A DNA stretch of 64,000 bases from a bacterium (GTDB lineage: Bacteria > Patescibacteriota > Patescibacteriia > UBA9934). Location: NCBI GenBank assembly GCA_027592325.1, contig JAQCKO010000001.1, forward strand, positions 20,247 through 84,246. The letters are read 5' to 3'. Each line of letters begins with the position of its first letter. The first letter of the stretch is position 1. The position numbers were made by a program, and so were the translations under genes. Shown here piece by piece: positions 1 through 64,000 of this stretch. The notes beneath the pieces are model-generated. The model had not been told where the DNA came from and did no database searches. It was given only the letters and a program-made list of their open reading frames with translations.

Positions 1-313
1 ATGTGCCACCATTCGCGCCAGAACATCGTTCTCAAAGGAGGTGTCGGGATTCAAAAGCAATACATAATCCCCATCTGATCGTTTCATCCCTTGATTGACG
101 GCTGCAGCAAATCCTCGATTTTCTGGATTTGGCATATAGATCGCGCCGTATTTCGCTGCGAGCTCCTCGGTTTCTTGCCGCCCAGCATTATCGACGATAA
201 TCAACTCGTAATTGATTCCTTCAGAAACTTCTACTGAAGAAAAGCAGTCTCGCAGAACATGAAGATCTTCTTTATAGGTGACAACAATAATCGATAAGTC
301 GAGCGGTTTCATA
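1..313 (-). CDS. Family 2 glycosyltransferase, 3'-truncated at the window edge (start codon at 313)
   Basis: Minus-strand translation from ATG at 313 reads MKPLDLSIIVVTYKEDLHVLRDC...IIVDNAG...DGDYVLLLNPD, the GT2 N-terminal Rossmann signature. It overlaps the upstream gene stop by 4 nt. Absent from the ORF track because it runs off the window. Confidence 0.6.
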
Positions 314-1010
314 ATTGATGTTTCTTTTTGATGAGTTTCTTTGCGGCTTCGTATTTTTGAATGGCTTTTGGCATGAATCCTAGGCGTTTCCAAGGGATTT
401 TATACGCAATTTTCGGCATCCATTGTGTTCCTATACGCGACGCACCATCAATACGTGCTTTGTACAAATACTCTGGCACGCAAATTCCTGTTTTTCCTTC
501 TGCGAGCATTGTGAGCCATAAATCCCAGTCTTGCAAGCGCCTAACACTTTCATCAAAGCCTGGGAAATCCTCTGCACGAATAAGAGAAGTAGTGTGAATA
601 AAATTTGTGCTCTTTAATTGCTCTTCATCAAACGCAAGAGGCTTGAAGCGCTTCCCCCCAAAATAGAATCCACTATACGCATAACTTGCCGTGCTCGATG
701 TGAGAGCCACTAGCATCTTCTTAAGCGCATACGGTTTCATAACAATGTCTGCATCAACGAAAATGAAATAGTCGCCGGTTGCTGATTTTGCTCCTCTATT
801 CCGCGCGAAATTAGACCCCTGGTTATCTTGATGAATAGCTGTAAGCCGATTTTCGTATACCTCGAGCACTTTTTTTGTACTATCTGTTGATCCATCATCA
901 ACCACAATGATCTCAAGATCAACCCCCTCTTGTACGAGAAGGCTGTCAATACACGCAGGGAGACTTGTAGCATGCTGATACGTTGGAATAATCGCTGAAA
1001 TTTTAGGCAT
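309..1010 (-). CDS. Family 2 glycosyltransferase
   Basis: 233 aa. N-terminus ISAIIPTYQHATSLPACIDSLLVQ...VVDDGSTD is the classic GT2 fold with DxD. Confidence 0.85.
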   Translation of the reverse strand: MPKISAIIPTYQHATSLPACIDSLLVQEGVDLEIIVVDDGSTDSTKKVLEVYENRLTAIHQDNQGSNFARNRGAKSATGDYFIFVDADIVMKPYALKKMLVALTSSTASYAYSGFYFGGKRFKPLAFDEEQLKSTNFIHTTSLIRAEDFPGFDESVRRLQDWDLWLTMLAEGKTGICVPEYLYKARIDGASRIGTQWMPKIAYKIPWKRLGFMPKAIQKYEAAKKLIKKKHQL

Positions 1011-2097
1011 AGCGCTTTATTATTCGCTCGAGCTTTGAAAAGACGCGTTCAGATGTAAATTGCTGCGATCGTTCATGTCCTCTGCGGCCGAGTTGTTGTC
1101 GTCGATCTGGATTCTGAACGAGCTGCTGAAGCCGCTCAACAAGCTCCTCATCATTCTGTACCAGATACCCTGTCTCGCCATCAAGAATTGCCTCTGAAAC
1201 GCCCGGATGGTTGAATCCGACGACGGGAAGCCCAAAATACCCGGCTTCAATATAAACCATCCCAAAGCCTTCCCTGTCTGCTTCAGATTTTGTTGTTGGC
1301 ATGACGAATACATCTGCTGATTGATACGCCTTCACAAGCTCAACATCATCTAACATGCCCGTAAACGTCACGCGGTGATCTATCCCAAGCTTGTGAGCTA
1401 TTGCCTCAAGCCTTGGTTTATCCTCACCATCCCCAGCGATGGTATAGTGGACGTTTTTGAGCATTGGGAGCAGGTTCAACACCCGATCAACCCCTTTTCG
1501 CTCAACAAGACGACATGCGGTGAGCAGGTGAATACTGGTATTTTTATCAGCAACACCTTCGTCATCCGTCCGAAGGCAGGCGGTCATCGAATGACAATCG
1601 ACAAGTGCTGGATTCCCACCTTCGCTGGAATGACGAATCAACGGATTGGATTCGATCAATTCCGAACTCAGCGGCGGATACACAACCATCGGTTTTTCAT
1701 CCTTAGCGAATGCTGCAATTTCATTCGCGAGCGCGTGCGAATTCGTCACAATAAGTTTCGCAGACCAGATGATCCACTTTAGGATCATTCGTCGCCACCA
1801 CGAACGGCGTGCAAGATCAAAATCCATGCCATGAAAAATGAGTACATATGGTGTTCGAGTAACGTATCGCGCAATCATGGCCGCAAATCCAAGTGGATAC
1901 ACATGCGAAATAATGAGAAGGCGTGATGTATGCGCTACCTTTACCACCCAAACAAGTGCCCCTAAAAAACGTGGTGTTTTTGGCCGATAATCAACATCAA
2001 TCGACTGCGCGTAAACGCGGATAAGCTCGGAAAGATACCGAGCAACTCCTCCCTTTTGCGGTGCGTAATCGACAGTTAAGAGACGAATACGTTTCAT
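1003..2097 (-). CDS. Family 1 (GT4-type) glycosyltransferase
   Basis: 364 aa. C-terminal EADREGFGMVYIEAGYFGLPVVGFNHPGVSEAILDGETGYLV is the GT-B retaining glycosyltransferase motif. Confidence 0.85.
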   Translation of the reverse strand: MKRIRLLTVDYAPQKGGVARYLSELIRVYAQSIDVDYRPKTPRFLGALVWVVKVAHTSRLLIISHVYPLGFAAMIARYVTRTPYVLIFHGMDFDLARRSWWRRMILKWIIWSAKLIVTNSHALANEIAAFAKDEKPMVVYPPLSSELIESNPLIRHSSEGGNPALVDCHSMTACLRTDDEGVADKNTSIHLLTACRLVERKGVDRVLNLLPMLKNVHYTIAGDGEDKPRLEAIAHKLGIDHRVTFTGMLDDVELVKAYQSADVFVMPTTKSEADREGFGMVYIEAGYFGLPVVGFNHPGVSEAILDGETGYLVQNDEELVERLQQLVQNPDRRQQLGRRGHERSQQFTSERVFSKLERIIKRYA

Positions 2098-3530
2098 AGC
2101 TTTTTACGAATCAGTAAACGAAGTTGATTCATCTCATTTTTACGGATCGCCCCAAAAACAAATAGCATTACCGGATACACCACACAACCAATAATAATTC
2201 GTAGAAGAACCGGCACGAATGGTGCGAGTAGATAAACAGAAAGCCCCATTGTTAGCCCCGCAAGAACGATGGACCCAATTGTTTTCAAGAGTTGACCCAC
2301 AGAAAATGTCGTGGTCTTTTGCATGACCACCCAATCGACAATGAGCATGAATGCAAAACTTCCAAGTGCCGCGATGCTCGCCCCCGTAATCCCGAATATG
2401 GGAATGAGAACAAGATTAAACACAATATTTAACACCATGGTGGCCGCTCCAATAACCGTCTTGGTCATTTGCCGATCATTACTGTTAAGAAGTGAACCAA
2501 TCGGAAAATCAAGAAAAATGAATAGCAGGACAAAAATTAAAACCTGCAATGGGAGAACCGAGTCAAGAAATGCATCTGAGTACACAAGTGTAATAAGATC
2601 TGGTGCAATTGCCCAAATACCAAACACGATCGGGACTCCAATAAGGGCTAAGTACCAAAATGCGGATGTGAGCTGTTTTTTTAGTTGATCCTGATTTCCT
2701 GCTGCCTCGCTCATTGCGGGGTAAAGTGCAGCGACAAATGCAAGAGGAAGAAATTGAAAAGCATAGGTGAGTTTATAGGCAACGGCATACACACCAACCG
2801 CAGCCTCCCCCATCAGCTGATTTAAAATAAAGCTGTCAACATATGAATAGACTTTCACGAACACGGCGGCAAGAAAAAAGGCAAATGCGGGCTTAAGTGG
2901 CTGAAGGCCTCGTTTCCAGCTTGGAATGAAGGCATGAAACCCAATCCGTCTTCCAAGCATACCAGCCGAAAAAGCAAGGTTCCAACTACTCCCCACGGCA
3001 AGGGCGATCACAAGCAAAGGAAGTGTGGCTGCCCCCGTCAGAAGAAACATCCCACCCACGATGGCTGTCATGGTTTGGCCTATGAAAATACCCAAAGATT
3101 CATAGCGAAGATCGCCTAGGCCGCGAAGGAGGCCAAAAAACGTCAACGATAGTGAATCAGCAATAAGGACAATCAGTCCAATACGTGCAAGAACAAAAAG
3201 CTCCGCAGACATTCCTGGAAACAGGACAGGTAATAAGAGGACAAAGAGAATGGTGAGCGGAATGGTCACGCACTTTACACCGAGAATGAGTTGCGTCCAT
3301 TCTTCTACTTTCACCTTTTGCTTAGCAACTTCACGAATGGCAACCGACGTGAGGCCAATATCATCAAAAACAGCGATAATGGTGATAATGGCAAGGGCGA
3401 GAAAATACACCCCAGTCCCCTCCTGACCAAAAAACCGTGCCACCAGTGCGAAATACACAAATGCAATGGCCTTTTGTCCAACAGATGCAATCGTTAAATA
3501 GAACGTGTTTCGTGCCAAAACCGATGCCAT
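2094..3530 (-). CDS. Polysaccharide/oligosaccharide flippase (Wzx-like, MOP superfamily)
   Basis: 478 aa, about 12-14 predicted TM helices, typical MOP/Wzx topology. Adjacent to glycosyltransferases and overlaps its neighbour by 4 nt. Confidence 0.75.
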   Translation of the reverse strand: MASVLARNTFYLTIASVGQKAIAFVYFALVARFFGQEGTGVYFLALAIITIIAVFDDIGLTSVAIREVAKQKVKVEEWTQLILGVKCVTIPLTILFVLLLPVLFPGMSAELFVLARIGLIVLIADSLSLTFFGLLRGLGDLRYESLGIFIGQTMTAIVGGMFLLTGAATLPLLVIALAVGSSWNLAFSAGMLGRRIGFHAFIPSWKRGLQPLKPAFAFFLAAVFVKVYSYVDSFILNQLMGEAAVGVYAVAYKLTYAFQFLPLAFVAALYPAMSEAAGNQDQLKKQLTSAFWYLALIGVPIVFGIWAIAPDLITLVYSDAFLDSVLPLQVLIFVLLFIFLDFPIGSLLNSNDRQMTKTVIGAATMVLNIVFNLVLIPIFGITGASIAALGSFAFMLIVDWVVMQKTTTFSVGQLLKTIGSIVLAGLTMGLSVYLLAPFVPVLLRIIIGCVVYPVMLFVFGAIRKNEMNQLRLLIRKKL

Positions 3531-3594
3531 AATATGTCTATATTAGTTGATTTTGGACGTAGAAGCAAGGTGGATGAACACATCATTAATCCGT

Positions 3595-3619
3595 GTCATT
3601 CCTGCGAAGGCAGGAATCC
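3595..3619. repeat. Copy of dispersed palindromic hairpin repeat H1 (GTCATTCCTGCGAAGGCAGGAATCC)
   Basis: Near-identical copies in inverse orientation at 45818-45841 and 53359-53386; a variant at 63602-63638. Confidence 0.7.
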
Positions 3620-3674
3620 AACGAATCAAATTTGGCACACGCTAGACCCAGTGTAATCCCGGGGTGGCTAACAG

Positions 3675-3725
3675 ATCCCTCACATTCGTTCGGGAATTAC
3701 GAATTCTCGAGCCTCACGAGAGGTC
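3675..3725. repeat. Inverted pair of the R2 repeat unit (GATCCCTCACATTCGTTCGGGAATT / GAATTCTCGAGCCTCACGAGAGGTC)
   Basis: The left half is the reverse complement of the R2 unit AATTTCTCGAACGAATGTGAGAGATC seen at 61209-61234 and 63641-63666. The right half resembles the copy at 59953-59977. Confidence 0.6.
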
Positions 3726-3812
3726 GATTTGCATTCAATACAAAAACCCACTCCTGCGAGTGAGTCTTTGTATTGAAGCTCGATTGTTAATTGCTATTTC
3801 AGCTGTCCGCGA

Positions 3813-3845
3813 AAATCGATTATTTCGACGGGAAATAATCGATTT
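3813..3845 (-). terminator. Perfect 14-bp stem hairpin downstream of rpsI (AAATCGATTATTTC-GACGG-GAAATAATCGATTT), likely operon terminator
   Basis: A perfect inverted repeat directly after the last gene of the ribosomal cluster. The U-tract on the minus strand is short (TT), so the call is moderate. Confidence 0.45.
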
Positions 3846-3866
3846 GCAGCGCATCTGGAAAACAAT

Positions 3867-4265
3867 TTAACGCTTGCGCCACTGACGTGAGCGACGAGCC
3901 CCACGAAGTCCGAATTTTTTTCGTTCCTTGATGCGTGCATCGCGACTAAGGTAACCCTTTGTCTTAAGAGCGGTTTTGAAGGCATCATTTTCCTTCACGA
4001 GCGCACGTGCAATTCCGAGCTTTACTGCATCAGATTGCCCGCGCATACCTCCTCCGATTGCACGCACGGATACATCAACGCTATCCATGCGACCAACTTC
4101 CTGAAGCGGAAGAAGAGCATTATTGCGCTCCGTTTCGAGTTTAAAATACTCTTTCACCTCACGCCCGTTGACCGTAACCTTCCCAGATCCACCTGGGTAA
4201 ATACGTACCTGTGCAATTGCTGATTTACGACGTCCAAGTGCCTGGATGTATGTGGTTTCTGGCAT
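3867..4265 (-). CDS. rpsI: 30S ribosomal protein S9
   Basis: 132 aa ending ...KRKFGLRGARRSRQWRKR. The uS9 C-terminal signature. Confidence 0.95.
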   Translation of the reverse strand: MPETTYIQALGRRKSAIAQVRIYPGGSGKVTVNGREVKEYFKLETERNNALLPLQEVGRMDSVDVSVRAIGGGMRGQSDAVKLGIARALVKENDAFKTALKTKGYLSRDARIKERKKFGLRGARRSRQWRKR

Positions 4266-4266
4266 A

Positions 4267-4632
4267 CTATACGGTAATCTTAAGGCGACTTAGACGCTCC
4301 TTTCGAAGCTTATTTTTTGGAAGCATACGGCTCACCGCTGCTTCTAGCACCATGGCTGGGCTTTGCTCAAAAAGATCTTTGAGTGATCGAGCCTTGATTC
4401 CACCTGGCCATCCTGTATGGCGGTAGTAAATCTTTTGTTCCATTTTATTGCGGCCGCTGAACGTCATTTTCCCGACATTTTCAACTTCTACGACATCACC
4501 GATATCCTGATTTGGGACATAGTCTGCACGATGCTTCCCAATGAGATGTGTTGCGATATCAGTAGCAAGTCGCCCAAGTGGTTGACCTGCAGCATTGACC
4601 TTATAGGTCTCGCGTGTGAATTGCTTATCCAT
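4267..4632 (-). CDS. rplM: 50S ribosomal protein L13
   Basis: 121 aa. The conserved rplM-rpsI pair. Confidence 0.93.
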   Translation of the reverse strand: MDKQFTRETYKVNAAGQPLGRLATDIATHLIGKHRADYVPNQDIGDVVEVENVGKMTFSGRNKMEQKIYYRHTGWPGGIKARSLKDLFEQSPAMVLEAAVSRMLPKNKLRKERLSRLKITV

Positions 4633-4633
4633 A

Positions 4634-4984
4634 TTAGACGAGTTCGAGCTTTACAACCTCGGCTCCATCTCCTTTGCGAGGTCCCATCTTAACAATGCGG
4701 GTGTATCCTCCTTCACGATCTTTGTACTTTGGACCAATGACATCCATAAGCTTATTCACTGGCTGCTCTGTTGTGAAGAATGCAAGAAGCTGACGGCGCG
4801 CCGCGAGATTCCCTTTCTTCGCCTTTGTGATAAGCTTCTCAACCACAGGCTTCACGGCTTTCGCCTTACCTTGCGTTGTTTGAATGCCATCATAGACGAT
4901 GACACTCGTAGCGAGGTCGCGAAGAAGCGCTTTTCGCGCACTTCGGCTTCGCCCGAGCGTTTTTGTTGTATTTCGGTGGCGCAT
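4634..4984 (-). CDS. rplQ: 50S ribosomal protein L17
   Basis: 116 aa. Immediately downstream of rpoA, as in the alpha operon. Confidence 0.93.
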   Translation of the reverse strand: MRHRNTTKTLGRSRSARKALLRDLATSVIVYDGIQTTQGKAKAVKPVVEKLITKAKKGNLAARRQLLAFFTTEQPVNKLMDVIGPKYKDREGGYTRIVKMGPRKGDGAEVVKLELV

Positions 4985-4985
4985 A

Positions 4986-5741
4986 TTATTCCGTCTCTTC
5001 TTCTGAATCTTCGTTTTCCTGACTCTCTAATACTTTCTCAGTCAGAGAAGCGTGAGAGAGTTGTCCTGCAATCCAATTAAAGTGATTGAGGATTGTCTCG
5101 GTTGCCTTTTCAACAGCAGCTTGTGCTGTAACGGTTCCATCAGTGGTAATGTTCATGATTACCTTATCGTAGTTGGTGATTTCTCCAACACGCGTATTCT
5201 CTACTTGAAGTCCTGCAGCAACGACCGGACTGAAAAGTGCATCAACAGCGATGAGTCCGATTTCAGTTGTTGGGACTGTGCGTTCTTCGGTTGGAAGATA
5301 CCCTCGCCCACGTTCGACAGTGATTTCCATTTCGAAATCCGTGTCCGTCGTCAGCGTTGCAAGAACAAGTTCTCCATTAACGATTTCTACATCTGCATTT
5401 TTTTCGAATCCTGATGCCATCACTTCACCTTTCTTTTTTTGTGAAAGCGTAAGAACAACAGGATCATCACTATGCACAATCATGCGTAGTTTCTTAAGGT
5501 TCAAGATAATGCTAAGTACATCTTCTTTTACCCCTTCAACACCCATAAATTCGTGCTGAGCACCTTTGATTTTTACCGCCGTTACCGCCGCTCCTTCAAG
5601 TGAAGAAAGCAAAACACGGCGCAGGGCGTTTCCGATTGTGGTTCCATAGCCATGATGAAGTGGCTCAATCGTGAGGATTGATTCGTTTTCGTGTTCACCA
5701 TCGGTGAAGACCATCTTTGAGGGAAGCAAAATATTCTCCAT
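4986..5741 (-). CDS. rpoA: DNA-directed RNA polymerase alpha subunit, N-terminal domain only (no alpha-CTD)
   Basis: 251 aa. A full alpha-NTD (dimerisation and beta/beta' contact region) ends ...ILNHFNWIAGQL, followed only by an acidic tail ESQENEDSEEETE. rplQ starts 2 nt later, so there is no room for a CTD. Confidence 0.88.
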   Translation of the reverse strand: MENILLPSKMVFTDGEHENESILTIEPLHHGYGTTIGNALRRVLLSSLEGAAVTAVKIKGAQHEFMGVEGVKEDVLSIILNLKKLRMIVHSDDPVVLTLSQKKKGEVMASGFEKNADVEIVNGELVLATLTTDTDFEMEITVERGRGYLPTEERTVPTTEIGLIAVDALFSPVVAAGLQVENTRVGEITNYDKVIMNITTDGTVTAQAAVEKATETILNHFNWIAGQLSHASLTEKVLESQENEDSEEETE

Positions 5742-5749
5742 AGGGTACG

Positions 5750-6373
5750 TTATCGTGAGTAAAACTCGATAATAAGTTTTGGATCGTAGACCTCTTTCAG
5801 ATCTTCCCCTTCAGGACGTCCCACCACAGTACCTTTGAATGCTCCTTTTTCTAGGTGAAGCCATCCTGGAACTGTGTGTGATTTTGCTCGTTCCTCCATA
5901 TCGGCGAATAGGCCTTTTTTACGCTTATTCTCTCGCACCTCGATTACATCGTCAACTCGAAGCTGGTAAGAAGGGATATTGACCTTCTTTCCGTTTACGA
6001 GGAACATGGCATGACTCACCATTTGTCTTGCCTGTGCACGCGTTTTTGCAAATCCAAGTCGGAATACGGCGTTGTCGAGGCGAGATTCAAGCATGTGCGC
6101 AAGATTCTCTCCAGTGTTCCCAGGAGCCGCAGAAGCCTTTTCGAAATAATTACGAAATTGGCGCTCCATGATGCCATAAATACGCTTTGCTTTCTGCTTT
6201 TCGCGAAGCTGAATCGCATAAACTGAAAGACGTGGATGACGCGCACGTGGACCACCATGTTCTCCAGGAACATATGGACGCCGCTGCATCGTTTTAAGAA
6301 CGCTTTCGCTTGTCGAGAGCGCAACGCCATCGCGTCGGCTCATCTTTGTTAGATGTTTTTGTGTCTTACCCAT
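5750..6373 (-). CDS. rpsD: 30S ribosomal protein S4
   Basis: 207 aa. uS4 family (N-terminal ARY-like region plus S4 RNA-binding domain). Confidence 0.93.
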   Translation of the reverse strand: MGKTQKHLTKMSRRDGVALSTSESVLKTMQRRPYVPGEHGGPRARHPRLSVYAIQLREKQKAKRIYGIMERQFRNYFEKASAAPGNTGENLAHMLESRLDNAVFRLGFAKTRAQARQMVSHAMFLVNGKKVNIPSYQLRVDDVIEVRENKRKKGLFADMEERAKSHTVPGWLHLEKGAFKGTVVGRPEGEDLKEVYDPKLIIEFYSR

Positions 6374-6381
6374 ACCTCACG

Positions 6382-6897
6382 TTATACACGTCGAGCGCGG
6401 CGTGGCCGGCACCCATTATGCGGCACTGGTGTGCGCTCTTTAATTCCTGTAATGCTAAATCCTTTTGCGTTTAGCGAGCGAATTGCAGCATCTTTACCGT
6501 TTCCAATTCCGGTTACGTAAACCATAAGTTCACGGACACCGTAGCGCTCAAGCGCATCTGCAATATCATTTACAACCACTCCGGCTGCATATGGTGTTGC
6601 TTTCTTTGGCCCTTTGAATCCACATTTTCCAGAGCTTGACCATGCAATAATATTTCCATGAGGGTCAGCGACAGAAATAATGGTGTTGTTAAGGCTTGCA
6701 AAAACATAGGCATTTCCTTTAGAAACGCTCTTCATGACACGTTTCTTTCCTTTTGCAGAACGAATATACACTTTCTGATTCGTCGCTTTTGCCTTTGATT
6801 CTGCCTTTTTCTCAGACTGCTTCGCGTCATCTGGCGATGTCACTTGAGTCTCATCGGTAGTAGCCTCTACTACCTGAGTTGTTTTCTCTTCACTCAT
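6382..6897 (-). CDS. rpsK: 30S ribosomal protein S11 with an ~40-aa Lys/Glu-rich N-terminal extension
   Basis: 171 aa. The core from ...KKRVMKSVSKGNAYVFASLNNTIISVADPHGN... is uS11. The N-terminal 40 aa are low-complexity. Confidence 0.9.
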   Translation of the reverse strand: MSEEKTTQVVEATTDETQVTSPDDAKQSEKKAESKAKATNQKVYIRSAKGKKRVMKSVSKGNAYVFASLNNTIISVADPHGNIIAWSSSGKCGFKGPKKATPYAAGVVVNDIADALERYGVRELMVYVTGIGNGKDAAIRSLNAKGFSITGIKERTPVPHNGCRPRRARRV

Positions 6898-6903
6898 AAG
6901 CTT

Positions 6904-7290
6904 TTAGGTCTTCGAGACTACGCGGCGACCGCTACCCGCTGTTTGACGAACGTTTCCACGGCGTGTACGAGAATTTGATTTCGTTCGCTGCCCGCGAGCA
7001 GGAAGATTCTTCGCATGGCGATCTCCTCGGTAAGTCCCAATTTCTTGGAGGCGCTTGACATTTCCTAGCACCTCGCGGCGAAGCTCACCTTCTACCTTCT
7101 GCCCTTTTTCTACAAGTGCACGAATAGTGTTCAGTTGATCTTCACTTAAATCTTTTACGCGGGTGCTCATATCGAGCTGCGATTGCGTTACAATGCGCTC
7201 CGCAGTTGTATTCCCAATTCCATAAACATACGTAAGTGCTATGACTACGCGTTTATTAGATGGAAGGGTAACTCCAGCAATACGTGCCAT
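6904..7290 (-). CDS. rpsM: 30S ribosomal protein S13
   Basis: 128 aa, MARIAGVTLPSNKRVVIALTYVYGIG. Confidence 0.95.
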   Translation of the reverse strand: MARIAGVTLPSNKRVVIALTYVYGIGNTTAERIVTQSQLDMSTRVKDLSEDQLNTIRALVEKGQKVEGELRREVLGNVKRLQEIGTYRGDRHAKNLPARGQRTKSNSRTRRGNVRQTAGSGRRVVSKT

Positions 7291-7292
7291 AA

Positions 7293-7406
7293 TTATCCTT
7301 GTCGTTGCTTATGTCGAGGGTTTTTGCAGACAACGTGTACGCGCCCTTTTCGGCGAATAACGCGGCAATCTCGACAGCGTTTTTTAACTGATGCTTGTAC
7401 TTTCAT
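7293..7406 (-). CDS. rpmJ: 50S ribosomal protein L36
   Basis: Not in the ORF track (too short). Minus-strand translation gives [37 protein letters not shown] (37 aa), the zinc-ribbon bL36 consensus, in the expected infA-rpmJ-rpsM position. Confidence 0.85.
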
Positions 7407-7625
7407 AAGTCATCATGGATTAGATACGTCGAAATCATCCTCTTAAAAGAAGGATGATGTCGTCTTAAGTTCGCATGCCTTACATCCACGTGTCTCAACA
7501 CGTTGATTTTAGTGTCAGATAATCGATGCAGTTTTGGTGAATCGCGATGCGCGGAGCGAGCCGTACTAGAACGTACGGTGAGCGAGCACAGCAGCGATGA
7601 GCCGAAAATGCACGATTATATGGCG

Positions 7626-7841
7626 CTAAAATCTGTAAGTGATGCGGCCTTTTGTGAGATCATAAGGACTAATCTCAACTTTGACGTCATCGCCAGGCAT
7701 AATACGAATTCGGAATTTTCGCAATTTTCCTGACAGATGAGCGATAATTTCTTGGCCTCCGTCAAGTACCACTCGGAACTTGCCGGCAGGAAGAGCTTCT
7801 TCAACTCTTCCTCTTGCCTCGATGAAATCTTTTTCTGCCAT
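7626..7841 (-). CDS. infA: Translation initiation factor IF-1
   Basis: Internal Met of the 96-aa track [74 protein letters not shown] (71 aa) is a full-length S1-fold IF-1. Confidence 0.85.
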
Positions 7842-7960
7842 AAGTGCGAGAAGTCTAACAAATTCAGGCGCTTCTGGCAAGAACAATTTGGATGAAATCC
7901 GCCGGAAGTGTACCAAAATGGGGAAAATAAGTCAAATTGCACTGTGTCTGGATTGTAATC

Positions 7961-7989
7961 TTGACGTTTGAGAAGAAAACCCGTATATT
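7961..7989 (+). promoter_or_regulatory. Near-consensus sigma70-type promoter (TTGACG-17 nt-TATATT) for the 8037 gene
   Basis: -35 TTGACG at 7961-7966, 17-nt spacer, -10 TATATT at 7984-7989. GAGG RBS 5 nt before the ATG at 8037. Confidence 0.5.
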
Positions 7990-8036
7990 TAATCGTCACA
8001 AAACGGTGGATACCCCACCCGGTGACCTGAGGAAAA

Positions 8037-8474
8037 ATGCCCGCTGAAGAATGCCTGAAGGCTACACGTGATCTTGCCAAGCAGATCAGGCGGGTCACTG
8101 GCCTAAAGTCCCAATTTGCGGAAACGGACACGGGAACCGTCATCGTCTTCACCCATACGGGTACGACCGGGCTCGATCTACAGTTGGAACCTCAGCATCA
8201 TGGTGACGATTCTACGAGGATGAGTATCATGATCCGCGTCACCTGCAACGGCGAGTTCATGCACGCATACGTGAGCGTCTCGCCGGAGGGAGATTTCACC
8301 TGCATCGGTGAGGGTGGATGCGGTCATTCAACGGACGATTTTCCGGATGAGTTGTCCGACATGTTCGATGATCAGCCACACGACGCAGACGGTGTGAGGG
8401 AGGAGATCGAGCGCTCCGTCGGGGTCTGGTTGGACTACGGCAACCAAACGCCGAGCAATCTCGCATACACCTAG
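8037..8474 (+). CDS. Hypothetical Cys-containing protein in the GC-rich islet
   Basis: 145 aa. Own promoter and RBS. Local GC ~55-58% against ~45% in flanks. No family recognisable by eye. A CxxxxC-like TCIGEGGCGHS segment is present. Confidence 0.5.
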   Translation: MPAEECLKATRDLAKQIRRVTGLKSQFAETDTGTVIVFTHTGTTGLDLQLEPQHHGDDSTRMSIMIRVTCNGEFMHAYVSVSPEGDFTCIGEGGCGHSTDDFPDELSDMFDDQPHDADGVREEIERSVGVWLDYGNQTPSNLAYT

Positions 8475-8494
8475 CCCGGCGCTGGGCTGCTAGA

Positions 8495-8532
8495 CGCGCT
8501 TCCGACACACGGTCGGAGGCGCGTTTTCTCTT
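8495..8532 (+). terminator. Rho-independent terminator after the 8037-8474 gene
   Basis: GCGCTTCCGAC-ACAC-GGTCGGAGGCGCG stem-loop followed by TTTTCTCTT. Confidence 0.55.
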
Positions 8533-8616
8533 GTATAAGCGAAAGCGCCCACATCTCTGCAGGCGCCACGAGCTATTCAACGAGTACGAACTTGAAGTCG
8601 TCATCTGGAACACGGG

Positions 8617-9123
8617 CTAGGGCGTCGAGAAAACAGCGAGAACAGTGCCCCGTTTGAGAGCCTCGACAGTAAGCGTCGAGCCCCTCGGTACACGGGCGAC
8701 GTTTTCGAAAACGCTGACGGCGCGAAGAACCATCGACGTCTTCGTACCCGCGTCATTAGGCATCTGGAGGGTGATGCGAACGCTGCCCACAACCACCAGG
8801 AGCACCTTATCCTTCGTTTTGTGGTAGTGATCTCCTGCCGGCATCCCAATACGCTTTCCGCGTAGCATCGCGATCTGATCTTGGATCCATCCACGCACCC
8901 CAGGTCGCCCCTCAAAGACGACATAGTAGACGACATGGATTGTCTCAACTGGCACTCCCATGATATCGGCAATCACGGAAAGATGAGTCTGCACCAGATA
9001 GCGACCTGGCTTCGATCCATCTGGTGGAATCTGAAAAGACATTTGCTGCATGACACGAACCTCCCCGCGAAAACCTAGCAAAACAAATTGTAAATGACAA
9101 ACGCTGGATCCTGCAGTCCTCAC
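8617..9123 (-). CDS. Hypothetical protein, possibly cupin-like (GC-rich islet); the true start may be Met25 at 9051
   Basis: 168 aa. G-x5-HYH-x3-D-x6-G (IGMPAGDHYHKTKDKVLLVVVG) approximates cupin motif 1. Convergent with the 8037 gene. GC-rich. Confidence 0.4.
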   Translation of the reverse strand: MRTAGSSVCHLQFVLLGFRGEVRVMQQMSFQIPPDGSKPGRYLVQTHLSVIADIMGVPVETIHVVYYVVFEGRPGVRGWIQDQIAMLRGKRIGMPAGDHYHKTKDKVLLVVVGSVRITLQMPNDAGTKTSMVLRAVSVFENVARVPRGSTLTVEALKRGTVLAVFSTP

Positions 9124-10893
9124 CTACCCTAAAATTGCCTTAATGCGCCGAACACCGGCTGATGACGCTTCCTCTTTTTTGATTTTAAATCCGCCGAGTT
9201 CGCTTGTGCGTTCAACGTGTGGGCCGCCGCAAATTTCAGACGAAAAGTCCCCGATGAAATAGACTTTTATCTTCCCGCCCATTTGCGCGTATTTATCTTC
9301 AAACAGTCCAATCGCTCCGCGTGCCTTTGCCTCTTCTACGGTAAGCAGCTCATGGTGAATTGGCAAATCACTGCCGATTTGCTCGTTCACAATGCGTTCT
9401 ACCTCTTCTATCTGTTCAGGCGTCATTTTTTCTCCATGCGAAAAATCAAATCGGAGCCGCTCACGAGTGATATTACTTCCGCGCTGCTCAACATGATCGC
9501 CAAGAACCGTTCGAAGCGCTTGATGCAATAAATGCGTCGCGGTATGCAGACGAGTCGATTCCGCAGAGTGATCAACAAGCCCTCCTGCAAACTTCTCGCC
9601 TGACCCATCGCGTGAGGTCTCTTGATGTTTTTTAAATTCTGCTTCAAATGCCGCATGGTCAACAGATTGACCATGCTCACGCGCAATCTCTTCGGTCAGC
9701 TCGAGCGGAAATCCAAAGGTTTGATACAAGTCAAATGCATCTGTTCCTGACAGCTGTCCCTTCTTTTCGTAAAGCTTCTCTACTTCACGAAGACCTTTGT
9801 TTAAACTTGTAGCAAATTTTTGTGCTTCTTTCTGAATTTCATCGGTAATCTCTCCCTGATTCGTCCGAAGTTCAGGGTAACCATCCTCAAGCGTGCCGAT
9901 GGTCATATGCACAATACTCGTCAAATCTTTATGCTCACCAGAAATTTTGAGCATTTGGCGTACGGCACGTCGAATCAGCCGGCGCAGAATGTAACCCTGA
10001 TCTTTATTTGATGGGCGCACGCCATCTGAAATCATCATAGTTGCTGCGCGAATATGGTCAGAAATAATGTACAGAGCACGCATGACTTCCACTGTTTCTT
10101 CTGGATTGCCGGAAATAGTTGAAATCTCGGTCAATATCGGCTGGAAGAGCTCGGTCTCATAGACGCTAGCTTTTCCTTGTAAAATAGCCGCCGTACGTTC
10201 AAGCCCCATTCCGGTATCAACATTTCTTTGGGCTAGCGGCGTGAGTACCCCGTCATCCCCCTTATAAAATTGCATAAACACATTATTCCAAATCTCCACC
10301 CAAAGATTGTTTTCTGGATCGAACTTCTCAGGCGCTTCTTCTTCCCCTGTCCAATAAAAAATTTCGGTATCCGGCCCCTGTGGTCCTGTGTGTTTTCCGC
10401 CTGCTGGCCACCAATTGTCATCTTTACCAAGCTTCGCGATGCGCGCATCTGGCACACCTAGCTGAATCCAAAGATTATACGCTTCTTCATCGAAAGGCGC
10501 ATCGTCGTCGCCCGCGAATACACTGACTGCTAAATGATTTGGTGAAATTGCTAGCCATTCCGTTGATGTCAAGAATTCATAACTCCAACGAATAGAATCT
10601 TCTTTAAAATAATCACCAAGTGACCAATTTCCTAGCATCTCAAAAAACGTAAGATGTGTTGCATCTCCTACCTCGTCAATATCACCCGTACGAATACATT
10701 TTTGACTATCCGTAAGCCGATTTCCTGATGGATGCGTTTCGCCCATCAAAAATGGCACCAATGGATGCATGCCCGCCGTTGTAAACAACACCGATGGATC
10801 ATTTTCAGGCACAACCGAAGCAGAAGGAATTTCTGCATGTCCTTTTGATACAAAGAATTCTATAAATTTTCGGCGGAGTGCACTTGCTGTCAT
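9124..10893 (-). CDS. alaS: Alanine--tRNA ligase, compact form lacking the C-terminal C-Ala/oligomerisation domain
   Basis: 589 aa. Class II catalytic core (FTTAGMHPLVPF..., GNWSLGDYFK), and editing-domain metal motifs HTATHLLH and CGGPHV near the C-terminus. Ends about 280 aa short of canonical ~870-aa AlaRS. Confidence 0.88.
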   Translation of the reverse strand: MTASALRRKFIEFFVSKGHAEIPSASVVPENDPSVLFTTAGMHPLVPFLMGETHPSGNRLTDSQKCIRTGDIDEVGDATHLTFFEMLGNWSLGDYFKEDSIRWSYEFLTSTEWLAISPNHLAVSVFAGDDDAPFDEEAYNLWIQLGVPDARIAKLGKDDNWWPAGGKHTGPQGPDTEIFYWTGEEEAPEKFDPENNLWVEIWNNVFMQFYKGDDGVLTPLAQRNVDTGMGLERTAAILQGKASVYETELFQPILTEISTISGNPEETVEVMRALYIISDHIRAATMMISDGVRPSNKDQGYILRRLIRRAVRQMLKISGEHKDLTSIVHMTIGTLEDGYPELRTNQGEITDEIQKEAQKFATSLNKGLREVEKLYEKKGQLSGTDAFDLYQTFGFPLELTEEIAREHGQSVDHAAFEAEFKKHQETSRDGSGEKFAGGLVDHSAESTRLHTATHLLHQALRTVLGDHVEQRGSNITRERLRFDFSHGEKMTPEQIEEVERIVNEQIGSDLPIHHELLTVEEAKARGAIGLFEDKYAQMGGKIKVYFIGDFSSEICGGPHVERTSELGGFKIKKEEASSAGVRRIKAILG

Positions 10894-10935
10894 ATTATGT
10901 TCAAATTATCGTATATCACCTGTTTTATCAAGGGA

Positions 10936-12552
10936 TTATGCATCAACTCCAGAAAGTATCGCCTCCTCTGGTTTTGCCTTTTTTCGCACACGTCGCTCAA
11001 GTCCCACAAGAATAGACAATAGCTCCTCAGCACGAAGAACGTACAAAAGCGCTATATAAACAATAAACGCAAGGCTACCAGCGAATAACCCCTGGCCAAA
11101 TACACCCCAGAAGGTATTTAGTGTGAAACCGAGCGTTTCGGTGGCAATTGTTTTAAAGCCTTGTAATGATCCTGCTGTCACAATTCCCGCAATACTGAAT
11201 TTAATGAGTGCATTCAACACATCACTAAATCCATCTGCCTTTATGCGCGATGAAAGCAAGGCAAAAAGCGCAATCGCCTGTAGTACAGCAGACCCTGAGT
11301 ATGCGATTGCGATACCCTGAATCTGATAATGAGGAGTTAATAATAGTGCTGATGCAATGAATATTGTTGTACTCATAAGGCCAACAATAAACGGCGTCAT
11401 GGAATCATTCTTTGCAAAAAATGCTCTGACAAGAAGAAAAATGAGCCCATGTGCAATCAGACCCATCACAAGCCAACCCATCACATTGGCTGTTTGAATG
11501 GTCTCGGCCCAATCGTACGCACCAGCGCCAACAGCGACACGGACAATTTGCATACGGAGGCCATAGAAGAGAATGGTTGCAGGCACCATAAAAAGGAGCA
11601 TCTGTCGCATGGTAAGTGAAAGGATATCGCGAAAGTCTGCTGTGTCTCGTTTCCCTGCCTTTTCGCAAAGTGATGGAAACGCTGCGATGGCATAAGAAAC
11701 ACCGATAACACCAAGGGGGAAAAAGAATATATTATACGCAAATTGCAGCATGGTCACGGCGCCAACCGTGAGTGTAGATGCTATCGCTGTCATCGCAAGT
11801 AGATTCACCTGCCCTATGGCAAGACCCATCACGCGAGGTGGGAGGTGCCCCGCAATATAGCGAAGCGATGCGTCTCGAAAACGAAAAAGCAACCTGTACC
11901 GGTATCCAACAGCATATAGTCCGATAAGTTGAATCATGAGGTGAAAAAACGCCCCGCCGATCACACCAAATGCAAGCCCATTCAATCCAAATATTGGTAC
12001 GAGAAAAATTGATCCCAAAATGATTCCGAGATTGTAAAAAATAGGGGCAATAGCATACGGGAGAAAAACTTTTGCCCCCTGAAGCGCAGAACCAATCACC
12101 ATAGACGCTCCTAAAATAAGTTGTGCTACGAGCATGAGGCGTAGAAGCTCGATGACAGCAAGCTGTTTCTCGACGTCAAAACCGGGGGCAATGACATCAA
12201 CAAATACAGGAGCCATGATTGCAACAACAACCAGTAGCCCCGAGAAAATGACAGTGAGAATGGTGAGTGTATTACTCGTTAAATCCCATGCCTTCTGCTT
12301 GTGTTTTGCATATTCCTTTGTGAAAAGCGGAATGAAGCTTGCCGAGAGCGCCCCCACGACTATGAGCGCATAAAATAGATCAGGAAGTCGAAAGGCCGCA
12401 AAGTAAATATCAAGTTCATCTGATGCCCCGAATTCACCTGCAAGAATGCGATCTCGAATCAGCCCCACGATGCGCGATAAAATCGAAAAGAAGGCAACCA
12501 AAAATGCGGCGCTTGTAACCGTTCTTGCTGACCGTGATAATGCTTGCCTCAT
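10936..12552 (-). CDS. murJ: Lipid II flippase MurJ (MviN family)
   Basis: 538 aa, 14 TM. N-terminal ...ILSRIVGLIRDRILAGEFGASDELDIYFAAFRLP is the MurJ signature. Confidence 0.85.
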   Translation of the reverse strand: MRQALSRSARTVTSAAFLVAFFSILSRIVGLIRDRILAGEFGASDELDIYFAAFRLPDLFYALIVVGALSASFIPLFTKEYAKHKQKAWDLTSNTLTILTVIFSGLLVVVAIMAPVFVDVIAPGFDVEKQLAVIELLRLMLVAQLILGASMVIGSALQGAKVFLPYAIAPIFYNLGIILGSIFLVPIFGLNGLAFGVIGGAFFHLMIQLIGLYAVGYRYRLLFRFRDASLRYIAGHLPPRVMGLAIGQVNLLAMTAIASTLTVGAVTMLQFAYNIFFFPLGVIGVSYAIAAFPSLCEKAGKRDTADFRDILSLTMRQMLLFMVPATILFYGLRMQIVRVAVGAGAYDWAETIQTANVMGWLVMGLIAHGLIFLLVRAFFAKNDSMTPFIVGLMSTTIFIASALLLTPHYQIQGIAIAYSGSAVLQAIALFALLSSRIKADGFSDVLNALIKFSIAGIVTAGSLQGFKTIATETLGFTLNTFWGVFGQGLFAGSLAFIVYIALLYVLRAEELLSILVGLERRVRKKAKPEEAILSGVDA

Positions 12553-13745
12553 GTGTTCTTTCTACGTTGTTTTTTCTCTGCGTCGGGTTCAAGCGTTTTT
12601 TGCCCTTTTGTGTACAAAACACCATCCTCCGTTGTGAGTATGCGGCGGCGTTTTGTGCCACGGGTTTTTAATCCCAATACCCCAACAAGTGTTAGAAGTA
12701 TAAGGAGAACGAGTAAAGTAATTATAAGTTGTACGAGTGGATTTTGAATATGGAAAAATGAAACCGTAAGAAGAGCTTCATCGGTTGTCGTTATTCCATC
12801 GTCATGCAATGCGGTTAACGTGACCTTGTACGTACCTGGACCGCGAAATTCATGACCAATAGATGTCTGCACCGACGATGACCCATCACCAAAATCCCAT
12901 TTGTAAGAAATATTGTCTTGTGCATCGATCACACGAAACGCATACGCTCTCCATTTTAATACCTCATAGGTAAAATATGATCCGAACGACACGCGCTCCC
13001 CAGCGGTATTGTCCGCGATCTCCTCAATCGTAAATTCTGTTGAATAATCCTCTTTCATTACATTAGCAACTCCCCTTTCAGAGATATCAGTCATGATTAT
13101 AGGGTTCACTGATGGAAGAACTCCGAGTTCAGGTTCAAGCAATGGCGCGTCAACAAGCTCCCCACTCTGGTCATTCGACCCCACAGTGATGGGCTCAGAA
13201 TCACTCACATTTTCGGCGTTTCGCTCATCTTCGTCACAAGCGTATCCTTCCCCATCTGCGTCATCATCGCGTTGATCAGCATTCGGGGTATCTCGACAAT
13301 TATCTTCCTCATCAATTACCCCGTCAGCATCGGAATCAAATACAGGAACAAAAAGGTTGCTCAAATATTCGTTATTTCCCGCATATTCATCTGGTGGGTT
13401 AATCCCACGTAATTCTGCACGAATATTAAATGGACCTTCTGGAATAATAAAATCAATCCAAACATCCTCGCTTTCTCCATCAGCTGCCAGAGAAATTACT
13501 TGACTTGGTCCGAGCGGCGTTGGTCCTTGGTAAAAATACACATAGCCAGAAACATCAACATTCCCAATATTGCGAACACTTGCATATAATCGAGCTTCTT
13601 CGCCTGCAATCAGTGGATCTACCGAGAATCGCACAGAGTGTTTATTTATCTCTATGTCTGCCCCGCTCGTTTGTGCCACAGCTTGGATGGGTGTGCATAG
13701 CAGCAATATCAAAAGAAGAAAACGCATACTAATTCCGTTTATCAA
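12549..13745 (-). CDS. Secreted/membrane-anchored surface protein with thrombospondin type-3 (calcium-binding) repeats and a PKD domain
   Basis: 398 aa. Signal peptide MRFLLLILLLCTPIQAVAQ. Aspartate-rich DxDxDGxxD repeats (DSDADGVIDEEDNCRD...DDDADGEGYACDED). PKD-like YKWDFGDGSS...GTYKVTLTA. C-terminal TM anchor. Confidence 0.65.
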   Translation of the reverse strand: MINGISMRFLLLILLLCTPIQAVAQTSGADIEINKHSVRFSVDPLIAGEEARLYASVRNIGNVDVSGYVYFYQGPTPLGPSQVISLAADGESEDVWIDFIIPEGPFNIRAELRGINPPDEYAGNNEYLSNLFVPVFDSDADGVIDEEDNCRDTPNADQRDDDADGEGYACDEDERNAENVSDSEPITVGSNDQSGELVDAPLLEPELGVLPSVNPIIMTDISERGVANVMKEDYSTEFTIEEIADNTAGERVSFGSYFTYEVLKWRAYAFRVIDAQDNISYKWDFGDGSSSVQTSIGHEFRGPGTYKVTLTALHDDGITTTDEALLTVSFFHIQNPLVQLIITLLVLLILLTLVGVLGLKTRGTKRRRILTTEDGVLYTKGQKTLEPDAEKKQRRKNT

Positions 13746-14649
13746 TACGTATGATCACAAGTAGAAAAAGAATAATGGAAAGCAATATGACTGCAGTGAC
13801 AAGCAGAGGATTATTCCCAAACGGAAGGTGATCTACATTCATTCCATAGTACCCCGTAAGGAGCGTTGCTGGCATAAGGACAACGGAAATAATAGTCAGT
13901 AGGCGTATGATTTCATTTGTCCTGTGAGAAAGGAACGCCTCATTGACATCGAATAGTCCGTCGACAATATTTTTCAGGTTGTCTGTCACCACCCATATTC
14001 CATCGAGTGTGTCACCTATATCATCAAAATAATTCGCCAAAGTAGTCGGTAAAAATGTGCGTTTCACATGCTGTAATTGCTGCATGATAATGCGCTGAGG
14101 ATCAATAACATGACGTAGGTATAGAACATTCCTGCGAACCATTCCAAGTCGTTTGGTTGCAACCCGCGTATGATCATCGTACACGGCTTCCTCAACATCA
14201 TTCACCTCACGCACCACTTCTTGCAGAATCACCTTGGCATCACGAAAAACATAATCGAGCAATTTGTAAAGTAAAAACCCCGGACCGTACTTCGTAAGCT
14301 CACGCTTCATCCGCGTACTCCGAGCGAGTCGCACAAAATATCGATTTACCGCGTCAATCTGCCCTTCTGAAGCCGTCACAATATAATCTGGCCCCACAAA
14401 AATCGATAGATTCACTTTTGTAATCTGAAGTATCTCCTGATGAAAAACCGGAAGCGCAATCACCAGAAAAAGATAATGCTTATATACATCTAATTTAGGG
14501 AGTTGCGTTGCATCACGTACATCATCATAATCGAGTGGATGAAACTTGAATGCATGTTCCATGATTTGAAAATCCTTCTCCTCTAGACCAGAAAAGTGAT
14601 GCCATGTATACGTTTTTAGACCTATGTGTTTATAAGCCATACTACACAA
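13729..14649 (-). CDS. corA: Magnesium/cobalt transporter CorA
   Basis: 306 aa. A C-terminal 2-TM region with the YGMN motif (YYGMNVDHLPF). Confidence 0.8.
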   Translation of the reverse strand: MCSMAYKHIGLKTYTWHHFSGLEEKDFQIMEHAFKFHPLDYDDVRDATQLPKLDVYKHYLFLVIALPVFHQEILQITKVNLSIFVGPDYIVTASEGQIDAVNRYFVRLARSTRMKRELTKYGPGFLLYKLLDYVFRDAKVILQEVVREVNDVEEAVYDDHTRVATKRLGMVRRNVLYLRHVIDPQRIIMQQLQHVKRTFLPTTLANYFDDIGDTLDGIWVVTDNLKNIVDGLFDVNEAFLSHRTNEIIRLLTIISVVLMPATLLTGYYGMNVDHLPFGNNPLLVTAVILLSIILFLLVIIRIDKRN

Positions 14650-15325
14650 CCTTCTTTAAACGACGCTCTTCTTTTCTTGCTTCTTTATCAGCAGCACTGC
14701 TATAGTAATAAAATCCGAGAAGCGCAAATACAGCAAACGATGACGCGATAATAGCCACGAGGTTTATAAAAAAGAGTTCAGCTGACTTTTGCACGAGTCC
14801 CCAATCGGCTCCACCAAGCCCAATCCCAATCGTGACAAGCGGTGGAAGAAGCGCAACAGAAATCGCGATACCACTCACAGCTTCTTTAATGTGATCGAAA
14901 CAAAGAGCAAGTGCTGCGGCAATTCCAGAAGCAATCGCAACCGGAATCATGAAGGAGAGATTTGTTTGCTGCAATATTTCATTCGATGCCCCGATGGGAA
15001 CATAGTACGACGTAATCCAAATAGCGATCGCGATTGCGATAACAATCGAAATCAACACACTAATAAGGGAGAGTTTGATCATCGCCCAATCACGTACAAG
15101 CAGTCCCATGCTGATTCCAAGCACAGGCCAAAGAAGCGGGGCTACAAGCATTGCTCCGATGACAATTGAGGCGCTGTCATTCAAGAGCCCCAGCGCCGCA
15201 ATGATGCTTGAAACGAGAATGAGAATGAGAAAGGTGATGCGTGGTGAAGAATCTTGAATCAGGCGGCTAAGAACCGCTTCGTGCTTTACCTCCTTTGTCG
15301 ATAGAGTGAGTTTCATGAGCTTCAT
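14642..15325 (-). CDS. Hypothetical multi-pass membrane protein (DUF389-like); start reassigned to Met79/82 of the track ORF to avoid a 290-nt overlap with the upstream GT2
   Basis: The track ORF 14642..15559 overlaps the well-supported GT2 at 15267..16025. The internal MKLMKLTLSTKEV start at 15325 or 15316 reduces the overlap to ~50 nt. 6+ TM helices. Confidence 0.45.
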   Translation of the reverse strand: MKLMKLTLSTKEVKHEAVLSRLIQDSSPRITFLILILVSSIIAALGLLNDSASIVIGAMLVAPLLWPVLGISMGLLVRDWAMIKLSLISVLISIVIAIAIAIWITSYYVPIGASNEILQQTNLSFMIPVAIASGIAAALALCFDHIKEAVSGIAISVALLPPLVTIGIGLGGADWGLVQKSAELFFINLVAIIASSFAVFALLGFYYYSSAADKEARKEERRLKKVV

Positions 15326-16025
15326 TATGGCCAAATCCGTATTCAAATAGATTCGTTCGAATCGGACCAAAGTGCCAAATATGGATTTCTGCCAATACGT
15401 AGACGGCAACTGAACGTAGTATACCATCCCGCTTAAAGCGGCGTGTTGACACATGAATGCGCTTACCGCGCTCGAGGTATCCAAAACGACCAATCTTGGC
15501 TGCTCGTAGTCCGTAATCATGATCTTCACAAAAAACGACCGTTTCATCAAAGCCATCAATGGCGTCGTGAAGGTCTTTTTTAACGAGGATAAAAAAACCT
15601 GGAATGTGAGGGTGAATTTTTGCCATCATGCGAACATAGCTATTGTAAATATAATGACCAATTTTTGAACCTAGCCCGGCTTCAATTGGCCAAACGTCGC
15701 AGCTCACAATATCAAGATTACGCTTCTGCATCTCAGCAATCGATGACGCAATAAGGTCTGGCTGCAGAAGAATCGTGTCCGCGTCTAGAAAAAGAATAAG
15801 ATCAGCTGATACGACACTTGCACCCCTATTTCGCCCCTCCCCAGGCAGGCCACCTGGAACAATCGTGGCTCCGAAGGACTCTACAATCTCTCTCGTTCCA
15901 TCATCTGATCCGGCATCGGCAATAATGACCTGCTTTGGCCGCAATGTTTGGCAGTTTATGCTCTCAAGAAGCCGCGGGATCGAATGTACTTCATTGAGCG
16001 TTGGGATAACAATGGAATACGTCAT
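15267..16025 (-). CDS. Family 2 glycosyltransferase
   Basis: 252 aa, MTYSIVIPTLNEVHSIPRLLESINCQT...IIADAGSDDGT...FLDAD. Confidence 0.8.
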   Translation of the reverse strand: MTYSIVIPTLNEVHSIPRLLESINCQTLRPKQVIIADAGSDDGTREIVESFGATIVPGGLPGEGRNRGASVVSADLILFLDADTILLQPDLIASSIAEMQKRNLDIVSCDVWPIEAGLGSKIGHYIYNSYVRMMAKIHPHIPGFFILVKKDLHDAIDGFDETVVFCEDHDYGLRAAKIGRFGYLERGKRIHVSTRRFKRDGILRSVAVYVLAEIHIWHFGPIRTNLFEYGFGHNEAHETHSIDKGGKARSGS

Positions 16026-16456
16026 ACCGAAAGTACGTAAAGAGCAATGCCGCTCGCGACCGACACATTTAATGATCGCTTCTTCTTCATAGGAATTTCA
16101 ACTAAGTTGTCTAGCATTCCCTTTGCGTACGCGTCGAGACCACCCACCTCATTTCCCAAAACAAGAGCAACATCCCCATCACACTTGAATCCGTGAATGG
16201 ACTGTGCCCCGTTTGTATTATCGAGCCCAATGATATGAACACTTTTTTTCTTCATCTCTTCAATAAGCTCGGATAAATCTCGCTTTTCCCATGCGATAAG
16301 GCCTTCCGCACCTAAGGCAACTTTTGAAATCTCCTTTCTTGGTGGTGTTCCTGTAATTCCTGTTAAATAGAGTTTTTCTACACCAAAAGCGGCACAATTA
16401 CGAAATATTGCGCCAACATTATGCAGGCTTCGAATATCGTGGGCGATCACAAACAT
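16022..16456 (-). CDS. SpoU/TrmH-family RNA 2'-O-methyltransferase (TrmL-like, SPOUT fold)
   Basis: 144 aa. IRSLHNVGAIFRNCAAFG ... VLGNEVGGL ... SLNVSVASGIALYVL are SPOUT motifs. Confidence 0.8.
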   Translation of the reverse strand: MFVIAHDIRSLHNVGAIFRNCAAFGVEKLYLTGITGTPPRKEISKVALGAEGLIAWEKRDLSELIEEMKKKSVHIIGLDNTNGAQSIHGFKCDGDVALVLGNEVGGLDAYAKGMLDNLVEIPMKKKRSLNVSVASGIALYVLSV

Positions 16457-16525
16457 TTCAGAAAAGATAGCATAGTATTGACAAAATAGCGATATTGTGC
16501 GAGTATTCGCAAAGAAGGAGGTGTC

Positions 16526-16789
16526 ATGCTGACTGTAATGCTCGCATTCGCGACGATTCCTTTCTGGTACCGGTTTGGGGCCGCTACCACGGAAAAGAAG
16601 TATCTATGGGCATTGTTCCAGTTGATGGCAGGGTATCTTGTCATCCTGGTAAGCGCCGGATGTGAGCTGAATGACGATCGCTCCAGTGGACTGATCATCG
16701 GATGCTGGCTCATGATTGGAGCCTGCAGCGCGATGTTCGGCTTTGCCCGTAACGAACCAGACTACAGCTCACTCCCTCCCCAGGAGTGA
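16526..16789 (+). CDS. Small hypothetical 2-TM membrane protein
   Basis: 87 aa. Strong RBS AAGGAGGTG 3-5 nt upstream of the ATG. Two hydrophobic helices. Confidence 0.45.
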   Translation: MLTVMLAFATIPFWYRFGAATTEKKYLWALFQLMAGYLVILVSAGCELNDDRSSGLIIGCWLMIGACSAMFGFARNEPDYSSLPPQE

Positions 16790-16815
16790 GCGTTTTATTT
16801 TACGCTATACTCACC

Positions 16816-16844
16816 TTGTCAGAATTCCGTTTATCGACTATACT
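16816..16844 (+). promoter_or_regulatory. Promoter TTGTCA-17-TATACT placed 9 nt before the era ATG (leaderless-type)
   Basis: -35 at 16816-16821, -10 at 16839-16844, ATG at 16853. No room for an SD sequence. Confidence 0.45.
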
Positions 16845-16852
16845 CCATCCTT

Positions 16853-17710
16853 ATGCCAAAATCTGGATTCGCCACAATTATCGGCCGCTCGAATGTTGGA
16901 AAATCGACCTTGATTAACAGCATTGTCGGTCAAAAAATCGCCATTACAACTTGGAAGCCACAAACAACGCGTAGACCTATTCAGGGTATTCTCACGAATG
17001 ATCATGGACAAATCGTTTTTGTTGACACGCCAGGAATCATGCAAAAAGCGCGTGATCCGCTAACACAAGCCCTGCTTCGATTTGTCAAAATGGCGCTGAA
17101 AGATATCGAGGTAATCCTCTATGTCGTTGACCCTACCCGCCCAATCGGGAATGAGGAAAAACAGGTTATGCAGCTTATACAAGACATTCAGGTGCCAAAA
17201 CTTCTTGTTATCAACAAAATTGATGATATAGCTGCGCGTCAATACATTGATATGTATCGTGATCTTGAGGAAAAGTTTGACGGGATGATTGAGGTTTCTG
17301 CGATTAAAGGATCGAATGTCAATCGAATTGTCGATTGGGTCATGGAAAAGATACCTGAAGGAGAAATGATGTATCCACACCACCAAAAAAGTAGTCAACC
17401 TGTTGAAGAATTGGTTGCCGAAATTATTCGTGAAAAGCTGTTCTTACGTCTCAGAAAAGAAGTCCCCTATTCAGTTCATGTAGAGGTGGAAGAAATTGAC
17501 CGGCGCAAAAATGGCACCATGTATGTGAAAGCAAAAATCATGACACTTAGTGAGCGTTATAAAAATATGATTATTGGAAAAGGCGGCGTAGGTGTGAAAG
17601 AAGTTGGTCTTAGTAGTAGAAAGGAGCTTGAGGCCATGACAAATGAGAAGATTTTTCTCGATCTTCACGTTGAAACTGATACGCGCTGGGTTGAACGTTT
17701 GGATCAATAA
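16853..17710 (+). CDS. era: GTPase Era
   Basis: 285 aa. G1 GRSNVGKST, G3 DTPG, G4 NKID, and a C-terminal KH domain. Confidence 0.9.
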   Translation: MPKSGFATIIGRSNVGKSTLINSIVGQKIAITTWKPQTTRRPIQGILTNDHGQIVFVDTPGIMQKARDPLTQALLRFVKMALKDIEVILYVVDPTRPIGNEEKQVMQLIQDIQVPKLLVINKIDDIAARQYIDMYRDLEEKFDGMIEVSAIKGSNVNRIVDWVMEKIPEGEMMYPHHQKSSQPVEELVAEIIREKLFLRLRKEVPYSVHVEVEEIDRRKNGTMYVKAKIMTLSERYKNMIIGKGGVGVKEVGLSSRKELEAMTNEKIFLDLHVETDTRWVERLDQ

Positions 17711-17745
17711 AACGCGCGCTAAGCGCGATGCTCGCAAAACGTTCC

Positions 17746-18006
17746 CTACTTAGCCCGCGCCCATTTTTTTAGGCTTTCAAAATCTGTCGAACCACAAATT
17801 GTCTCCTTTGTTTCCGTATTGATAAAAAACGGAACACCGCCGCACATTCCATCATCGTATTGTTTCATCATTTCAGCATGCTCTTCATTTTCCCAAACTT
17901 CATATTTATCAACGGTAACACCAAGTTCGCTTTCTAGTTGCTCGACAACTGGTTTCATTTGGATACAATGAGGACATTGGTTTCCGTAAAATTCTAGTAA
18001 TGCCAT
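17746..18006 (-). CDS. Thioredoxin-fold protein (CPHC active site)
   Basis: 86 aa. MALLEFYGNQCPHCIQMKP is a Trx/Grx-like CxxC. Confidence 0.7.
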   Translation of the reverse strand: MALLEFYGNQCPHCIQMKPVVEQLESELGVTVDKYEVWENEEHAEMMKQYDDGMCGGVPFFINTETKETICGSTDFESLKKWARAK

Positions 18007-18013
18007 AGATGTT

Positions 18014-18553
18014 ATGAAGAATAATCATTCGAATTTTAACACGATACTTGTAAGTATCATTTTTTTATTCGGGATAATGCTCTTAGTCGGACTTCGTTTT
18101 GATGCAATCTGGGCTGGAGGTGAGGGATTCGTTAAGCAACGGACAGCATCAATTGGATCTGACAATTTTGTACGTGGTGAAACAATTATACCTACAACTC
18201 ATAGCTTACTTAAGCTACCCATGGGTTTAATTTGTATTGAGGCAGGTTCTGAACTTACACTTCTCTCGCTTACTGCGGAGGAGAATATTGTCAATCTACG
18301 CTCTGGTCGTATTTCAACAATGGATACATTTCGTGTTCAGATACGAGATAATGAGTATGCCTCATCTGGATACACGAGCTATGTGCACTATTCATGGCTC
18401 GGCGAAATGGAAAAAATTGATCTTATGAATGGCTCTAGTGAACGTATTGATTTACTTGAAGAAACAACAAACATGAGTAGCTTTGTCGCAAAAGACTCAG
18501 CTGCTGCGGATTATTATACCTATTGTGAAACTGTGCTAAATGAGCTGAACTGA
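18014..18553 (+). CDS. Hypothetical N-terminally anchored protein
   Basis: 179 aa, one N-terminal TM. No recognisable family. Confidence 0.45.
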   Translation: MKNNHSNFNTILVSIIFLFGIMLLVGLRFDAIWAGGEGFVKQRTASIGSDNFVRGETIIPTTHSLLKLPMGLICIEAGSELTLLSLTAEENIVNLRSGRISTMDTFRVQIRDNEYASSGYTSYVHYSWLGEMEKIDLMNGSSERIDLLEETTNMSSFVAKDSAAADYYTYCETVLNELN

Positions 18554-19927
18554 TTCACCAAGTTTAGGAATCGCGATATTGGCATGGCTGGTCTGGGACA
18601 GAAAATCTTTGAACACTTTTTTTACCGACTGCTCCCCGTGTACCAAAAAGATCGTTTCCACCTCACCTATATCTGGCTTAAGCCATCGGCGTAATTTTGC
18701 TCGATCCCCATGTGCTGAAAAGGCATCGATTTTTCTCACCTCGGCATGAACTTCAATACTCTCTCCGTGTATAGTGACCGCTTTTGCTCCTTCTTGTAGT
18801 TGTCGCCCGATAGTTCCTTCCGCTTGGTACCCAATAAGCAACACCCCTGATTTCTCGTCAGGTAAATATCGCTTCGCATGATGCATTATCCTACCACCTG
18901 ACATCATGCCACTCCCAGCAATGATGATCTTTGGACGTGTGTCGTTATTGATTGCCATCGAGCTATCTTTTGGAAGTGTTTCTTTTAATCCTGGAAAAGA
19001 AAAGAAATCTTGATCAGGACTTGAAAGAATAGCCCTATCGAACTGGAGGTACTGCTTAAAGTGCCGGTATCGTTCATTTGCGCGTATCGCTAGCGGGCTA
19101 TCGAGATATATTGGTACTTGAGGGACAAGCTGCTTATCGAATAATTCATCTATTTCGTATAGAAGCTCCTGCGTGCGTTCGATAGAAAATGCTGGTATAA
19201 GCAATGTACCTTTACGGCCCAAAATTTTTACTATCATCGAAACAAGTTCCTTACCGCGCTCCATCGTAGGTACATGATCGCGATCACCGTAAGTTGATTC
19301 ACAAACAACAATATTTGCTGAAATGATTGGATCGGTATCGGGAAGAATTGGAATGTCATCATTCCCAATATCTCCACTAAATACAATGCGAAAATCATCT
19401 TCTCTTTCTAGGAGATGTTTGTCGACTTCAACAGCTACAAAGCTTGAACCTAAAATGTGTCCAGCATTTGAAAATCGTATGCGTACACCCTGAATTGGTT
19501 CAAATTGCGTATGATACCCAACACCTTTCATCTGTGATTTCGTCTGCTCGAGGTCTGCGACTTCATACAAATGAGCTTGCTGACACCGTTGGCTTTCTTC
19601 ATGCATCACTCGCATCCCATCCTCCATCACTAAATTCGCGAGAGATTTTGTTGGATTTGTTGAATAAATTGGACCACTGAATCCCTTTTTTACGAGTAGA
19701 GGAAGCCTTCCACAATGATCTAAATGCGCATGCGTGAGTAAAACCAGATCGATCGATGATGGCGCGAAATCAAACTCTTGATAATTATCTGTTGAACAGA
19801 ATTGTTTTCCTTGATAGAGACCGCAGTCAATCAAAATATTCCCGGAAGGGGTATGCAAAAGATAGCATGAACCTGTCACTCCCTTTACTCCTCCATAAAA
19901 TGATAACTGAACACCTCCTTTATTCAT
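18536..19927 (-). CDS. MBL-fold metallo-hydrolase of the beta-CASP ribonuclease family (RNase J/CPSF-like)
   Basis: 463 aa. HAHLDHCG metallo-beta-lactamase motif. beta-CASP length and architecture. Confidence 0.75.
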   Translation of the reverse strand: MNKGGVQLSFYGGVKGVTGSCYLLHTPSGNILIDCGLYQGKQFCSTDNYQEFDFAPSSIDLVLLTHAHLDHCGRLPLLVKKGFSGPIYSTNPTKSLANLVMEDGMRVMHEESQRCQQAHLYEVADLEQTKSQMKGVGYHTQFEPIQGVRIRFSNAGHILGSSFVAVEVDKHLLEREDDFRIVFSGDIGNDDIPILPDTDPIISANIVVCESTYGDRDHVPTMERGKELVSMIVKILGRKGTLLIPAFSIERTQELLYEIDELFDKQLVPQVPIYLDSPLAIRANERYRHFKQYLQFDRAILSSPDQDFFSFPGLKETLPKDSSMAINNDTRPKIIIAGSGMMSGGRIMHHAKRYLPDEKSGVLLIGYQAEGTIGRQLQEGAKAVTIHGESIEVHAEVRKIDAFSAHGDRAKLRRWLKPDIGEVETIFLVHGEQSVKKVFKDFLSQTSHANIAIPKLGESVQLI

Positions 19928-19929
19928 GT

Positions 19930-20373
19930 TTATTGACCGTCAATCGTCACTTGAAATTCACGGTTTGCTGAGAATAAACCAACTGCTGCGAGGATTGAGC
20001 CACACAGTGACATAACACAAAATATGCACCAAGCGTAAAGAACAAACGCCTCAATATACGTAAGGTACAAACCAAACAATAGCATGATGACAACCCCAAA
20101 AATGCTCAAATTCATCAGCCATATTCGTACATTTTTATGATTAATAAGCGCCGAAATCAATAGAAACGTGTACGCAAGGATACCCAACCAACTGTTCGGG
20201 AATCCGAATAAGCGTGCATATTTACTTGAATTTACTGCTCCACAATCGAATGTTTCTCCAATCGAACAAAATGCTGTATCAACCGTTCCTGCTGCGATAA
20301 AACTGAGATAAATCGAGGCTATGAGTCCAAGAAGAGATCCGAGTATGATGAGTGTGAGATGCGAGTATTTCAT
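19930..20373 (-). CDS. Vitamin K epoxide reductase (VKOR)-like membrane protein
   Basis: 147 aa, 4 TM. Loop cysteines (CSIGETFDC) plus a membrane CxxC (AWCIFCV), the VKOR arrangement. Confidence 0.6.
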   Translation of the reverse strand: MKYSHLTLIILGSLLGLIASIYLSFIAAGTVDTAFCSIGETFDCGAVNSSKYARLFGFPNSWLGILAYTFLLISALINHKNVRIWLMNLSIFGVVIMLLFGLYLTYIEAFVLYAWCIFCVMSLCGSILAAVGLFSANREFQVTIDGQ

Positions 20374-20376
20374 GGA

Positions 20377-20745
20377 CTATAGTTCACAGTCATAAAATTC
20401 TGCGAGCTCACGTGCTTCACGTGCTCCCAGTAGTCGTTCTCCATCTGCACGCTCCCATGTTGGCGTGTTCGTGATATCTGGACACAAATCAAATGTTTGC
20501 GATCCTGGAGAGGAACATTCAACAACTTCTAGCTTCCGCACAGAAGAGCCAAGCGCGTCTTTTTGAGCCGCACAAGCGGGACACCAATACGCTTCGTACA
20601 TAACTCCACCCTTTTCTGCAATGCAAGCGGTTAAACTGTCGTATTTTGAAGGAAGATGATTTTTTAGCACAGCGGCAATAATAAGCGCACCGAATACCGC
20701 CGTAGCAGCGATAATAATTGTGAGTGTTGATCGTCGTTTTGGCAT
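20377..20745 (-). CDS. Membrane-anchored thioredoxin-like protein (WCPAC), probable VKOR redox partner
   Basis: 122 aa. N-terminal TM, then a WCPAC active site. 4 nt downstream-adjacent to VKOR. Confidence 0.6.
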   Translation of the reverse strand: MPKRRSTLTIIIAATAVFGALIIAAVLKNHLPSKYDSLTACIAEKGGVMYEAYWCPACAAQKDALGSSVRKLEVVECSSPGSQTFDLCPDITNTPTWERADGERLLGAREARELAEFYDCEL

Positions 20746-20776
20746 AATATGTTCATTATACTGTTAGACCATCGCA

Positions 20777-20805
20777 TTGACAAGTAGCAAACTACACCTT
20801 ATAAT
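20777..20805 (+). promoter_or_regulatory. Perfect consensus promoter TTGACA-17-TATAAT ending 9 nt before the dus ATG (leaderless transcript predicted)
   Basis: TTGACA at 20777-20782, TATAAT at 20800-20805, ATG at 20815. Confidence 0.6.
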
Positions 20806-20814
20806 ACCTCCCTT

Positions 20815-21780
20815 ATGGAACTAAACTGGAAACAGCAAGTACGCCCCATTATCGCCCTCTCCCCCATGGCCGACATGACCGATTCAGCTTATTGTCGCAT
20901 TGTGAAATCGATAGCGTCACCAATTGTATTCCGAGAAATGGTCTCTGCCGAAGCCGTTATTCGTGGGAATGATAAAACCCTCGATATGTCCGCCATTCAT
21001 GAAGATGAACGGCCTCTTGTGCAGCAAATCTTTGGCGCCCACCCTGATTCCATGCGTGAAGCCGCACGCGTCATAGAGGAAGAACATCATCCTGAGGGAA
21101 TTGATATCAATATGGGCTGCCCTGTGTATAAAATTACGTCAAACTTCAATGGAGCTGCGCTTATGAAAGAGCCTGAGCTTGCGGCAACGATTGTAAAAGA
21201 AATGAAGTCTGTCATCTCTGTTCCACTTTCAACAAAAATGCGAGCCGGCTGGTCTGTGCATACAGAATGCATTGATTTCGCAAAACGTATGGAACAAGCT
21301 GGCTCTGATCTTATTACGGTTCATGGCCGTACAAAAGAACAGGCTTACCGAGGGTTATCGAATCGAAATGTGGTACGTGAAGTCAAGAAGGGTGTCCAGG
21401 TTCCCGTACTCTACAACGGCGATGTGTTCACACATGAGGACTACTTTCAGGCTCTTGAAGAGACAGAATGCGATGGTGTGCTCATTGCCCGTGGTGCGCT
21501 TGGAAATCCATGGATTTTTCGCGACATTGAAGCAAGACTCCGTGGTGAACAACCCACACCCGTAACTATACGCGAACGCATTGACGTTATTTGCCAGCAC
21601 CTTGACCTGCACCTTCTTCAATACGGAGAACAATCAATTACAACCTTCCGCAAACACCTGTCGTGGTATTTCAAAGGCATTTCAAATATGAAGCCGTATA
21701 AACAAGAATTAATGACGACGAAAAATCGTAATGAACTCATTGATATTCTTGAAAAGATTGCTTTACATCTTGACGAATAA
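20815..21780 (+). CDS. tRNA-dihydrouridine synthase
   Basis: 321 aa. ...IALSPMADMTDSAYCRIV... is the Dus TIM-barrel with a C-terminal helical domain. Confidence 0.85.
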   Translation: MELNWKQQVRPIIALSPMADMTDSAYCRIVKSIASPIVFREMVSAEAVIRGNDKTLDMSAIHEDERPLVQQIFGAHPDSMREAARVIEEEHHPEGIDINMGCPVYKITSNFNGAALMKEPELAATIVKEMKSVISVPLSTKMRAGWSVHTECIDFAKRMEQAGSDLITVHGRTKEQAYRGLSNRNVVREVKKGVQVPVLYNGDVFTHEDYFQALEETECDGVLIARGALGNPWIFRDIEARLRGEQPTPVTIRERIDVICQHLDLHLLQYGEQSITTFRKHLSWYFKGISNMKPYKQELMTTKNRNELIDILEKIALHLDE

Positions 21781-21814
21781 CACTAAAGCAGGCAAACTTG
21801 CGGCAATCAAGCCT

Positions 21815-22738
21815 ATGAATATTGGCATCCTTACATTCGTTTCAGACAAGAAAAAAATTGCAAAAGGGACAAAATCTCTTATAAAAGAGCTAAAGCAGCG
21901 TGGTCATAAAGTCACCGTACTTTACACGCCGCTTGTTGGCCTTGTGTTCGGGAATGGAAAAAAACTCGTCTATGACGGTAAAGTTTTAAAAAAGGACAGA
22001 TTTGACACAATCCTCGTGCGTCCTGGATTTACAAGCGACCCAAGTGTGCAATCATCCTTTATCAAACAATTTCAGCTGGCCGGTTTTGATATTATCAATT
22101 CGTACATTGGTGTGTTCCGTGCAAAGAACAAAATTCGCTCTTTGCAGCTACTTGATCATTATGATGTTGCCGTTCCAAAAACCGTTGTCACAAAAGATGC
22201 AACAACGATTACCGAAGCCGCAGAAGCATTCCGATTCCCAGTAATCGTTAAAGCGATTTACGGTACCCATGGCCGTGGGGTCTTTTTGGCAGAATCAAAA
22301 CGCTCTCTTGGGCCCATCATTGAGTATTTAACTGCAAAAGAAAAAGGACCCGTATCTCTGCAGGAATATATTCGCGAAGCAAAAGGGAAAGATTTGCGTA
22401 TATTTGTTTGCGGGAAGAAGATCATTGCTGCCATGGAACGTGTAGCAAAAAGTGGTGAATTTCGTGCAAATTTTCATAAGGGAGGAACAGTCACCGTTGC
22501 AGACCTTTCTAAGGAAGAAAAGAAAATGGCTTTACGGGCAGCAAATATCCTTGGGCTCGACATTGCTGGAGTCGATATTCTGCGAACAAAGAGTGGTCCA
22601 AAGATTATTGAAGTCAATTCAAATCCAGGTCTTGAAGGGATAACAAAGGCAAGCGGGGTCAATGTGGCTTCAAAGCTCGCCGACTACATTGAAAAACGTG
22701 CAACAAGAGTCATTAACGCGCGGCAAACCATTGCTTAG
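21815..22738 (+). CDS. RimK-type ATP-grasp ligase (alpha-L-glutamate ligase family); start set at Met29 of the track ORF
   Basis: ATP-grasp fold with a C-terminal DIAGVDIL...IIEVNSNPGLEGI. The upstream 28 codons overlap the end of dus. Confidence 0.7.
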   Translation: MNIGILTFVSDKKKIAKGTKSLIKELKQRGHKVTVLYTPLVGLVFGNGKKLVYDGKVLKKDRFDTILVRPGFTSDPSVQSSFIKQFQLAGFDIINSYIGVFRAKNKIRSLQLLDHYDVAVPKTVVTKDATTITEAAEAFRFPVIVKAIYGTHGRGVFLAESKRSLGPIIEYLTAKEKGPVSLQEYIREAKGKDLRIFVCGKKIIAAMERVAKSGEFRANFHKGGTVTVADLSKEEKKMALRAANILGLDIAGVDILRTKSGPKIIEVNSNPGLEGITKASGVNVASKLADYIEKRATRVINARQTIA

Positions 22739-23066
22739 CAAGACGCACATCATTTTTCATTTTTTTCGTCATCTGTTCAATGGACTCAAATGGAACAAGT
22801 TCAGATAGTTTTGCAAATAGTATGATGTGCAACTCTTCGTCATACAGGTCACCCTCGAAGTCAAAAAGATGAGACTCTAATACGAGCTCGTTTTTTTGAT
22901 TACGGCGAAGGCAGGAAATTGCCTCACGTCGGCGTCCGTCAAACAGAACAATCGATGCATATACACCGACATCATGCTCGATCTTTTCGAGAATGATATT
23001 GGCCGTCGGCATGTGATAAACAGAAGTTGCCTCTTTGATGCCCGTTTGAACGATTCCTGAATACAT
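22713..23066 (-). CDS. Monofunctional riboflavin kinase (start at Met28 of the track ORF)
   Basis: GIVQTGIKEATSVYHMPTANI...E.HLFDFEGDLYDEEL matches the riboflavin kinase PTAN and E-x-H-L-x-DF-x-GDLYG motifs. No FAD-synthetase domain. Confidence 0.65.
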   Translation of the reverse strand: MYSGIVQTGIKEATSVYHMPTANIILEKIEHDVGVYASIVLFDGRRREAISCLRRNQKNELVLESHLFDFEGDLYDEELHIILFAKLSELVPFESIEQMTKKMKNDVRLAKQWFAAR

Positions 23067-23086
23067 AGAAGGACAATATCGAAATT

Positions 23087-23971
23087 TTGTCAGATAAACA
23101 AGATGCGTTTGAATATGCTGCTTTTTCATGCTATGAACATTATGCACATTTAACCACGGAGGCTGAAATGGCCCAGGAACGGCTTTTTACGCGTGATCCT
23201 GGTCAAATTCGGCTACTCGTGGTCGATCTGATGTTCACGCTCCTTCTCGCGAAAGCACATGAACGAAGGTCCATGGTCTGCGATGTATACCGTCAGATTG
23301 GTAAGCTGAGCGACACAGTTCAGGATCAAGATATTTGGTTAGCGATTCAACGTAGGCGGAACGCTCTCGAGCCGCTCAAGGATGATGACAACTACTGGCG
23401 TCTCGTTAACCAGCAGGTACTCGAGGAATTGCTTGTGGGCAGAGCGCTTCAGTACGCAAATACTCGTGGACGAGACATTCACGATTGCATCCTGACGGAC
23501 CCAAGCCACTATACCGTTTGCCACTGGCTTATGCAGGTATTAGCTCAGGCATCAAAAAACGGCATGCGTGTTGTCATCGGATCAAATCAAAGGGTGGCAT
23601 CTGCAAATCATTTGCTGAACCATTTTTTTACAGACAGCCACTTTTCTGCTGTGTACACCTCTGAGATGCTCGGTGTTCGCAAGCCTCATGCAATGTTTTG
23701 GGAGAACATCCTTCAGCGCGAAGGAATCCCTGCACATGAGGCCCGTCACATCGGCAATTCGGTGCGCTCGGACATGGGATCAGTGAACGCAGGAGTTCGT
23801 GCGATACTCCTCGATCCAACACACGAGCACAGATATCACAGTACGGATCCGAAAAACAGCGATAGCCCCGCTGACTACAGAAGACTTGCACAGCTACTGA
23901 AGGCTGGCAGCGTACGGGCAGCAACCAATGCAACTGAGCTCAGGCAACTGCTAGGGCTCAACTCACACTAA
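23087..23971 (+). CDS. HAD-superfamily hydrolase-like protein (possible alternative start at 23168)
   Basis: Motif I-like LLVVDLMFTLL (nucleophile Asp present, Asp+2 replaced by Met). Motif IV-like IGNSVRSD (Asn instead of Asp). Confidence 0.5.
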   Translation: MSDKQDAFEYAAFSCYEHYAHLTTEAEMAQERLFTRDPGQIRLLVVDLMFTLLLAKAHERRSMVCDVYRQIGKLSDTVQDQDIWLAIQRRRNALEPLKDDDNYWRLVNQQVLEELLVGRALQYANTRGRDIHDCILTDPSHYTVCHWLMQVLAQASKNGMRVVIGSNQRVASANHLLNHFFTDSHFSAVYTSEMLGVRKPHAMFWENILQREGIPAHEARHIGNSVRSDMGSVNAGVRAILLDPTHEHRYHSTDPKNSDSPADYRRLAQLLKAGSVRAATNATELRQLLGLNSH

Positions 23972-23998
23972 GAGCGACTGATGATGGTCACTCTTTTC

Positions 23999-25291
23999 TT
24001 ATTGCCAATAAGTTTCCTGCCTGACAAGCAATGCACTTGCGCGCTGCGGCTCGGCCATTATTTCGAAAACAAGCTGTTCCATTCTGCTTGACTGCGATCC
24101 TTTTACATAAATAATATCGCCTCCTTGAATTTCACGATCCAAAAATCTTCCTGCTTCCTGCGATGTTTCAAAATAGTGGATCTGTGATTTTGACATCCCC
24201 GCTTCTTCAGCTGCAATCATTGCCGTTTTCATCCGAGGACCAACTGCAATAAACAATTGTGCATTTTCAGCAACGCTCTTTCCAATGGATGTATGTTCTG
24301 CTTCATCGTACTGCCCCAGCTCTGCCATTTGTCCGAGCGCAGCGATGCGCCTATCACCTTTTTCTTTTGGATCAAATTGTGCAAGAACATCGAGTCCATG
24401 TCGCATCGCTGCCGGAGCGGCATTGTAGCTGTCATCAATAATTAATGAGCCTTTAATCCCGGCAATCGGATACATACGACCAGGGGTTGGCGTAAAGTGG
24501 ACATTCATCCGACTGATAGCTTCTATTGGTTCAATATCAAATTGAATTCCCACCGCGATTGCCGCTAGTGCTGACATGATCGATCCATAACCGAGCATAT
24601 TCGGTAGGCGTAATTGACCAATATGCTGCCCACCAACGACAACATCTGCTTCCGTAAGCGCAAATACTTCATCTGCATCAAAATGATCGTCTATGCGTGT
24701 ACGCATGGTCACATTCTTGGCAGATACATACCCTTGACGTCCATACGTGATGACCGTTTGATCTGTCATCGCTTTCATGCGCATGACGTGTTCGTCATCC
24801 GCGTTTAATATGGCTATACCGTGTGGATTTAGCATCTTTACAAGCGTACTTTTTTCTTCCACAATCTTGTCTACCGATGCATAATATTCTGCATGTACAG
24901 GTGAAATACCCGTAACAACAGCAATATCTGGAGGTGCAATGTCACATAGTAATGCAATGTCTCCAGGATGGTCGGCGCCATACTCGAGTACCATTGTTTT
25001 TGGAATGTCTTCGGTATTATCATGTTTAAAGAGGGCTTTAAACCAAGCAATTGGCGATGATCCTGGCGCATGTGGAATACCCAGGATAGAAAGCGGGACA
25101 CCCAATTCATTGTTATAATTCTTCTTTGCCGAACGCACCAGACCTCCATATGCGAGCACCAGTCGAATTGCTCTTCGTGAGGATGTTTTACCCATTGAAC
25201 CGGTGATCGCGACAATACGCGGGCGATGCCGAGATACGTATGTACGCGCCTTGTGTTGCAGAGCTGTGATGAGCCATTTTTTCATATTCAT
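23999..25291 (-). CDS. murF: UDP-N-acetylmuramoyl-tripeptide--D-alanyl-D-alanine ligase
   Basis: 430 aa. Mur ligase P-loop ITGSMGKTS and a C-terminal domain. Confidence 0.85.
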   Translation of the reverse strand: MNMKKWLITALQHKARTYVSRHRPRIVAITGSMGKTSSRRAIRLVLAYGGLVRSAKKNYNNELGVPLSILGIPHAPGSSPIAWFKALFKHDNTEDIPKTMVLEYGADHPGDIALLCDIAPPDIAVVTGISPVHAEYYASVDKIVEEKSTLVKMLNPHGIAILNADDEHVMRMKAMTDQTVITYGRQGYVSAKNVTMRTRIDDHFDADEVFALTEADVVVGGQHIGQLRLPNMLGYGSIMSALAAIAVGIQFDIEPIEAISRMNVHFTPTPGRMYPIAGIKGSLIIDDSYNAAPAAMRHGLDVLAQFDPKEKGDRRIAALGQMAELGQYDEAEHTSIGKSVAENAQLFIAVGPRMKTAMIAAEEAGMSKSQIHYFETSQEAGRFLDREIQGGDIIYVKGSQSSRMEQLVFEIMAEPQRASALLVRQETYWQ

Positions 25292-27168
25292 CTTGTTGGT
25301 GGAATCTCTAATATGCGCAAAATGTCTTTTGCGACTGTCCCAAAAATTGGTGCTGCAGTATCAGCTGCCCAAGGGGATGTTTTTGGATAATCAAGCATTA
25401 TTACCATGACAAATTTGGGGTCTTCAATCGGTCCATACCCGGCAAAACTGGCATGTGTTACCCCATCTTGGTATCGGCCATCACTACCCGCCACCTGTGC
25501 TGTCCCTGTCTTTCCGGCAATGTAATACCCATCAACTCCTGCTGCTCCCGCATGCCCATGTTCAACAACCGAAACCATCATCGCACCAACAGTTGTTGCA
25601 GCTGAGGATGACAATACACGCCCCATCTGCTCTGGGATCGTTTCCATGACACCTCCTGAACTATCTATTCTCGATTCCACAATATACGGTTTCATACGTA
25701 TACCATCATTTGCGATCGTAGCATACGCATTCGCCAACTGTAAGACAGTAGAGGTAATCCCTTGACCATAACTGGCAGTTGCATAGTAAATTTCTCCACC
25801 TGATTCAAGCGAGGAAATTGTTCCGGCAGCTTCTACATCAAGTTCAACGCCCGTAAGCTCACCAAAACCGAATCGACGAATATAATCCGACATAACCTCG
25901 CCTCCGAGTCGTCTCATTACATCGATCATTCCTGTATTTAGCGACTTTTCAAGTATTTCGACCATAGTGACAATCCCGTTTGCCTTTAAATCGGAATTAC
26001 GGATTGGTTTTGGATGCCCTGCAACCCATTCCTCCCCCATATCGTTGTAGAGTGAATCTTTGTGTACAATCCCACGATCAAGCGCTGCAGCCATTACAAT
26101 CGGCTTAAACACCGATCCGGGTTCATAGGGAGAAAAAATTGATGTATTATTGTACGCCGAAACGGTTTCTGCACTCGCAAAGTCGGAAGGAGAAAAATCT
26201 GGCCCATTACACATGGCAAGAACACGACCTGTTTCGGGTTCGAGGACCACAAGACTCCCACCATCTGCTTGATATCGATCAATACCATTTTTTAGTGCAG
26301 AGCAAGCCGTATATTGTATACTTCTATCTATCGTGAGTACCAAATCGCCGCCATCAATCGCGGCTCCAAAATCGCGTGTACCTGGTTGCGTCCATGTTCC
26401 GCCTGCGCCAACGGGCATATTTAAAAACCCATCTTCACCAGATAAAAATTCATCAAAGTAGCCTTCTATTCCATACTGACCAACCTCACCTGCATCGGTT
26501 TCGCGAACAAATCCGAATACATGTCCTCCAAGTTGTTCTTCTGGATATCCGCGACCTTCTTCGTGGAGAACATAGATACCCGGAATTTGAAGCGCAAGTA
26601 TGGCTTCAATTTGCTTCCCACTTAAATGCCGTTTTATCGGTTCATAAGGATCGTCGTTTTTTTGTAACCGTTCAAAAAGCGAATCAAAAAAAACATAATC
26701 AACGGTTTCTTCAGATTCTGTTGAGGTTTCATGAAGCTGCGGTTCAAGAGGTGCAGCATCATCTTCTTGTACCTCGCTTTCTCGTACGCCTTCAAATAAC
26801 GATGCGGGAACTTCTTCCACTTCAGGCTTCTCAGTGTTGGACCTGACATCGTATCCAAGAAGTTCTGAAATGCGTGCAGCCGCATAATGAGGATCTATCA
26901 CCTCACGCGGATCTGCATACAAGAATCCCGTTTCTTCCGAGGTTACTGCCGGATATATTCTGCCAGTTTTATGATCACGTACAAAAATGGTCCCACGTGT
27001 TGCGTGTAATTCTTCGTATAGTTGATGCTGATTTTGCGAGAGCGTATCGTAAAACGCTGCGTTGACAATTTGGACATGAAATAATCGAGCGCCAAGGAGA
27101 ACTCCCGACAGCAGGAGACCAATTTTAACGGTCAACAACCGTGTTCGATGCACAGAAGATTTCCTCAT
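25288..27168 (-). CDS. ftsI: Class B penicillin-binding protein (FtsI/PBP2-type D,D-transpeptidase)
   Basis: 626 aa. N-terminal TM. SVFKP (SxxK), SLN (SxN) and KTGT motifs. 4-nt overlap with murF. Confidence 0.85.
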   Translation of the reverse strand: MRKSSVHRTRLLTVKIGLLLSGVLLGARLFHVQIVNAAFYDTLSQNQHQLYEELHATRGTIFVRDHKTGRIYPAVTSEETGFLYADPREVIDPHYAAARISELLGYDVRSNTEKPEVEEVPASLFEGVRESEVQEDDAAPLEPQLHETSTESEETVDYVFFDSLFERLQKNDDPYEPIKRHLSGKQIEAILALQIPGIYVLHEEGRGYPEEQLGGHVFGFVRETDAGEVGQYGIEGYFDEFLSGEDGFLNMPVGAGGTWTQPGTRDFGAAIDGGDLVLTIDRSIQYTACSALKNGIDRYQADGGSLVVLEPETGRVLAMCNGPDFSPSDFASAETVSAYNNTSIFSPYEPGSVFKPIVMAAALDRGIVHKDSLYNDMGEEWVAGHPKPIRNSDLKANGIVTMVEILEKSLNTGMIDVMRRLGGEVMSDYIRRFGFGELTGVELDVEAAGTISSLESGGEIYYATASYGQGITSTVLQLANAYATIANDGIRMKPYIVESRIDSSGGVMETIPEQMGRVLSSSAATTVGAMMVSVVEHGHAGAAGVDGYYIAGKTGTAQVAGSDGRYQDGVTHASFAGYGPIEDPKFVMVIMLDYPKTSPWAADTAAPIFGTVAKDILRILEIPPTR

Positions 27169-27185
27169 GCGGGTAGTATACCGCT

Positions 27186-27614
27186 CTAATCTGAGAATTG
27201 CACTTCTTCTTCAGGAACAGACTTTCCTACCCCCATTATTACCTCTCCACTCACAGAAAATTCTGCAATGCGCATGATTTCCCCATCTTCCGAGGCATAA
27301 TCGCGAAACAGCATAGAATCCTGAACCTCTCCATCTTCATCAACCACATTCCCTTTTGTCTCAAAGGTGAGCTCAAATTCTACTCCTTGATGAACCTGCA
27401 TATCTTCAGAAGCATCGATCTCTGTTTCAAATTCAGTCATAAAGAGCACTTCATCTGACGCAACGTCAATAGAAATCCAAATATCTTCATCGTGAATCCA
27501 AATCATTTCCTCACCACTTTCAAGTTCTATAAGATCAACGTGGCGAGGCGCAACTGTACGCCCTGAAATAACGAGCTCACCACCTTCAAGTAATGCTGTT
27601 TTCAGATCTGGCAT
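27186..27614 (-). CDS. Hypothetical highly acidic protein immediately upstream of ftsI
   Basis: 142 aa, ~30% Asp+Glu, no TM. Confidence 0.45.
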   Translation of the reverse strand: MPDLKTALLEGGELVISGRTVAPRHVDLIELESGEEMIWIHDEDIWISIDVASDEVLFMTEFETEIDASEDMQVHQGVEFELTFETKGNVVDEDGEVQDSMLFRDYASEDGEIMRIAEFSVSGEVIMGVGKSVPEEEVQFSD

Positions 27615-27617
27615 AAT

Positions 27618-27968
27618 CTATTTCTTCAAATGCATAAAATGTAGAAATGGGATAGCAAATACATTGAAAATAAGGATGACTATAAGCCAAGATTTTTTAT
27701 GCTCATTGTCTAGGGTTGTTGCGGTGTACAGTCGATGAATGGCATAAACGAAGGTAACAAAGAAAAGGATAGCTGTCACAAAATAACTGAGTAACATAAG
27801 ACTCGCTGCAATACCAGTAAATAGCGTAATGACATCTGCCTCAGAACTATTCACTGCGATGAGAATAGCCATAATCGTTACGAGTGCACCGTAAATAAAG
27901 GGCCAAAGTACCAGTATATCCCACCAACGATTTGTTTTGGTCATATCTTTGTTCATATTAAAGGCCAA
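27618..27968 (-). CDS. Hypothetical 3-4 TM membrane protein upstream of ftsI
   Basis: 116 aa. Confidence 0.45.
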   Translation of the reverse strand: MAFNMNKDMTKTNRWWDILVLWPFIYGALVTIMAILIAVNSSEADVITLFTGIAASLMLLSYFVTAILFFVTFVYAIHRLYTATTLDNEHKKSWLIVILIFNVFAIPFLHFMHLKK

Positions 27969-28539
27969 GAGTTAAATTAAATGTATTATCCTGTTCCTCG
28001 CTTTCTTTTGTAAAATCTACCTCAACCATACGGCGTTCTCCTTGCTTATCATCGAAGAGAATATACCCATGTTTACATCCGAACTCGTACACCTCTTTTG
28101 TTACTTTAACATCTTGCATACAGTAGTCAATGACGTCTTGCACACGTCCCTCCTTCCACCACTGCACGGCAAGTAGTCCATGTGCACTTTTGCTGGTTCC
28201 AATCGTCGCAGCTGCGACATCATCAAGTTTTATACGAAATCCTAGGCTTTTGTGAATATGGTCGAGCATATCGCACTGCGGCAACTTTAATAAGTCCCCG
28301 GCATAATAACGATTCATAACAGGTAAATCAAATCCGATGGTGTTGTATCCAATGACACGATCACAGTCTTCAAGCCGTTTACACAATTGAGCAACTTCAT
28401 CTTCTAAAAATGATTCCCAGGTATCTGTCTCGTAAAAGTATGCACAAATAACCGATACATTCAATTTATTCGGAAAATATCCTCCGACGTCATTAAATGT
28501 ATTTGCCGTTTCAATATCGAGTACAACGTCTTTTCCCAT
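27958..28539 (-). CDS. DEDD-type 3'-5' exonuclease (RNase H-like fold)
   Basis: 193 aa. VVLDIETANT (Exo I), IGYNTIGFDLP (Exo II) and YCMQDVKV (Exo III-like). Confidence 0.6.
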   Translation of the reverse strand: MGKDVVLDIETANTFNDVGGYFPNKLNVSVICAYFYETDTWESFLEDEVAQLCKRLEDCDRVIGYNTIGFDLPVMNRYYAGDLLKLPQCDMLDHIHKSLGFRIKLDDVAAATIGTSKSAHGLLAVQWWKEGRVQDVIDYCMQDVKVTKEVYEFGCKHGYILFDDKQGERRMVEVDFTKESEEQDNTFNLTLGL

Positions 28540-28557
28540 ATGCGAAATTCTAGCATG

Positions 28558-29112
28558 TCATTCTGCTTGGAATGCCTTCATGTTATACACATGCATGTTT
28601 CCATGTGGGAGCGCTACTGTACGAGTTGGAACGCACCCAGGAAATTGAAATCCATGTGAGATCACAATGGCATGCTCTGGCAAGGTACGGACAATTGGGC
28701 GAATTTTTTCCATCGTCTCGGTGAGCAAATAGAGGCAAAGAACATCGACATCCGATAGATCCGCCTTCATAAAGCTACACGTATGAATTTCTGGAGTGAT
28801 TGGGGCTTTGTGGAGTTTAAATCGAAGGCGTGTCCAATGTGTCAGAATTGGGTTAATATCATACCCAATGACACGCGTTGCATTGTATTCCTTCGCGGCA
28901 ACAAGTAAAAAATCCCCTGCACCAGAACCTAAATCGGCGACAACCTGACCTTGTTCAAGCGGGAGTGCATCGAACATTTCTCGGATAAGTTTTTTTCTTG
29001 TCGCAACAAATGGCGCGCCGCTCATTATGGTGAGGAAGAATGTTGCTATTGCATAAGAAAAGGCCGTTAAAATAACCGCGACGATAATCAATATGCCGAT
29101 CCAAATATTCAT
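28558..29112 (-). CDS. Class I SAM-dependent methyltransferase with an N-terminal TM anchor
   Basis: 184 aa. VADLGSGAGDF (motif I) ... IGYDIN. Confidence 0.65.
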   Translation of the reverse strand: MNIWIGILIIVAVILTAFSYAIATFFLTIMSGAPFVATRKKLIREMFDALPLEQGQVVADLGSGAGDFLLVAAKEYNATRVIGYDINPILTHWTRLRFKLHKAPITPEIHTCSFMKADLSDVDVLCLYLLTETMEKIRPIVRTLPEHAIVISHGFQFPGCVPTRTVALPHGNMHVYNMKAFQAE

Positions 29113-29145
29113 AATGCATCTATTATTCTGTTTTATATCTGAAGT

Positions 29146-29643
29146 TTACTCCCACCATTTTGCATAGGGTGTTTCTGCGAGTAAATATAATTCTTTCTTC
29201 TTATTTGGATGCTTCTTAAGCAACTTCTTTGCAAATATTTGATCAAGTGAATAGCGCCCTCCCCCGCTAAAAAACAGAATACTCGCAATGGCAACAAGTA
29301 GAACCTGTGTTTGTAAATCACGAAAGTCGATGATGACACGCTCAAGGAAAATAGCCACGCTCATTTCAATAAGAACGATGGTACCAACAGCGCGCGCAAA
29401 CAGACCTGATACGGACAGAAGTCCGGCAATAATTTCAACAACACTGAAAAAGATGATGAGCCCTAATGCAAATTCTCCTGGCAGTTCGGCAAGGATAGTA
29501 TCTGATGTTTGCCTCACAAAGGTAAAACGACTCAACCCGGAAAGAATAAGCGAAACACCAAAAATAATACGGAGTGGAATCATTCCCCACATTGGCCGCG
29601 TTGCAAGCAGAGTTAATAAGGCCTTTTCTGTCCGGTGTTTCAT
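29146..29643 (-). CDS. DoxX-family membrane protein (start at internal Met to avoid overlap with the downstream GH5 gene)
   Basis: 4 TM. LRIIFGVSLILSGLSRF resembles DoxX. Confidence 0.45.
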   Translation of the reverse strand: MKHRTEKALLTLLATRPMWGMIPLRIIFGVSLILSGLSRFTFVRQTSDTILAELPGEFALGLIIFFSVVEIIAGLLSVSGLFARAVGTIVLIEMSVAIFLERVIIDFRDLQTQVLLVAIASILFFSGGGRYSLDQIFAKKLLKKHPNKKKELYLLAETPYAKWWE

Positions 29644-29647
29644 GATG

Positions 29648-30643
29648 TCAAGATTCAATAATGTGCTTCCCGGCATTCCATAACCGTTCATCACCTTGTT
29701 GCCGCAAATAATACCACCATTCTACTCCCCATAGATAGGCTGCATCAAGTCCTGTGCGCTTCGCAAATGACATGTGACGCCACAAATCCTCTGCTGTGAA
29801 TAATTCATATGCCGCTTGCAGATTCATATCTTTTGGTGAATGACGAAACCAAGGTTCGACTTGCAATTCCGAGATAATCACTTCACCAGCGAACAGACGT
29901 GCGAGCTGAGATTGTAATCGATACACAGCTGGCGTATGTGGAAAAACGTTATAGCCTATAGGTTCTGTGTATACAATACGATAGAGACTAATGCCAAGAA
30001 TATCGAATCCTGGCGCATGAAAAAGCCAAAATGACTGCTCCCCGCTTGTTGTGCGTTGTAGTTTGTGTTCGTTATCAATCTCGCGAACTAGTTGCGTAAG
30101 ATTTTGTACACGTTCAATGCTCGGCTGCGGACATTCACCGAACGGAAAAAACGGTTCGTTTTCTACCTGCCACGCATAAAGAACTGGATGTGTACTGTAG
30201 CGAGACATAAGCGCAATCGTCAGTGCTTCGATGCCAGGTTCAATGCGGCTATGATCAGCATCTACCCATTCCGGGAGAAAACATTCAGGCCATCTTGGGA
30301 CCTTTACTCCAAGCGCGAGCGTTATACGAACATCATGCGCGGCTGCTTCTTCGAAAATATAGTCGAGCTCAGAAAAATCATAGACACCTGGAGCGGTTTC
30401 AATTTGAGACCAATACGCCGGAATACGAAGATACTTTATGTTTAGTTCTTCAAGTATTGCCCGGTATGCATCTTTCCAGTCAACGCCTAAATACGTTGCG
30501 TACGGGACAGAAAATGTCGCTCCCCATGTTGGAGATTTTTTTGGCAGAGTAGTGGAGAGCAGCAACGCAAGCGCTGAAGCAAATACCATGAGCAAAAGCA
30601 CGACTGACCGATGCTTATATTTCTTCTCGTTGTTCCCGAACAT
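29648..30643 (-). CDS. Membrane-anchored glycoside hydrolase, GH5-like (cellulase/mannanase superfamily)
   Basis: 331 aa. N-terminal TM. WQVENEPF (the NEP acid/base motif) and VIISELQVEPW (nucleophile Glu). Confidence 0.55.
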   Translation of the reverse strand: MFGNNEKKYKHRSVVLLLMVFASALALLLSTTLPKKSPTWGATFSVPYATYLGVDWKDAYRAILEELNIKYLRIPAYWSQIETAPGVYDFSELDYIFEEAAAHDVRITLALGVKVPRWPECFLPEWVDADHSRIEPGIEALTIALMSRYSTHPVLYAWQVENEPFFPFGECPQPSIERVQNLTQLVREIDNEHKLQRTTSGEQSFWLFHAPGFDILGISLYRIVYTEPIGYNVFPHTPAVYRLQSQLARLFAGEVIISELQVEPWFRHSPKDMNLQAAYELFTAEDLWRHMSFAKRTGLDAAYLWGVEWWYYLRQQGDERLWNAGKHIIES

Positions 30644-32180
30644 AATTCATCCATCCCTCAAGAAATTGAATTCCTACCTTTACCGGTGATTCAATAATAA
30701 AGTCGAAGAAGTAAATAATAAAATTGAGTTTTGAAAATTTAAACGAAAGCCAACGCCCTGCTCTCACGACGGGCAGCATGAAAAAGTCGAAGACAGAACC
30801 TATAAGGCCTGTGCGATCGCGTGAGACGATGATATCTCGGACCGTCGCTCGAATACGGATTGCGAAGAAAAGGACAAGCGATACGAAAAAAAGAAACGTA
30901 ATGATCGAGAGCCAAGGAAATTGCAGCTGAGTGAGCAGCAACGCTATCACTCCATACACAAACAGCAGCACAACCCAATACACGACGGTTAACAAACGAG
31001 AAATAGCCGTAAACGAATCTCTTTTTACACGCACATTCAAATGCTCATGATCTGCCCCAACGACAAGTGCCTTCACTGCTGTAATATAATCTTCCTCATT
31101 TTTTCGTTCCGGAATAGTGATTGTAAGGCCAATAAGGGCAAGCAATACAGGTGGCGTAAAGACGGTCACCGAAAGCGGAATCAATGACACATGTCCATAG
31201 ACAAGAAGGTCGTAAGGAACATCCATCATGAGCGCTACAAGTGTTTTTGTAAGAAAAATGAACAAAATTGATTTGAAGACGGTTCTACGCAATTTGGTTC
31301 GAAATTCTTTCGTTCGTGTTTTTAGCTTCTTTTTAACCTCTTTTGCGAGGAATTCTGGATCATTGAGAAGCGCAGTGACGTCATCAGTATCTTCTATCAC
31401 GTCACGCATGACACGGAAGAGTCCGGTTTTTCGGCGCAACAAAATGGCAAGCCGAACGGTCACAGGACTTTGGATTTGACGATTCACTGCTTCAATAACG
31501 ATAGAAAGATTGCCTGCTAGCTCTTCGATAAGCGTACCCGGCGCATGACCAGGCCATTGAGGATAATACAGCGTGAGCAGTCTGAAACGAAGCGTTGCAA
31601 TATTGGAGCGAAGTAACACTTTATGAATAGCTAAATACAGTCGCAAATCTTTATCCTCTTCCTGAACAATTAGTCGAGGATCCCAAATAATACGATGCTT
31701 CATCTCAGCATACATATAGCTGACGAGTGCTTCATCGCGCACAGGTGGTGTGAGTAAATACTCAATTTCCGTTGAGAGAACGTCGACGATAAAGCTGAAT
31801 GCCTGTTCACGATCACTTGGAAGTTTATCAGCTGCCCGAAGTAAGGGCTCGTACTTCATGATGATGGGATTGAGCGTATTCACGAACACTTCAGGGATTT
31901 CATTATTCGGCAAGTACTTTGCCCAAATGAGTTCACGTAAAATATTTTTCCCAATATCATCAAGGGGAATATCTGCACCGAGGAAACGTCGTAACATGCG
32001 CTGGATGGCATTGCGACGAAGAAGATGTTCTTCTTGATATTCAACAGCCGTCCGTACTTTTTCATAAAAAGAACCAGCGCTCGTAGCCGGAGCACTCACT
32101 TCAATGGCTTCTTCTCCTTCTACAGCAAGCTGATGTTCTGCTTTCAGCGATACTGCAAGGTCACGTATGCGTTCTGACAT
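30615..32180 (-). CDS. Hypothetical protein with an ~300-aa soluble N-domain and a C-terminal polytopic membrane domain
   Basis: 521 aa. 6+ TM in the C-terminal half. No recognisable family. Confidence 0.45.
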   Translation of the reverse strand: MSERIRDLAVSLKAEHQLAVEGEEAIEVSAPATSAGSFYEKVRTAVEYQEEHLLRRNAIQRMLRRFLGADIPLDDIGKNILRELIWAKYLPNNEIPEVFVNTLNPIIMKYEPLLRAADKLPSDREQAFSFIVDVLSTEIEYLLTPPVRDEALVSYMYAEMKHRIIWDPRLIVQEEDKDLRLYLAIHKVLLRSNIATLRFRLLTLYYPQWPGHAPGTLIEELAGNLSIVIEAVNRQIQSPVTVRLAILLRRKTGLFRVMRDVIEDTDDVTALLNDPEFLAKEVKKKLKTRTKEFRTKLRRTVFKSILFIFLTKTLVALMMDVPYDLLVYGHVSLIPLSVTVFTPPVLLALIGLTITIPERKNEEDYITAVKALVVGADHEHLNVRVKRDSFTAISRLLTVVYWVVLLFVYGVIALLLTQLQFPWLSIITFLFFVSLVLFFAIRIRATVRDIIVSRDRTGLIGSVFDFFMLPVVRAGRWLSFKFSKLNFIIYFFDFIIESPVKVGIQFLEGWMNYVREQREEI

Positions 32181-32182
32181 AA

Positions 32183-32905
32183 TTAGAAAAATGTTCGATC
32201 ACTTGTATGGCGAATATGCTCAAATGCTTCTTCGGCCGTATCAACAATAGTATACAGCCCTATATCTTCTTTTGAAATGGTGTCGAATTCTTCATACAGT
32301 GTACTCCGAATGAATGCATCCAGCGGCCTCCAGAATGCTGTGCCAACTAATATCACAGGGACAGGCTCAGATTTCTTTGTCTGAATGAGCGTAAGAATTT
32401 CAAATAATTCATCCATTGTTCCAAAGCCACCCGGAAAATAGACGTATGCTTGCGCAGAAGCAGCCAGAATAACTTTTCGGGTGAAGAAATAATGAAATGC
32501 ATGCGATCCATTGACATATGGATTGATGCGTTGCTCCATGGGAAGTTGAATATTCAGTCCAATCGACGCACCACCAGCGTCGTGAGCGCCTTTATTCCCT
32601 GCTTCCATAATACCTGGCCCGCCTCCTGTCACAACAGTAAAATCGTGCTCTGCGAGCAAATTCCCTAGCTTCACGGCTTCTTGATACCAGTGACTCGTCG
32701 GCGCGAGTCGGGCAGATCCGAAAATTGTCACTTCTTTTGAAAGTGTTGAAAGAAATTGGAAACCTTCCACAAACTCCGACATGATCCGGAAAATTCGCCA
32801 GGTTATATCAGACATTTCATTCGGTACCTGATCATGCTCTTTACGATCAAGACAAGCACGTTCTTCTGACGTGAGAGGAATACGAGGACACGTTTTCATA
32901 TACAT
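32183..32905 (-). CDS. LOG-family protein (cytokinin riboside 5'-monophosphate phosphoribohydrolase / TIGR00730)
   Basis: 240 aa. TIFGSARL...VVTGGGPGIMEAGNKGA...PGGFGTMDELFE is the LOG signature. Confidence 0.8.
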   Translation of the reverse strand: MYMKTCPRIPLTSEERACLDRKEHDQVPNEMSDITWRIFRIMSEFVEGFQFLSTLSKEVTIFGSARLAPTSHWYQEAVKLGNLLAEHDFTVVTGGGPGIMEAGNKGAHDAGGASIGLNIQLPMEQRINPYVNGSHAFHYFFTRKVILAASAQAYVYFPGGFGTMDELFEILTLIQTKKSEPVPVILVGTAFWRPLDAFIRSTLYEEFDTISKEDIGLYTIVDTAEEAFEHIRHTSDRTFF

Positions 32906-33063
32906 ACATCATAGCATGCCGCTCCCGTAAACAATGAAGCGGTTCATACATATTTGTCTATATTGTTGTATCTGAAGCTATGATGGTGAAAACGGCTCAT
33001 GAACGTGTGCAAAGCCCGTGCTTGTCATTAACGCCCTGAACAGGATTCTGAATACACCCTCAG

Positions 33064-34059
33064 CTAAAATGGATGAAGCAAATTATGACGTCTTGACTGT
33101 TTTTCCGTTAATCGGCTTCGAAGCGCAGCACCAATCGCCGTCAAGTATAGAAGCACCTCATTTTGCTCGACGAATGGAATGGATAATCGTTCAACTACCG
33201 GAAATACATTTAATGAAAGAGATGTGAGCGTTGACAGTTGATCCGGACCTATCACTCCTGCATCGCCGGCCAGATACAGTCGAGGAATCTCGTACCCTAA
33301 CGAACGAAAATGCGTTACCACGCGCTGTATAGACGATTCGATCAGTTGCATTTCCACTGTATCAACGCGATTATCATGTTTGACGGCATTGTTTGCAGAA
33401 CGTATTGCACCTAGCGGTATAGAACGTGAGAAAAAGAGTCCACCAAAATAATCAAATAAACTTATTGTCGGCCAGTCACTATCTAGCTCAAGCAGCACTG
33501 CCAGTTCATTGTCTTTCAGAGCAACAATTTCACTACCAAAGTGTAAAATTGCACGATAATTGCTAAGCGCCTGCATTTCTATCACGGTCAAATCTACCTT
33601 TGGTACATGCAAAGCGCTCTGTATGTGGCCAGTATCTTCTCGTTCAGCCATGTACACGTCAAGGAGTAGGTAGTCATTCACACGTGCCGATTCTTCGATA
33701 GAGATGACGGCATCAGCGGTTTCTATAGGTGATCGACGCGCGACAGCCTGTAAAAGGTCGGCTTGAAACTGTACCTCAGACAGGCCTGATTTACACCAAA
33801 TACCCATGGTATACATACGGGAATTTGGCATCGATGCAATGGCGGAAATACGTCCGAGCGAACCTAGAAATGGCTCCAATGTTCTTAGAACTTCTTCTCC
33901 ATGTTGAATACGCCCGTCAACAATCATGCCTTCTGGAATAGGAATAGTCTGAAGCGCATGAATCGAACCTTTATTTGCAAGGACGGCGCATCGAACGCTT
34001 TGATCTGTAAATTGGATGCCAACAGTTTTTCCTCCCATATAGGGCATATTTAGCCCCAT
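33064..34059 (-). CDS. pilM: PilM-like type IV pilus assembly protein (actin-like ATPase fold), divergent
   Basis: 331 aa. Last gene of the pilus operon. N-terminal GIQFTD in place of the GIDIG phosphate-1 motif. Assignment rests partly on context. Confidence 0.5.
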   Translation of the reverse strand: MGLNMPYMGGKTVGIQFTDQSVRCAVLANKGSIHALQTIPIPEGMIVDGRIQHGEEVLRTLEPFLGSLGRISAIASMPNSRMYTMGIWCKSGLSEVQFQADLLQAVARRSPIETADAVISIEESARVNDYLLLDVYMAEREDTGHIQSALHVPKVDLTVIEMQALSNYRAILHFGSEIVALKDNELAVLLELDSDWPTISLFDYFGGLFFSRSIPLGAIRSANNAVKHDNRVDTVEMQLIESSIQRVVTHFRSLGYEIPRLYLAGDAGVIGPDQLSTLTSLSLNVFPVVERLSIPFVEQNEVLLYLTAIGAALRSRLTEKQSRRHNLLHPF

Positions 34060-34071
34060 TATACCATGAGG

Positions 34072-34572
34072 CTATCGCGTGAGAGAGATCGAAGAAGTAT
34101 TCTCAGATTCGCAGGCTTGAATAGTAATCGAGCCAGTCGTTGCCTTAGTGATGACGTATCCTGTTGTTCCTGCAGTCCAAGCAGTTGCACCTTGTGGACT
34201 AATTGGCATGGAACCCATGTATCCCTCCGTAACTAATCCACTCAAATCGGCACAGTGTGTATCACTCGCAACAGTTGCATCACATGTGTCGTCATCACAG
34301 CCGGTTGAATCCGTACCAATCATATATATTTGTGCGGCTGTCATATTATCTTTTATCTCTGTCAAATAATCGCCGCCATTATCTACCTGATCAATCTTAA
34401 TCGCATGAAGCAGCTCAGCGATATCAGAGAAGCGCCGAGCGTCACGTGCATCTTGAAATCGTGTACCTGGGTCAAGCGCCGCAAATACCACAGCCGCAAG
34501 GACGGCAAGAATAGAGATGACAATTAATAATTCAACGAGCGTGAATCCTTTTTGTGAAGAAAATCTTTTCAT
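34072..34572 (-). CDS. Type IV major pilin (prepilin N-terminal methylation motif)
   Basis: Start at MKRFSSQKG|FTLVELLIVISILAVLAAV. Cleavage after Gly, Phe+1, Glu+5. A C-terminal Cys pair (CDDDTC...C) for a disulfide loop. ~166 aa. Confidence 0.75.
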   Translation of the reverse strand: MKRFSSQKGFTLVELLIVISILAVLAAVVFAALDPGTRFQDARDARRFSDIAELLHAIKIDQVDNGGDYLTEIKDNMTAAQIYMIGTDSTGCDDDTCDATVASDTHCADLSGLVTEGYMGSMPISPQGATAWTAGTTGYVITKATTGSITIQACESENTSSISLTR

Positions 34573-34606
34573 AGATATGATTGGAAGTATTTTACCATAG
34601 GTGCGA

Positions 34607-35038
34607 TCAATCAATCTCACTCCAACTGGTGATATCTACCGACGAACCACTGACAGAAATTGCTGCAGATGCATTACGCACGTAGCCATTATTATCCGAT
34701 TCGACTGTAATTGTGCATGATGACGAGCATGGCGTTGCAGAGATAACAATCGTGCAATCAGCATTTCCCACACTTATGGCTCCGCCTGAATACGATGTGT
34801 CACGAGAAATACGTAACATTGCTTCATGAACACACGACTCTGCCGCTCCAATCGCATGGCCAGAAGCACGCGTCCCCTCCCCTAGCTCAATCGATCCAAT
34901 GGTCAAAAACACAAGACTTGATGTAACCACGAGTACAAGCGCTGTAAGTACCACAATACCTACCGTTGCCGCTGCGCCACGCGTATCAGACCTCAAGCGG
35001 GATACGAATAGCTGTTTGAAATTCTTCAACATAGTCAA
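34607..35038 (-). CDS. PilX-like pilus assembly protein (N-terminal PilX_N-type hydrophobic segment, no Glu+5)
   Basis: 143 aa. RG-AAATVGIVVLTALVLVVTSSL. Confidence 0.45.
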   Translation of the reverse strand: MTMLKNFKQLFVSRLRSDTRGAAATVGIVVLTALVLVVTSSLVFLTIGSIELGEGTRASGHAIGAAESCVHEAMLRISRDTSYSGGAISVGNADCTIVISATPCSSSCTITVESDNNGYVRNASAAISVSGSSVDITSWSEID

Positions 35039-35504
35039 AAAATGGTGAATTAGATGAGTTTATCGCTTCTAAAGTGTACTCGACCAAAACGATTCCTGCA
35101 TCATCAGCACTTGTAAGATTCGTGAAAACGAGATTCGTCACACGAACACGACCGGTTGTTAATTGTGTTGTTACGCCATTTATTCCTATTTGTAACGATC
35201 CATCATCTTCTGTCAGACTAAAGACCGTTGGATCTTCGCCGGAATCAACCATCGCGAACCGAAGCACTCCTGGATCAACGTCGAATGTTGAGCTTCCGAC
35301 CGTAATACTTGCTGCATGTCGGGCTGCATACGACAGTTTTGCCTGTATGATCGCGGCATTGTAGGCAACTTCAGCGAGCACCTCTGATTTTGCGCGATTT
35401 CGTGTCAGCGTTACAACATACTGCGTAGTAGCGATGAGGACAGAGCTCACAATCGCGACGTACAAAATCATCTCTACAAGGGTTGATCCACGCTTATTCA
35501 ACAT
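34986..35504 (-). CDS. Minor pilin / pseudopilin (prepilin-type)
   Basis: 172 aa. MLNKRG|STLVEMILYVAIV with Glu+5. Confidence 0.65.
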   Translation of the reverse strand: MLNKRGSTLVEMILYVAIVSSVLIATTQYVVTLTRNRAKSEVLAEVAYNAAIIQAKLSYAARHAASITVGSSTFDVDPGVLRFAMVDSGEDPTVFSLTEDDGSLQIGINGVTTQLTTGRVRVTNLVFTNLTSADDAGIVLVEYTLEAINSSNSPFFDYVEEFQTAIRIPLEV

Positions 35505-38319
35505 AGGAAATTGTCACATCTTCGAGCACCGGTGATGCCGATGTTGTTCCTGTCATATAGGCTTTCCACTGAAACCACTGCGTTCCACTTGTACCCGAAT
35601 GTGTCGCGAGCGAATCTCCACTTGTAGTGAATGTTGTTGCCGGGGTTCCATCTGACCCAACCCAAAGCGCATCGGCAAGCTCCGCCTCCGATGACGCTGT
35701 TCGAATACGAAATACAATATCGCCCGTCCCCGATTCCGTCCACTCAATCAATTGCCAGCTTGCAGAGGTTGATCCAGAATCATACGGTTGTGATGTGAAA
35801 TTGCCCTCATACGCATAGTCAGAAATGCTTCCTGGACCGAGTATCTGTAACTCAAGCGCATCATTCGCTGAGGCAACGTATGCATAGGTGCCGTCGTGGA
35901 AGACCCCTTGACCCCAATCATTCAAATCATACGTCACTTGCTGAGTCATAGAACCAGAAGAAACCGTCCAGCGTTGAAATTCATCATCTGTGTCCTCTGA
36001 TGCAATATAAATCGCCGCCCCACCACTTTCAACAAAGATATCCCAAATATCACCGGCAACATCGGCCGTTGTGAGCTCAGCAGGTGATCCGGGTGTTGAA
36101 ATGTCAAATTGATGAATTTCCGGATCAGCACTTAAAGTTCTTCCAACGTATAAGATCTCATTTGTGCTATCCACCTCAATTTCGAAGGCATCTGCAGCAC
36201 CAGTCAAATCTTGAGAAGAGCTTGTCAAAGAGGCCGGTGTTGACCAATCAAAAATCCATAACTCATTTGATGCGCCCGCACCATACATATAATCATCGTA
36301 AAATTTGATGCGTCGAATGTGCGTTCCGGTATTAACTGAATCCACAAATGAAGGGCTGGCGACACTCGATACATCGATAAGAAAAACTTCGTCCGCGGTC
36401 GATGCAAATCGTCCTAGCGTCACATAATTGCCTGATTTATCGAGTCCAATGCCATCTGAAGCCCCAGATGCGTCATAAAACCCCGCGCGCGTAGGAGATG
36501 ATTTCGTGGAAATGTCAATAATATCAAGCTCACGATTATTATGCGTTGTGGCTAAATAGGCGTAATTTCCATCAACCACCAAGTCATTCACATATGCACC
36601 AATTTCAAACCATCCCGTTAAAGAAGGTGTCGACGGAGTAGAAATATCGTAAATCAGAAACTCTGGCCCCGATGCGTCAGGATACGTTCCAATGTAAGCG
36701 TAATCGCCAGACACAACGATCGGACGTGCATTCGCTGTTCCAGAGATATTAGCCGATCCTATACTCGATAATACCGCCCATCCCCCTGTAGATGGCCCCA
36801 TTACCACAAGTTCACCGCTTCCATCTGAAGTGACATAAAAAATGTAACTTCCATAATCTGCAATATCGAGCGGCTGAGCGGCCAAATCGATGTTTTCATC
36901 TTCTGTGAGTCCATCAAGATCAATGATTTGCAAGTCTTCGGACGCATTTGTAGATGCAACAAATGCACGATCCGTATTCGGGTCAACAGAAAATGCCCTA
37001 TGTGTATTGCCTGTAATTAATGAGTCACCCACAGCAAACGATGATGCTGGATTGGTAATATCAATTTCGTAAAAACTTGCAATCGTCCCGCTTCCATCTC
37101 GCGAGACATAAAGAATCGTGCCGCTCACAGCAATGTGATAACTTGTTTGAGTTCCAACTAAATCAAGATCTGCAACCTCAGAATAATCAGATAAATCCAT
37201 CACCGCGAGCTCCTTTGATGTATTAGCCGTTGCAATATATGCATAGCTACTGTCAAGGGCGATGTCGCGCACACGGGCCGTTGCATCATAAGAACCGAGG
37301 AAGGACGGTGAGGCCGGGCTTGCAAGACTGTAAACAAATACTTCATCACCAGATGCATCGTTTGCTCTACCAACGACAAGTGTTGAATCAATAATCGCAA
37401 CGTCGTATGCATCCTCCGTCCCAGAAATATCGACGCTACCTACTTCTGTCATCGTGAGCAAATTTACAATTACAACCTCTTTTGCATCATCGCCGGTTAC
37501 CACATATCCATACTCTGTATAAATCGCAAGGTCATACGGCGTATACGAGCCAAGCTCAATTCCATCAATAAGGGTAGGTGCCACATTTTCAACGTTTGAC
37601 ACATCGTAACGATTTAATTCATCCCCAGTTGTTGCATCGAGCAGTACAAGGAGCTCATCCTGCGACTCCCATAGCAATAGCTCGATAGGAGCTGCACTCC
37701 CCGGGAGTGAGACAGTATACAATTCTTCAAGTGTAGACCAATCTGTTGAAACAGTCCGTAGGTCAATATCGCCGTCTCCTGATGCTGCCTGAGCCGTTGA
37801 CCCAAAAAAACTTCCATTATTAAATTCTGAGAGTAAATCTTGTGTCCACGTTTGTACTGCTGCAAAGTTGTACACGTAAAACACATGCGAGAGATTTACC
37901 AGTTTACTCGCCAATGTATACCAATTGATTGAAATTGTGATCTTTTTTGTTGCAGAATCTGCGACTCCACTTGCAGCAATATCCCCCGTAAGACTACCCG
38001 TTCGTGTGACATCTTCAACCAAAATACTGCGTGTATAGTTAGTAAGCACGCTTTCTGAACCAGATGCAAGTGCATAGCTTCCTAAAGCGGTATCTAAATG
38101 ATATGTTCCAGATGAAATGGTAGAAAAGTCTTGGTATGCAACAGAACGCACTCCCTCTATGCCTTCTTGAAGTAACCCAGAAGCAGCCACATAGTCAACC
38201 CCCTGTTTTCCTGATGCCGTAGCACGAAAAAGTGCACCAACCCCCGCTGATGCAAGCAAAGCGAAAATAGCGATGGCGAGTAGTATTTCGAATAATGCTA
38301 ACCCACGCTCGTCCTTCAT
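35494..38319 (-). CDS. Giant prepilin-like protein with a C-terminal beta-propeller (LVIVD-type repeats); putative pilus tip adhesin (PilY1-analogous)
   Basis: 941 aa. MKDERG|LALFEILLAIAIFALL (Gly, Glu+5), followed by many repeats of the form Y[AD][VI]A...D.YAY[IV]A...(S/T)...EL..(I/M)D, typical of beta-propeller blades. Confidence 0.65.
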   Translation of the reverse strand: MKDERGLALFEILLAIAIFALLASAGVGALFRATASGKQGVDYVAASGLLQEGIEGVRSVAYQDFSTISSGTYHLDTALGSYALASGSESVLTNYTRSILVEDVTRTGSLTGDIAASGVADSATKKITISINWYTLASKLVNLSHVFYVYNFAAVQTWTQDLLSEFNNGSFFGSTAQAASGDGDIDLRTVSTDWSTLEELYTVSLPGSAAPIELLLWESQDELLVLLDATTGDELNRYDVSNVENVAPTLIDGIELGSYTPYDLAIYTEYGYVVTGDDAKEVVIVNLLTMTEVGSVDISGTEDAYDVAIIDSTLVVGRANDASGDEVFVYSLASPASPSFLGSYDATARVRDIALDSSYAYIATANTSKELAVMDLSDYSEVADLDLVGTQTSYHIAVSGTILYVSRDGSGTIASFYEIDITNPASSFAVGDSLITGNTHRAFSVDPNTDRAFVASTNASEDLQIIDLDGLTEDENIDLAAQPLDIADYGSYIFYVTSDGSGELVVMGPSTGGWAVLSSIGSANISGTANARPIVVSGDYAYIGTYPDASGPEFLIYDISTPSTPSLTGWFEIGAYVNDLVVDGNYAYLATTHNNRELDIIDISTKSSPTRAGFYDASGASDGIGLDKSGNYVTLGRFASTADEVFLIDVSSVASPSFVDSVNTGTHIRRIKFYDDYMYGAGASNELWIFDWSTPASLTSSSQDLTGAADAFEIEVDSTNEILYVGRTLSADPEIHQFDISTPGSPAELTTADVAGDIWDIFVESGGAAIYIASEDTDDEFQRWTVSSGSMTQQVTYDLNDWGQGVFHDGTYAYVASANDALELQILGPGSISDYAYEGNFTSQPYDSGSTSASWQLIEWTESGTGDIVFRIRTASSEAELADALWVGSDGTPATTFTTSGDSLATHSGTSGTQWFQWKAYMTGTTSASPVLEDVTISYVE

Positions 38320-38768
38320 AATGTTGAGATGGTTCCGATGGCATTAATCGTCACCGCCACTGTTCGCGATGTATTCTCGTCTGTAATCGTCAGAGTTTGC
38401 GCCCCTGAAGCTGCATCGCCATTTCCGAAATCAAATCGTATGGTATTACCACCGCTATTTGAAATGGAAAGCTGGCCAGAAAGCGTATGTACTTCATCGT
38501 AATTTGTATCGCGTGATCCGTATGTTGCTCCTTTAAAAAGAGTATAGGATGTTGAATCGATCCGCACACTCCACATGTCATCTGATTCGCCATACATCGT
38601 CCTTAGCTGTGCTCTGCGTAATACTTCGATCAATCCATCCTCTGCTAGTTCAAGCTGATGGTTAGCGAATGCACGACCGGTGAGTGCCGTACTTATAACA
38701 GATAGCGTGGTAATGAGCGCGACCACGATAATGACCTCGACGAGGGTGAAGCCAAACTGTTTCGTCAT
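38316..38768 (-). CDS. Pseudopilin / minor pilin (GspH/FimT-like)
   Basis: 150 aa. MTKQFG|FTLVEVIIVVALI. Confidence 0.7.
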   Translation of the reverse strand: MTKQFGFTLVEVIIVVALITTLSVISTALTGRAFANHQLELAEDGLIEVLRRAQLRTMYGESDDMWSVRIDSTSYTLFKGATYGSRDTNYDEVHTLSGQLSISNSGGNTIRFDFGNGDAASGAQTLTITDENTSRTVAVTINAIGTISTL

Positions 38769-39859
38769 ATTGTGACACTGCCAGTGATTGAATAAATTGG
38801 CGTCAAAATAGAAAGTGCCAATAAGCCGACAAAAAGACCAAGCGCAATAAGGAGAACTGGTTCAATCATTGATGCAAGATTTTTCGATAAGACTTCTATA
38901 CGCTCCTCATAATAATCTGCCAAATAATTGAGTGTTGCTCCCAAATGCCCTGACCGCTCTCCGACTGCCGCCATACGCCTCAACATTTTCGGATACAATT
39001 TTGGGGCAATTTCCAAACTTTCCGACAGTGTCATGCCGGTTTTTACGCGTTCAAGTGCGCGCTTCGCCATCTGTTTATATGCGACATTCCCAAGCGCATC
39101 GCTCGTTACTTTAGTTGCCTCGACAATCGGCGTACCGCTCTCAAGTAGTGTTGAAAGGATTCGACAAAACCGTGCTCGCTGATAGTCGTTCACAAAGCTA
39201 TTGAGTCCTGGTATGTATAAATATGTTCTATCAATATACGGCCGTGCAAATGGCAGACGTGACAACATCACACTCCCAATCAAGACAGCAATCGTGAAAA
39301 CAGTAATAAGAAGGCCATGCCGATCAAAAAGGTTTGCCGTCCAGATAAGCGCACGTGTTGTAATTGGTAACTCAACATTAAGCGAAGTAAAAACATCGGT
39401 AATTTGTGGCAAAACAAAATTTGCTATTCCAAAAAACAAGGCAAGTGACGCAGTAAATACAAGTCCAGGGTAAAGCATAGACGATTGAACCTGTCGCTTA
39501 ATTTTCAAGTCACGCTCCATTTGAATAAATACACGCTCTAAATTCATTGCAAGGGTTCCAGACTGTTCTCCAATGATAATCGAGCTCACAATAAATGGCT
39601 TAAAAATACGTGGTTCAAGCTGTAATGCATCGCCTAGGCTCGCCCCTGCATGCACACGCTTTGATAGACGTTCTAAAACTGGTCGCAATGCACTCCGTTT
39701 GGGTGATTGATCAAAGAGAATATCAAGCGACTCCGGGAGCGTCAGTCCAGCAGAAAGCATAACGGACAAGTTTTTTAAAAACTGAACTAAGTCGACTCCT
39801 TTAACGCCTGTCGTTATTTGAAATGCGAGAATCTTTTTAAGCAGGGTTTTGTTCGCCAT
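38765..39859 (-). CDS. pilC: Type IV pilus platform protein PilC (GspF family)
   Basis: 364 aa. Two GspF repeats with 3 TM. 4-nt overlaps on both sides. Confidence 0.85.
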   Translation of the reverse strand: MANKTLLKKILAFQITTGVKGVDLVQFLKNLSVMLSAGLTLPESLDILFDQSPKRSALRPVLERLSKRVHAGASLGDALQLEPRIFKPFIVSSIIIGEQSGTLAMNLERVFIQMERDLKIKRQVQSSMLYPGLVFTASLALFFGIANFVLPQITDVFTSLNVELPITTRALIWTANLFDRHGLLITVFTIAVLIGSVMLSRLPFARPYIDRTYLYIPGLNSFVNDYQRARFCRILSTLLESGTPIVEATKVTSDALGNVAYKQMAKRALERVKTGMTLSESLEIAPKLYPKMLRRMAAVGERSGHLGATLNYLADYYEERIEVLSKNLASMIEPVLLIALGLFVGLLALSILTPIYSITGSVTI

Positions 39860-39860
39860 A

Positions 39861-41552
39861 CTACTTCGTTACGCGCAATACTTCTTCAAGTGCAGTCACA
39901 CCAGCAAGCGCCTGCTCGACGCCATGCTGAAGCATCGTCACCATTCCTTCCTGAATAGCCACCTCTTGTATTTCATCACTGTTTTTTTGCTGCATGATTG
40001 CAACGCGTACGGCATCAGTTACTTCAAGGATTTCAAAAATCCCAACGCGACCACGGAATCCTGTTTGACCACAAACTGGACACCCTTTTGCATGAAAAAG
40101 CCTTAATTCTGCGAACGGGCGACCAGCAAGCTGCTTTTCGATTGCCGCCTTCACCTCTGGACGTGATTCGATCAATTGCAACTCTTCAGCACTAGCTTGC
40201 TTACTGTACAAACATTTTCTACATAGCTGCCTCACAAGTCGCTGTGCAACGACACCAATCATTGTTGAGCTGATCAAAAACTCCTCTACCGACATATCGC
40301 GAAGTCTTGGAAAAGCGGTTGCCGCATTGTTTGTATGAAGCGTTGAAAGCACTAAATGGCCTGTCAGTGCTGCGTTAACGGCAATATCGGCTGTTTCTGA
40401 ATCACGAATTTCTCCGACCATAATAATATCGGGGTCTTGACGCACAATTGAACGTAACCCTTTTGCAAATGTCAGCTTTGTTTTTTCATTGACTTGAATT
40501 TGATTTACCCCATCAATATCGTACTCTACAGGATCTTCAATGGTCGAAATATTGACATTGCGTTTATTGAGCATTTTTACGCCAGCATACAATGTCGTCG
40601 TTTTACCACTCCCCGTCGGTCCGGTGACTAAAATCATTCCCCATGGTTTCTTAATTGCATCCGCGAACAAGTCAAGTTCCCGAGTGTGGAATCCCAAATC
40701 ACGTAAGCTAAATTGTCGTGAACGCTCAGAAAGCAGTCGCATCACGACTTTTTCTCCGTCAGTGACAGGGACAATTGAAACACGAATTTCAATATCTTCC
40801 TTTCGCTTTGATTCATACGATATCTTTCCGTCAAGGGCGGACTGATGTTCATCAGTTGGTAATCGAGATAACACTTTTATACGCGTCACCATATGGTCGT
40901 GCAGTTTTTTCGGCACGGTCACGACATCGTGCAATAATCCATCAACTCGAAAACGTACTAAGGTCTCTTCATCCTCTGGTTCAATATGTACGTCTGATGC
41001 TCTCGCTTGGTACGCACGTTCTATAAGTTCCTCAACCAACTGAATGACAGCCTGACCGGAAGCATCGATATCTTTTCCACCTGCACGCTCAATATAATCT
41101 GCAAGGACCGTCTCTGCATCCTTTTCAAAAAGGTGATAATGCGATGTTAAATCTCGCGGCGTAACAAATACGTAACGAATTTCATGCCGAGTAAATTTTT
41201 CAAGAAGACTTTTTGTCTCTAGATCGCCAGGATGTGAGGTTGCAACGCGTATAAATCCTTCATGCAATTGAAGCGGAAAGACATGATTCGCCCTTGCAAA
41301 ACTTTCAGGAATAAGCCGAAGAACGTTACGATCAACCTGAAAATCTGCAAGCTCTAAAAACGGTACACTTAACATATCGGCAATTAATTGTCCTATTTGA
41401 CGATCTTCAAGAGCATCTGATTCAACTAAAACAGTGTAAAGATCCTTTTGTTCTTTTTTTGCCGTTTCACTTGCAGCAGTGAAGGTCTCTTCCGTAACTG
41501 CTCCAGACGTTACAAGTGCTTTTTTGTATTGTTCCTCCGAAAGTAATGACAT
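39861..41552 (-). CDS. pilB: Type IV pilus assembly ATPase PilB (GspE family)
   Basis: 563 aa. Walker A LVTGPTGSGKTTT, Asp box, His box, and a tetracysteine motif CPVCGQTGFRGRVGIFE. Confidence 0.9.
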   Translation of the reverse strand: MSLLSEEQYKKALVTSGAVTEETFTAASETAKKEQKDLYTVLVESDALEDRQIGQLIADMLSVPFLELADFQVDRNVLRLIPESFARANHVFPLQLHEGFIRVATSHPGDLETKSLLEKFTRHEIRYVFVTPRDLTSHYHLFEKDAETVLADYIERAGGKDIDASGQAVIQLVEELIERAYQARASDVHIEPEDEETLVRFRVDGLLHDVVTVPKKLHDHMVTRIKVLSRLPTDEHQSALDGKISYESKRKEDIEIRVSIVPVTDGEKVVMRLLSERSRQFSLRDLGFHTRELDLFADAIKKPWGMILVTGPTGSGKTTTLYAGVKMLNKRNVNISTIEDPVEYDIDGVNQIQVNEKTKLTFAKGLRSIVRQDPDIIMVGEIRDSETADIAVNAALTGHLVLSTLHTNNAATAFPRLRDMSVEEFLISSTMIGVVAQRLVRQLCRKCLYSKQASAEELQLIESRPEVKAAIEKQLAGRPFAELRLFHAKGCPVCGQTGFRGRVGIFEILEVTDAVRVAIMQQKNSDEIQEVAIQEGMVTMLQHGVEQALAGVTALEEVLRVTK

Positions 41553-41917
41553 TAGGCGAGTTCCGCTTTGATTTTGTCGATCACATCTCCAATAGATGTA
41601 TCTGATTTCACAATAAAATCTTTTGCGCCGAGTTCTTTTGCCCGAGCCATATCTTCATCTTGTCCAAGATTTGACAGCACATAAACAGGAATAGTGTTTA
41701 GATCACTATCTGCAGACATTGCTTCAAGTACTCCAAATCCATCGAGCTTTGGCATGATAAGATCGAGTAAAATGAGTTTTGGACGAGCGCCTCGCATCAT
41801 TTCAAGCCCCATTTCTCCGTCAACAGCAAACTCTGCATCAATCCCTTCGTTTTTGAGCTTCGTACTGTAAATTTTTGAGAGGAATTTATCGTCCTCAATA
41901 ATCAACACTTGAGCCAT
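41552..41917 (-). CDS. Stand-alone CheY-like response regulator receiver
   Basis: Start at MAQVLIIEDD. Phospho-acceptor Asp in LLDLIMP. Its stop overlaps the pilB ATG (TAATG). Confidence 0.75.
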   Translation of the reverse strand: MAQVLIIEDDKFLSKIYSTKLKNEGIDAEFAVDGEMGLEMMRGARPKLILLDLIMPKLDGFGVLEAMSADSDLNTIPVYVLSNLGQDEDMARAKELGAKDFIVKSDTSIGDVIDKIKAELA

Positions 41918-41939
41918 ACTAACTTCATTATACCATTTT

Positions 41940-43634
41940 TTACCACGATCCACCTCCGCCTCCACCAAAACCACCCCCAGAGACTCCCCCACCAGATGAA
42001 CCGCTTGACGTCGGAGCGGCCGCAGATGCAATACTTGTCGTAACCGCGCTGAGATCATTCAAGACGGTCAAAGCACCGTACTGTACTCCATTTGCATGAA
42101 CCCATTCCGGAGTTTTGACGTTGATATCCTTGAATACGTTCGCCCATTTATGCGTAAGTTTAAACGCGATCGCGTAGGGAAGCATTGTTGTAAATAATTG
42201 TTCATCTTCTTCAAATTTAGCACGATATGTTTCTGCTGTTTCTAAATAGAGTTTGAATCCGAGCAATCTTCTCACCAATTCATTACCAGCTGGCGTACGC
42301 TTTGGCATCAATACTCCAAAACAGACGGTCAAGAGCCCTGAAAACACTGATGTCACAATCAATAAACTCCCATATACGGTCCCGCCAAAAAATGTACCCA
42401 TGACAAATATCGCCATGCCCACCAGCATAAAGACAATCACATGTCTGTGACTATTTTTTGTGAAGATATCGGCGTTGTCTATTGCCTGTTTTAGCTTCGG
42501 TTTCACTTGTGTTTCTATTTTTTCTGCGCCGTTTTTTTTGAATGCAGCGAGCGTAACCGTTTCACGTTCGGAAAACAACAGATCAAAAAGCGCTTTATGC
42601 GCAGAATCAAGTCCTTCCCCGTCGCGTTTTTTTACAAAATGTAATTTGGTTTCAGGAATTCGCTTAGATGTATGCTCATCAACAACAATCGTCAGGTACC
42701 CGCTTGAAGCAAGGGTAATAATCATGACAGAAATATCATGAGAGACTACTCCCGTGCGCGTAAACATTCCTGCATATGTTGGCAGTAAATCGTTAGGGGA
42801 TTCGTACTCTGCAATAATGGTATGCATTCTAGGGTCTCGGCCATGTCTGAACCAAAACCATACGACAAAGAATATCCAAATAAGGGGCATTGCTGCGAGC
42901 CAATTATCTTCTAGAAACCACGTCAAACGCTCGGAACCCAAAGGCTCTCTCACAATACCTTTTGTGAACCCAATCGCTATTGTCCCAAATCCATCACCGG
43001 TAAAAATAGCCCCCTGATCAAGAGCATCTTCCGACGTTTTTTCTATTGTACAGTTTTGTTCCTTAGAGCCGAATGTCCCCGTATAACAACTTTCCTCAAG
43101 CGAATATGCTCCTTCTGGCAATCTTACCGACCCACTAAACATACTTACAGGCACCTCCCACTCTTCCCCTGTCACATTCCAGTAGAATTCATCTTTGTCC
43201 TCTAAGTAGAGAAGCGCCCTGTCAACGGTATAAAAAATTGTGTAATTGTGTTGCCGCTGAGTAAGGTAGACGTCCGGGTCTCCGATTTTAATGCGTACAT
43301 AGCGTCCTGCGCGAGAAATTTCGAACGGAACTTCCTTTCCATCCATATATACCGCATACACATCTAGTTCAATACGTTGTCTATTTCCAAATTGATCCGT
43401 GTAACGGAATGGAATATCCCGAAATATGCCATGTTTCATTGATCCTTCAAAGAAATTCGTAGCTATTTCTTCTCGCACCGAAATTGTCGCGTCTTCATGT
43501 ATCTCAATATCAACATGCATCCGATCAATCGCCCAGCTACCCGAAGAAGGCTGTGCGTCTACAAGTCGCGGAAAAAGAAAACTACTCGAGGAACAGATTA
43601 CGATTAACAATATGACCTTCCAGTGTTTCTGCAT
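41940..43634 (-). CDS. DUF2207-family membrane protein with a Gly-rich C-terminal tail
   Basis: 564 aa. Signal peptide, large N-terminal domain, 3 TM, and a C-terminal SSGSSGGGVSGGGFGGGGGGSW tail. Confidence 0.6.
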   Translation of the reverse strand: MQKHWKVILLIVICSSSSFLFPRLVDAQPSSGSWAIDRMHVDIEIHEDATISVREEIATNFFEGSMKHGIFRDIPFRYTDQFGNRQRIELDVYAVYMDGKEVPFEISRAGRYVRIKIGDPDVYLTQRQHNYTIFYTVDRALLYLEDKDEFYWNVTGEEWEVPVSMFSGSVRLPEGAYSLEESCYTGTFGSKEQNCTIEKTSEDALDQGAIFTGDGFGTIAIGFTKGIVREPLGSERLTWFLEDNWLAAMPLIWIFFVVWFWFRHGRDPRMHTIIAEYESPNDLLPTYAGMFTRTGVVSHDISVMIITLASSGYLTIVVDEHTSKRIPETKLHFVKKRDGEGLDSAHKALFDLLFSERETVTLAAFKKNGAEKIETQVKPKLKQAIDNADIFTKNSHRHVIVFMLVGMAIFVMGTFFGGTVYGSLLIVTSVFSGLLTVCFGVLMPKRTPAGNELVRRLLGFKLYLETAETYRAKFEEDEQLFTTMLPYAIAFKLTHKWANVFKDINVKTPEWVHANGVQYGALTVLNDLSAVTTSIASAAAPTSSGSSGGGVSGGGFGGGGGGSW

Positions 43635-44574
43635 ATTTAGGCTCTCCGGCGGGAGTTGTTAAGAAAAAGAAGTAATTATGTGATGTCGGATTTGCAACAG
43701 CTTGAAGCGCATCTAAGCCTGGAGAGGCGACTGGCCCCGGCGGAAGGCCCGTATTACGATACGTATTATAGGCAGATTCAACCGCTAAATCATCGAAACT
43801 TGGTCGAGTTGTCTTTTTGCCAGTGACATAATTTACCGTTGCATCAGATTGGAGCGCCATACCAATTTCGAGACGGTTAAAGAAGATTCCTGCAACAATT
43901 TCCATTTGGTCGGACGTTAATACTTCTCGCTGCACAATAGATGCAAGTGTGATCGAGTCATGCAGACTCAGATTTGGGTGTATCACAACCCGCTCCTGCA
44001 TTGTATCAAGCAATGTTTTTGCGACATCTTCTGCTGTTGCTGATGTGAAAAATCGATAGGTATCTGGAAAGAAATATCCTTCAAGAGAAGGAAGATCCGC
44101 TACTTCTTCTGCGCGGACGATGAGTGGATGATCTGAGAATGGACCAGGGAGCTCAGTTGCCGCCCGCCATTTCTCCTGAGAGATGCCAGAAATAGCCGCA
44201 AGCTCCTCACCAATTTGCTTCATCGTATAGCCTTCTGGAATCGTCAGAGTAAATTCTTCCCTTGCCTGCGTGCTGCTCAGAATATCTGTAATGGTCTTAT
44301 ACGATGCTCCGCGTGGCAACGAAAACACCCCTGCGTGTAATTCTGAAGACCGGCCAGAAAGCCGCAAATAGACCTTGTACCAAAATGTATTATTCACAAT
44401 GCGCTGATCACCAAGTTCTCCCGCAATCGCACGCGCGCTTGTGCCTGAGGCAATCTCAAGTTGCACCGTATCTGACGAAGCACCACGTAGCCATGTATTC
44501 CAAACAAAACTCGTGGCTATTGGGAGACTTATGAGCAAAAGGAGAACGAATAGAGACGTAAGAATTGTTTTCAT
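43582..44574 (-). CDS. mltG: Endolytic murein transglycosylase MltG (YceG-like); start at internal MKTILTSL
   Basis: N-terminal TM plus YceG domain (...GVFSLPRGASYKTITDIL...EGYFFPDTY...). Confidence 0.8.
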   Translation of the reverse strand: MKTILTSLFVLLLLISLPIATSFVWNTWLRGASSDTVQLEIASGTSARAIAGELGDQRIVNNTFWYKVYLRLSGRSSELHAGVFSLPRGASYKTITDILSSTQAREEFTLTIPEGYTMKQIGEELAAISGISQEKWRAATELPGPFSDHPLIVRAEEVADLPSLEGYFFPDTYRFFTSATAEDVAKTLLDTMQERVVIHPNLSLHDSITLASIVQREVLTSDQMEIVAGIFFNRLEIGMALQSDATVNYVTGKKTTRPSFDDLAVESAYNTYRNTGLPPGPVASPGLDALQAVANPTSHNYFFFLTTPAGEPKYAETLEGHIVNRNLFLE

Positions 44575-45068
44575 AGAATCAACATCAGGATTGAAATCAA
44601 GCTTCCTAAAATGAAGCCAGCAAGAACATCTGACACATAATGAACACCTGTAAATAAGCGTGAAGCGGCAATGAACCCGGCAACAATAGCGAAAAGCAAA
44701 ACATACCAAGAAACTGCGGCAACATTTGAAATGATGAATAGATGCGAGAGCGTTGCTGATGCTGCGAAACTCGCAGCGGTATGTGTAGAGGGAAAACTAT
44801 ACGTATGAACCCAAAGATCGAACGTTGCTTCGGTACGCGGGCGCGGTCGCTTCACGAAATATTGAAGACAGAGCGCAATAACACTTGGAATGAATACGGC
44901 AAAAAACATTCCAATGAGCTGCGATGCATCTTGCAAAATGAGAACAAGTGCCAAATAAACGAGCAAGTAAAAATACAGGCCAAACCTGGCCACAAAAAAC
45001 CAAAATGGACGAAACGCCCCTCCTGCATTGTAGAAGCCTTCCGAAAGGCGCTGATCAATATTCTTCAC
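44571..45068 (-). CDS. PAP2-family phosphatase (undecaprenyl-diphosphatase-like)
   Basis: 165 aa. YSFPSTHTAASFA (PSGH motif) and VHYVSDVLAG (SRxxxxxHxxxD-like). Confidence 0.75.
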   Translation of the reverse strand: MKNIDQRLSEGFYNAGGAFRPFWFFVARFGLYFYLLVYLALVLILQDASQLIGMFFAVFIPSVIALCLQYFVKRPRPRTEATFDLWVHTYSFPSTHTAASFAASATLSHLFIISNVAAVSWYVLLFAIVAGFIAASRLFTGVHYVSDVLAGFILGSLISILMLIL

Positions 45069-45085
45069 AGGATGATTGTAGCAAA

Positions 45086-45862
45086 TTACGGCAACTTTTT
45101 CACAGACTTCTGAAGCCGTTTCATCTCGGCACGTTTTTCTTCTATTCCGGCCATAATCTTGTCTGCATGCTTTGGACGTTCAAGGTTTTTTTGCGTATAG
45201 GGACAGGCATCGGCAATGGGACATGCCCAGCAGCGTGGATTTTTTATACAGATATACCGTCCAAATGGCACAAACACCTGATTTACAATACGTTTATTCT
45301 CGTCTGGAATAAGCTCAAGAAGTTGTGTCTCGGTTGATGCAGGTGTGTGAGATTTCACCCATCCAAGACGTTTTGTGACCCGATGGACATGCGTATCAAC
45401 GGCAATTGCAGGCTTGTTAAATGCATACGGTAAGAGAACACTAGCCGTTTTACGTCCAACCCCTGGAAGCTGTATCAATTCCTCCATAGTCTTCGGCACT
45501 TCCCCGCCAAATGTATCGCAGAGCATAATGCCAAGTGCCACCAAATGCGTTGCTTTTTGACGAAACATACCAATGCTTGAGATATACGGAAGAATCTCTT
45601 CTTTTGATGCCCCTGCAAGCGCATGTGCGTCGGGAAATCGATCAAATAATGCCGGTAGTAGTTTCAAGACCTGTTCATCCCGCGTTCTTGCAGAAAGAAG
45701 AACAGCTACCAAACATTGATAGCTATTTCCAATCGCAAGCCCGCCCTGTTCTGGAAACGCCTTTTTCAGTCGATTAAGAACGTCGATCACGATTTCTTGT
45801 TGATTCTCGCTTCGATTGATTCCTGCCTTGGCAGGAATGACGAATTTCTGATGCTGAGCCAT
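45086..45862 (-). CDS. nth: Endonuclease III (HhH-GPD with 4Fe-4S cluster) carrying a ~40-aa basic C-terminal extension
   Basis: LLSARTRDE ... LPGVGRKTASVLL ... CxxxxxxCxxCxxxxxC (CIKNPRCWACPIADACPY). Confidence 0.85.
   Translation of the reverse strand: MAQHQKFVIPAKAGINRSENQQEIVIDVLNRLKKAFPEQGGLAIGNSYQCLVAVLLSARTRDEQVLKLLPALFDRFPDAHALAGASKEEILPYISSIGMFRQKATHLVALGIMLCDTFGGEVPKTMEELIQLPGVGRKTASVLLPYAFNKPAIAVDTHVHRVTKRLGWVKSHTPASTETQLLELIPDENKRIVNQVFVPFGRYICIKNPRCWACPIADACPYTQKNLERPKHADKIMAGIEEKRAEMKRLQKSVKKLP
45818..45855. repeat. H1 hairpin repeat copy (GATTCCTGCCTTGGCAGGAATGA) plus partial R2 (CGAATTTCTGATG)
   Basis: See the repeat families. Confidence 0.6.
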
Positions 45863-45919
45863 GCCCCGAGCTTATCATCTTCGCATCAAACCTCCAACGT
45901 CACACCTGAACCTGTTCTA

Positions 45920-46777
45920 TTACGACCTACAGTAGACACGCTGTTCCTTGTATCGATGGTACTCAATCCCTTCATCTGCATCACCCGACTCACGAGGCTG
46001 ATAGACGAATACATTGACGCATTTTTGATCAACCCATTCAATGCGCGCTCCACCAGCTCCGCCAAGACCACCGTAATACTCAGAAAAATATTCCTCATCT
46101 TCGGTTAATTCTCCGACTGTCTCACGCTCCCCCGTCAGGAGATTCATGACGACGACATTCGGATTCCCCTCATGCGCGCTCGGATTATCGTACACATACA
46201 CAACCCACTCTTCTGTTGGACTCACCGCATGAGAACCAAACATTGGCGAAGAATTTTCAAAAATTGCATCCTCAACAATCGTACCTGTTTCTACGTCTAA
46301 ATAGGCTAGCTGTACATTCGGGACCTCGCCTTCAGGTATTTTACGCACAATCACACGACCATCGTAATTAAGTTGAGGTACCGCATACAATTGGTGTGCA
46401 GCATCGCCACGAGTAGCGCGATGAACAGCAACCTCATCTCCTGTTTCACGGTCAATCATGTAGATACCTGATGCATAATCACCTGAAAAAAGCGGTCCGT
46501 TATAGAAAAGTGGAGGTACTGTACTGAGACGCTGTTTGTATGTTTCCATCGTGTTGTCAAGCCGTTTTTGATACTCTGCCTGTAATTCGGCCTCGGCTGT
46601 AAGTGAATCAGCCGCCATATCGCGCTGACGAAGAAAAACAAATACAAGTAGAGCCAGTGCGGCAAGTACAAGGATAAATAATACAACGAAAAGTCCGGTA
46701 GAGGCATGGCCATGTCGGCGTAAATGTTCAGGTGACGGCATAGGTACACCAGCAGGTCGTTTGAGTTCTTCAGGCAT
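45920..46777 (-). CDS. Hypothetical N-terminally anchored protein (probable beta-rich extracytoplasmic domain)
   Basis: 285 aa, one TM near the N-terminus. Confidence 0.45.
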   Translation of the reverse strand: MPEELKRPAGVPMPSPEHLRRHGHASTGLFVVLFILVLAALALLVFVFLRQRDMAADSLTAEAELQAEYQKRLDNTMETYKQRLSTVPPLFYNGPLFSGDYASGIYMIDRETGDEVAVHRATRGDAAHQLYAVPQLNYDGRVIVRKIPEGEVPNVQLAYLDVETGTIVEDAIFENSSPMFGSHAVSPTEEWVVYVYDNPSAHEGNPNVVVMNLLTGERETVGELTEDEEYFSEYYGGLGGAGGARIEWVDQKCVNVFVYQPRESGDADEGIEYHRYKEQRVYCRS

Positions 46778-46818
46778 ATAAGCGTGATTAATGAAAAGTG
46801 ATTAGGGTTATAGCTTCG

Positions 46819-46882
46819 ATGTTCGAACGGACAACACAGCTCACCTTATCTCGTGGCTCAAATCTGCTGTGTTGTCGAACAT
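46819..46882 (-). other. Long imperfect hairpin (17-22 bp stem, ~25-nt loop) abutting the gpmI stop codon
   Basis: ATGTTCGAACGGACAACACAGC ... GCTGTGTTGTCGAACAT. No U-tract follows. Confidence 0.4.
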
Positions 46883-48471
46883 TATAACAAACTGGTTCCT
46901 GTCATCTGCGGAGGCTTCTTAATCCCCATCGATTCGAGAATTGTCGGTGCAATATCAGCAAGCATGCCAACGGGTGGTAACATCGACAGATCCCCGTTTG
47001 GGACATCGCCAGAAAGTCCTGGCCGACCTTCTAAATGATTCGCAATCACCCAAAATGGAACTGGATTCGTGCTATGTTCTTTGTCACGCTCCCCTGTCTG
47101 TACATTCATCACCTCTTCCGCATTTCCATGATCCGCCGTAATAAACACCACTCCATTTTTCTCAAGTGTTTTTTTTACAATTGTTCCAAGACATTCATCG
47201 GTAACTTTCATTGCCTCAAGCGTGGCTTCATAATTTCCTGTATGCGCAACCATGTCCGGATTCGCGAAATTAATCGCTATAAAATCGTAATTGTCTGTTT
47301 CAATTTGGCGCACAACTTCTGCCGTCATTTCTCGCGCTGACATCTCTGGTTGTTCATCGTAGTTTGCAACATTTGGTGATGGAATAATTTTTCGGTCCTC
47401 GGCCGGAAATGGTTTTTCATGCGCCCCATTCAAGAAAAACGTTACATGAGCATATTTTTCTGTTTCTGCAATGTGCAATTGCGTCATTCCTGCTTTTGAA
47501 ATCACCTCTGCAAGCGTATTTTCAAGAAACACCGGTGGATACGCGACGGTAACCGGAAGTCCCGTTTCATATTCAGTCATGGTGATAAACGGGACATTTT
47601 TCATGTAAGCACGATCAAACGCGTCAAAGCCTGGCATCACAAATGCCTTCGTTATTTGCCGCGCACGGTCAGGACGAAAGTTAAAGAAGATTACCACATC
47701 TCCTTCATTGACGGTTGCAATGGGTTTGCCGCGTTTGGTCATGACGGTTGGCAAAAATTGCTCATCATACACCTCTTTGGCGTACGATGCCTTAATCGCT
47801 TCTATTGGATCTTCCGCTACCACTGCTGACTCCCCAAGCGCAATGGCACGATACGCTCTTTGCGTGCGGTCCCAGCGCGTATCCCTATCCATTGCATAGT
47901 AACGGCCTGAAAGGGTTGCAATCTCCCCAATGCCAATATCATCCATCTGTGTGATGAGTTCTGAAACAAATTCAAGGCCTGAATTATAAAGGGTATCACG
48001 ACCGTCAAGAATTGGATGCACGGCAACACGCTTGAGGCGTTTTTTCTTCGCCATGCGTAAAATTTCATAGCAATGCCGATTCGCTCCATGCACATTCCCA
48101 GACGACATAATACCCATCACATGCAGCGTGCCCTTGGTTTGCTTCACATGCTTCAATGCTGAAAGGATCGCCTCATTCTCGTAAAAGGCGCGCGATTCAA
48201 TATCACGTTCAATCCGAGGAAGCGACTGATAGTAAACGCGACCAGCTCCAATGGTCAAATGACCTACTTGTGAGTTTCCCATCTCGCCCCACATGAGTCC
48301 GACAGTCTCCCCCGATGCCCGCAACGTCATGGTTGGATAGCGCTTGATAAAACTGTCGATATTGGGTGTTTTTGCTCGTGTAACCGCATTGCCCTCTCCA
48401 TCTGGCGCAACACCAAGCCCGTCACAAACAATTAATACTGCCGGTCGTGGACGTTGATTTGCATTTGACAT
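46882..48471 (-). CDS. gpmI: 2,3-bisphosphoglycerate-independent phosphoglycerate mutase
   Basis: 529 aa. N-terminal VLIVCDGLG. iPGM metalloenzyme architecture. Confidence 0.9.
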   Translation of the reverse strand: MSNANQRPRPAVLIVCDGLGVAPDGEGNAVTRAKTPNIDSFIKRYPTMTLRASGETVGLMWGEMGNSQVGHLTIGAGRVYYQSLPRIERDIESRAFYENEAILSALKHVKQTKGTLHVMGIMSSGNVHGANRHCYEILRMAKKKRLKRVAVHPILDGRDTLYNSGLEFVSELITQMDDIGIGEIATLSGRYYAMDRDTRWDRTQRAYRAIALGESAVVAEDPIEAIKASYAKEVYDEQFLPTVMTKRGKPIATVNEGDVVIFFNFRPDRARQITKAFVMPGFDAFDRAYMKNVPFITMTEYETGLPVTVAYPPVFLENTLAEVISKAGMTQLHIAETEKYAHVTFFLNGAHEKPFPAEDRKIIPSPNVANYDEQPEMSAREMTAEVVRQIETDNYDFIAINFANPDMVAHTGNYEATLEAMKVTDECLGTIVKKTLEKNGVVFITADHGNAEEVMNVQTGERDKEHSTNPVPFWVIANHLEGRPGLSGDVPNGDLSMLPPVGMLADIAPTILESMGIKKPPQMTGTSLL

Positions 48472-48493
48472 ACGGGGGCATTATACAGGTTTC

Positions 48494-48706
48494 AAGGCTC
48501 AGAAGACAGGTACCCGTCATTTCTGCAAAGCGGTGGCAGCTAGGCGGAGCCTGGTCCGGTCTGCCCGGCTTCGACGTGGCTCTGCCGGAGAATCCGACGT
48601 TTCTATTATTGCGCCCGCCTGCCCTTAACGAAAGCCCGTCTGACGCGGGCGTGGAAATCTCTCTGATTCGAATCGATCCTTCGACTCACGGCATTCGCTC
48701 AAGATG
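48494..48706 (+). ncRNA. Candidate structured small RNA (GC-rich, multiple stems), class unknown
   Basis: ~210 nt at ~60% GC between gpmI and secF. Preceded by TTGCAT-17-TATACA (48459-48487) and ended by the 48707-48735 terminator. Contains stems GCGCCCGCCTGCCC/GGGCAGG-like and GCCCGTC..GACGCGGGC. Confidence 0.3.
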
Positions 48707-48735
48707 AAAAAAACGCACTGAGTGCGTTTTTTTTA
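48707..48735. terminator. Bidirectional intrinsic terminator (AAAAAAACGCAC-TGAG-TGCGTTTTTTTT)
   Basis: A-run / hairpin / T-run. Terminates secF on the minus strand and any plus-strand transcript from the left. Confidence 0.7.
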
Positions 48736-48759
48736 CGTTCTGATTGTACAAACGATGTT

Positions 48760-49662
48760 CTACTCTTTCCCTTTCGATCCCATTTTCTCCCACAAAACAA
48801 GCAGCGGAGATGCAACAAAAATCGATGAATACGCTCCTGAGACAACTCCAATAATGAGCGCCAGAATGAACGGTCGCGTTGTTTCTCCACCAAAGAAGTA
48901 AATTGCTAACAAAACAAGAAGCGTTGTCAGCGAAGTATTCATCGATCGCGCAAAACTTTGCACAACACTCATATTTACCACCTCACCAAAGTTCATTTTT
49001 TTATGCCGATTCTGCGTCAGATTTTCCCGTGTACGGTCAAAAACGACAATGGTATCATTAATTGAATAGCCCAGAATCGTGAGCAACGCCGCAACAACGG
49101 CAGTATCAACCTGATATCCAAACGTCGATCCAAGTACAGCAAATACGCCAAGCGGGATCATCACATCGTGTATCGCTGCAATAATAGTAAGTAGTCCATA
49201 TTTCCAACTTGAAATTGGTTCTGATACTTTTCGGAATGCCCATGCGACATAAACGACAATAAGCGCGAGAAGCAATGCGACTGCCACAATTGAGCGCCGC
49301 TTTAGCTCGTCACCAATGACAGGCCCAACACTTTCAAACCGTAGCTCTTCAAACTCTCCGAATGACGCAGCAAATGCGGCAAGAAGCTCATCATGCTGTT
49401 CACGTGTCAGCGGTTCAGTTTTGAGCAAAAACCCTCCATCTGTCGTTTGTACCGATGCATCATATCCGGCTGATTCTGACGCAGCGCGCATCTCTTCAAG
49501 ACTGACTTCAGCAACAGGATTGACTTCAAGAAGACTTCCTCCTGTAAAGTCGATACCGAGATTAAGTCCAAAGGTCAAAATTGCGACCATCGATGCAATG
49601 ACGAGGAGTGACGATATTCCGAGCCAGATTGGTGAACGTTTGATAATTTCGAACGACTGCAT
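48760..49662 (-). CDS. secF: Protein translocase subunit SecF (start at internal Met to abut secD)
   Basis: 6 TM, ...LGIDFTGGSLLEV.... Confidence 0.85.
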   Translation of the reverse strand: MQSFEIIKRSPIWLGISSLLVIASMVAILTFGLNLGIDFTGGSLLEVNPVAEVSLEEMRAASESAGYDASVQTTDGGFLLKTEPLTREQHDELLAAFAASFGEFEELRFESVGPVIGDELKRRSIVAVALLLALIVVYVAWAFRKVSEPISSWKYGLLTIIAAIHDVMIPLGVFAVLGSTFGYQVDTAVVAALLTILGYSINDTIVVFDRTRENLTQNRHKKMNFGEVVNMSVVQSFARSMNTSLTTLLVLLAIYFFGGETTRPFILALIIGVVSGAYSSIFVASPLLVLWEKMGSKGKE

Positions 49663-49663
49663 A

Positions 49664-51685
49664 CTACTTCTTTTTCTTATCGCCATTATAGAGCCATGGC
49701 TTTTGGAACAGCTTAAATTGACTTGCGAATTTGAGGAATACACGCGTTACAAGAACTGCCGTAAGCATAGAGATAATAATACCGAGCGCGAGTGTGAGGG
49801 CAAATCCCTTCACAAAGCTGGTACTCATAGCGAACAGAATAATCGCCGCAATGAGCGTGGTTGCATTTCCATCACGAATGGATGTCCAGGCCCGTTTGAA
49901 TCCTTCGTTGATTGCAGAAGGAAGATCACGCCCACTGCGAAGCTCTTCTTTCAATCGCTCAAAGATAAGCACATTCGCATCAACGGCCATTCCGATCGAA
50001 AGGATGAATCCAGCGATTGACGCAAGGCTCAGAGTCACGCCAAGCCATTTGTAGAGGGCGAGGTTCGTCACGGTGTACACGCCAAGCGCCAGCACAGCAA
50101 TGACTCCAGCAAGGCGATAATAGAGAATCATGAAGGCAGTGACCAAAATGAGCCCAGCGATTGCGGCTTGAATACTCCGATCAAGTGAAACCTGCCCAAG
50201 GGTTGGTCCAACGGTTCGTTGAGAAAGCAGATCGATCGGCACCGGAAGTGCCCCTGCATTTAGGCGCTGCGCAAGAAGTTTTGCTTCATCGAGGGTAAAT
50301 CCACCAGTAATTGTTGCCTCACCTCCGTAAATCGCTTGCTGAACAATAGGGGTCGAAATCGCCTCTCCATCAAGGAAGATTCCTATAACCTCTCCAATAT
50401 TCGCTTCGGTGATTTGGCCAAACAGCTCTCCCCCAACCGCGTCAAAATCTAAAACGACGAATGGTGTTCCAGTGAATTGATCGAAGGCTACTGAAGCACC
50501 TCGGACATTCCCTCCAGAAAGTTCGGTATTCTCCCAAGGATCAATGCTGAGTACATCTCCGGCCGTTGTCCATGGCATTTCAATATGCGCAATTTCATAT
50601 GCCGTTTTTGAACGAGTATCCTCTCGGAATATGAGATGATATCCGAATTGCGTTTCAACAAGCTCAGAAATCTCTCCGTCAGAAAGATCATCAAAAAGCG
50701 CATTTTCAAATGGTTCGACCATCATGCCACGAGTCACCCAGTCAAGGCTTCCGCCGACTGTTGCCGACGCTGTGTCATCACTTTGCTCTTCAGCCACCTC
50801 TGCAAAATTCTCTTTCGTCAAATTGGAAAGCAGTTCTTGCGCGAGCAGCTGTGCCTCTATTTTTGTTCGATCATTTGTACATCCCTCTGAATCTTGGTGA
50901 CAAAGCAAAATATGTGACCCAAGCACCTCTTCGCGTGCTTCAGATCGGAGGTAATTTACAATGTGAATTGATGACGTTCCTTCATATAATCCATCAACGA
51001 CACCTGGCTGCAGGCGACGATTCGAAGCGAATTCATCAGCGAGTCCATCAAAAATCGGATGCGTATCATCAATGAATCCAATATATCCACCTAATTGAGC
51101 GGTGGTGATATCAACCGAAAGTTCCCCTGCAATGACAGAAAAATCTTCTCCAGCAAATGCACGGTCAAGAACGGCAAGGGCATCTTCGCGCTCAATAGTA
51201 TTTGCGGAATCAATCTCTGCTTGCTGTTCGTCAGTGACTTCAAGGTCAACCTCTTCAAGAGGTGTTTTGAACTCCAGAATAGGCGTTTCCCCAATTTCCT
51301 GAATGGCATCGCTAATATCGAAGACTCCGGCAAGCTCAACAATGACACGATAGTGATCGCCCTGAATATTCGTTTGTACGACAGGTTCCGAAACACCATA
51401 TGCGTTCACACGGCGCTCGATCACATCGCGAACGCCCTCCAGTGCATTTGCGCGATCTGACTCCGGAATAGTCGTCATATCAGCCTCGTACACCAAATGC
51501 GCTCCGCCTTGAAGGTCGAGACCTAGCCGAAATGGTTCGTCGTTGAGCGGAAGTGCGCTACCCAAAACCTGATTCCAAGGTCCAGGAAAAGCGACGGAGA
51601 GAAAGAAAAAAGACAACAATAGAACACCTACGACACTCGCCGTCAGTTTTCGCATCAATTTCGATCGTTTCGTTGATTTTGCCAT
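49664..51685 (-). CDS. secD: Protein translocase subunit SecD with an inserted parvulin-type (PpiC) domain in the periplasmic region
   Basis: 673 aa. SecD TM bundle at the C-terminus. The internal segment GGSLDWVTRGMMVEPFENALFDLSDGEISELVETQFGYHLIF matches the parvulin PPIase signature. Confidence 0.85.
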   Translation of the reverse strand: MAKSTKRSKLMRKLTASVVGVLLLSFFFLSVAFPGPWNQVLGSALPLNDEPFRLGLDLQGGAHLVYEADMTTIPESDRANALEGVRDVIERRVNAYGVSEPVVQTNIQGDHYRVIVELAGVFDISDAIQEIGETPILEFKTPLEEVDLEVTDEQQAEIDSANTIEREDALAVLDRAFAGEDFSVIAGELSVDITTAQLGGYIGFIDDTHPIFDGLADEFASNRRLQPGVVDGLYEGTSSIHIVNYLRSEAREEVLGSHILLCHQDSEGCTNDRTKIEAQLLAQELLSNLTKENFAEVAEEQSDDTASATVGGSLDWVTRGMMVEPFENALFDDLSDGEISELVETQFGYHLIFREDTRSKTAYEIAHIEMPWTTAGDVLSIDPWENTELSGGNVRGASVAFDQFTGTPFVVLDFDAVGGELFGQITEANIGEVIGIFLDGEAISTPIVQQAIYGGEATITGGFTLDEAKLLAQRLNAGALPVPIDLLSQRTVGPTLGQVSLDRSIQAAIAGLILVTAFMILYYRLAGVIAVLALGVYTVTNLALYKWLGVTLSLASIAGFILSIGMAVDANVLIFERLKEELRSGRDLPSAINEGFKRAWTSIRDGNATTLIAAIILFAMSTSFVKGFALTLALGIIISMLTAVLVTRVFLKFASQFKLFQKPWLYNGDKKKK

Positions 51686-51814
51686 AAATTTTGCTGCCGA
51701 AACCTTACGCGATTCATTCTAAAAAGTAAAGATTCCGTGGTGGATAGGTTGTTTGCAGGGTGAAATAGAATGGAGACCGGAAAAGAGTCCGATAGATCCC
51801 CCATTGGGCCGCAG

Positions 51815-52165
51815 CTAATCCCGTTTAAACTTCACACTAAACTGCGGTACCCAGCGATTATCATATTCGTCAACAATTTCTACATTTTCATTTTCCATAA
51901 ATTTATTCATCACCAAATCAGAAAGCAACTCCTTGTCTGTTTCAATTTCTAGCTTCAAATCAGACATCTGTGCTGCCTCACCGCTATTCGCTGATTCAAC
52001 CTCGTTCTGAATACCTTTTCGTTCTTCACGAAGTGCTTTCGTTTCTTCTTGAATTTCTTTATACCGAGCGGAATGTTCTAGCTCGTCGGTCATCATTTTA
52101 CGAATGTCACGTAGCTTCTTTTTATTCGTCTCCATTCGTTTGTAAACTTCTTCAATTGAAGGCAT
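51815..52165 (-). CDS. Hypothetical coiled-coil protein
   Basis: 116 aa, charged heptad-like sequence. Confidence 0.45.
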   Translation of the reverse strand: MPSIEEVYKRMETNKKKLRDIRKMMTDELEHSARYKEIQEETKALREERKGIQNEVESANSGEAAQMSDLKLEIETDKELLSDLVMNKFMENENVEIVDEYDNRWVPQFSVKFKRD

Positions 52166-52318
52166 ATCACAGTAATGTTAGGGGTTAGCAGTGCTCCTAT
52201 GCTGACGGAAGCGATTATAGCAGATTGGATGATTGCTCGTGGCCAATAACAAGTAGCGAGTGGCTCAAGCAAGTCCTCCAACCTACACCTCTAACTTTAT
52301 ACCTGTCGTCCTGCAACC

Positions 52319-52347
52319 TTTACAATTCCCTATTTTCCTGCTATATT
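52319..52347 (+). promoter_or_regulatory. Promoter TTTACA-17-TATATT ending 10 nt before the trhO ATG (leaderless-type)
   Basis: Positions 52319-52324 and 52342-52347; ATG at 52358. Confidence 0.45.
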
Positions 52348-52357
52348 TTGCCGTAAT

Positions 52358-53356
52358 ATGGCGCAACTTCGAAACAAACTATCAAAGGAAGATTGCCTTA
52401 AAAAACTCGCTGCGGAAGATTTTCGTCGCGTGTCTATTTCGTTTTATCGGTATGTGCGCATAGAAGACCCCCAATCCTTCCGAGACATCCTTTGGACCGA
52501 ATGGAATGATCTTGGAATTTTTGGACGTATTTATGTTTCAAAGGAAGGGATCAATGCCCAATTTTCTGTTCCAGAACACAATGTTGAGCGACTTCGAGCC
52601 GCGGTAGATGCACGTCCCGAGCTAAACGCCGTTCCGTTCAAAATTGGTGTAGAAGAAAATGGTGTGAGTTTTTGGAAACTCACTATTAAGGTGCGTGAGC
52701 ATATTCTTGCGCATGGAATTGATGATCTCGACATGACCACGGCGGAAGTCGGCGAACATCTTCCAGCAGAATCGTACAATGCCTTCATTGAAAATGGAGC
52801 CACCGTAGTTGATATGCGCAATAAGTATGAGAGTGACATTGGGCATTTTGAAGGAGCAGTACGGCCAAAGGCGCAAACATTCCGTGAAGAACTTCCAGAG
52901 GTTTTGGATGCGCTTAAAGGAAAAGAAGAAGAACCCGTTCTTTTGTACTGCACTGGGGGCATTCGCTGCGAGCCAACGAGCGCGTATTTGAAGCAACATG
53001 GATTCAAAGAAGTATATCAGCTAAATGGCGGGATTATTCAATATTCACACGAGGTGAAAGAAAAAGGCCTCGATTCCAAATATATTGGAAAGAATTTCGT
53101 TTTTGATGGTCGGCGTGACGAAACAATTACCGGCGATGTTCTCGGTACTTGCGCGATTTGTCATGCACCGAGCGATGAGTATATTGACTGCGCCAATATT
53201 GCCTGTCATGTGATGTTTATTGAATGCGGAGCTTGTCAAGAAACGCTTGAACAATGCTGTAGCGACGAATGCAAACGTGTGAACAACCTTCCTGCAGCAG
53301 AACAAAAAGCCCTCCGCCGAGGAAAAAAGGCGAAGTTTGTTTATAGTAGAACGTAG
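52358..53356 (+). CDS. trhO: Rhodanese-domain tRNA uridine(34) hydroxylase (YceA/TrhO, UPF0176)
   Basis: 332 aa. Rhodanese active Cys in CTGGIRCE. C-terminal Cys-rich tail. Confidence 0.8.
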   Translation: MAQLRNKLSKEDCLKKLAAEDFRRVSISFYRYVRIEDPQSFRDILWTEWNDLGIFGRIYVSKEGINAQFSVPEHNVERLRAAVDARPELNAVPFKIGVEENGVSFWKLTIKVREHILAHGIDDLDMTTAEVGEHLPAESYNAFIENGATVVDMRNKYESDIGHFEGAVRPKAQTFREELPEVLDALKGKEEEPVLLYCTGGIRCEPTSAYLKQHGFKEVYQLNGGIIQYSHEVKEKGLDSKYIGKNFVFDGRRDETITGDVLGTCAICHAPSDEYIDCANIACHVMFIECGACQETLEQCCSDECKRVNNLPAAEQKALRRGKKAKFVYSRT

Positions 53357-53358
53357 AA

Positions 53359-53386
53359 GGATTCCTGCCTTCGCAGGAATGACGAA
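53359..53386. repeat. H1 hairpin repeat copy (GGATTCCTGCCTTCGCAGGAATGACGAA)
   Basis: Perfect 9-bp stem with a TTCG loop, between convergent genes. Confidence 0.65.
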
Positions 53387-53411
53387 CAGAGCGTTTTAGC
53401 CTTTATAACCT

Positions 53412-54026
53412 CTACTTCCTCCTCGCCACCAACACCCCATGATCCATATCTAAAATCTCGATGCCTTCATACTTCCCTGATGCCCGTACATAGGCATCAA
53501 ATTTCGCGACTTTGTCTGGGTAGTCGAGCATATTATCGGCAACAATAATCGATCCAGACCGAAGCAGCGGCTCGGCCAATTTCAAATAGACATGATACTG
53601 ACTTTTATTCGCATCTAGGAAGAGAAGATCGATAGGGCGGGCGATTCCTACAAGTGCTGATTCGATTTCCGCTTCAATAAGTTCTACATTCGCTGCTTCT
53701 ACCGCTTCAAAATACTCTCTTGCCTCCTTTGCCTTATACGGTTCCTTTTCAATGGTGAGAATATTTCCCCCATAACTCTCTGCCGCTTTCGCCATCCATA
53801 ATGTGGAATACCCGACAGAAGTTCCCAGCTCCACAATATGAGCGGGTTGCTGTGTTCTGATCAGTTGCGAGATCCACTCTGCGGTTTTACGTCCAATCAT
53901 CCAAAAACCAACATTATGGTCCACACCCCACTTTTTTTTATACTCGTCAGAAATTCCCGTTTCACGGAATGCTGCATCGAGTCGCTCTAAACGCGAAGTG
54001 ATTTCTTGAAAACGTTGTTCATTCAT
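53412..54026 (-). CDS. Class I SAM-dependent O-methyltransferase (family 3, caffeoyl-CoA OMT-like)
   Basis: 204 aa. IVELGTSVGYSTLW ... LLFLDANK. Confidence 0.8.
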   Translation of the reverse strand: MNEQRFQEITSRLERLDAAFRETGISDEYKKKWGVDHNVGFWMIGRKTAEWISQLIRTQQPAHIVELGTSVGYSTLWMAKAAESYGGNILTIEKEPYKAKEAREYFEAVEAANVELIEAEIESALVGIARPIDLLFLDANKSQYHVYLKLAEPLLRSGSIIVADNMLDYPDKVAKFDAYVRASGKYEGIEILDMDHGVLVARRK

Positions 54027-54045
54027 GCAAAAAAGACTACCATAC

Positions 54046-54074
54046 TTGACAAAAATTCACAGATAGTACAATGT
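54046..54074 (+). promoter_or_regulatory. Candidate promoter TTGACA ... TACAAT/CAATGT for an intergenic plus-strand transcript
   Basis: TTGACA at 54046-54051. -10-like TACAAT at 54067-54072 (15-nt spacer) or CAATGT at 54069-54074 (17-nt spacer). Confidence 0.35.
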
Positions 54075-54079
54075 TGTAT

Positions 54080-54250
54080 CTAGTACTTTAGGATCAGCAA
54101 TGATCCAATCTCGTTGCCATGGCGTGTGGGTGGGCACGCTATGCGCATGTACGGCGCAGACAATTCGGTTGGGGAGCTGATTTGTTCGCGGCATGCGGGG
54201 CGTCACCTGATTCGTTTAGCTGAACGATGATGGTGGCGCCCGCCTTTTTT
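54080..54250 (+). ncRNA. Candidate small RNA between the promoter and the first of two tandem intrinsic terminators
   Basis: A GGGGCGTCACC...GGTGGCGCCC stem followed by T9 at ~54195-54250. The second terminator (15-bp stem CGCCTTCTGAAATGG / CCATTTCAGAAGGCG + T8) is at 54297-54385. Confidence 0.3.
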
Positions 54251-54296
54251 TTCTTGACCATTTAAACGAATCACGCTAGGCTCACAGTAAGTACAC

Positions 54297-54385
54297 TCAC
54301 GCCTTCTGAAATGGTTCCCGTAGGTTTTTCGTCTTCTCCATCGTGCCTTCGCAAAGAGCCATTTCAGAAGGCGTCTTTTTTTTCA
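54297..54385 (+). terminator. Strong intrinsic terminator (15-bp perfect stem, long loop, T8)
   Basis: Overlaps the 3' end of the minus-strand DUF1653 gene. Confidence 0.55.
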
Positions 54386-54594
54386 ACAGTTTTTTTAAAC
54401 CTCGGACGGCCATTCACTTTCTCAAGAAACATCGTTTTTGGCCTCGCCCAGAAGCGACCATCTTGGCCTCGGTAGATGACCAGCATCTCCCTCGTTTCTG
54501 TTTGCTCGGCCTCAAAAAGGACTTCGTAAATTCCACCTTTATAGTGCTTGTACGTGCCAGGTTCGATCATACTTGACAAGTATAGCCGAGACAA
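54364..54594 (-). CDS. DUF1653-domain protein
   Basis: 76 aa. YKHYKGGIYEV core typical of DUF1653. Confidence 0.65.
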   Translation of the reverse strand: MSRLYLSSMIEPGTYKHYKGGIYEVLFEAEQTETREMLVIYRGQDGRFWARPKTMFLEKVNGRPRFKKTVEKKDAF

Positions 54595-54616
54595 CTAACG
54601 TATTGCCACTTCGTTT

Positions 54617-54686
54617 CAGAGCCGAAGCTGAGTGGTCAGCGCCGACATGGCAGTCGGAGGTCGCAGGTTCGAATCCTGCCGGCTCT
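54617..54686 (+). tRNA. tRNA-like gene with canonical acceptor, D and T arms (GGTTCGAATCC) but a 6-nt anticodon loop (ATGGCA); identity undetermined, possibly GGC-like
   Basis: AGAGCCG/CGGCTCT acceptor, GCTG-AGTGGT-CAGC D-arm, GCAGG-TTCGAAT-CCTGC T-arm. The only consistent anticodon stem (CCGAC/GTCGG) leaves a 6-nt loop. No encoded CCA. Confidence 0.55.
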
Positions 54687-54688
54687 AT

Positions 54689-54760
54689 TGCATCTGTAGC
54701 TCAACTTGCTAGAGCAGCGAACATGGTTCGAAGGTCAACGGTTCAAACCCGGTCAGATGC
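54689..54760 (+). tRNA. tRNA-like gene / possible tRNA pseudogene: D-loop lacks GG, and the anticodon arm is 2 nt short (CGAA-CATGG-TTCG)
   Basis: GCATCTG/CAGATGC acceptor, GCTC-AACTTGCTA-GAGC D-arm, AACGG-TTCAAAC-CCGGT T-arm (one mismatch). 2 nt after the previous tRNA. Confidence 0.4.
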
Positions 54761-54774
54761 ATTCTTCCGCGCAT

Positions 54775-54797
54775 GCGCGTTTTCTTCGTCCGTCATT
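54775..54797 (+). terminator. Short palindromic hairpin CGCGCATGCGCG + TTTTCTTCG after the tRNA pair
   Basis: Likely a tRNA transcript terminator. Confidence 0.4.
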
Positions 54798-55097
54798 TCG
54801 AAAGATTTGGCGGGCGTTTTCCTTTACAAAATCTGCAAATTTTGGCAAACTTTTCATTGCCGGCAGGCTAGGGAGAAGAACATCTGAAGCGCACTCCTCC
54901 CTCCACGTGACGGACCACGGCACCGGCCCTTACGACTCACCTCTCCCTGAGGTGGGTCGTCTTCTTTTTTTAAGTGTCGCTTTGCCCGACTTCTTGCCAC
55001 ATGTAATCGCTCAGTGAATCCGCCCTGCATGTCAACATCTGGCCCAAGCGATTGACCTTCGCTCTCAGCTCGGTGGCACAAGAATGTTTTGCATACA

Positions 55098-55128
55098 AAA
55101 AACACTCCGTTCTTGGAGTGCTTTTTCG
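55098..55128. terminator. Bidirectional terminator AAAAAACACTCC-GTTCTT-GGAGTGCTTTTT downstream of secA
   Basis: A-run / hairpin / T-run. Confidence 0.65.
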
Positions 55129-55207
55129 TATTCCCTGACCCGTCCCACTTCGTGCTTCTATACGCTCAGGATTTCGAGGGACACCGTTTTCTCATTCCCC
55201 ATGCCGG

Positions 55208-57997
55208 CTAGGATTTTCCGTGGCAATGTTTGTACTTTTTAGGCGTTCCATCTGATTTTGTCGCTCCACATGGACAAGAGTCATTACGGCCGACTTTTTC
55301 GCTCTCGGTTGTATTTGCCGCTCCTTGTGCAATAGTCCTTTGAAGCGCGCGGCGGAAGGTTGTTCCCTTCCCTGCCTCTGACTTCTTTGCTCCCTGAAGA
55401 ACGACTTTTGATGTTTCGATGATACTCGGAGCGAGCTGTATGACTTCACGCGCGGCCATGACCTGGTCAAGAATTTTAAAACTATTGTAAACCACTTCAC
55501 GCGCGATGCTTTGCTGCAGGCCTTCATACAACTGAAAGGCTTCTTTTTTGTATTCAATAAGCGGGTCGCGCTGACCGTATCCACGCAGCCCAATTGATCG
55601 CCGCAAATAGCGCATCGAATCAAGATGCCGCACCCAAGTATTATCGATCGCACGCAAAATGAGCGTGCACATCATATTCTGCAGACGTTCATCATTGTTG
55701 AACGTCTCTTTGGCCGCTTCCGCACGCTTACGCGCTTCAGCCATGAAAGCCTCTATGACTTCGGTGCGCTGACGAGCTAGCTCTTCTTGATCCTTCGAAA
55801 ACTCACCAAGCGATGTACGAATCTTTGACTTCACCTCTTCTGGCAAGGTCATAATGGTCCCAAGTACCTCGAGGATTTCCTTTGGATCGTAATCCGGCGC
55901 ATCTCCGCCGCGGAAGACAGATGGGACATCAACTTGCTGACCGGTATGAAAGAGAACCACACGCTCAATTTCTTCTTCTGTCATGCGCAAAATCTCGCTC
56001 GTTGGATTGATGGTTCCTTCCAAAACACCATTTCGCTTTGTATAAATCCCCTCACGATGCTTATTCAGTACATCATCATATTCAAGCACATGCTTACGCG
56101 AATCAAAGTTCCGCCCCTCAACACGCATTTGCGCCTTTTCAAGCGAGTTTGTGATGATTTTACTCTCAATCGGGACGTCAGCCGGCATATTAAGTGCCGA
56201 AAGCATGCCCTTTGCGCGATCTGAACCGAAAATACGCATGAGCTTATCGTCCATGGAAACATAAAATTGCGTACTCCCCGGGTCTCCCTGACGACCAGAA
56301 CGTCCACGTAACTGATTATCTATCCGTCGCGATTCATGCCGCTCGGTTCCAATCACATGCAATCCACCAAGTGCCTTTACTTCTTCTTCACGCTCTTTTT
56401 CTTTCGGCTGACCACCAAGCACAATATCAACGCCACGACCGGCCATATTGGTCGCGACCGTCACCGCGGCTTTGCGTCCTGCTTGGGCAACAATTTCTGC
56501 CTCACGTTCGTGATTTTTTGCATTTAAGACTTCATGCTTCACTCCCGCCTTTTTAAGTGCGGCTGAAACAACATCATTATCTTCAATCGAAACCGTACCA
56601 ATTAGCACCGGCTGACCAAGCTCCTGCTTTTCTTTTACATCCTTAATGATAGCTGAAAGTTTCCCTTCCAAACTTTGATACATTTTATCTGACGCATCGA
56701 TGCGGGCAATTGGTTGATTCGTTGGGATCTCAACGACATCGAGCTCGTAAATCTTTGAAAATTCCTCCGCTTCCGTTGCCGCCGTACCTGTCATCCCAGA
56801 GAGTTTTTCATATATGCGGAAATAGTTCTGAAACGTGATCGTCGCAAGTGTTCGGCTTTCACGGCGAATTTCGACCCCCTCTTTTGCCTCAATTGCCTGG
56901 TGAAGTCCATCACCAAAACGACGTCCTTCCATAATACGACCCGTAAATTCATCAACGATTTTCACCTCACCGTCTTGCACTACATATTCACGATCCTTTT
57001 CATAAACGGCATGCGCCCGAAGTGCCTGCTCGGCATGATGCACATATTCAAGTCCCTTGTCGGTGTAGAGATTCTCCACACCAAGCCGCTTTTCAAGCAG
57101 GGCAATTCCAGCGTCCGTAAATGTTGCCGCGCGCATTTTTTCGTCAACATTATAATGTACTTCAAGCTTGAGATCGGTGATAAGACTAGCAAATCGGGTA
57201 TATAAATCTGCCGATTCCTCTGCTGGCGCTGAAATAATCAGCGGCGTTCGAGCTTCATCGATAAGAATTGAGTCGATTTCATCAATCAAGGCATAGTGCA
57301 GCTCACGTTGAACGCGGGCCTCAATACGTGTGGCCATATTGTCACGAAGGTAATCAAAGCCGAATTGATTATTCGTCCCATAGGTAATGTCTGCCGCATA
57401 GGCTTCTTTGCGTTCTGCTGGCCGCAAAAAATCCATTTGTATGCGAAACGAACCTATGTTGTCACGCGCTTGATCGTCTTCGCTATCCGCCTTAAAACTC
57501 TCATCATACAAATAGCCGCCTTCATGCTGAATCACCCCAAGAGTCAGCCCTAGAAAACCAAAAATCTGCCCCATCCAAACGGCATCACGCTTTGCAAGGT
57601 AGTCATTAACCGTTACCACATGCACGCCTTTCCCGGTAAGAGCATTCAAATAAATAGGGAGTGTTGAGGTAAGCGTTTTCCCTTCTCCCGTACGCATTTC
57701 CGCAATCCCAGCCTGGTGCAGGACGATTCCTCCCATGAGCTGTACATCATAATGACGCTGCGAAAGCGTACGCTTCGCCGCTTCACGCACAACAGCAAAG
57801 GCTTCTGACATCAAACTATCCGTCGTCTCACCTTTTTCAATGCGTGCTTTAAATTCATGAGTCTTTGCGCGTAAATCGCTATCGCTAAGCGTTTCGATTG
57901 TCCCTTCAAGCTTGCCAATCTCCTCTGCCTGCCCGCTCAAGCCATCAAGAATTTTCTTATTCTGGTCGCCAAAAATCGCCTTTAGAAGTCGGTTCAT
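55208..57997 (-). CDS. secA: Preprotein translocase ATPase SecA
   Basis: 929 aa. DEAD-like motor domains. C-terminal zinc-binding CPCGATKSDGTPKKYKHCHG. Confidence 0.95.
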   Translation of the reverse strand: MNRLLKAIFGDQNKKILDGLSGQAEEIGKLEGTIETLSDSDLRAKTHEFKARIEKGETTDSLMSEAFAVVREAAKRTLSQRHYDVQLMGGIVLHQAGIAEMRTGEGKTLTSTLPIYLNALTGKGVHVVTVNDYLAKRDAVWMGQIFGFLGLTLGVIQHEGGYLYDESFKADSEDDQARDNIGSFRIQMDFLRPAERKEAYAADITYGTNNQFGFDYLRDNMATRIEARVQRELHYALIDEIDSILIDEARTPLIISAPAEESADLYTRFASLITDLKLEVHYNVDEKMRAATFTDAGIALLEKRLGVENLYTDKGLEYVHHAEQALRAHAVYEKDREYVVQDGEVKIVDEFTGRIMEGRRFGDGLHQAIEAKEGVEIRRESRTLATITFQNYFRIYEKLSGMTGTAATEAEEFSKIYELDVVEIPTNQPIARIDASDKMYQSLEGKLSAIIKDVKEKQELGQPVLIGTVSIEDNDVVSAALKKAGVKHEVLNAKNHEREAEIVAQAGRKAAVTVATNMAGRGVDIVLGGQPKEKEREEEVKALGGLHVIGTERHESRRIDNQLRGRSGRQGDPGSTQFYVSMDDKLMRIFGSDRAKGMLSALNMPADVPIESKIITNSLEKAQMRVEGRNFDSRKHVLEYDDVLNKHREGIYTKRNGVLEGTINPTSEILRMTEEEIERVVLFHTGQQVDVPSVFRGGDAPDYDPKEILEVLGTIMTLPEEVKSKIRTSLGEFSKDQEELARQRTEVIEAFMAEARKRAEAAKETFNNDERLQNMMCTLILRAIDNTWVRHLDSMRYLRRSIGLRGYGQRDPLIEYKKEAFQLYEGLQQSIAREVVYNSFKILDQVMAAREVIQLAPSIIETSKVVLQGAKKSEAGKGTTFRRALQRTIAQGAANTTESEKVGRNDSCPCGATKSDGTPKKYKHCHGKS

Positions 57998-58168
57998 ATT
58001 GGGCCATGCTAGTTGATTTTCGCTTGAAAGTAAAGGAAGTGAATAGCGAGTAGAAAGTAGGAGTGGAAAGTAGGTTTGAGCGTATCTCGAGCCAACAGCT
58101 TACAGCTACGTTATAACTTGCATCCATCAAATTTTTGTGATACCTTATTCGTCACTGAAGGAGGAACC

Positions 58169-58342
58169 ATGCCCGAAGATCCGAAGATGATTGGCCAGCA
58201 ACCATCACCGCCACCAACAGAACCCCCCACACCGGTCCGCTCATCGAGTGGACTGGAGTTGAGAACGGTGATGGTTCCAATGCCCCAACGCCCCCCCATG
58301 CTCGCCCTAGCCGAAGACGTTGTCGGCTGGCAGCGCAAGTGA
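58169..58342 (+). CDS. Possible small Pro-rich ORF with a strong RBS (GGAGG), in a 60% GC intergenic block
   Basis: MPEDPKMIGQQPSPPPTEPPTPVRSSSGLELRTVMVPMPQRPPMLALAEDVVGWQRK (57 aa). Other frames of the same GC-rich block are also open and Pro-rich, so coding status is uncertain. Confidence 0.25.
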   Translation: MPEDPKMIGQQPSPPPTEPPTPVRSSSGLELRTVMVPMPQRPPMLALAEDVVGWQRK

Positions 58343-58512
58343 TCACCCAACCACCCGCGCCGGTCAGAAGCGTGGAGCCCCCGCAGGACGGACCGTATTC
58401 GCTCCACAATTGGTTCGCACTCTTCAAGCCAAAAAAGCCCAAAACCTACACTCCCCCTCACCCCGCCGGCGACAAGAAGCGCTAGCGGGGTTTCTCTTTC
58501 GGTCGAAAAAAT

Positions 58513-58560
58513 GGTAACTCGGTTACCGAAATTTCGGTAACCGAGTTACCATTTTTTTTG
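58513..58560. terminator. Perfect 20-bp palindromic bidirectional terminator (AATGGTAACTCGGTTACCGAAATTTCGGTAACCGAGTTACCATTTTTTTT)
   Basis: A-run before, T8 after. Lies between the GC-rich block and murC. Confidence 0.7.
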
Positions 58561-58581
58561 CGCACATGCTAATCTACACCC

Positions 58582-59856
58582 ATGTTCGAAGCGCAAAACG
58601 TACACATTATCGGTATTGGAGGGATTGGAACATCAGCTGTTGCCAGATGGTTTTTGGAGCAGAATAAAGCGGTTTCTGGGTCTGATGCGAAAGCGAGCGA
58701 CTTAACCCATGCGCTCTCCAAAGAAGGCGCTCAGGTAAAGCTTGGACACTTCGCCGACAATATTCCTTCTGTGTGTGACTTCATCGTTTACTCAAGTGCC
58801 GTTCCGAAGACAAACGTTGAACGCCAGGCGGCAGACGAACGTGGTATTCCCTCGCTTTCATACCCAGAATTTCTCGGACAGCTCGCCAAAACAAAACGCA
58901 CGATTGCTGTAAGTGGAACAAATGGAAAATCGACCACAACGGCAATGATTGCGAAGATTTTTCTTGATGCCGGGTTCGATCCTACCGTCATTATTGGAAC
59001 AAAATCTCCCGATCTCCCACACGAGAACCTGCGCATTGGAAAAAGCGATTGGTTCATTGTTGAAGCATGTGAGCATATGGCGCATATGCTCAATATTGCG
59101 CCCGAGATTGCCGTTGTCACGAATGTGGAAGAAGATCACCTCGATTTTTACCGCGACATTGACCATATACGCGATAGCTTTCAGGAATGGATTGACGGTG
59201 CGAAGTATATTGTGTTGAATGCGAAAGATACTGAATCGCAAAAATTGAAAACCACCGGTGCCTCTTACTTTGGTCTTGGTGCCGATATTCAACTATCCGT
59301 ACCTGGAGCATTCAATCAAGCAAACGCGGCAGCGGCGATTGAGGTCGCGAAACTTGCGGGGATTGATGAAGCAAACGCACGAGCAAGCCTGAAGGCCTTT
59401 CAAGGAACCTGGCGGCGTTTCGAGATGGTTGGCGCACGGAATGGAACCGACATCTACTCAGACTATGCCCATCATCCGACCGCGGTTCAGGGGGCGATTC
59501 AAGGCTTTAAAACGAGTTTCCCTGATCGTCGGCTGATCATCTGTTTCGAACCACATCAATTCTCTCGTACCGAAGAGCTATTCGATGAATTCGCCGCAAG
59601 TTTCGGCAACGCGGACGTTTTGATTCTCTCTGAAATTTATGAAGTGGAAGGCCGAAATGAATCACATGGCATTACATCAAAAGATTTAATCGAAGCGATC
59701 AAAAAACAAAGCCCAAATTTGGACACACATTATGCAGCAAATTTACATGAAGCAGAAACGCTTGTGCGGCGCATCATCGAAAACGGTGATATTTTCGTCG
59801 CGATGGGCGCAGGTGACATTGATCAAATTGCGCGGAATTTAGTTGATGGTAAATAG
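58582..59856 (+). CDS. murC: UDP-N-acetylmuramate--L-alanine ligase
   Basis: 424 aa. IIGIGGIGTSAVA ... GTNGKSTTT Mur ligase motifs. Confidence 0.9.
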   Translation: MFEAQNVHIIGIGGIGTSAVARWFLEQNKAVSGSDAKASDLTHALSKEGAQVKLGHFADNIPSVCDFIVYSSAVPKTNVERQAADERGIPSLSYPEFLGQLAKTKRTIAVSGTNGKSTTTAMIAKIFLDAGFDPTVIIGTKSPDLPHENLRIGKSDWFIVEACEHMAHMLNIAPEIAVVTNVEEDHLDFYRDIDHIRDSFQEWIDGAKYIVLNAKDTESQKLKTTGASYFGLGADIQLSVPGAFNQANAAAAIEVAKLAGIDEANARASLKAFQGTWRRFEMVGARNGTDIYSDYAHHPTAVQGAIQGFKTSFPDRRLIICFEPHQFSRTEELFDEFAASFGNADVLILSEIYEVEGRNESHGITSKDLIEAIKKQSPNLDTHYAANLHEAETLVRRIIENGDIFVAMGAGDIDQIARNLVDGK

Positions 59857-59952
59857 GCTCCGTCGTGTCTTGTGTCTCTCACCACCATCATTACAATCTG
59901 CAGGCAGCAATGCGAACAAACATGGTTCATGCTTCGTAAGAAAACGATTTGT

Positions 59953-60012
59953 GAATTCTCGAGCGTAGCGAGAGATCAACTCGCGTAGATCCCTCGCCTC
60001 ACGACGTTCGCT
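59953..60012. repeat. Inverted pair of R2-like repeat units (GAATTCTCGAGCGTAGCGAGAGATC ... GATCCCTCGCCTCACGACGTTCGCTC)
   Basis: Same architecture as 3675-3725, in the murC-murB spacer. Confidence 0.55.
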
Positions 60013-60047
60013 CCCGGCTGAGCCGAGCAGGCTGGAATTCACCATCC

Positions 60048-61055
60048 ATGACCTGTAAGCTGAAACGTTTCTCCTTACCTCTAACCACTACCATGACCTT
60101 CGAAGAACACCTTCAATCTATCTTCCCTGGCCGGCTGAAAACAAATGAGTTGCTTGGAAAACATTTAAATTTTCGCATTGGCGGTCCTGCCCGATTTTTT
60201 GCTGAGGTAAAAACCGTCGAAGAGCTTGTCCATGCTATTCAGCTCTGTAAAGAACATGAGGTCGAATTCTTCGTACTTGGCGGAGGGTCGAATACGCTTG
60301 CAAGCGATGAAGGATTTGATGGCGTCGTCCTTAAGCTTGCTATGCGTGACATTGTAATCAACGGAACACATCTTGTTGCTGATGCTGGAGCAATATCTGC
60401 ATCTGTTGCGCGCAAAACGGCCGATGCTGGGCTTGCCGGATTCACTTGGGCCATCTCGCTCCCAGGAACCATAGGCGGTGCGATTCGTGGAAATGCTGGC
60501 TGTTTTGGAGGCGAAATGAAAGATACCGTGACCAAGGTGGAAGTGTATCGTGTTGGTCAGATTGTGGAACTCACCAATCGCGATTTAAAATTTGGATACC
60601 GAGATTCGTGGGTTAAACACTCAGACGATATTGTTCTGCGGGTCTACATGGAGCTGCAGAAAAGCAATCGTGAAGAACTTCTTGCCGAACTGAAAGCCAT
60701 TGTTGAAAAACGCAAAGCATCACAGCCACTTTATGCAGGAAGCGCCGGATGCATTTTCAAAAACTATGAGATAGATTCCGTCGAGGAGCTGAAACGGTTG
60801 AAGGCCTATGATGTCTTCCCCGAAGCCATGCTAGAAGCGCGTCGTATTTCGGCTGGCTGGGTGATTGACCAGCTGGACCTCAAAGGAAAGCAAATTGGCG
60901 GCGCGAAAGTAAGCGACGAGCATGGGAATTTCGTCGTAAATTTAGGCGATGCAACAGCAGATGACATTGTGCAACTTGTTGCGCTCATCAAAACAAAAGC
61001 GCGCAACACCTTCGGTATTCAGCTGCACGAGGAAATTAAGTACTTAGGGTTTTAG
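60048..61055 (+). CDS. murB: UDP-N-acetylenolpyruvoylglucosamine reductase (FAD-binding); alternative start at 60096
   Basis: 335 aa. FRIGGPARFF ... FVLGGGSN FAD-binding PCMH motifs. Confidence 0.85.
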   Translation: MTCKLKRFSLPLTTTMTFEEHLQSIFPGRLKTNELLGKHLNFRIGGPARFFAEVKTVEELVHAIQLCKEHEVEFFVLGGGSNTLASDEGFDGVVLKLAMRDIVINGTHLVADAGAISASVARKTADAGLAGFTWAISLPGTIGGAIRGNAGCFGGEMKDTVTKVEVYRVGQIVELTNRDLKFGYRDSWVKHSDDIVLRVYMELQKSNREELLAELKAIVEKRKASQPLYAGSAGCIFKNYEIDSVEELKRLKAYDVFPEAMLEARRISAGWVIDQLDLKGKQIGGAKVSDEHGNFVVNLGDATADDIVQLVALIKTKARNTFGIQLHEEIKYLGF

Positions 61056-61081
61056 GTATGCAGCGCGATCCATGTCTTGCG

Positions 61082-61165
61082 TAGCTATTGGCGTAAGCTG
61101 TTAGTCCGGCAGCTTATCTACGATTAGTGCCGGATCCGGCTGAGTAAAACGACAGCCGGACTAGT
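61082..61165 (+). repeat. ~85-nt hairpin-forming intergenic element (IR-A); its first 33 nt are perfectly repeated in inverse orientation at 63767-63799
   Basis: TAGCTATTGGCGTAAGCTGTTAGTCCGGCAGCT... Internal AGTCCGGC...GCCGGATCCGGC...GCCGGACT stems. Confidence 0.65.
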
Positions 61166-61208
61166 AGCAAGTAGCCGAGCTTATCCTTCACTGCGTTCAG
61201 GAATGTAC

Positions 61209-61234
61209 AATTTCTCGAACGAATGTGAGAGATC
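61209..61234 (+). repeat. R2 repeat unit AATTTCTCGAACGAATGTGAGAGATC (preceded by a partial H1)
   Basis: Identical 26-mer at 63641-63666. Confidence 0.7.
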
Positions 61235-61382
61235 TCTTCGTCACACCTGCGAAGTTAAGGATCCAGCGAATCGAACACGAAAAACGAGAGATTGCCACTT
61301 TGTTCACTCCTCGAAGTACAAATTACCGAAGGTTCTTGACCACAACCCACCACCTACAACCTAATCTCTAACCTATTCCAGT

Positions 61383-62639
61383 ATGCACATCAAACAAATC
61401 GACCCCGACATCACCAAATATCTCGAGGCTGAGCTGAATCGTCAGCGAGAAGGGCTTGAAATGATTCCATCTGAAAACTTTACCTCACGCGCCGTGCTTG
61501 AAGCACTTGGATCCGTTGCAACGAATAAATACGCAGAGGGCTATCCGGGACGGAGATACTATGGAGGATGTGAATTTATTGACAAGATTGAACAGCTTGC
61601 AATTGACCGCGCCAAGGAGCTCTTTGACGCGGAGCATGTGAATGTTCAACCGCTTTCAGGAGCACCGGCAAATATCGCGGTCTACGAAGCCCTGCTTGAA
61701 CCAGGCGATACCGTGCTTGGGATGGATCTTTCGCATGGCGGCCATCTCACCCACGGACATCCGGTGACGCAATCGGCCCACATCTATAACTTTATCCGCT
61801 ACAAAACGAATACCGAGGGAGTCATCGATCTTGATAATCTGCGTAAGATGGCGCTTGAACATAAACCGAAAATGATCTTAGTCGGGTATTCTGCCTACTC
61901 ACGTGAGATTGATTTTGAAGCCGTGAAAGCCATTGCCAATGAAGTTGGCGCCCTCACCATGGCTGATATCGCTCATATTGCCGGACTTATTGCCGGTGGC
62001 GTGATGAAAAATCCTGTGCCTATTTTTGATGTTGTCACAACAACCACACATAAATCCCTTCGCGGGCCGCGTGGTGGAATGATTCTTTGTAAAAAGCAAT
62101 TCGCGAAGGCCGTGAATAAGGCTGTCTTTCCGGGATTGCAAGGAGGACCTCATGAAAATGTGATAGCAGCGAAGGCTATTGCATTCAAAGAAGCGCTTTC
62201 ACCAGAGTTCAAAGTATATGCTGCACAAATCAAAGCAAATGCAAAAGCGCTTGAAGTGGTATTTATAGAAAATGGCTACAACATCATGTTCGGAAAAACC
62301 GAGAATCATCTGTTACTTGTTGATGTTATGAGTTCAAAGAATGTGACCGGTCAACAGGCAGAAGAAGCGCTCGATAAGGCTGGGATCACTGTGAATAAAA
62401 ATATGATCCCCGACGATCCTCGCAGTCCATTCGATCCTTCAGGAATTCGATTCGGTACCCCTGCCCTTACAACCCGCGGGATGAGAGAAGAGGAAATGAA
62501 ACAAATTGCGGGGTGGATGCATGAAGCAATTATCAATCATGAGGATGATGCCAAGCTCGCAGCAATTCGCGAAGATGTGAAGCAACTCACCGCCCGCTTC
62601 CCGCTGTATGAGGGATTGAGTTACGAAAGGGGGGAATAA
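61383..62639 (+). CDS. glyA: Serine hydroxymethyltransferase
   Basis: 418 aa. PLP-binding TTTTHKSLRGPRGG. Confidence 0.95.
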   Translation: MHIKQIDPDITKYLEAELNRQREGLEMIPSENFTSRAVLEALGSVATNKYAEGYPGRRYYGGCEFIDKIEQLAIDRAKELFDAEHVNVQPLSGAPANIAVYEALLEPGDTVLGMDLSHGGHLTHGHPVTQSAHIYNFIRYKTNTEGVIDLDNLRKMALEHKPKMILVGYSAYSREIDFEAVKAIANEVGALTMADIAHIAGLIAGGVMKNPVPIFDVVTTTTHKSLRGPRGGMILCKKQFAKAVNKAVFPGLQGGPHENVIAAKAIAFKEALSPEFKVYAAQIKANAKALEVVFIENGYNIMFGKTENHLLLVDVMSSKNVTGQQAEEALDKAGITVNKNMIPDDPRSPFDPSGIRFGTPALTTRGMREEEMKQIAGWMHEAIINHEDDAKLAAIREDVKQLTARFPLYEGLSYERGE

Positions 62640-62710
62640 GCGAATATCACTTCCTACACTCCCATAATTCCTTTACTTTTCCCCTAATTTATCGTATTCT
62701 CGCCGCATCT

Positions 62711-63547
62711 ATGAGCGAGCTTTTACGAGGAACTCCGCTTGCAAAAGCGATCCGTCAAAAATTAAAAGAACGTATTTCAGGCCATGTGGAAACACCAGGA
62801 CTTGCAGCAATTTTGGTTGGCGACGATCCAGCTTCGCACCTCTACGTCAGCCTTAAAGAACGTGCAGCAAAGCAGGCGGGAATGTATTTTGAGCGCATTG
62901 AATTCCCTGCCGATATCACCCAAGGCAAGCTGATAAAAGCAGTGAAAAAGCTGAATGAACGTGATGATATTCACGGCATTTTAGTTCAGCTTCCCCTCCC
63001 CAATCAAAATGAAGACGCCGTGATTGCAGCCATTAATCCAAAGAAAGATGTTGATGGATTTCATAAAGAGAGCTTGAAGGCCCTCGAAAAAGGAGAACGG
63101 AGTTTAATTCCACCTGTCGCACTTGCGGTCATGCGTCTTGTACAAGCGAGCCAGCAACCGCTTCAGAATAAAACGGCCGTGGTGCTTTCGAATCATGAAA
63201 TTTTTGCGTCGCCGATTATCGAACTCATGAAAGAAGCAGGTGTGAGTGCGAGCTATTTGAACCCAAATAGCTCATCACTTGCCTCAAAAACACGTGCGGC
63301 AGATATTATCGTTATCGCCCTCGGTCGCGCAGGCTTCCTTACTCCGCACATGGTTGAACCAGGAGCAATCGTGATAGACGTTGGCACGAATGAAACGGAA
63401 GATGGCGTTGTTGGCGATATTGCGCCGGAGCTGATTGGCCATGCCGGTTTTGTAAGCCCCGTTCCCGGAGGCGTTGGTCCACTTACGGTCGCTTACCTTC
63501 TAAACAATGTCGTCCGAGCAATGTTGTTGCAGCGGGATAGTGATTAG
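62711..63547 (+). CDS. folD: Bifunctional methylenetetrahydrofolate dehydrogenase/cyclohydrolase
   Basis: 278 aa. GILVQLPLP ... PGGVGPLT. Confidence 0.9.
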   Translation: MSELLRGTPLAKAIRQKLKERISGHVETPGLAAILVGDDPASHLYVSLKERAAKQAGMYFERIEFPADITQGKLIKAVKKLNERDDIHGILVQLPLPNQNEDAVIAAINPKKDVDGFHKESLKALEKGERSLIPPVALAVMRLVQASQQPLQNKTAVVLSNHEIFASPIIELMKEAGVSASYLNPNSSSLASKTRAADIIVIALGRAGFLTPHMVEPGAIVIDVGTNETEDGVVGDIAPELIGHAGFVSPVPGGVGPLTVAYLLNNVVRAMLLQRDSD

Positions 63548-63601
63548 GGTTTCAGGGGCTACAGCTCTCGGGTTTCAGCTTACAGGTATGGTGTAGATCT
63601 C

Positions 63602-63666
63602 GTCATTCCTGTACCAGCCTGACGGCAAACAGGAAATCACAATTTCTCGAACGAATGTGAGAGATC
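63602..63666 (+). repeat. H1 variant (with an 18-nt insertion) fused to the R2 unit
   Basis: GTCATTCCTG-taccagcctgacggcaaa-CAGGAAATCAC + AATTTCTCGAACGAATGTGAGAGATC. Confidence 0.65.
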
Positions 63667-63714
63667 CATAATTACCGTCGCCCCATAAATCGAACCGAGT
63701 TCAGCGTTTATCAT

Positions 63715-63799
63715 CATCCTGTCCGGCTGTCGCATTGCTCGCCGGATCTGGTACTTCTCAAAGATGAGCTGCCGGACTAACAGCTTACGCCAATAGCTA
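63715..63799 (-). repeat. Inverted copy of the ~85-nt IR element (IR-B); the terminal 33 nt 63767-63799 are the exact reverse complement of 61082-61114
   Basis: AGCTGCCGGACTAACAGCTTACGCCAATAGCTA. Confidence 0.65.
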
Positions 63800-64000
63800 T
63801 CAAAGGAACGTCGACACAATTCCGAAGACCATAACGAGTGCTGCCAAAAACACCACCCACGTAGGAATCACCAAACAGCGCTTTGGGAGGCATACATGCC
63901 CCTTTGCCCGCTCGTATAAAAGAATGATTAATAGCCCTGTCGAGCTGACAAAAATCGATCCGGTAACGCCAATAACGCCAATAAAATCTCGCGCCCCAAG
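63800..64000 (-). CDS. C-terminal end of an unidentified membrane protein, 5'-truncated at the window edge
   Basis: Minus-strand frame reads ...GVIGVTGSIFVSSTGLLIILLYERAKGHVCLPKRCLVIPTWVVFLAALVMVFGIVSTFL*. It ends at 63800. Confidence 0.35.
   Translation of the reverse strand, partial: LGARDFIGVIGVTGSIFVSSTGLLIILLYERAKGHVCLPKRCLVIPTWVVFLAALVMVFGIVSTFL

Follow-up and report, generated by a model that had tools for sequence, protein, structure and literature searches.

A core type IV pilus assembly cluster with a receiver gene linked to pilB in an uncultured, ultrasmall patescibacterium

Nine co-directional open reading frames (ORFs), running from position 41917 to 33064 on the minus strand of the 64-kb stretch of DNA that was analyzed (the window), form a complete-looking core type IV pilus assembly cluster in an uncultured, ultrasmall Patescibacteria/CPR bacterium. 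The gene order is a receiver (REC), PilB, PilC, a GspH/FimU-like pilin, a 941-aa pilin, a GspI-like pilin, a PilX-like protein, the major pilin, and PilM, with all nine identities assigned by HMM, profile, or fold; the order, strand, and position of the original prediction were confirmed, and the component identities bear out its reading of the locus as a pilus assembly cluster. The operon is identical in three assemblies. A DUF2207 gene lies upstream, separated from the REC gene by 22 nt, while pilM is followed by a 158-nt gap with no ORF directly after it, and a LOG-family gene and a gene for a 521-aa membrane protein lie downstream. The cluster is ordinary for Patescibacteria apart from the small phosphorylation-sensing protein that is genetically linked to the pilus motor; it is a new representative of a known kind of system, in which we infer from the sequence that REC directly controls PilB. 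The best joint explanation, to which we assign a probability of roughly 0.6, is a core T4aP-like pilus with a propeller adhesin at its tip, transcription from three promoters, and extension gated by REC.

PilB (563 aa; 39861..41552, minus strand) has an N-terminal MshEN/GSPII-N domain (MshEN, 1.7e-16) followed by a T2SSE ATPase domain (8e-126; 420 bits against a Pfam cutoff of 24.9) with Walker A and CxxC...CxxC motifs, read as GPTGSGKT and CRKC...CPVC in the translation. Because the PilB and GspE equivalog models both score below their own cutoffs (TIGR02538 pilB, 522 bits; TIGR02533 gspE, 518 bits), the subfamily was assigned by context; the nearest PilB relatives, at 46 to 49% identity, come from Patescibacteria MAGs. 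PilC (364 aa; 38765..39859, minus strand) matches T2SSF in two stretches (8e-54, 181 bits), has an N terminus about 40 aa shorter than most homologs, and scores under the cutoffs of both the GspF (248.7 bits) and PilC (203.5 bits) models. Of the other domain matches proposed beforehand as checks on the ORFs, PilX_N and, for the single sequence, PilM score below their cutoffs.

G-1/E+5 prepilin motifs occur in four proteins of the cluster, the only four in six frames of the window. The original prediction treated these N-terminal motifs as prepilin signals, which the N_methyl model supports above its Pfam cutoff for the major and 150-aa pilins but not for the 941-aa and 172-aa pilins; the TIGR cutoffs divide the four in the same way. 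The major pilin (166-aa precursor; 34072..34572, minus strand; MKRFSSQKG/FTLVELLIVISILAVLAAVVF; N_methyl, 3.6e-9, 36.3 bits; TIGR02532, 33.7 bits) has a type IVa-like short leader and a mature length of 157 aa, and a family alignment shows it to be conserved in Patescibacteria and common to their pilus loci. The GspH/FimU-like minor pilin (150 aa; 38316..38768, minus strand; MTKQFG/FTLVE; N_methyl, 24.9 bits; GspH, 7e-4) also exceeds the TIGR02532 cutoff and matches ComGD weakly. The GspI/PilV-like minor pilin (172 aa; 34986..35504, minus strand; MLNKRG/STLVE; N_methyl, 17.6 bits; gspI, 0.008) has same-position homologs in the related loci L005, L020, L032, L049, and L092. The PilX/GspK-like protein (34607..35032, minus strand; RSDTRG/AAATVGIVVL) lacks the E+5 residue and matches PilX_N below the cutoff (0.0095), and it aligns with the same-position gene of L005 (BLASTP, 1e-14); its start is ambiguous, with two gene callers disagreeing between ATG 35032 (141 aa) and TTG 34996 (129 aa).

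The giant modular pilin (941 aa; 35494..38319, minus strand; MKDERG/LALFE; N_methyl, 17.1 bits) consists of a pilin module, about 15 LVIVD blades (7e-22) forming a tandem beta-propeller, and a conserved C-terminal beta-sandwich. An AF2 model shows the pilin lollipop (helix at 5 to 67 and sheet at 71 to 150), an all-beta region at 185 to 830, and the sandwich at 835 to 940, with a pLDDT of 76 and low global confidence (pTM 0.46), and the best Foldseek matches of this model are tandem double propellers. We consider the protein a probable tip adhesin.

PilM (33064..34038, minus strand; 324 aa from the corrected start) has an actin-like ATPase fold according to profile and structure. The single-sequence match to TIGR01175 (4.7e-10) is below the cutoff; a profile of 35 family members compared with the PDB retrieved Pseudomonas aeruginosa PilM (5.5e-21). 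The predicted structure (AF2 pLDDT 90, pTM 0.90) agrees with the PilM-like assignment made beforehand, with Foldseek matches to PilM (1e-20), to Thermus thermophilus PilM (TM 0.71), and to the GspL cytoplasmic domain (1e-9). The family is narrow, with 42 representatives among 1.84 billion. The start initially given for pilM, 34059, is probably wrong: a relative's protein has its first residue at the position corresponding to M8 (34038) and no longer has the ATG farther upstream. In studied systems, PilN and PilO dock PilM to the membrane. Searches with the PilN/PilO proteins of L009, L011, and L017, which diverge quickly, found neither gene after pilM or elsewhere in the window, and neither lies in the 10 kb to the left; in those three loci both are present, in the order kinase-REC-pilB...pilM-pilN-pilO.

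Other components are likewise missing in cis, as judged from Pfam scans of flanking ORFs and tblastn/BLASTP searches of the window with patescibacterial reference proteins. The PilB ATPase domain finds itself alone in the window, and no PilT was found there or in the 10 kb to the left; no prepilin peptidase (PilD, A24) was detected in the same 64 plus 10 kb by Pfam or by tblastn with patescibacterial PilD, and no secretin in any scanned ORF of the window. The predicted lack of PilT, secretin, and PilD nearby was thus upheld for the window, and for PilT and PilD in the 10 kb to its left as well. The missing secretin is expected because the host is a patescibacterium and has no outer membrane; the PilB relatives, together with a best full-length homolog of the 941-aa pilin annotated as "Candidatus Uhrbacteria," fit the suggestion of a monoderm-type, secretin-less machine. 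A retraction ATPase is not required for membership among type IV filament machineries.

Junctions between the genes are less uniform than first described. The REC and pilB genes overlap by 1 nt, pilB and pilC are separated by 1 nt, and pilC/GspH-like pilin and GspH-like pilin/941-aa pilin each overlap by 4 nt, so an overlap or gap of 1 to 4 nt is found at only four of the eight junctions and not, as claimed, at all. The 941-aa and GspI-like pilin genes overlap by 11 nt, and the GspI-like pilin and pilX genes by 11 or 47 nt depending on the pilX start. Gaps of 34 nt before the major pilin gene and 33 nt before pilM (corrected start) leave the idea of tight translational coupling along the entire operon unsupported.

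Extended -10-like motifs are located in both of these gaps and in the gap before REC. The consensus TGGTAWAAT occurs at only three sites in the window, against a chance expectation of 0.98 for the entire 64 kb, and these lie 10 to 20 nt before the starts of REC, the major pilin, and pilM. TGGTATAAT at 41927..41935 (minus strand) lies in the 22-nt gap, 10 nt upstream of the REC start, and L092 has TGCTATACT at the equivalent place. TGGTAAAAT at 34589..34597 (minus strand) precedes the ATG of the major pilin by 17 nt within the 34-nt gap, with TGGTAGAAT at the equivalent place in L084, where the flanks have diverged. A second TGGTATAAT at 34058..34066 (minus strand) lies 20 nt ahead of the start of pilM as corrected, and an identical motif precedes pilM in L084, L085, and L086, none of which has the upstream ATG. 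A generic sigma-70 promoter scan returned no more sites than in shuffled sequence, and the three-promoter model is built on this one motif. Given these sites in the gaps, the major pilin is probably transcribed from a promoter of its own, and the conserved motif before it contradicts the earlier statement that this gene is not expressed on its own; the probable transcription units are REC to pilX, the major pilin, and pilM.

The feature that sets the cluster apart is the stand-alone receiver (121 aa; 41552..41917, minus strand), a CheY-like single-domain response regulator (Pfam Response_reg, 1.4e-19, 70.8 bits). Its stop codon shares TAATG with the pilB start, as originally noted, and this overlap is also present in L092. 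D9, D52, and K104 are invariant, S80 and F100 stand at the CheY T87 and Y106 positions, and all pilB-linked receivers retain the D/D/K and S/T phospho-acceptor residues; we take D9, D10, D52, S80, and K104 to correspond to CheY D12, D13, D57, T87, and K109. Among 72 related loci for which sequence extends upstream of pilB, 7 (including 6 of the 13 best scoring) have a REC gene immediately before it: L004, L009, L011, L015, L017, L020, and L047. The same arrangement is present in L092. In four of the seven (L009, L011, L015, and L017), a HisKA+HATPase_c kinase gene is directly upstream of REC. L015 also encodes Response_reg(10-113) and T2SSE(180-563) as one protein, and REC-T2SSE ATPase fusions account for 113 of the 120 best clusters (at 90% identity) matching the PilB of one relative; they come from Yanofskybacteria, Liptonbacteria, Minisyncoccia, and Paceibacterota.

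The cognate kinase proposed for this regulator is thus seen upstream of REC in four relatives but not here: neither Pfam scans of flanking ORFs nor tblastn with six kinases of related loci detected a histidine kinase in the window, and none lies in the 10 kb to the left. Acetyl phosphate may serve as the phosphate donor in this lineage, or REC may stay unphosphorylated. It is also conceivable, though unlikely, that the receiver does not regulate PilB and instead serves as a phosphate sink or belongs to an unrelated two-component branch that shares a promoter with a constitutive pilus. Besides the lack of a linked kinase, this would account for the absence of REC-pilB adjacency from 65 of the 72 loci, for the extra receivers near the locus in L004 and L009, as in phosphorelays and sinks, and for L002, a co-occurring strain variant in which the REC gene breaks off 75 nt short of its stop codon and the remaining operon is intact; if this is not an assembly artifact, REC is dispensable. 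Against it stand the union of REC and the PilB ATPase in one polypeptide across nearly all of the best-matching clusters, the recurrence of the kinase-REC-pilB order, the stop-start overlap kept in L092, and experimental precedents for stand-alone REC proteins acting on PilB (PMC11973254, PMC13507683). Adjacency, kinase neighbors, fusion, and intact phospho-acceptor residues together lend comparative support to the predicted phospho-control of assembly, and adjacency and fusion point indirectly to a putative REC-PilB contact.

The function of the filament is a separate question, and a competence (Com-type) pseudopilus that mainly takes up DNA is distinctly improbable as an alternative to an adhesive or motility pilus. 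Patescibacteria lack nucleotide synthesis and may scavenge DNA, no retraction ATPase is present in cis, and ComGA, ComGB, and ComGD match in part. However, all Com scores fall below their cutoffs (ComGA, 255.5 bits against 300; ComGB, 152 against 240; ComGC, 19 against 75; ComGD, 26.6 against 70) and the PilB/GspE and GspF models outscore them; ComG operons are not known to include PilM. The mature major pilin is also far larger than ComGC, the 941-aa double-propeller pilin argues for adhesion, and neither comEA, comEC, and dprA nor any other DNA-uptake gene was found in the window, which leaves the label "competence-like" unsupported. Competence and adhesion roles are not mutually exclusive. 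There is very little chance that the cluster builds a type II secretion-like pseudopilus for protein export: the GspE and GspF models equal or outscore those of PilB and PilC, and the minor pilins resemble GspH, GspI, and GspK, but the GspE and GspF scores are below the cutoffs of their models, no secretin, GspC, GspL, or GspM was found within 74 kb in this host without an outer membrane, PilM stands in place of GspL by the Foldseek values above, and the major pilin family is that of patescibacterial pilus loci. Equally remote is an eroding remnant that builds no pilus after loss of PilN/O, PilT, PilD, and the kinase, as the fuller L009, L011, and L017 loci might suggest, since none of the nine ORFs is disrupted, the three assemblies carry them in identical form, and the same reduced gene set and flanks are retained in L092, with a PilM only 22% identical, and in L005, L020, and L084; purifying selection is the sole explanation for this persistence. 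The syntenic cassettes of L092, L005, and L020 likewise lack PilN/PilO.

Homology and fold identify PilB as an extension ATPase, PilC as the membrane platform, and PilM as the cytoplasmic actin-like ring or adaptor, alongside one major pilin and a priming or tip set of four proteins (GspH-like, GspI-like, PilX/GspK-like, and 941 aa). Under the favored reading of a REC-gated adhesive pilus, the minor pilins would start filament assembly and place the propeller pilin at the tip, where it would serve as an adhesin toward a host cell or surface, and the prepilin peptidase and any retraction ATPase would be encoded elsewhere in the genome. Transcription from three extended -10 promoters would let the structural pilin be made in excess, while the TAATG overlap would yield REC stoichiometrically with PilB. 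An unlinked histidine kinase may phosphorylate D52, and one phosphorylation state of REC would then bind PilB and alter its ATPase activity or its engagement of PilC/PilM, so that pilus extension would be gated by an external signal. More tentatively, and at somewhat less than even odds, the extension motor may be a direct two-component output in much of the Patescibacteria, with the receiver fused or coupled to it and the PilB-PilC-PilM core lacking the kinase and PilN/PilO here; the receiver would either replace the N-terminal MshEN/c-di-GMP-type domain of PilB or be separate and translationally coupled. If true, pilus extension, and hence host capture, would be directly phosphorylation gated.

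The closest described systems are T4P-1 and T4P-2 of Nanosynbacter lyticus TM7x (Saccharibacteria), likewise patescibacterial, secretin-less PilB-PilC-PilM machines with a small major pilin, several minor pilins resembling T2SS pseudopilins, and one very large beta-propeller minor pilin, PilX2, that is needed for host binding (PMC11623550). TM7x locus 2 also has no retraction ATPase; PilN and PilO are encoded in both machinery loci, however, and PilT and PilD in locus 1 (PMC11623550), and all four are absent in cis here. PilX2 has a single RCC1-type 7-blade propeller and no recognizable prepilin signal, in contrast to the G-1/E+5 motif and tandem LVIVD propeller of the 941-aa pilin, and a response regulator is mentioned zero times in that paper (PMC11623550).

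For the receiver, the best parallels are EmvR of Xanthomonas oryzae (PMC11973254) and DrdR of X. campestris (PMC13507683), output-less REC proteins with intact phospho-acceptors for which direct action on the PilB ATPase is shown or proposed, as predicted for REC here. EmvR binds PilB and reduces its ATPase activity, an effect dependent on the phospho-acceptor residues (PMC11973254), and DrdR binds both PilB and PilT (PMC13507683). These are orphan regulators of diderm proteobacteria, whereas translation of REC is coupled to that of pilB here, and a fused REC takes the place of the PilB N-terminal domain in sister lineages. PilG/PilH of the Pil-Chp system and cyanobacterial PixG/PixH-type proteins are also CheY-like receivers that bias PilB localization or activity, but they act in chemotaxis-like pathways with a CheA-type kinase and MCPs or carry PATAN domains, unlike relatives of this locus with their small classical HisKA kinase, and PilG is not known to contact PilB directly.

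In diderm T4aP, core minor pilins resembling GspH/I/J/K (FimU/PilV/PilW/PilX) prime assembly and display a tip adhesive module with PilY1. By analogy, the cluster may encode a comparable priming set that displays a bulky beta-propeller/adhesive module at the tip, although PilY1 itself is not a pilin and the propeller here is covalently part of one. The modular pilins of Streptococcus sanguinis similarly carry a module within the pilin, and the 941-aa protein with its two propellers is much larger than these. As a tip adhesin, it would resemble PilY1 or the PilX2 of Saccharibacteria.

The type IV pilus cluster consists of nine ORFs, all on the minus strand and read from 41917 to 33064, most of which were assigned by HMM scans. 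A stand-alone CheY-like receiver (REC; 41552-41917, 121 aa; Response_reg, 1.4e-19) comes first, followed by PilB (39861-41552, 563 aa; T2SSE, 8e-126; MshEN, 1.7e-16), PilC (38765-39859, 364 aa; two T2SSF domains), a GspH/FimU-like pilin (38316-38768, 150 aa; N_methyl above cut-off), a giant pilin with LVIVD repeats (35494-38319, 941 aa; 7e-22), a GspI-like pilin (34986-35504, 172 aa; gspI, 0.008; N_methyl below cut-off), a PilX-like protein (34607-35032, 141 or 129 aa depending on the start chosen; PilX_N, 0.0095), the major pilin (34072-34572, 166 aa; N_methyl, 3.6e-9; leader MKRFSSQKG, cleaved before FTLVE), and a PilM-like protein (33064-34038, 324 aa; family profile and fold). The original prediction of nine codirectional genes in this order is thus upheld by the Pfam/TIGR HMM scans and, for PilM, by profile and fold. 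A six-frame scan of the window recovered four G-1/E+5 prepilin motifs, all four inside the cluster. The PilC N terminus is ~40 residues shorter in the window and its closest relatives (loci L004, L005, L015, and L026; 349 to 364 aa) than in most other loci, where PilC has roughly 400 aa; the shortened part is the one that faces the ATPase.

PilM is the least secure assignment by single sequence (TIGR01175, 4.7e-10, below cut-off). Its family is narrow, with 2 matches by a word-index search and 42 representatives by an exhaustive HMMER search, and the family for the profile was taken from the latter. Compared with the PDB, the profile (35 members) matched PilM of P. aeruginosa, M. xanthus, and T. 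thermophilus, down to 5.5e-21. Structure prediction, proposed earlier as a check on this protein, returned a PilM fold: the AlphaFold model (pLDDT 90, pTM 0.90) superposed best on PilM in Foldseek (1e-20, TM up to 0.71), then on FtsA and GspL. Family profile and predicted fold together identify the 324-aa protein as PilM. A type II secretion system is not supported, given the HMM scores and the absence of its defining partners in cis, and neither, on the same two grounds, is the competence-like machine suggested by the original prediction.

Our favored reading of the first two genes is that REC would control PilB directly and in a phosphorylation-dependent manner, because the two are adjacent, are fused in relatives, retain the key receiver residues, and have a precedent in Xanthomonas. 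Aligned with CheY and ten pilB-linked receivers, REC conserves the acidic pocket, the phospho-acceptor D52, Ser/Thr80, and Lys104. Among 72 related loci with upstream sequence, 7 (including 6 of the 13 best-scoring) have a receiver directly upstream of pilB, as does L092, a distant relative with the same cassette; in L009, L011, L015, and L017 a HisKA+HATPase_c kinase is found immediately upstream, giving the order kinase-REC-pilB. The Jorgensenbacteria locus L015 encodes Response_reg (10-113) and T2SSE (180-563) in one 567-aa protein, and such REC-ATPase fusions account for 113 of the 120 best 90%-identity clusters matching it, with named sources among Yanofskybacteria, Liptonbacteria, Minisyncoccia, and Paceibacterota. 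The ATPase core of the window PilB is 51 to 53% identical to those of the fused (L015) and short-form (L010) PilBs, above the 36 to 49% of full-length PilB alignments to other loci. Fusion of two proteins in sister lineages is a classical sign of physical or functional partnership. Two Xanthomonas proteins give an experimental precedent. EmvR, a regulator with a single domain, binds PilB and reduces the ATPase activity of the latter in a manner that depends on the phospho-acceptor residues of EmvR (PMC11973254), and DrdR binds both PilB and PilT (PMC13507683). The CheY-like receiver would act on PilB directly, setting when pili extend. Control by c-di-GMP through the MshEN domain of PilB was set aside, as its two RLGxx..G..Q motifs are degenerate by eye (YKK for RLG, D for the second G).

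One strain variant bears on how far the receiver is needed. In L002, a locus nearly identical to the window, a foreign segment of low GC content interrupts REC 75 nt short of the stop codon and the pilus genes are intact, so either REC is dispensable or the contig is chimeric. This 1.86-kb segment (L002:1-1860; 32% GC against ~44% for the genome) takes the place of all sequence 5' of the final 75 nt of REC, with its junction at window position 41626, in a second sample whose strain is otherwise 99.5 to 100% identical. One of its ORFs is of the DnaG zinc-ribbon type and another, of 164 aa, has a GIY-YIG-like motif and no Pfam match; the segment could be a mobile-element insertion that destroyed REC or the product of a chimeric contig, which begins at the segment.

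The cluster belongs to a Patescibacterial host. The window is part of an ENA metagenome scaffold, and an identical operon is present in an NCBI MAG (GCA_027621985.1). A comparison with 185,579 species genomes places the nearest PilB loci in Patescibacteria MAGs (46 to 49% identity), Candidatus Uhrbacteria is the source of the best named giant-pilin homologue, and the flanking genes are housekeeping ones (SecA, SecDF, MurJ, a PBP, Mur ligases, AlaRS, and ribosomal proteins). Given this affiliation, an outer-membrane secretin is not expected. PilT, PilD, PilN, PilO, and a histidine kinase were absent from the window by Pfam scans of flanking ORFs and by tblastn/blastp with Patescibacterial references (six pilB-linked histidine kinases served as kinase queries), and none lay within 10 kb to the left of the window; the absence is one in cis. 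A tblastn search with the PilT of the related locus L051 missed even the window PilB, and the search for a second ATPase was repeated by blastp and with the PilB ATPase domain as the query, which recovered no second assembly or retraction ATPase in the window. The original claim that no PilT, PilD, PilN, or PilO gene lies nearby therefore stands for the window and the 10 kb to its left.

Decay could have produced so small a gene set, but it is ruled out by the same cassette and flanks in L092 and the same core in L005 and L020. In L092, whose PilM is only 22% identical to that of the window, the order is DUF2207, REC (120 aa), PilB, PilC, a 146-aa pilin, a 945-aa LVIVD pilin, a 180-aa pilin, PilX-like, PilM, and major pilin; a LOG-family gene and the gene for a 522-aa protein come next. 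The flanks are the same as in the window, and the sole difference is the swap of pilM and the pilin gene. L005 and L020 likewise lack pilN and pilO; operons of the more distant L009, L011, and L017 end in pilM-pilN-pilO. The DUF2207 membrane protein of the window (41940-43634, minus strand) ends 22 nt upstream of REC, and as the DUF2207-REC-pilB neighborhood is kept in the distant L092, it might be functionally tied to the pilus cluster. At the other end, the related locus L084 (PilM 61% identical) has a gene for a 2,153-aa protein (L084:2198-8659; CarboxypepD_reg and weak bMG3 matches) between pilM, from which it is separated by 4 nt, and the LOG-family gene, a position occupied in the window by a 158-nt gap (32906-33063).

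The junctions are less uniform than the 1- to 4-nt overlaps originally described for all of them. REC and pilB overlap by 1 nt in a common TAATG, pilB and pilC are separated by 1 nt, pilC overlaps the 150-aa pilin gene and the latter the 941-aa pilin gene by 4 nt each (ATGA), the 941-aa and 172-aa pilin genes overlap by 11 nt, and the 172-aa pilin gene overlaps pilX by 11 or 47 nt, by choice of the pilX start. Gaps of 34 nt (pilX/major pilin) and 33 nt (major pilin/pilM) follow, the second with pilM reassigned to start at M8 (34038), because a 61%-identical relative starts there and has no upstream ATG. These two gaps and the 22-nt DUF2207/REC gap each contain TGGTAWAAT, which we take to be a textbook extended -10 element. 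The motif was first spotted by reading the junctions and then tested separately over the window: the three sites are its only matches on both strands of the 64 kb (chance expectation for the whole window, 0.98), and all three lie 10 to 20 nt 5' of a start codon. Related loci L084 to L086 keep it before pilM (TGGTATAAT) and before the pilin gene (TGGTAGAAT) despite differing surrounding bases, and L092 has TGCTATACT ahead of REC. From these sites we infer that transcription starts at three points, before REC, the major pilin, and pilM, with a very short leader each time. On this reading REC heads the first unit, as originally proposed, and the major pilin and pilM, each with its own TGGTAWAAT 5' of it, would not be merely embedded in the operon, contrary to the original view of the major pilin. 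A generic sigma-70 and terminator scan of 32 to 44 kb gave counts no higher than shuffled sequence and was uninformative; no terminator was identified 3' of pilM, where intergenic fold stability was no better than that of shuffles (z = -0.97).

The giant pilin has ~7 full-length homologues (29 to 40% identity), a family in which the pilin module and a ~110-aa C-terminal domain are conserved and the number of LVIVD blades varies. Its model (pLDDT 76, pTM 0.46) predicts a 63-residue N-terminal helix on a sheet (the pilin lollipop), a disordered linker, ~15 four-stranded blades, and a beta-sandwich. Foldseek against the PDB matched tandem double propellers and generic WD/propeller proteins only, so no specific ligand can be inferred. 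Together with the GspH-like, GspI-like, and PilX/GspK-like proteins, it looks like part of a priming/tip complex with a built-in adhesin, comparable to PilY1 together with the core minor pilins, and also to PilX2, a minor pilin of the Saccharibacterium TM7x (Nanosynbacter lyticus) that bears a propeller and is required for host binding (PMC11623550). Besides the truncated REC, L002 differs from the window within the operon only by a 24-nt in-frame insertion in the giant pilin gene (37098-37102) and an insertion of 16 aa in the major pilin, within its hydrophobic helix (34479-34497); strain variation either is concentrated in surface-exposed parts or these differences are assembly errors.

Pilin genes of related Patescibacteria carry a small element, absent from the window, with perfect inverted repeats (A)CCCCGTTAGAG...CTCTAACGGGG(T), which lies in frame between duplicated G-F-T in the leader peptide, just before the cleavage site between G and FTLIE. 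The Yanofskybacteria locus L026 has three 277-bp copies (9535-9811, 10293-10569, and 12146-12422) that encode a GIY-YIG nuclease domain (Pfam, 6e-15), and a further occurrence at 2034-2156; L015 pilin genes have 82-bp hairpin copies (12438-12519 and 15533-15614). When metagenomes were scanned for the right repeat plus TTYAC (loci L093 to L212), the left repeat was nearby in 95 of 126 matches and a canonical prepilin N terminus followed in frame in 27 of 126, with a search pattern that favors pilins. This may be a mobile element that spares its host gene, with prepilin peptidase cutting it away. Elsewhere in the window, a SecD homologue (49664-51685, minus strand, 673 aa) has a PpiC-type domain (Rotamase_3, 7e-28) between SecD_1st and the P1-head, an unusual fusion that places a peptidyl-prolyl isomerase foldase in a translocon accessory protein. 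Rfam places two tRNA genes on the plus strand at 54618-54687 and 54690-54761, with 2 nt between them; ARAGORN reports only the first of these, with its anticodon undetermined.

To our knowledge, type IV pili are nearly universal in Patescibacteria, and they are the best-supported means by which ultrasmall CPR bacteria find and hold hosts. In the literature searched, whose coverage is incomplete, we came across no account of REC fused or adjacent to PilB in CPR bacteria, no mention of a split or fused receiver-PilB module in work on Patescibacterial pili, and no stable PilM-only core lacking PilN/O. If true, a receiver acting straight on PilB would be a simple answer to when CPR pili extend, and the link, split here and fused in >100 related protein clusters, offers a handle on the control of pilus extension in episymbionts. 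The cluster also provides a compact reference for a PilN/O-less machine, and its double-propeller pilin is a well-defined candidate adhesin whose sequence varies among co-occurring strains; the general understanding of how type IV pili work is unaltered. Loci without a retraction ATPase, minor pilins that resemble pseudopilins, and a minor pilin with a propeller are already on record for TM7x (PMC11623550), and the operon fits the kinds of Patescibacterial pilus already known and would not surprise a specialist.

Follow-up and report, generated by a model that had tools for sequence, protein, structure and literature searches.

A probable modular minor pilin with two LVIVD beta-propellers in a pilus operon of Patescibacteria

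The longest open reading frame of the region studied encodes a 941-residue CPR/Patescibacteria protein, probably a modular type IV minor pilin. In this account a class III N-terminus leads into a GspI/GspK-like pilin module, two seven-bladed LVIVD propellers and a C-terminal beta domain, and the protein would sit at the pilus tip and there bind a host-cell or particle ligand. We infer the tip location, the adhesive role and the processing by PilD, and a pilus-tip adhesin is the most likely reading. The fusion of a pilin with LVIVD repeats is itself an already catalogued protein class, of which this protein is a tidy example.

The gene (35494..38319) lies on the minus strand, like all features described below; positions refer to the window, that is, the whole 64-kb stretch of DNA that was analysed. 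A first-pass annotation had placed an ORF of 941 codons here, and the ORF list and the translation agree: it opens with ATG and closes with a stop codon at 35494-35496. An identical protein has been deposited (MDA0207840.1 / MDA1024401.1) under the record name ‘hypothetical protein’, from a MAG entered as ‘bacterium’, while its orthologues bear the JGI labels ‘PilV’ or ‘PulG’. The combined content of Gly, Ala, Ser and Thr reaches 40.3%, compared with 25-28% in the PilB, PilC and PilM proteins, and this excess was counted in favor of an extracellular character.

The N-terminus reads MKDERG↓LALFEILLAIAIFALLASAGVGALF and thus starts MKDERG↓LALFE, the arrow marking the predicted prepilin peptidase cleavage after Gly6. 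The leader peptide (residues 1-6, 38302..38319), delineated from the sequence and from the family consensus G↓(Q/F)SL(I/V)E, is charged and ends in Gly; Glu occupies position +5, and about 25 hydrophobic residues (7-31, mean Kyte-Doolittle value 2.4) come after the leader. These are the features of a class III signal: a short hydrophilic leader with Gly-1, and Glu+5 together with a hydrophobic alpha1N. The pilin module spans residues 7-150 (37870..38301). Its AlphaFold2 N-terminal model (pLDDT 89.8) displays one unbroken helix, alpha1, from residue 7 to 63, which harbors Glu11 (+5) and runs into an antiparallel beta-sheet (71-150), so that alpha1 is followed by the globular alpha/beta fold of a pilin. 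Among 32 relatives that were aligned, Glu11 is invariant and Gly-1 is at least 90% conserved. Over a larger set of 103 relatives, which present [G/A]xxxxE ahead of a hydrophobic segment, residue -1 is Gly in 91 and Ala in 11. The type IV prepilin N-terminus with Gly-1 and Glu+5, first proposed from the sequence, is therefore upheld by the conservation and by the continuous predicted helix. Searched against PDB sequences, a profile of the N-terminal part returned only weak alpha1N matches to pilins.

The repeats begin at residue 197. Pfam LVIVD (PF08309) matches the protein with 76.9 bits (E=7e-22), compared with a gathering threshold of 20.2, and an iterated HMM built from the protein's own sequence delimits 13 contiguous units of about 44 residues (41-47) between residues 230 and 818, with unit E-values ranging from 1e-9 to 1e-20. 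The units emerged only with this iterated HMM, after BLASTP of the protein against itself had given no internal repeats. In the AlphaFold2 model, residues 197-829 comprise exactly 56 strands, hence 14 four-stranded blades. These form propeller 1 (residues 197-510, 36790..37731) and propeller 2 (residues 511-830, 35830..36789), with seven LVIVD-type blades each; the best Pfam LVIVD matches fall in the second (576-616). The repeat and blade signal is far beyond chance. The first-pass annotation had foreseen a multi-blade beta-propeller and named structure prediction as the check on whether the repeats fold as one; with PF08309, the self-derived HMM and the model in agreement, the LVIVD units are indeed predicted to fold as propeller blades. 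Its further claim, that ~40-residue repeats fill the remaining ~900 residues, holds for 197-830 and not for the pilin module, a linker (151-196) and a terminal beta domain (831-941). The ‘choice-of-anchor B’ model TIGR04312 matches partially (E=4e-16, under its cutoff), and the whole protein has no meaningful relative among PDB sequences. AlphaFold2 divides the protein into five parts, and the overall geometry between the domains is uncertain in the full-length model (pTM 0.46, linker pLDDT <50).

Proteins of this kind were recorded before. Dataset S1 of Raynaud et al. 2021 (PNAS, PMC8179133) contains about 30 pilin-LVIVD ‘modular pilins’ (IPR012902-IPR013211, the latter being the LVIVD repeat) with 1-13 detected repeats, and the article cites an 860-residue pilin of Candidatus Falkowbacteria with 12 LVIVD motifs ‘of unknown function’. 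With this catalogue, and with PilX2 studied experimentally, the first-pass view of an ‘unusual architecture’ was overstated. The 941-residue protein falls under the definition of a modular pilin, since its pilin module (7-150) is joined to PF08309 repeats (197-830), a signature which is not T4P-specific; class III signal, small pilin module and grafted non-T4P module are common to both. The published survey only counted LVIVD architectures, providing no structure, no operon context and no family-level analysis of this class. The present analysis adds that the repeats resolve into whole seven-bladed propellers (one to five), that a linker and a C-terminal domain are conserved, and that the gene holds a fixed position in a CPR operon. 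The closest experimental case is PilX2 of TM7x (Nanosynbacter lyticus, Saccharibacteria). This minor pilin, encoded beside a major pilin, consists of a lollipop pilin module followed by a seven-bladed propeller at the C-terminus. Cells from which it was deleted still form filaments but show half the host binding, and a role as tip adhesin or lectin was put forward for it (PMC11623550). Both are CPR minor pilins that combine a pilin module with a seven-bladed propeller. However, PilX2 has a single RCC1-repeat propeller and no predicted PilD signal, whereas the 941-residue protein has two LVIVD propellers, the canonical Gly-1/Glu+5 and an additional conserved C-terminal domain. No RCC1 match was obtained for it in the Pfam scan, and no sequence relationship to PilX2 was detected.

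The gene sits within a pilus operon whose order is response regulator, PilB, PilC, GspH-like pilin, 941-residue protein, two minor pilins, major pilin and PilM, so that PilB, PilC, PilM and four other pilin-like genes make up its neighborhood. On the upstream side lies a GspH/ComGD-like minor pilin of 150 residues (38316..38768; MTKQFG↓FTLVE; Pfam N_methyl 24.9 bits, GspH E=7e-4, NCBIfam ComGD E=6e-6), whose stop overlaps the start of the 941-codon gene (ATGA). On the downstream side, a 172-residue minor pilin (34986..35504; MLNKRG↓STLVE; weak N_methyl and GspI matches) starts 11 nt inside the end of that gene. The gene is translationally coupled to both flanking minor pilin genes. Next comes a 143-residue pilin-like protein devoid of Glu+5 (34607..35038; …DTRG↓AAATVGIVVL; weak PilX_N match), a candidate GspK/PilX/ComGG-like cap subunit. 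The candidate major pilin, a 182-residue ORF with the likely start MKRFSSQKG↓FTLVELLIV (34072..34620), gives the best N_methyl scores of the operon (PF07963 36.3 bits, TIGR02532 33.7 bits), and a PilM-like assembly protein (33064..34059; TIGR01175 pilM, E=4.7e-10, under cutoff) completes this side. Upstream of the pilins are the PilC/T2SSF platform protein (38765..39859; PF00482, E=8e-54), the PilB extension ATPase (39861..41552; PF00437, E=8e-126; MshEN, E=2e-16) and a single-domain response regulator (41552..42058) read from the sequence, the real start of which is probably an internal MAQVLIIEDD. A Response_reg gene occupies the equivalent position in two related loci (L003 and L004). Neither an A24-like ORF nor a GxGD(V/I)K motif, as signs of a prepilin peptidase, was found in the window.

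From established T4P/T2SS biology, the following mechanism may be proposed. The prepilin would enter the membrane via its hydrophobic alpha1N helix and be cut by the prepilin peptidase after Gly6. It would then join the minor pilins of 150, 172 and 143 residues in a priming complex on PilC/PilM, with the 143-residue protein as the presumed cap. PilB would polymerize the 182-residue major pilin beneath this complex, which would consequently sit at the pilus tip with its ~85-kDa acidic propeller array. There, the probable ligand of the array would be a glycan or protein on the surface of a host cell or of a particle, and binding could tether the ultra-small cell to its partner. As for the subunits compared here, the tip pseudopilins GspI/GspK (XcpV/XcpX, EpsI) and the PilV/PilX proteins of T4aP share only 5-11% sequence identity with the protein. 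GspK carries an alpha-helical extra domain inserted in the pilin sheet and lacks Glu+5; in the 941-residue protein, by contrast, the extra modules come after the pilin module, Glu+5 is present and invariant, and the model contains no alpha-domain. It does not resemble a GspK/PilX cap in these respects, and it is its 143-residue neighbor that has no Glu+5. With Glu+5 in its pilin module, the 941-residue protein need not be the topmost subunit.

The same class III N-terminus could instead only anchor the propellers, either in the membrane or on a pseudopilus that stays very short, as in archaeal bindosome proteins and T2SS pseudopilins, which would yield a surface receptor or adhesin and not a fiber-tip adhesin. 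We consider such anchoring without a filament unlikely, although it draws on several observations: PilT was not found in the 64-kb window, the ectodomain is very large (about 790 residues past the pilin module) and the closest resemblance of the pilin module is to T2SS pseudopilins. However, the operon has PilM and, as candidate major pilin, a distinct protein whose N-terminus is canonical, and the orthologous Uhrbacteria locus does encode PilT. Moreover, the position among four minor pilins is conserved, with translational coupling, and TM7x offers documented CPR pili with a tip-adhesin candidate of like design.

Family-wide comparison informs on function. About 100 cluster representatives possess the whole architecture together with the G↓(Q/F)SL(I/V)E N-terminus, and they form length classes compatible with one to five propellers. 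At least six further loci (L001, L002, L003, L004, L007, L010) repeat the gene order, with sources including Uhrbacteria and Peribacteria. The 941-residue sequence alone as query retrieved no relative among GTDB representative genomes; a seven-sequence C-terminal alignment as query gave nine related loci. A word-indexed homology search gave no matches with the N-terminal 199 residues and, with the C-terminal 121, only two (P0189 and P0190), both fragments from the LVIVD-pilin family. Two loci (L007 and L013) are labelled ‘uncultured Gammaproteobacteria’. We set aside an occurrence in Proteobacteria, as L007 has the CPR-type operon order and the label is probably a binning or taxonomy error.

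The best conserved parts of these proteins flank the propellers. The linker (residues 151-196, 37732..37869) contains conserved columns with the motif W158-x-Q-(T/D)...F166-xx-G169...G183. The C-terminal beta domain of ~110 residues (831-941, 35497..35829) is the most conserved part of the family: mean identity among relatives is 40% in this domain against 26-31% in the propellers, and S843, D847, W860, R873, W886, G888 and G891 are among its invariant positions. Since the linker and this domain are better conserved than the propellers, a ligand site or a key function may lie outside the latter. Weak Pfam matches of the C-terminal domain concern F5/8-type-C (3 of 31 relatives) and galactose-binding (2 of 31) families; they did not improve when the linker was joined to the domain (Pfam scan of nine relatives), and the profile of the domain met no meaningful relative among PDB sequences. 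As a speculation, which we regard as doubtful, the linker (W-x-Q-T…F-xx-G) and the C-terminal 110 residues could form a split beta-sandwich, possibly lectin- or galactose-binding-like, that holds one to five inserted propellers. The sandwich would dock on the pilin or tip complex or bear the invariant ligand site; reach and host range would depend on the number and the surface of the propellers, and LVIVD-pilins would be CPR-specific ‘expandable’ tip adhesins.

This conservation pattern, the location of the gene inside the core minor pilin set and the large modular subunits with non-adhesive roles discussed in PMC8179133 would also suit a subunit of the tip complex whose main job is not adhesion, for instance an assembly primer or stabilizer, or a competence-pilus receptor for DNA, with ComZ of the Thermus minor-pilin operon as a parallel. 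We judge this reading quite unlikely. The DNA-receptor version is disfavored because the protein has a net charge of -98, of which -79 falls on the propellers, and the family is acidic throughout (mean -7.6 per 100 residues), which is unfavorable to DNA binding. In addition, a propeller number varying from one to five is typical of diversifying surface-recognition modules and not of assembly factors, and in TM7x filaments were extruded and competence was retained without PilX2, whereas efficient host binding required it.

It is very improbable that the protein is simply an LVIVD protein of the cell surface, secreted by Sec or held by a lipid anchor, in which the prepilin motif arose by chance and signal peptidase I cuts, for example, after the AxA-like ‘ASA’ (residues 23-25) that follows the hydrophobic stretch. 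That archaeal and bacterial LVIVD-repeat proteins are propellers on the cell surface is a prediction of long standing (Adindla et al. 2004, PMC2447325), and most LVIVD proteins are not pilins. These cell-surface proteins (PF08309; TIGR04312) have the repeat family in common with the 941-residue protein (E=7e-22), but they display Sec signals with PGF-CTERM, Por/T9SS or other anchors where its family has a pilin module. The generic N_methyl models score just under their cutoffs (PF07963 17.1 vs 21.2 bits, TIGR02532 13.0 vs 16.3 bits), which might favor the Sec route. Among three orthologues scanned with PF07963, two pass (P0002, 28.1; P0006, 23.5) and one fails (P0009, 17.8). The low scores reflect the limited sensitivity of a model of 24-27 positions and do not contradict a pilin identity. 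Cleavage by signal peptidase I, which the first-pass annotation had named as the outcome that would count against it, was rejected: ‘ASA’ is not conserved across the family, whereas Gly/Ala-1 is conserved, Glu+5 invariant and the predicted helix 7-63 continuous into the pilin sheet.

A PilY1/PilC-family adhesin with an acquired pilin N-terminus is barely credible: in both cases type IV pili present a beta-propeller (discussed in PMC8179133), yet PilY1 homology was rejected, with no match to PF05567 / IPR008707 at E<=0.1 in the Pfam scan and PilY1 absent from the top structural matches. PilY1/PilC adhesins of T4aP are functional analogues only, in which a minor pilin complex shows a propeller adhesin at the tip. 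PilY1 is not a pilin: its propeller is of a different family, and it docks onto the minor pilins non-covalently. In the 941-residue protein, by contrast, the propellers and a minor pilin are covalently joined in one polypeptide.

Knowledge of how the mostly uncultured Patescibacteria (CPR) locate and retain their hosts comes largely from the oral Saccharibacteria. The family described here supplies a concrete candidate, tied to an operon, for the T4P subunit that recognizes the host in Uhrbacteria- and Peribacteria-like lineages, and the deposited ‘hypothetical’ protein could be renamed modular minor pilin. It also offers testable traits, namely the stepwise gain or loss of whole propellers (one to five) and the stronger conservation of the linker and C-terminal domain. 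The general picture of pilus biology is unchanged; a recognized strategy, the grafting of a module onto a minor pilin, is extended, with PilX2 as experimental precedent. If the expandable-adhesin reading were true, the 941-codon gene would be a host-specificity determinant of uncultured Uhrbacteria/Peribacteria episymbionts.

The 941-aa protein at 35494-38319 is encoded by a real open reading frame. The ORF list and the translation place its 941 codons on the minus strand, with the ATG at 38319 and the stop at 35494-35496. Its start shares an ATGA with the stop of the upstream gene, and the downstream gene begins inside its last 11 nt; through these overlaps it is translationally coupled to both neighbours. 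An identical protein from a MAG has been deposited (MDA0207840.1 / MDA1024401.1) under the annotation 'hypothetical protein'. Observed and predicted features together assign it a class III N-terminus, followed by a pilin module resembling GspI/K and by two propellers.

The N-terminus, MKDERG|LALFEILLAIAIFALLASAGVGALF, comprises a charged leader of six residues ending in Gly, a Glu at +5 and a hydrophobic stretch of ~25 residues (mean hydropathy 2.4). PF07963 and TIGR02532, both short generic models, score just below their thresholds (17.1 bits against 21.2, and 13 against 16.3, respectively). Despite this, the prepilin assignment is settled by the family context. In an alignment of 32 relatives, Glu+5 is invariant and Gly-1 is at least 90% conserved, which supports the pilin-like reading of these residues in the first-pass annotation. 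The pattern [G/A/S]xxxxE with a hydrophobic stretch after it occurs in 103 of the retrieved proteins (91 with Gly, 11 with Ala). Their consensus reads G|(Q/F)SL(I/V)E, and most leaders have 6-20 residues. Furthermore, two of the three orthologues scanned pass the PF07963 threshold, and orthologues are annotated at NCBI and JGI as 'prepilin-type…', 'PulG' or 'PilV'. An 'ASA' at residues 23-25 might mimic a signal-peptidase-I site, but it is not conserved across the family, and a Sec/SPase-I protein is effectively excluded.

A full-length AlphaFold2 model from a 9-sequence alignment (mean pLDDT 76.1, pTM 0.46) predicts a helix at residues 8-63, a β-sheet at 71-150 and a low-confidence segment at 152-195. 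Between residues 197 and 829 it places 56 strands, mostly at pLDDT 80-94, which form 14 four-stranded blades, and a C-terminal β domain follows at 838-940 (pLDDT 50-65). The repeats of ~40 residues are of the LVIVD type (Pfam LVIVD, E=7e-22), and a self-trained HMM delimits 13 contiguous units of ~44 aa from residue 230 to 818. The first-pass annotation had tied its pilin-propeller interpretation to a propeller fold of the repeats and to an N-terminus other than an ordinary signal-peptidase-I signal; the modelled blades and the invariant Glu+5 support it on both points.

The gene lies within a pilus operon on the minus strand. In operon order, a receiver-domain protein is followed by PilB (PF00437, E=8e-126), PilC (PF00482, E=8e-54), a 150-aa GspH/ComGD-like pilin (G|FTLVE), the 941-aa protein and a 172-aa pilin (G|STLVE) with a weak GspI match. 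Then come a 143-aa pilin-like protein (34607-35038), the likely major subunit, a canonical pilin of 182 aa that scores best for N_methyl, and finally a PilM-like protein. The 143-aa frame has a TTG start, an overlap of ~50 nt with its upstream gene, the N-terminus …DTRG|AAATVGIVVL without Glu+5 and a weak PilX_N match, and is a candidate GspK/PilX/ComGG-like filament cap; a ~140-aa gene similarly overlaps its upstream gene in L002, an Uhrbacteria-type contig. Neither PilD (prepilin peptidase) nor PilT was found anywhere in the 64-kb window. Immediately upstream of the operon, a 564-aa multi-pass membrane protein with a Gly-rich tail (…SGSSGGGVSGGGFGGGGGGSW) is listed at 41940-43634 on the minus strand, its frame overlapping that of the response regulator.

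The order PilB-(PilT)-PilC-pilin(~150)-LVIVD pilin-pilin(~170) recurs in all loci checked, namely L001 from a Candidatus Uhrbacteria genome, L010 from a Peribacteria genome, L002, L003, L004 and L007. PilC directly follows PilB in the window, whereas a ~330-aa PilT stands between them in L001 and L007. A single-domain response regulator directly upstream of PilB is kept in L003 and L004. In all these loci a fourth gene of ~140-170 aa comes after the ~170-aa pilin wherever the contig is long enough. In this PilB/PilC/PilM operon the LVIVD pilin thus occupies a conserved slot between minor-pilin genes.

A profile search over 1.84 billion cluster representatives returned tens of thousands of generic LVIVD matches, with full-length relatives dominating the top. 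About 105 relatives with a prepilin N-terminus cluster at ~605-640, 925-1000, 1260, 1650 and 1998 aa, lengths that we read as one to five propellers (n=23, 65, 13, 3 and 1, respectively). The C-terminal domain is the most conserved part (40% mean identity to the 941-aa protein, against 30-32% for the pilin module and 26-31% for the propellers), and the linker motif W158, F166, G169, G183 is common to the whole family. For the C-terminal domain of the 941-aa protein no Pfam assignment and no PDB relative by sequence was found; among 31 relatives scanned, weak F5/8-type-C or galactose-binding matches appear only in 3 and 2. A 1228-aa relative, P0003, carries an insertion of ~290 aa between the 'W..I.WT' and 'SGTG' motifs of the domain, so a loop there tolerates large insertions. 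Named genome-collection matches come from Uhrbacteria (3) and Peribacteria/Peribacteraceae (3), with further relatives in Peregrinibacteria and a 'Patescibacteria group' bacterium. Relatives are also encoded in L007 and L013, TPA assemblies labelled 'uncultured Gammaproteobacteria bacterium'; since L007 carries the complete CPR-type order, this label probably reflects an error of binning or classification.

Elsewhere in the window, Rfam places two tRNAs 2 nt apart at 54618-54687 and 54690-54761 (54618-54761, plus strand), and ARAGORN calls only the first, as 'tRNA-???' with anticodon 'gg'. A 398-aa predicted surface protein (12549-13745, minus) shows, by eye, an Asp-rich stretch (…DSDADGVIDEEDNCRDTPNADQRDDDADGEGYACDEDE…) like thrombospondin-type-3 calcium-binding repeats, a PKD-like segment and, at its C-terminus, a transmembrane helix. 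The ORFs of 178 and 168 aa listed at 7616-9123 (minus), in a region flanked by ribosomal-protein genes and alaS, have GTG starts and atypical yet low-complexity-free translations and may not be genuine genes; Rfam at gathering thresholds found no RNA family there.

In T2SS and T4P, minor pilins prime assembly and finish at the tip, and the filament is capped by a subunit without Glu5. From this established knowledge, PilD would cleave the 941-aa protein after Gly6, and the product would form a priming complex with the 150-, 172- and 143-aa subunits. Polymerisation of the 182-aa pilin by PilB below this complex would then move the propellers outward to the distal end, where they may attach to a ligand of a host cell or of a particle. 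We consider such tip delivery and ligand binding the most likely role. The main rival, in which no true fibre forms and the protein is displayed at the membrane surface or by a very short pseudopilus, appears unlikely. A mainly structural or priming role seems less probable still. Variation of the propeller count in steps is in keeping with a recognition module that diversifies. The net charge of -98 (-79 in the propellers), in a uniformly acidic family (mean -7.6 per 100 aa), argues against a DNA receptor. A PilY1 homologue is effectively excluded; PilY1 is an analogue only.

The protein falls within the definition of a modular pilin (Raynaud et al. 2021, PMC8179133). The architecture, called unusual in the first-pass annotation, had already been catalogued: Dataset S1 of that study lists IPR012902-IPR013211(xN) proteins (~30 in total; IPR013211 is the LVIVD repeat), and its text cites a Falkowbacteria pilin (860 aa) that contains 12 of these motifs, 'of unknown function'. 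The closest functional precedent, which has been studied experimentally, comes from the Saccharibacterium TM7x: the minor pilin PilX2 bears a heptabladed RCC1 propeller, and deleting PilX2 halves host binding while filaments and competence are kept (PMC11623550). In contrast to PilX2, the present protein has LVIVD repeats, two propellers, a canonical prepilin signal and an extra conserved C-terminal domain. Gly, Ala, Ser and Thr make up 40% of it, against 25-28% of PilB/C/M, a bias reported for exposed pilins (PMC11623550). What remains new lies at the level of the family: one to five propellers, conservation of both the linker and the C-terminal domain, and a constant place in the operon in Uhrbacteria/Peribacteria-type lineages.

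Follow-up and report, generated by a model that had tools for sequence, protein, structure and literature searches.

The spacer considered here, a 337-bp interval at positions 54027-54363 of the window (the whole 64-kb stretch of DNA that was analysed), lies between two minus-strand genes, as the initial annotation had described. On its left is the start codon (54026) of a gene for a SAM-dependent O-methyltransferase, beyond which lies trhO, and on its right is the stop codon (54364) of a DUF1653 gene. The convergent pairing of trhO with the methyltransferase gene is present both in the window and in distant relatives. The tRNA modification mo5U34 is the joint product of TrhO and YrrM/TrmR (PMC6599085), and, given this pathway and the adjoining trhO, the methyltransferase is probably TrmR-like. 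The features discussed below are as follows.

52358-53356: trhO (NCBIfam NF001133, TrhO equivalog; score 241.6 bits, cutoff 170)
53412-54026, minus strand: SAM-dependent O-methyltransferase, YrrM/TrmR-like (PF01596/PF13578), divergent from P1
54041-54072, plus strand: promoter P1, comprising an extended -35 block CATACTTGACAA (54041-54052), a 15-nt spacer and a -10 element
54079-54252, plus strand: sRNA1 (predicted transcript, about 175 nt), its start placed from the -10 element and its end at the T-run
54091-54106, plus strand: hairpin H1, the first of three in the sRNA1 body (54091-54192)
about 54115-54147, plus strand: body hairpin H2, with the G-rich loop UGGGUG
about 54153-54192, plus strand: body hairpin H3, with the loop GGGG
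54195-54252, plus strand: hairpin H4 followed by U8 (T-run 54245-54252), together the predicted intrinsic terminator T1
54198-54207/54232-54241: outer stem of H4, 10 bp
54208-54211 and 54228-54231: symmetric 4x4 internal loop of H4, UGAU/UGAU
54212-54217/54222-54227: inner stem of H4, 6 bp, with a 4-nt apical loop
54254-54296, plus strand: promoter-like site P2, TTGACC (54254-54259), 17 nt, TAGGCT (54277-54282)
54277-54296, plus strand: conserved block TAGGCTC-N3-GTAAGTACA, directly past the P2 site
54289-54383, plus strand: RNA2 (predicted transcript, about 95 nt), with the long hairpin T2 at its 3' end
54299-54314/54359-54374, plus strand: stem of hairpin T2, with a 44-nt loop and T8 at 54376-54383
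54364-54570, minus strand: DUF1653 gene (PF07866, E = 3.3e-18), convergent with sRNA1 and RNA2

Comparison was made with a single relative, the only close one in the protein collection searched, which is represented by two overlapping Logan contigs (L003 and L016, SRR31252250) and a fragment from SRR31252252, and all comparative statements accordingly rest on two sequences. The methyltransferase and DUF1653 proteins of this relative are each 81% identical to those of the window, and neutral divergence, as gauged from the methyltransferase gene, is near saturation (58% of third positions and 44% of four-fold sites, 20/45, are identical). By its flanking proteins the window belongs to an uncultured lineage, the best named homologue being a Peregrinibacteria protein at 46% identity. 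In methyltransferase relatives at or below 50% identity the spacer is absent, the position directly upstream being taken by other genes, and DUF1653 relatives at 61% identity or less lie in a different gene context. Wider searches yielded little: a scan of genome contigs for further homologues returned only distant Neoehrlichia matches; the H4 DNA pattern found six matches in viral and JGI metagenome collections, all of them by chance in coding regions (e.g., MutL); blastn against phage and plasmid collections gave no match; and a protein search with the sole frame open across H4, aimed at spurious ORFs in other assemblies, produced no candidate.

To the right of the spacer, the plus strand carries two tRNA-like genes whose RNAs have abnormal anticodon arms without the usual 7-nt loop, then the terminator of these genes and RNA3, another candidate small RNA; all of these are conserved in the relative. 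The predicted sRNA1 and RNA2 belong to a plus-strand cluster of small-RNA genes together with the two tRNA-like genes and RNA3. In a relative of 50% identity, two protein genes fill the interval from secA to the methyltransferase gene in place of the RNA cluster and the DUF1653 gene, and cluster and DUF1653 together therefore form a lineage-specific block.

Promoter P1 and the predicted sRNA1 transcript

The initial annotation had pointed to TTGACA at 54046 with a -10-like hexamer downstream, and both elements are present: TTGACA (54046-54051) is followed at 15 nt by TACAAT (54067-54072), for a total of 11 of 12 consensus matches. For sigma-70, a spacer of 15 nt is on the short side, and P1 is absent from the output of the standard promoter scan, which accepts spacers of 16-18 nt only. 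Nor is the pattern alone rare, TTGACA-N15-TANNNT occurring twice in the 64-kb window against 0.72 expected. The relative carries TTGACA-15-TATAGT at the same position and with the same 15-nt distance, TGG preceding TATAGT; the P1 core CATACTTGACAAAAA is identical at 15/15 positions, and the two sequences diverge right after the -10 element. The conservation of the spacer that had been proposed as a check is borne out for promoter and terminator, in one relative.

An additional connection is provided by the 11-mer ATACTTGACAA, of which the 64 kb hold two exact copies where about 0.03 would be expected by arithmetic from the window length. One copy lies in P1 (54042) and the other in the promoter of the tRNA-like operon (54569), where TAACGT (TAATAT in the relative) comes 17 nt later, ahead of the two tRNA-like genes. 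An extended -35 block of 12-13 nt is common to these two promoters in both lineages, the relative carrying TCATACTTGACAA at both sites. Because its extended -35 block is shared with a local stable-RNA promoter, which is the best single argument at hand, we take P1 to be a genuine promoter of the plus strand, and more than a piece of the region controlling the methyltransferase gene, although the 5' end of the methyltransferase gene lies within the same region and could explain part of the conservation around P1.

The transcript predicted from P1 lies in a region of 54% GC (46% for the window), and its fold is strand-biased, with positions 54078-54245 reaching -77.4 kcal/mol (z -4.7) on the plus strand and -51.9 kcal/mol (z -2.0) on the minus strand. 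Taken alone, the sRNA1 body of the window has a plus-strand z of -3.96. The body of the relative also forms three hairpins, but with a plus-strand z of only -0.85, no better than shuffles, and its minus-strand fold is the better one (z -2.7). Identity between the two bodies is about 47%, which is the neutral level, and their lengths differ (118 and 140 nt). By eye, a closing stem is kept in H3, where one or two of the changes are compensatory and some blocks are shared, an alignment-dependent observation that carries little weight. Pairing of sRNA1 with RNA2 or RNA3, through G-rich loops facing C-rich motifs, was not apparent in the duplex energies, which were no better than those of shuffles (z -0.7 to +0.7). 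A six-base complementarity between UGCCAU in sRNA1 and the AUGGCA loop of tRNA-like A is absent in the relative and was treated as chance.

Hairpin H4, terminator T2 and a probable second unit

In both T1 and T2 a U-run comes directly after a G+C-rich stem in the plus-strand transcript, as in an intrinsic terminator. The details differ slightly from those first annotated: the GC stem of the first hairpin stands, its T-run being eight rather than nine residues long (54245-54252), and the second hairpin has the reported T8 behind a perfect stem of 16 rather than 15 bp. Terminator-like sites are no more numerous in the window than in shuffled sequence. It is by conservation in the relative and by folding z-scores that the features described here stand above chance, not by promoter pattern or terminator count.

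On its own, H4 of the window folds at -27.7 kcal/mol on the plus strand (z -5.0). Together with its T-run it is identical to the relative in 52 of 60 columns, with 18/18 pairs kept and no double changes; both UGAU strands of the internal loop are unchanged, and the differences are limited to the apical loop, a basal bulge and one U-A to U·G replacement. Among its three G·U pairs, one U·G is invariant and two G·U occur in one lineage only. H4 is present as a single copy in the 64-kb window, where searches for paralogues with blastn and an H4 covariance model recovered only generic terminators of at most 18 bits and a chance coding match at 60990-61030. A repeat element (REP/MITE) or an array (CRISPR, TIGR) was considered and set aside, the hairpin being single-copy in the window and no array being present. 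Since terminators need shape only, and since T2 and the neighbouring terminators drift where H4 does not, it would seem that something reads the H4 sequence.

T2 is the more stable hairpin, with 19 pairs in the predicted fold and an energy, taken alone on the plus strand, of -36.2 kcal/mol (z -8.0). Its 44-nt loop is atypically large for an intrinsic terminator, and the terminator scan, which allows loops of at most 8 nt, missed it. In the window, its 3' arm and T-run coincide, on the opposite strand, with the end of DUF1653 (the stop codon and the 7 codons before it); in the relative, both hairpin and T-run fall past the DUF1653 stop codon and so outside that frame, and the conservation of T2 is therefore not a matter of coding constraint. 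All 13/13 pairs are kept in the relative, with a T-run directly after the stem, and two of them are compensatory (U-A to C-G and A-U to G-C), a count of double changes that a shuffle control reaches in 123/500 cases and that, coming from one comparator lineage, has no statistical weight as covariation. The loop block CGTCTTCTCCAT is likewise conserved.

Between the two hairpins lies P2, whose -10 element is weak (3/6) and whose counterpart in the relative reads TAGACA-18-TAGGCT, followed by the same TAGGCTC-N3-GTAAGTACA block. The relative carries an insertion of about 140 nt between this block and T2, so that T1 and T2 are about 300 nt apart there, whereas T2 lies about 130 nt past T1 in the window. 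The two hairpins had been annotated as tandem terminators of one abundant small RNA, an interpretation that the comparison does not sustain: given the conserved P2-like site and 5' block between the hairpins, and the distance of about 300 nt in the relative, the simplest reading is that T1 and T2 are the ends of two separate units. P2 would then be a promoter and RNA2 a putative transcript of its own; in any case, T2 would also catch read-through from T1.

Proposed role of the locus and competing explanations

Most likely, the plus strand of the spacer encodes a non-coding RNA of about 175 bases and, after it, a second unit for a short hairpin RNA. Firm support, at the level of sequence, comes from the conserved promoter and the conserved, sequence-specific terminator hairpin, with a variable stretch between them. 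In the proposed scheme, P1, a sigma-70-type promoter (TTGACA-15-TACAAT), would fire away from the methyltransferase gene; sRNA1 would fold into three variable hairpins and H4, whereupon U8 would stop RNA polymerase without a protein factor. RNA2 would begin at the weaker promoter-like site just past T1, and T2 with its U8, located at the DUF1653 stop, would keep plus-strand transcription from running antisense into DUF1653. We infer that sRNA1 is made and acts in trans, and that H4, conserved in both sequence and shape, is bound by a partner, most likely a protein. H4 would double as terminator and 3' stabiliser, the fast-changing 5' body constituting the lineage-specific part. That sRNA1 is a stand-alone, constitutively terminated sRNA in which H4 is both a terminator and a recognised module is considered somewhat better than an even proposition.

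An explanation in which the RNA itself has no function is unlikely. Here, P1 would be kept mainly for divergent control of the methyltransferase gene, the hairpins would only guard DUF1653, and the transcript would be a by-product. The distance between P1 and the start codon of the methyltransferase gene is indeed 20 nt, T2 sits exactly at the DUF1653 stop, and the sRNA1 body evolves at the neutral rate, changes length and has no significant fold in the relative. However, the stems and internal loop of H4 are invariant at saturated neutral divergence while T2 and other local terminators change, and the use of the same extended -35 block by the tRNA-like operon argues for a genuine plus-strand promoter element. 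More ambitious than the stand-alone sRNA favoured here, and improbable at present, is the proposal that sRNA1 founds a new class of structured RNA with H4, invariant and with its tandem UGAU/UGAU loop, as its protein-recognition module, working with the other members of the cluster (RNA2, the two tRNA-like RNAs and RNA3). The locus would in that case constitute a non-coding RNA system tied to tRNA metabolism, beside the genes for tRNA U34 hydroxylation and methylation (trhO and the trmR-like gene), in an uncultured, small-genome, Peregrinibacteria-like lineage.

It is quite improbable that the element belongs to the minus strand, as a DUF1653-methyltransferase intercistronic RNA or a long methyltransferase 5' leader acting in cis. 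In the window, no minus-strand terminator separates DUF1653 from the methyltransferase gene, and the better minus-strand fold of the relative's body (z -2.7 against -0.85) would fit such an RNA. Yet in the relative a canonical minus-strand terminator (GGGCGGGCCGCCC + T7) stands right after DUF1653, between T2 and sRNA1, and comparison of the two spacers reveals no conserved minus-strand promoter-like site. The T-runs lie 3' of the stems on the plus strand only, A-runs preceding the stems on the minus strand, where the G·U pairs of H4 become A·C mismatches; the minus-strand hairpin is weaker by 7-10 kcal/mol (-20.3 and -19.7 kcal/mol in the two lineages, against -27.7 and -29.5 on the plus strand). 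No Rfam cis-regulatory model matches either strand. The possibility that the hairpins simply terminate the flanking minus-strand genes, named at the outset as a potential refutation, is ruled out by the T-run polarity, the G·U pairs and the relative's own DUF1653 terminator.

Conditional termination is a very doubtful alternative, in which H1-H3 would sense a ligand or tRNA and control read-through of H4 into an antisense RNA to DUF1653 or into RNA2. The order of promoter, structured domain, terminator and convergent gene is the expected one, tRNA-related genes adjoin, and the H2 loop GGGUGGGCACGC is loosely reminiscent of the T-box core. Nevertheless, no Rfam riboswitch or T-box model matches even at E = 10, inspection found no segment competing with either H4 arm, conservation is lowest in the putative sensor domain, and a second strong terminator follows 130 nt further on. 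Riboswitch, T-box or attenuator identities were also rejected for want of a downstream same-strand coding gene and of a structure competing with the terminator.

Even less probable is a very divergent housekeeping RNA such as 6S, an RNA of similar length and poor sequence conservation. Its size of 175-200 nt, together with a strong promoter of the tRNA-like-operon type in a cluster of stable-RNA genes, would suit this identity; against it stand the four separate hairpins with a self-contained 3' H4, without a closing stem or central bubble, and the negative results of the 6S, SRP, RNase P and tmRNA models, which agree with the earlier judgement by eye that these RNAs were unlikely.

The absence of a plus-strand coding sequence from the spacer, as first annotated, holds, although the single 30-codon ORF then listed does not: the plus-strand ORFs are of 26, 34 and 38 codons, and the first of these (54100-54180) has AGGA 6 nt before its ATG, so that the earlier statement of a missing ribosome-binding site is not fully accurate. 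It has no counterpart in the relative, and no spacer ORF on either strand is conserved between the two sequences beyond short peptides that are by-products of H4. A minus-strand frame ending at a conserved TGA has 5 differences in the shared stretch, 5/5 of them non-synonymous, and its 9 flanking conserved codons are without silent change, which is the opposite of a coding pattern; a small-protein gene or type I toxin was rejected on these grounds, with no shared ORF and non-synonymous changes only. Polarity, conservation and the missing coding signal thus favour the originally proposed plus-strand non-coding unit with a consensus -35 element and a strong intrinsic terminator. A small protein, encoded by the 26-codon ORF or by a minus-strand micro-ORF in the T2 loop, is hardly credible, since the ends common to the micro-ORFs MEKTKNLREPFQKA (window) and MEETQELCQYDLRKA (relative) fall in the conserved hairpin arm and the conserved loop block, and the middle differs in both sequence and length.

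A full-text search of the literature for regulatory RNAs of Peregrinibacteria, or of related bacteria with small genomes, returned nothing relevant, and sRNA1, with its conserved promoter and sequence-invariant terminator hairpin, may provide a concrete entry point to the regulatory RNAs of such bacteria. For the present, its value is that of an orphan sRNA candidate with one relative, mostly an annotation and a pointer to an odd RNA cluster.

Comparison with described RNA families

When positions 54046-54385 were compared with Rfam 15 (4227 models), in scans of the window and of the spacer by itself, nothing was found at the gathering thresholds, and at E up to 10 either strand gave only noise of at most 21 bits, the models covered including T-box, riboswitches, 6S, SRP, RNase P and tmRNA. 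The relative's copy was likewise negative at E up to 1.

Partial likenesses to several known systems can nonetheless be drawn. 6S RNA resembles sRNA1 in length, in its strong promoter and in its location among stable-RNA genes, but it is a rod with a closing stem and a central bubble, whereas sRNA1 forms four separate hairpins in both the MFE and the centroid structure of both lineages. The sRNA1 region recalls T-box leaders in its GGGUGG-containing segment, its terminator hairpin and the tRNA-related genes nearby; unlike them, sRNA1 has no same-strand coding gene downstream (the next plus-strand features are RNA2 and then, beyond the convergent DUF1653, the tRNA-like genes), no Rfam T-box match and no antiterminator alternative.

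The internal loop of H4, CUGA on the 5' side and AUGAUGG on the 3' side, could form U·U, G·A, A·G and U·U pairs, with tandem sheared G·A pairs between the U·U pairs, like those of C'/D' motifs. H4 bears only a resemblance to the K-loop-like box C'/D' motifs of archaeal C/D sRNAs and TIGR-Tas guide RNAs (PMC12045711), being a single hairpin whose symmetric loop lacks the 3-nt bulge of a K-turn; no TIGR array is present at the locus, and no Nop-domain or L7Ae gene was seen adjoining H4. Protein-sequestering RNAs of the CsrB/RsmZ type, like sRNA1, carry several hairpins with similar short purine-rich loops (UUGG.G.GG-like in both lineages of sRNA1), and sRNA1, too, may function by protein binding and not by base pairing; in contrast to them, sRNA1 has no GGA loop motifs and only two or three such loops, and its loop motif is loosely shared.

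Closest in kind are the stand-alone, trans-acting bacterial sRNAs, as exemplified by the Hfq-independent Gram-positive RsaE/RoxS and SR1, and sRNA1 most likely works like such an ordinary bacterial sRNA while fitting no described family. It differs from RsaE/RoxS and SR1 in resembling no described family by sequence or by covariance model, in its G-rich apical loops (UGGGUG, GGGG) where theirs are C-rich and pair with ribosome-binding sites, and in that its most conserved part is the terminator hairpin instead of a single-stranded seed. A stand-alone gene is marked by a conserved upstream promoter of its own, which sRNA1 appears to have in P1, conserved in one relative. Like RsaE/RoxS and SR1, moreover, sRNA1 is intergenic, with its own sigma-70 promoter and intrinsic terminator; its predicted length falls within their 100-250 nt; and it combines several hairpins, a terminator hairpin retained within the mature RNA, and a fast-evolving 5' part set between a conserved promoter and a conserved terminator.

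tRNA-like genes A and B and their operon

Two adjacent genes in the plus-strand small-RNA cluster resemble tRNA genes, and counterparts are carried by the one lineage available for comparison (Logan contigs L003 and L016), hereafter the relative.

54618-54687 and 54690-54761, plus strand: tRNA-like genes A and B (Rfam tRNA, 52.8 and 42.9 bits)
54786-54826, plus strand: terminator of the tRNA-like operon, CGUCCGUCA...UGGCGGGCG plus UUUUCCUUU
L016 4721-4792, 4609-4713 and 4529-4600, minus strand of the locus: tRNA-like genes of the relative

The acceptor, D and T arms are good, and a 7-nt anticodon loop is absent from every tRNA-like gene in both the window and the relative. The anticodon-arm loop of gene A has 6 nt (AUGGCA) and that of gene B 3 nt (AUG) atop a 5-bp stem, which is maintained in the relative through compensatory changes (CGAAC/GUUCG vs UGAGC/GCUCA); an additional gene in the relative, 105 nt long, bears a 5-nt loop. 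ARAGORN returned gene A as 'tRNA-???' and missed gene B. These genes may encode something other than decoding tRNAs. Downstream, a 48-nt block surrounding the operon terminator is near-identical in the relative.

RNA3 and elements confined to the relative

~54845-54970, plus strand: RNA3, a third small-RNA candidate with a promoter-like site, a C-rich segment and a terminator hairpin
L003 ~55-195, minus strand of the locus: insertion of ~140 nt between the GTAAGTACA block and T2, the long terminator hairpin of RNA2
L016 3962-4122, minus strand of the locus: tRNA gene with an insertion (Rfam, 45.6 bits)

The RNA3 candidate, for which Rfam gave no match, is conserved in the relative, including its promoter-like site (TTTACA-17); its C-rich segment reads CUCCUCCCUCCAC, and its terminator comprises a 12-bp hairpin (54932-54960), the stem of which carries changes in the relative, followed by a T-run. 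The L003 insertion, which is without counterpart in the window, contains a hairpin with the loop UGGGGAG, a GCAA-loop hairpin (CAGCAAUG; an identical 8-mer occurs in H1, the first hairpin of the sRNA1 body, in the window), two repeats of AAGGAGGU(GG)UAGCU and, in reverse complement, a minus-strand terminator. The insertion-bearing tRNA gene of L016, likewise with no counterpart in the window, is interrupted by ~90 nt in its anticodon region and adjoins a gene whose product belongs to the 23S_rRNA_IVP family.

The two ends of the DUF1653 gene

54569-54583: perfect 15-bp palindrome, ATACTTGACAAGTAT
54297-54341, minus strand (that of DUF1653): micro-ORF in the T2 loop, MEKTKNLREPFQKA

The palindrome overlaps the start codon of DUF1653 as well as the -35 element of the tRNA-like operon promoter, and one half of it recurs at P1, the sRNA1 promoter. 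Given a -10 element (TATACT) placed 8 nt ahead of the DUF1653 ATG and no Shine-Dalgarno sequence at this start, the mRNA may be leaderless or nearly so, as perhaps is that of the methyltransferase. At the opposite end, the micro-ORF of the window would encode MEKTKNLREPFQKA and that of the relative MEETQELCQYDLRKA; in plus-strand orientation, the same conserved T2-loop block is a C/U-rich motif, CGUCUYCUCCAU.

The trhO-methyltransferase pair

52358-53356, plus strand: trhO, encoding the tRNA U34 hydroxylase (scores above the cutoff of the NCBIfam equivalog model)
53412-54026, minus strand: YrrM/TrmR-like O-methyltransferase, convergent with trhO

Synteny of this pair extends to relatives down to 40% identity, and the two enzymes probably constitute the two-step mo5U34 pathway.
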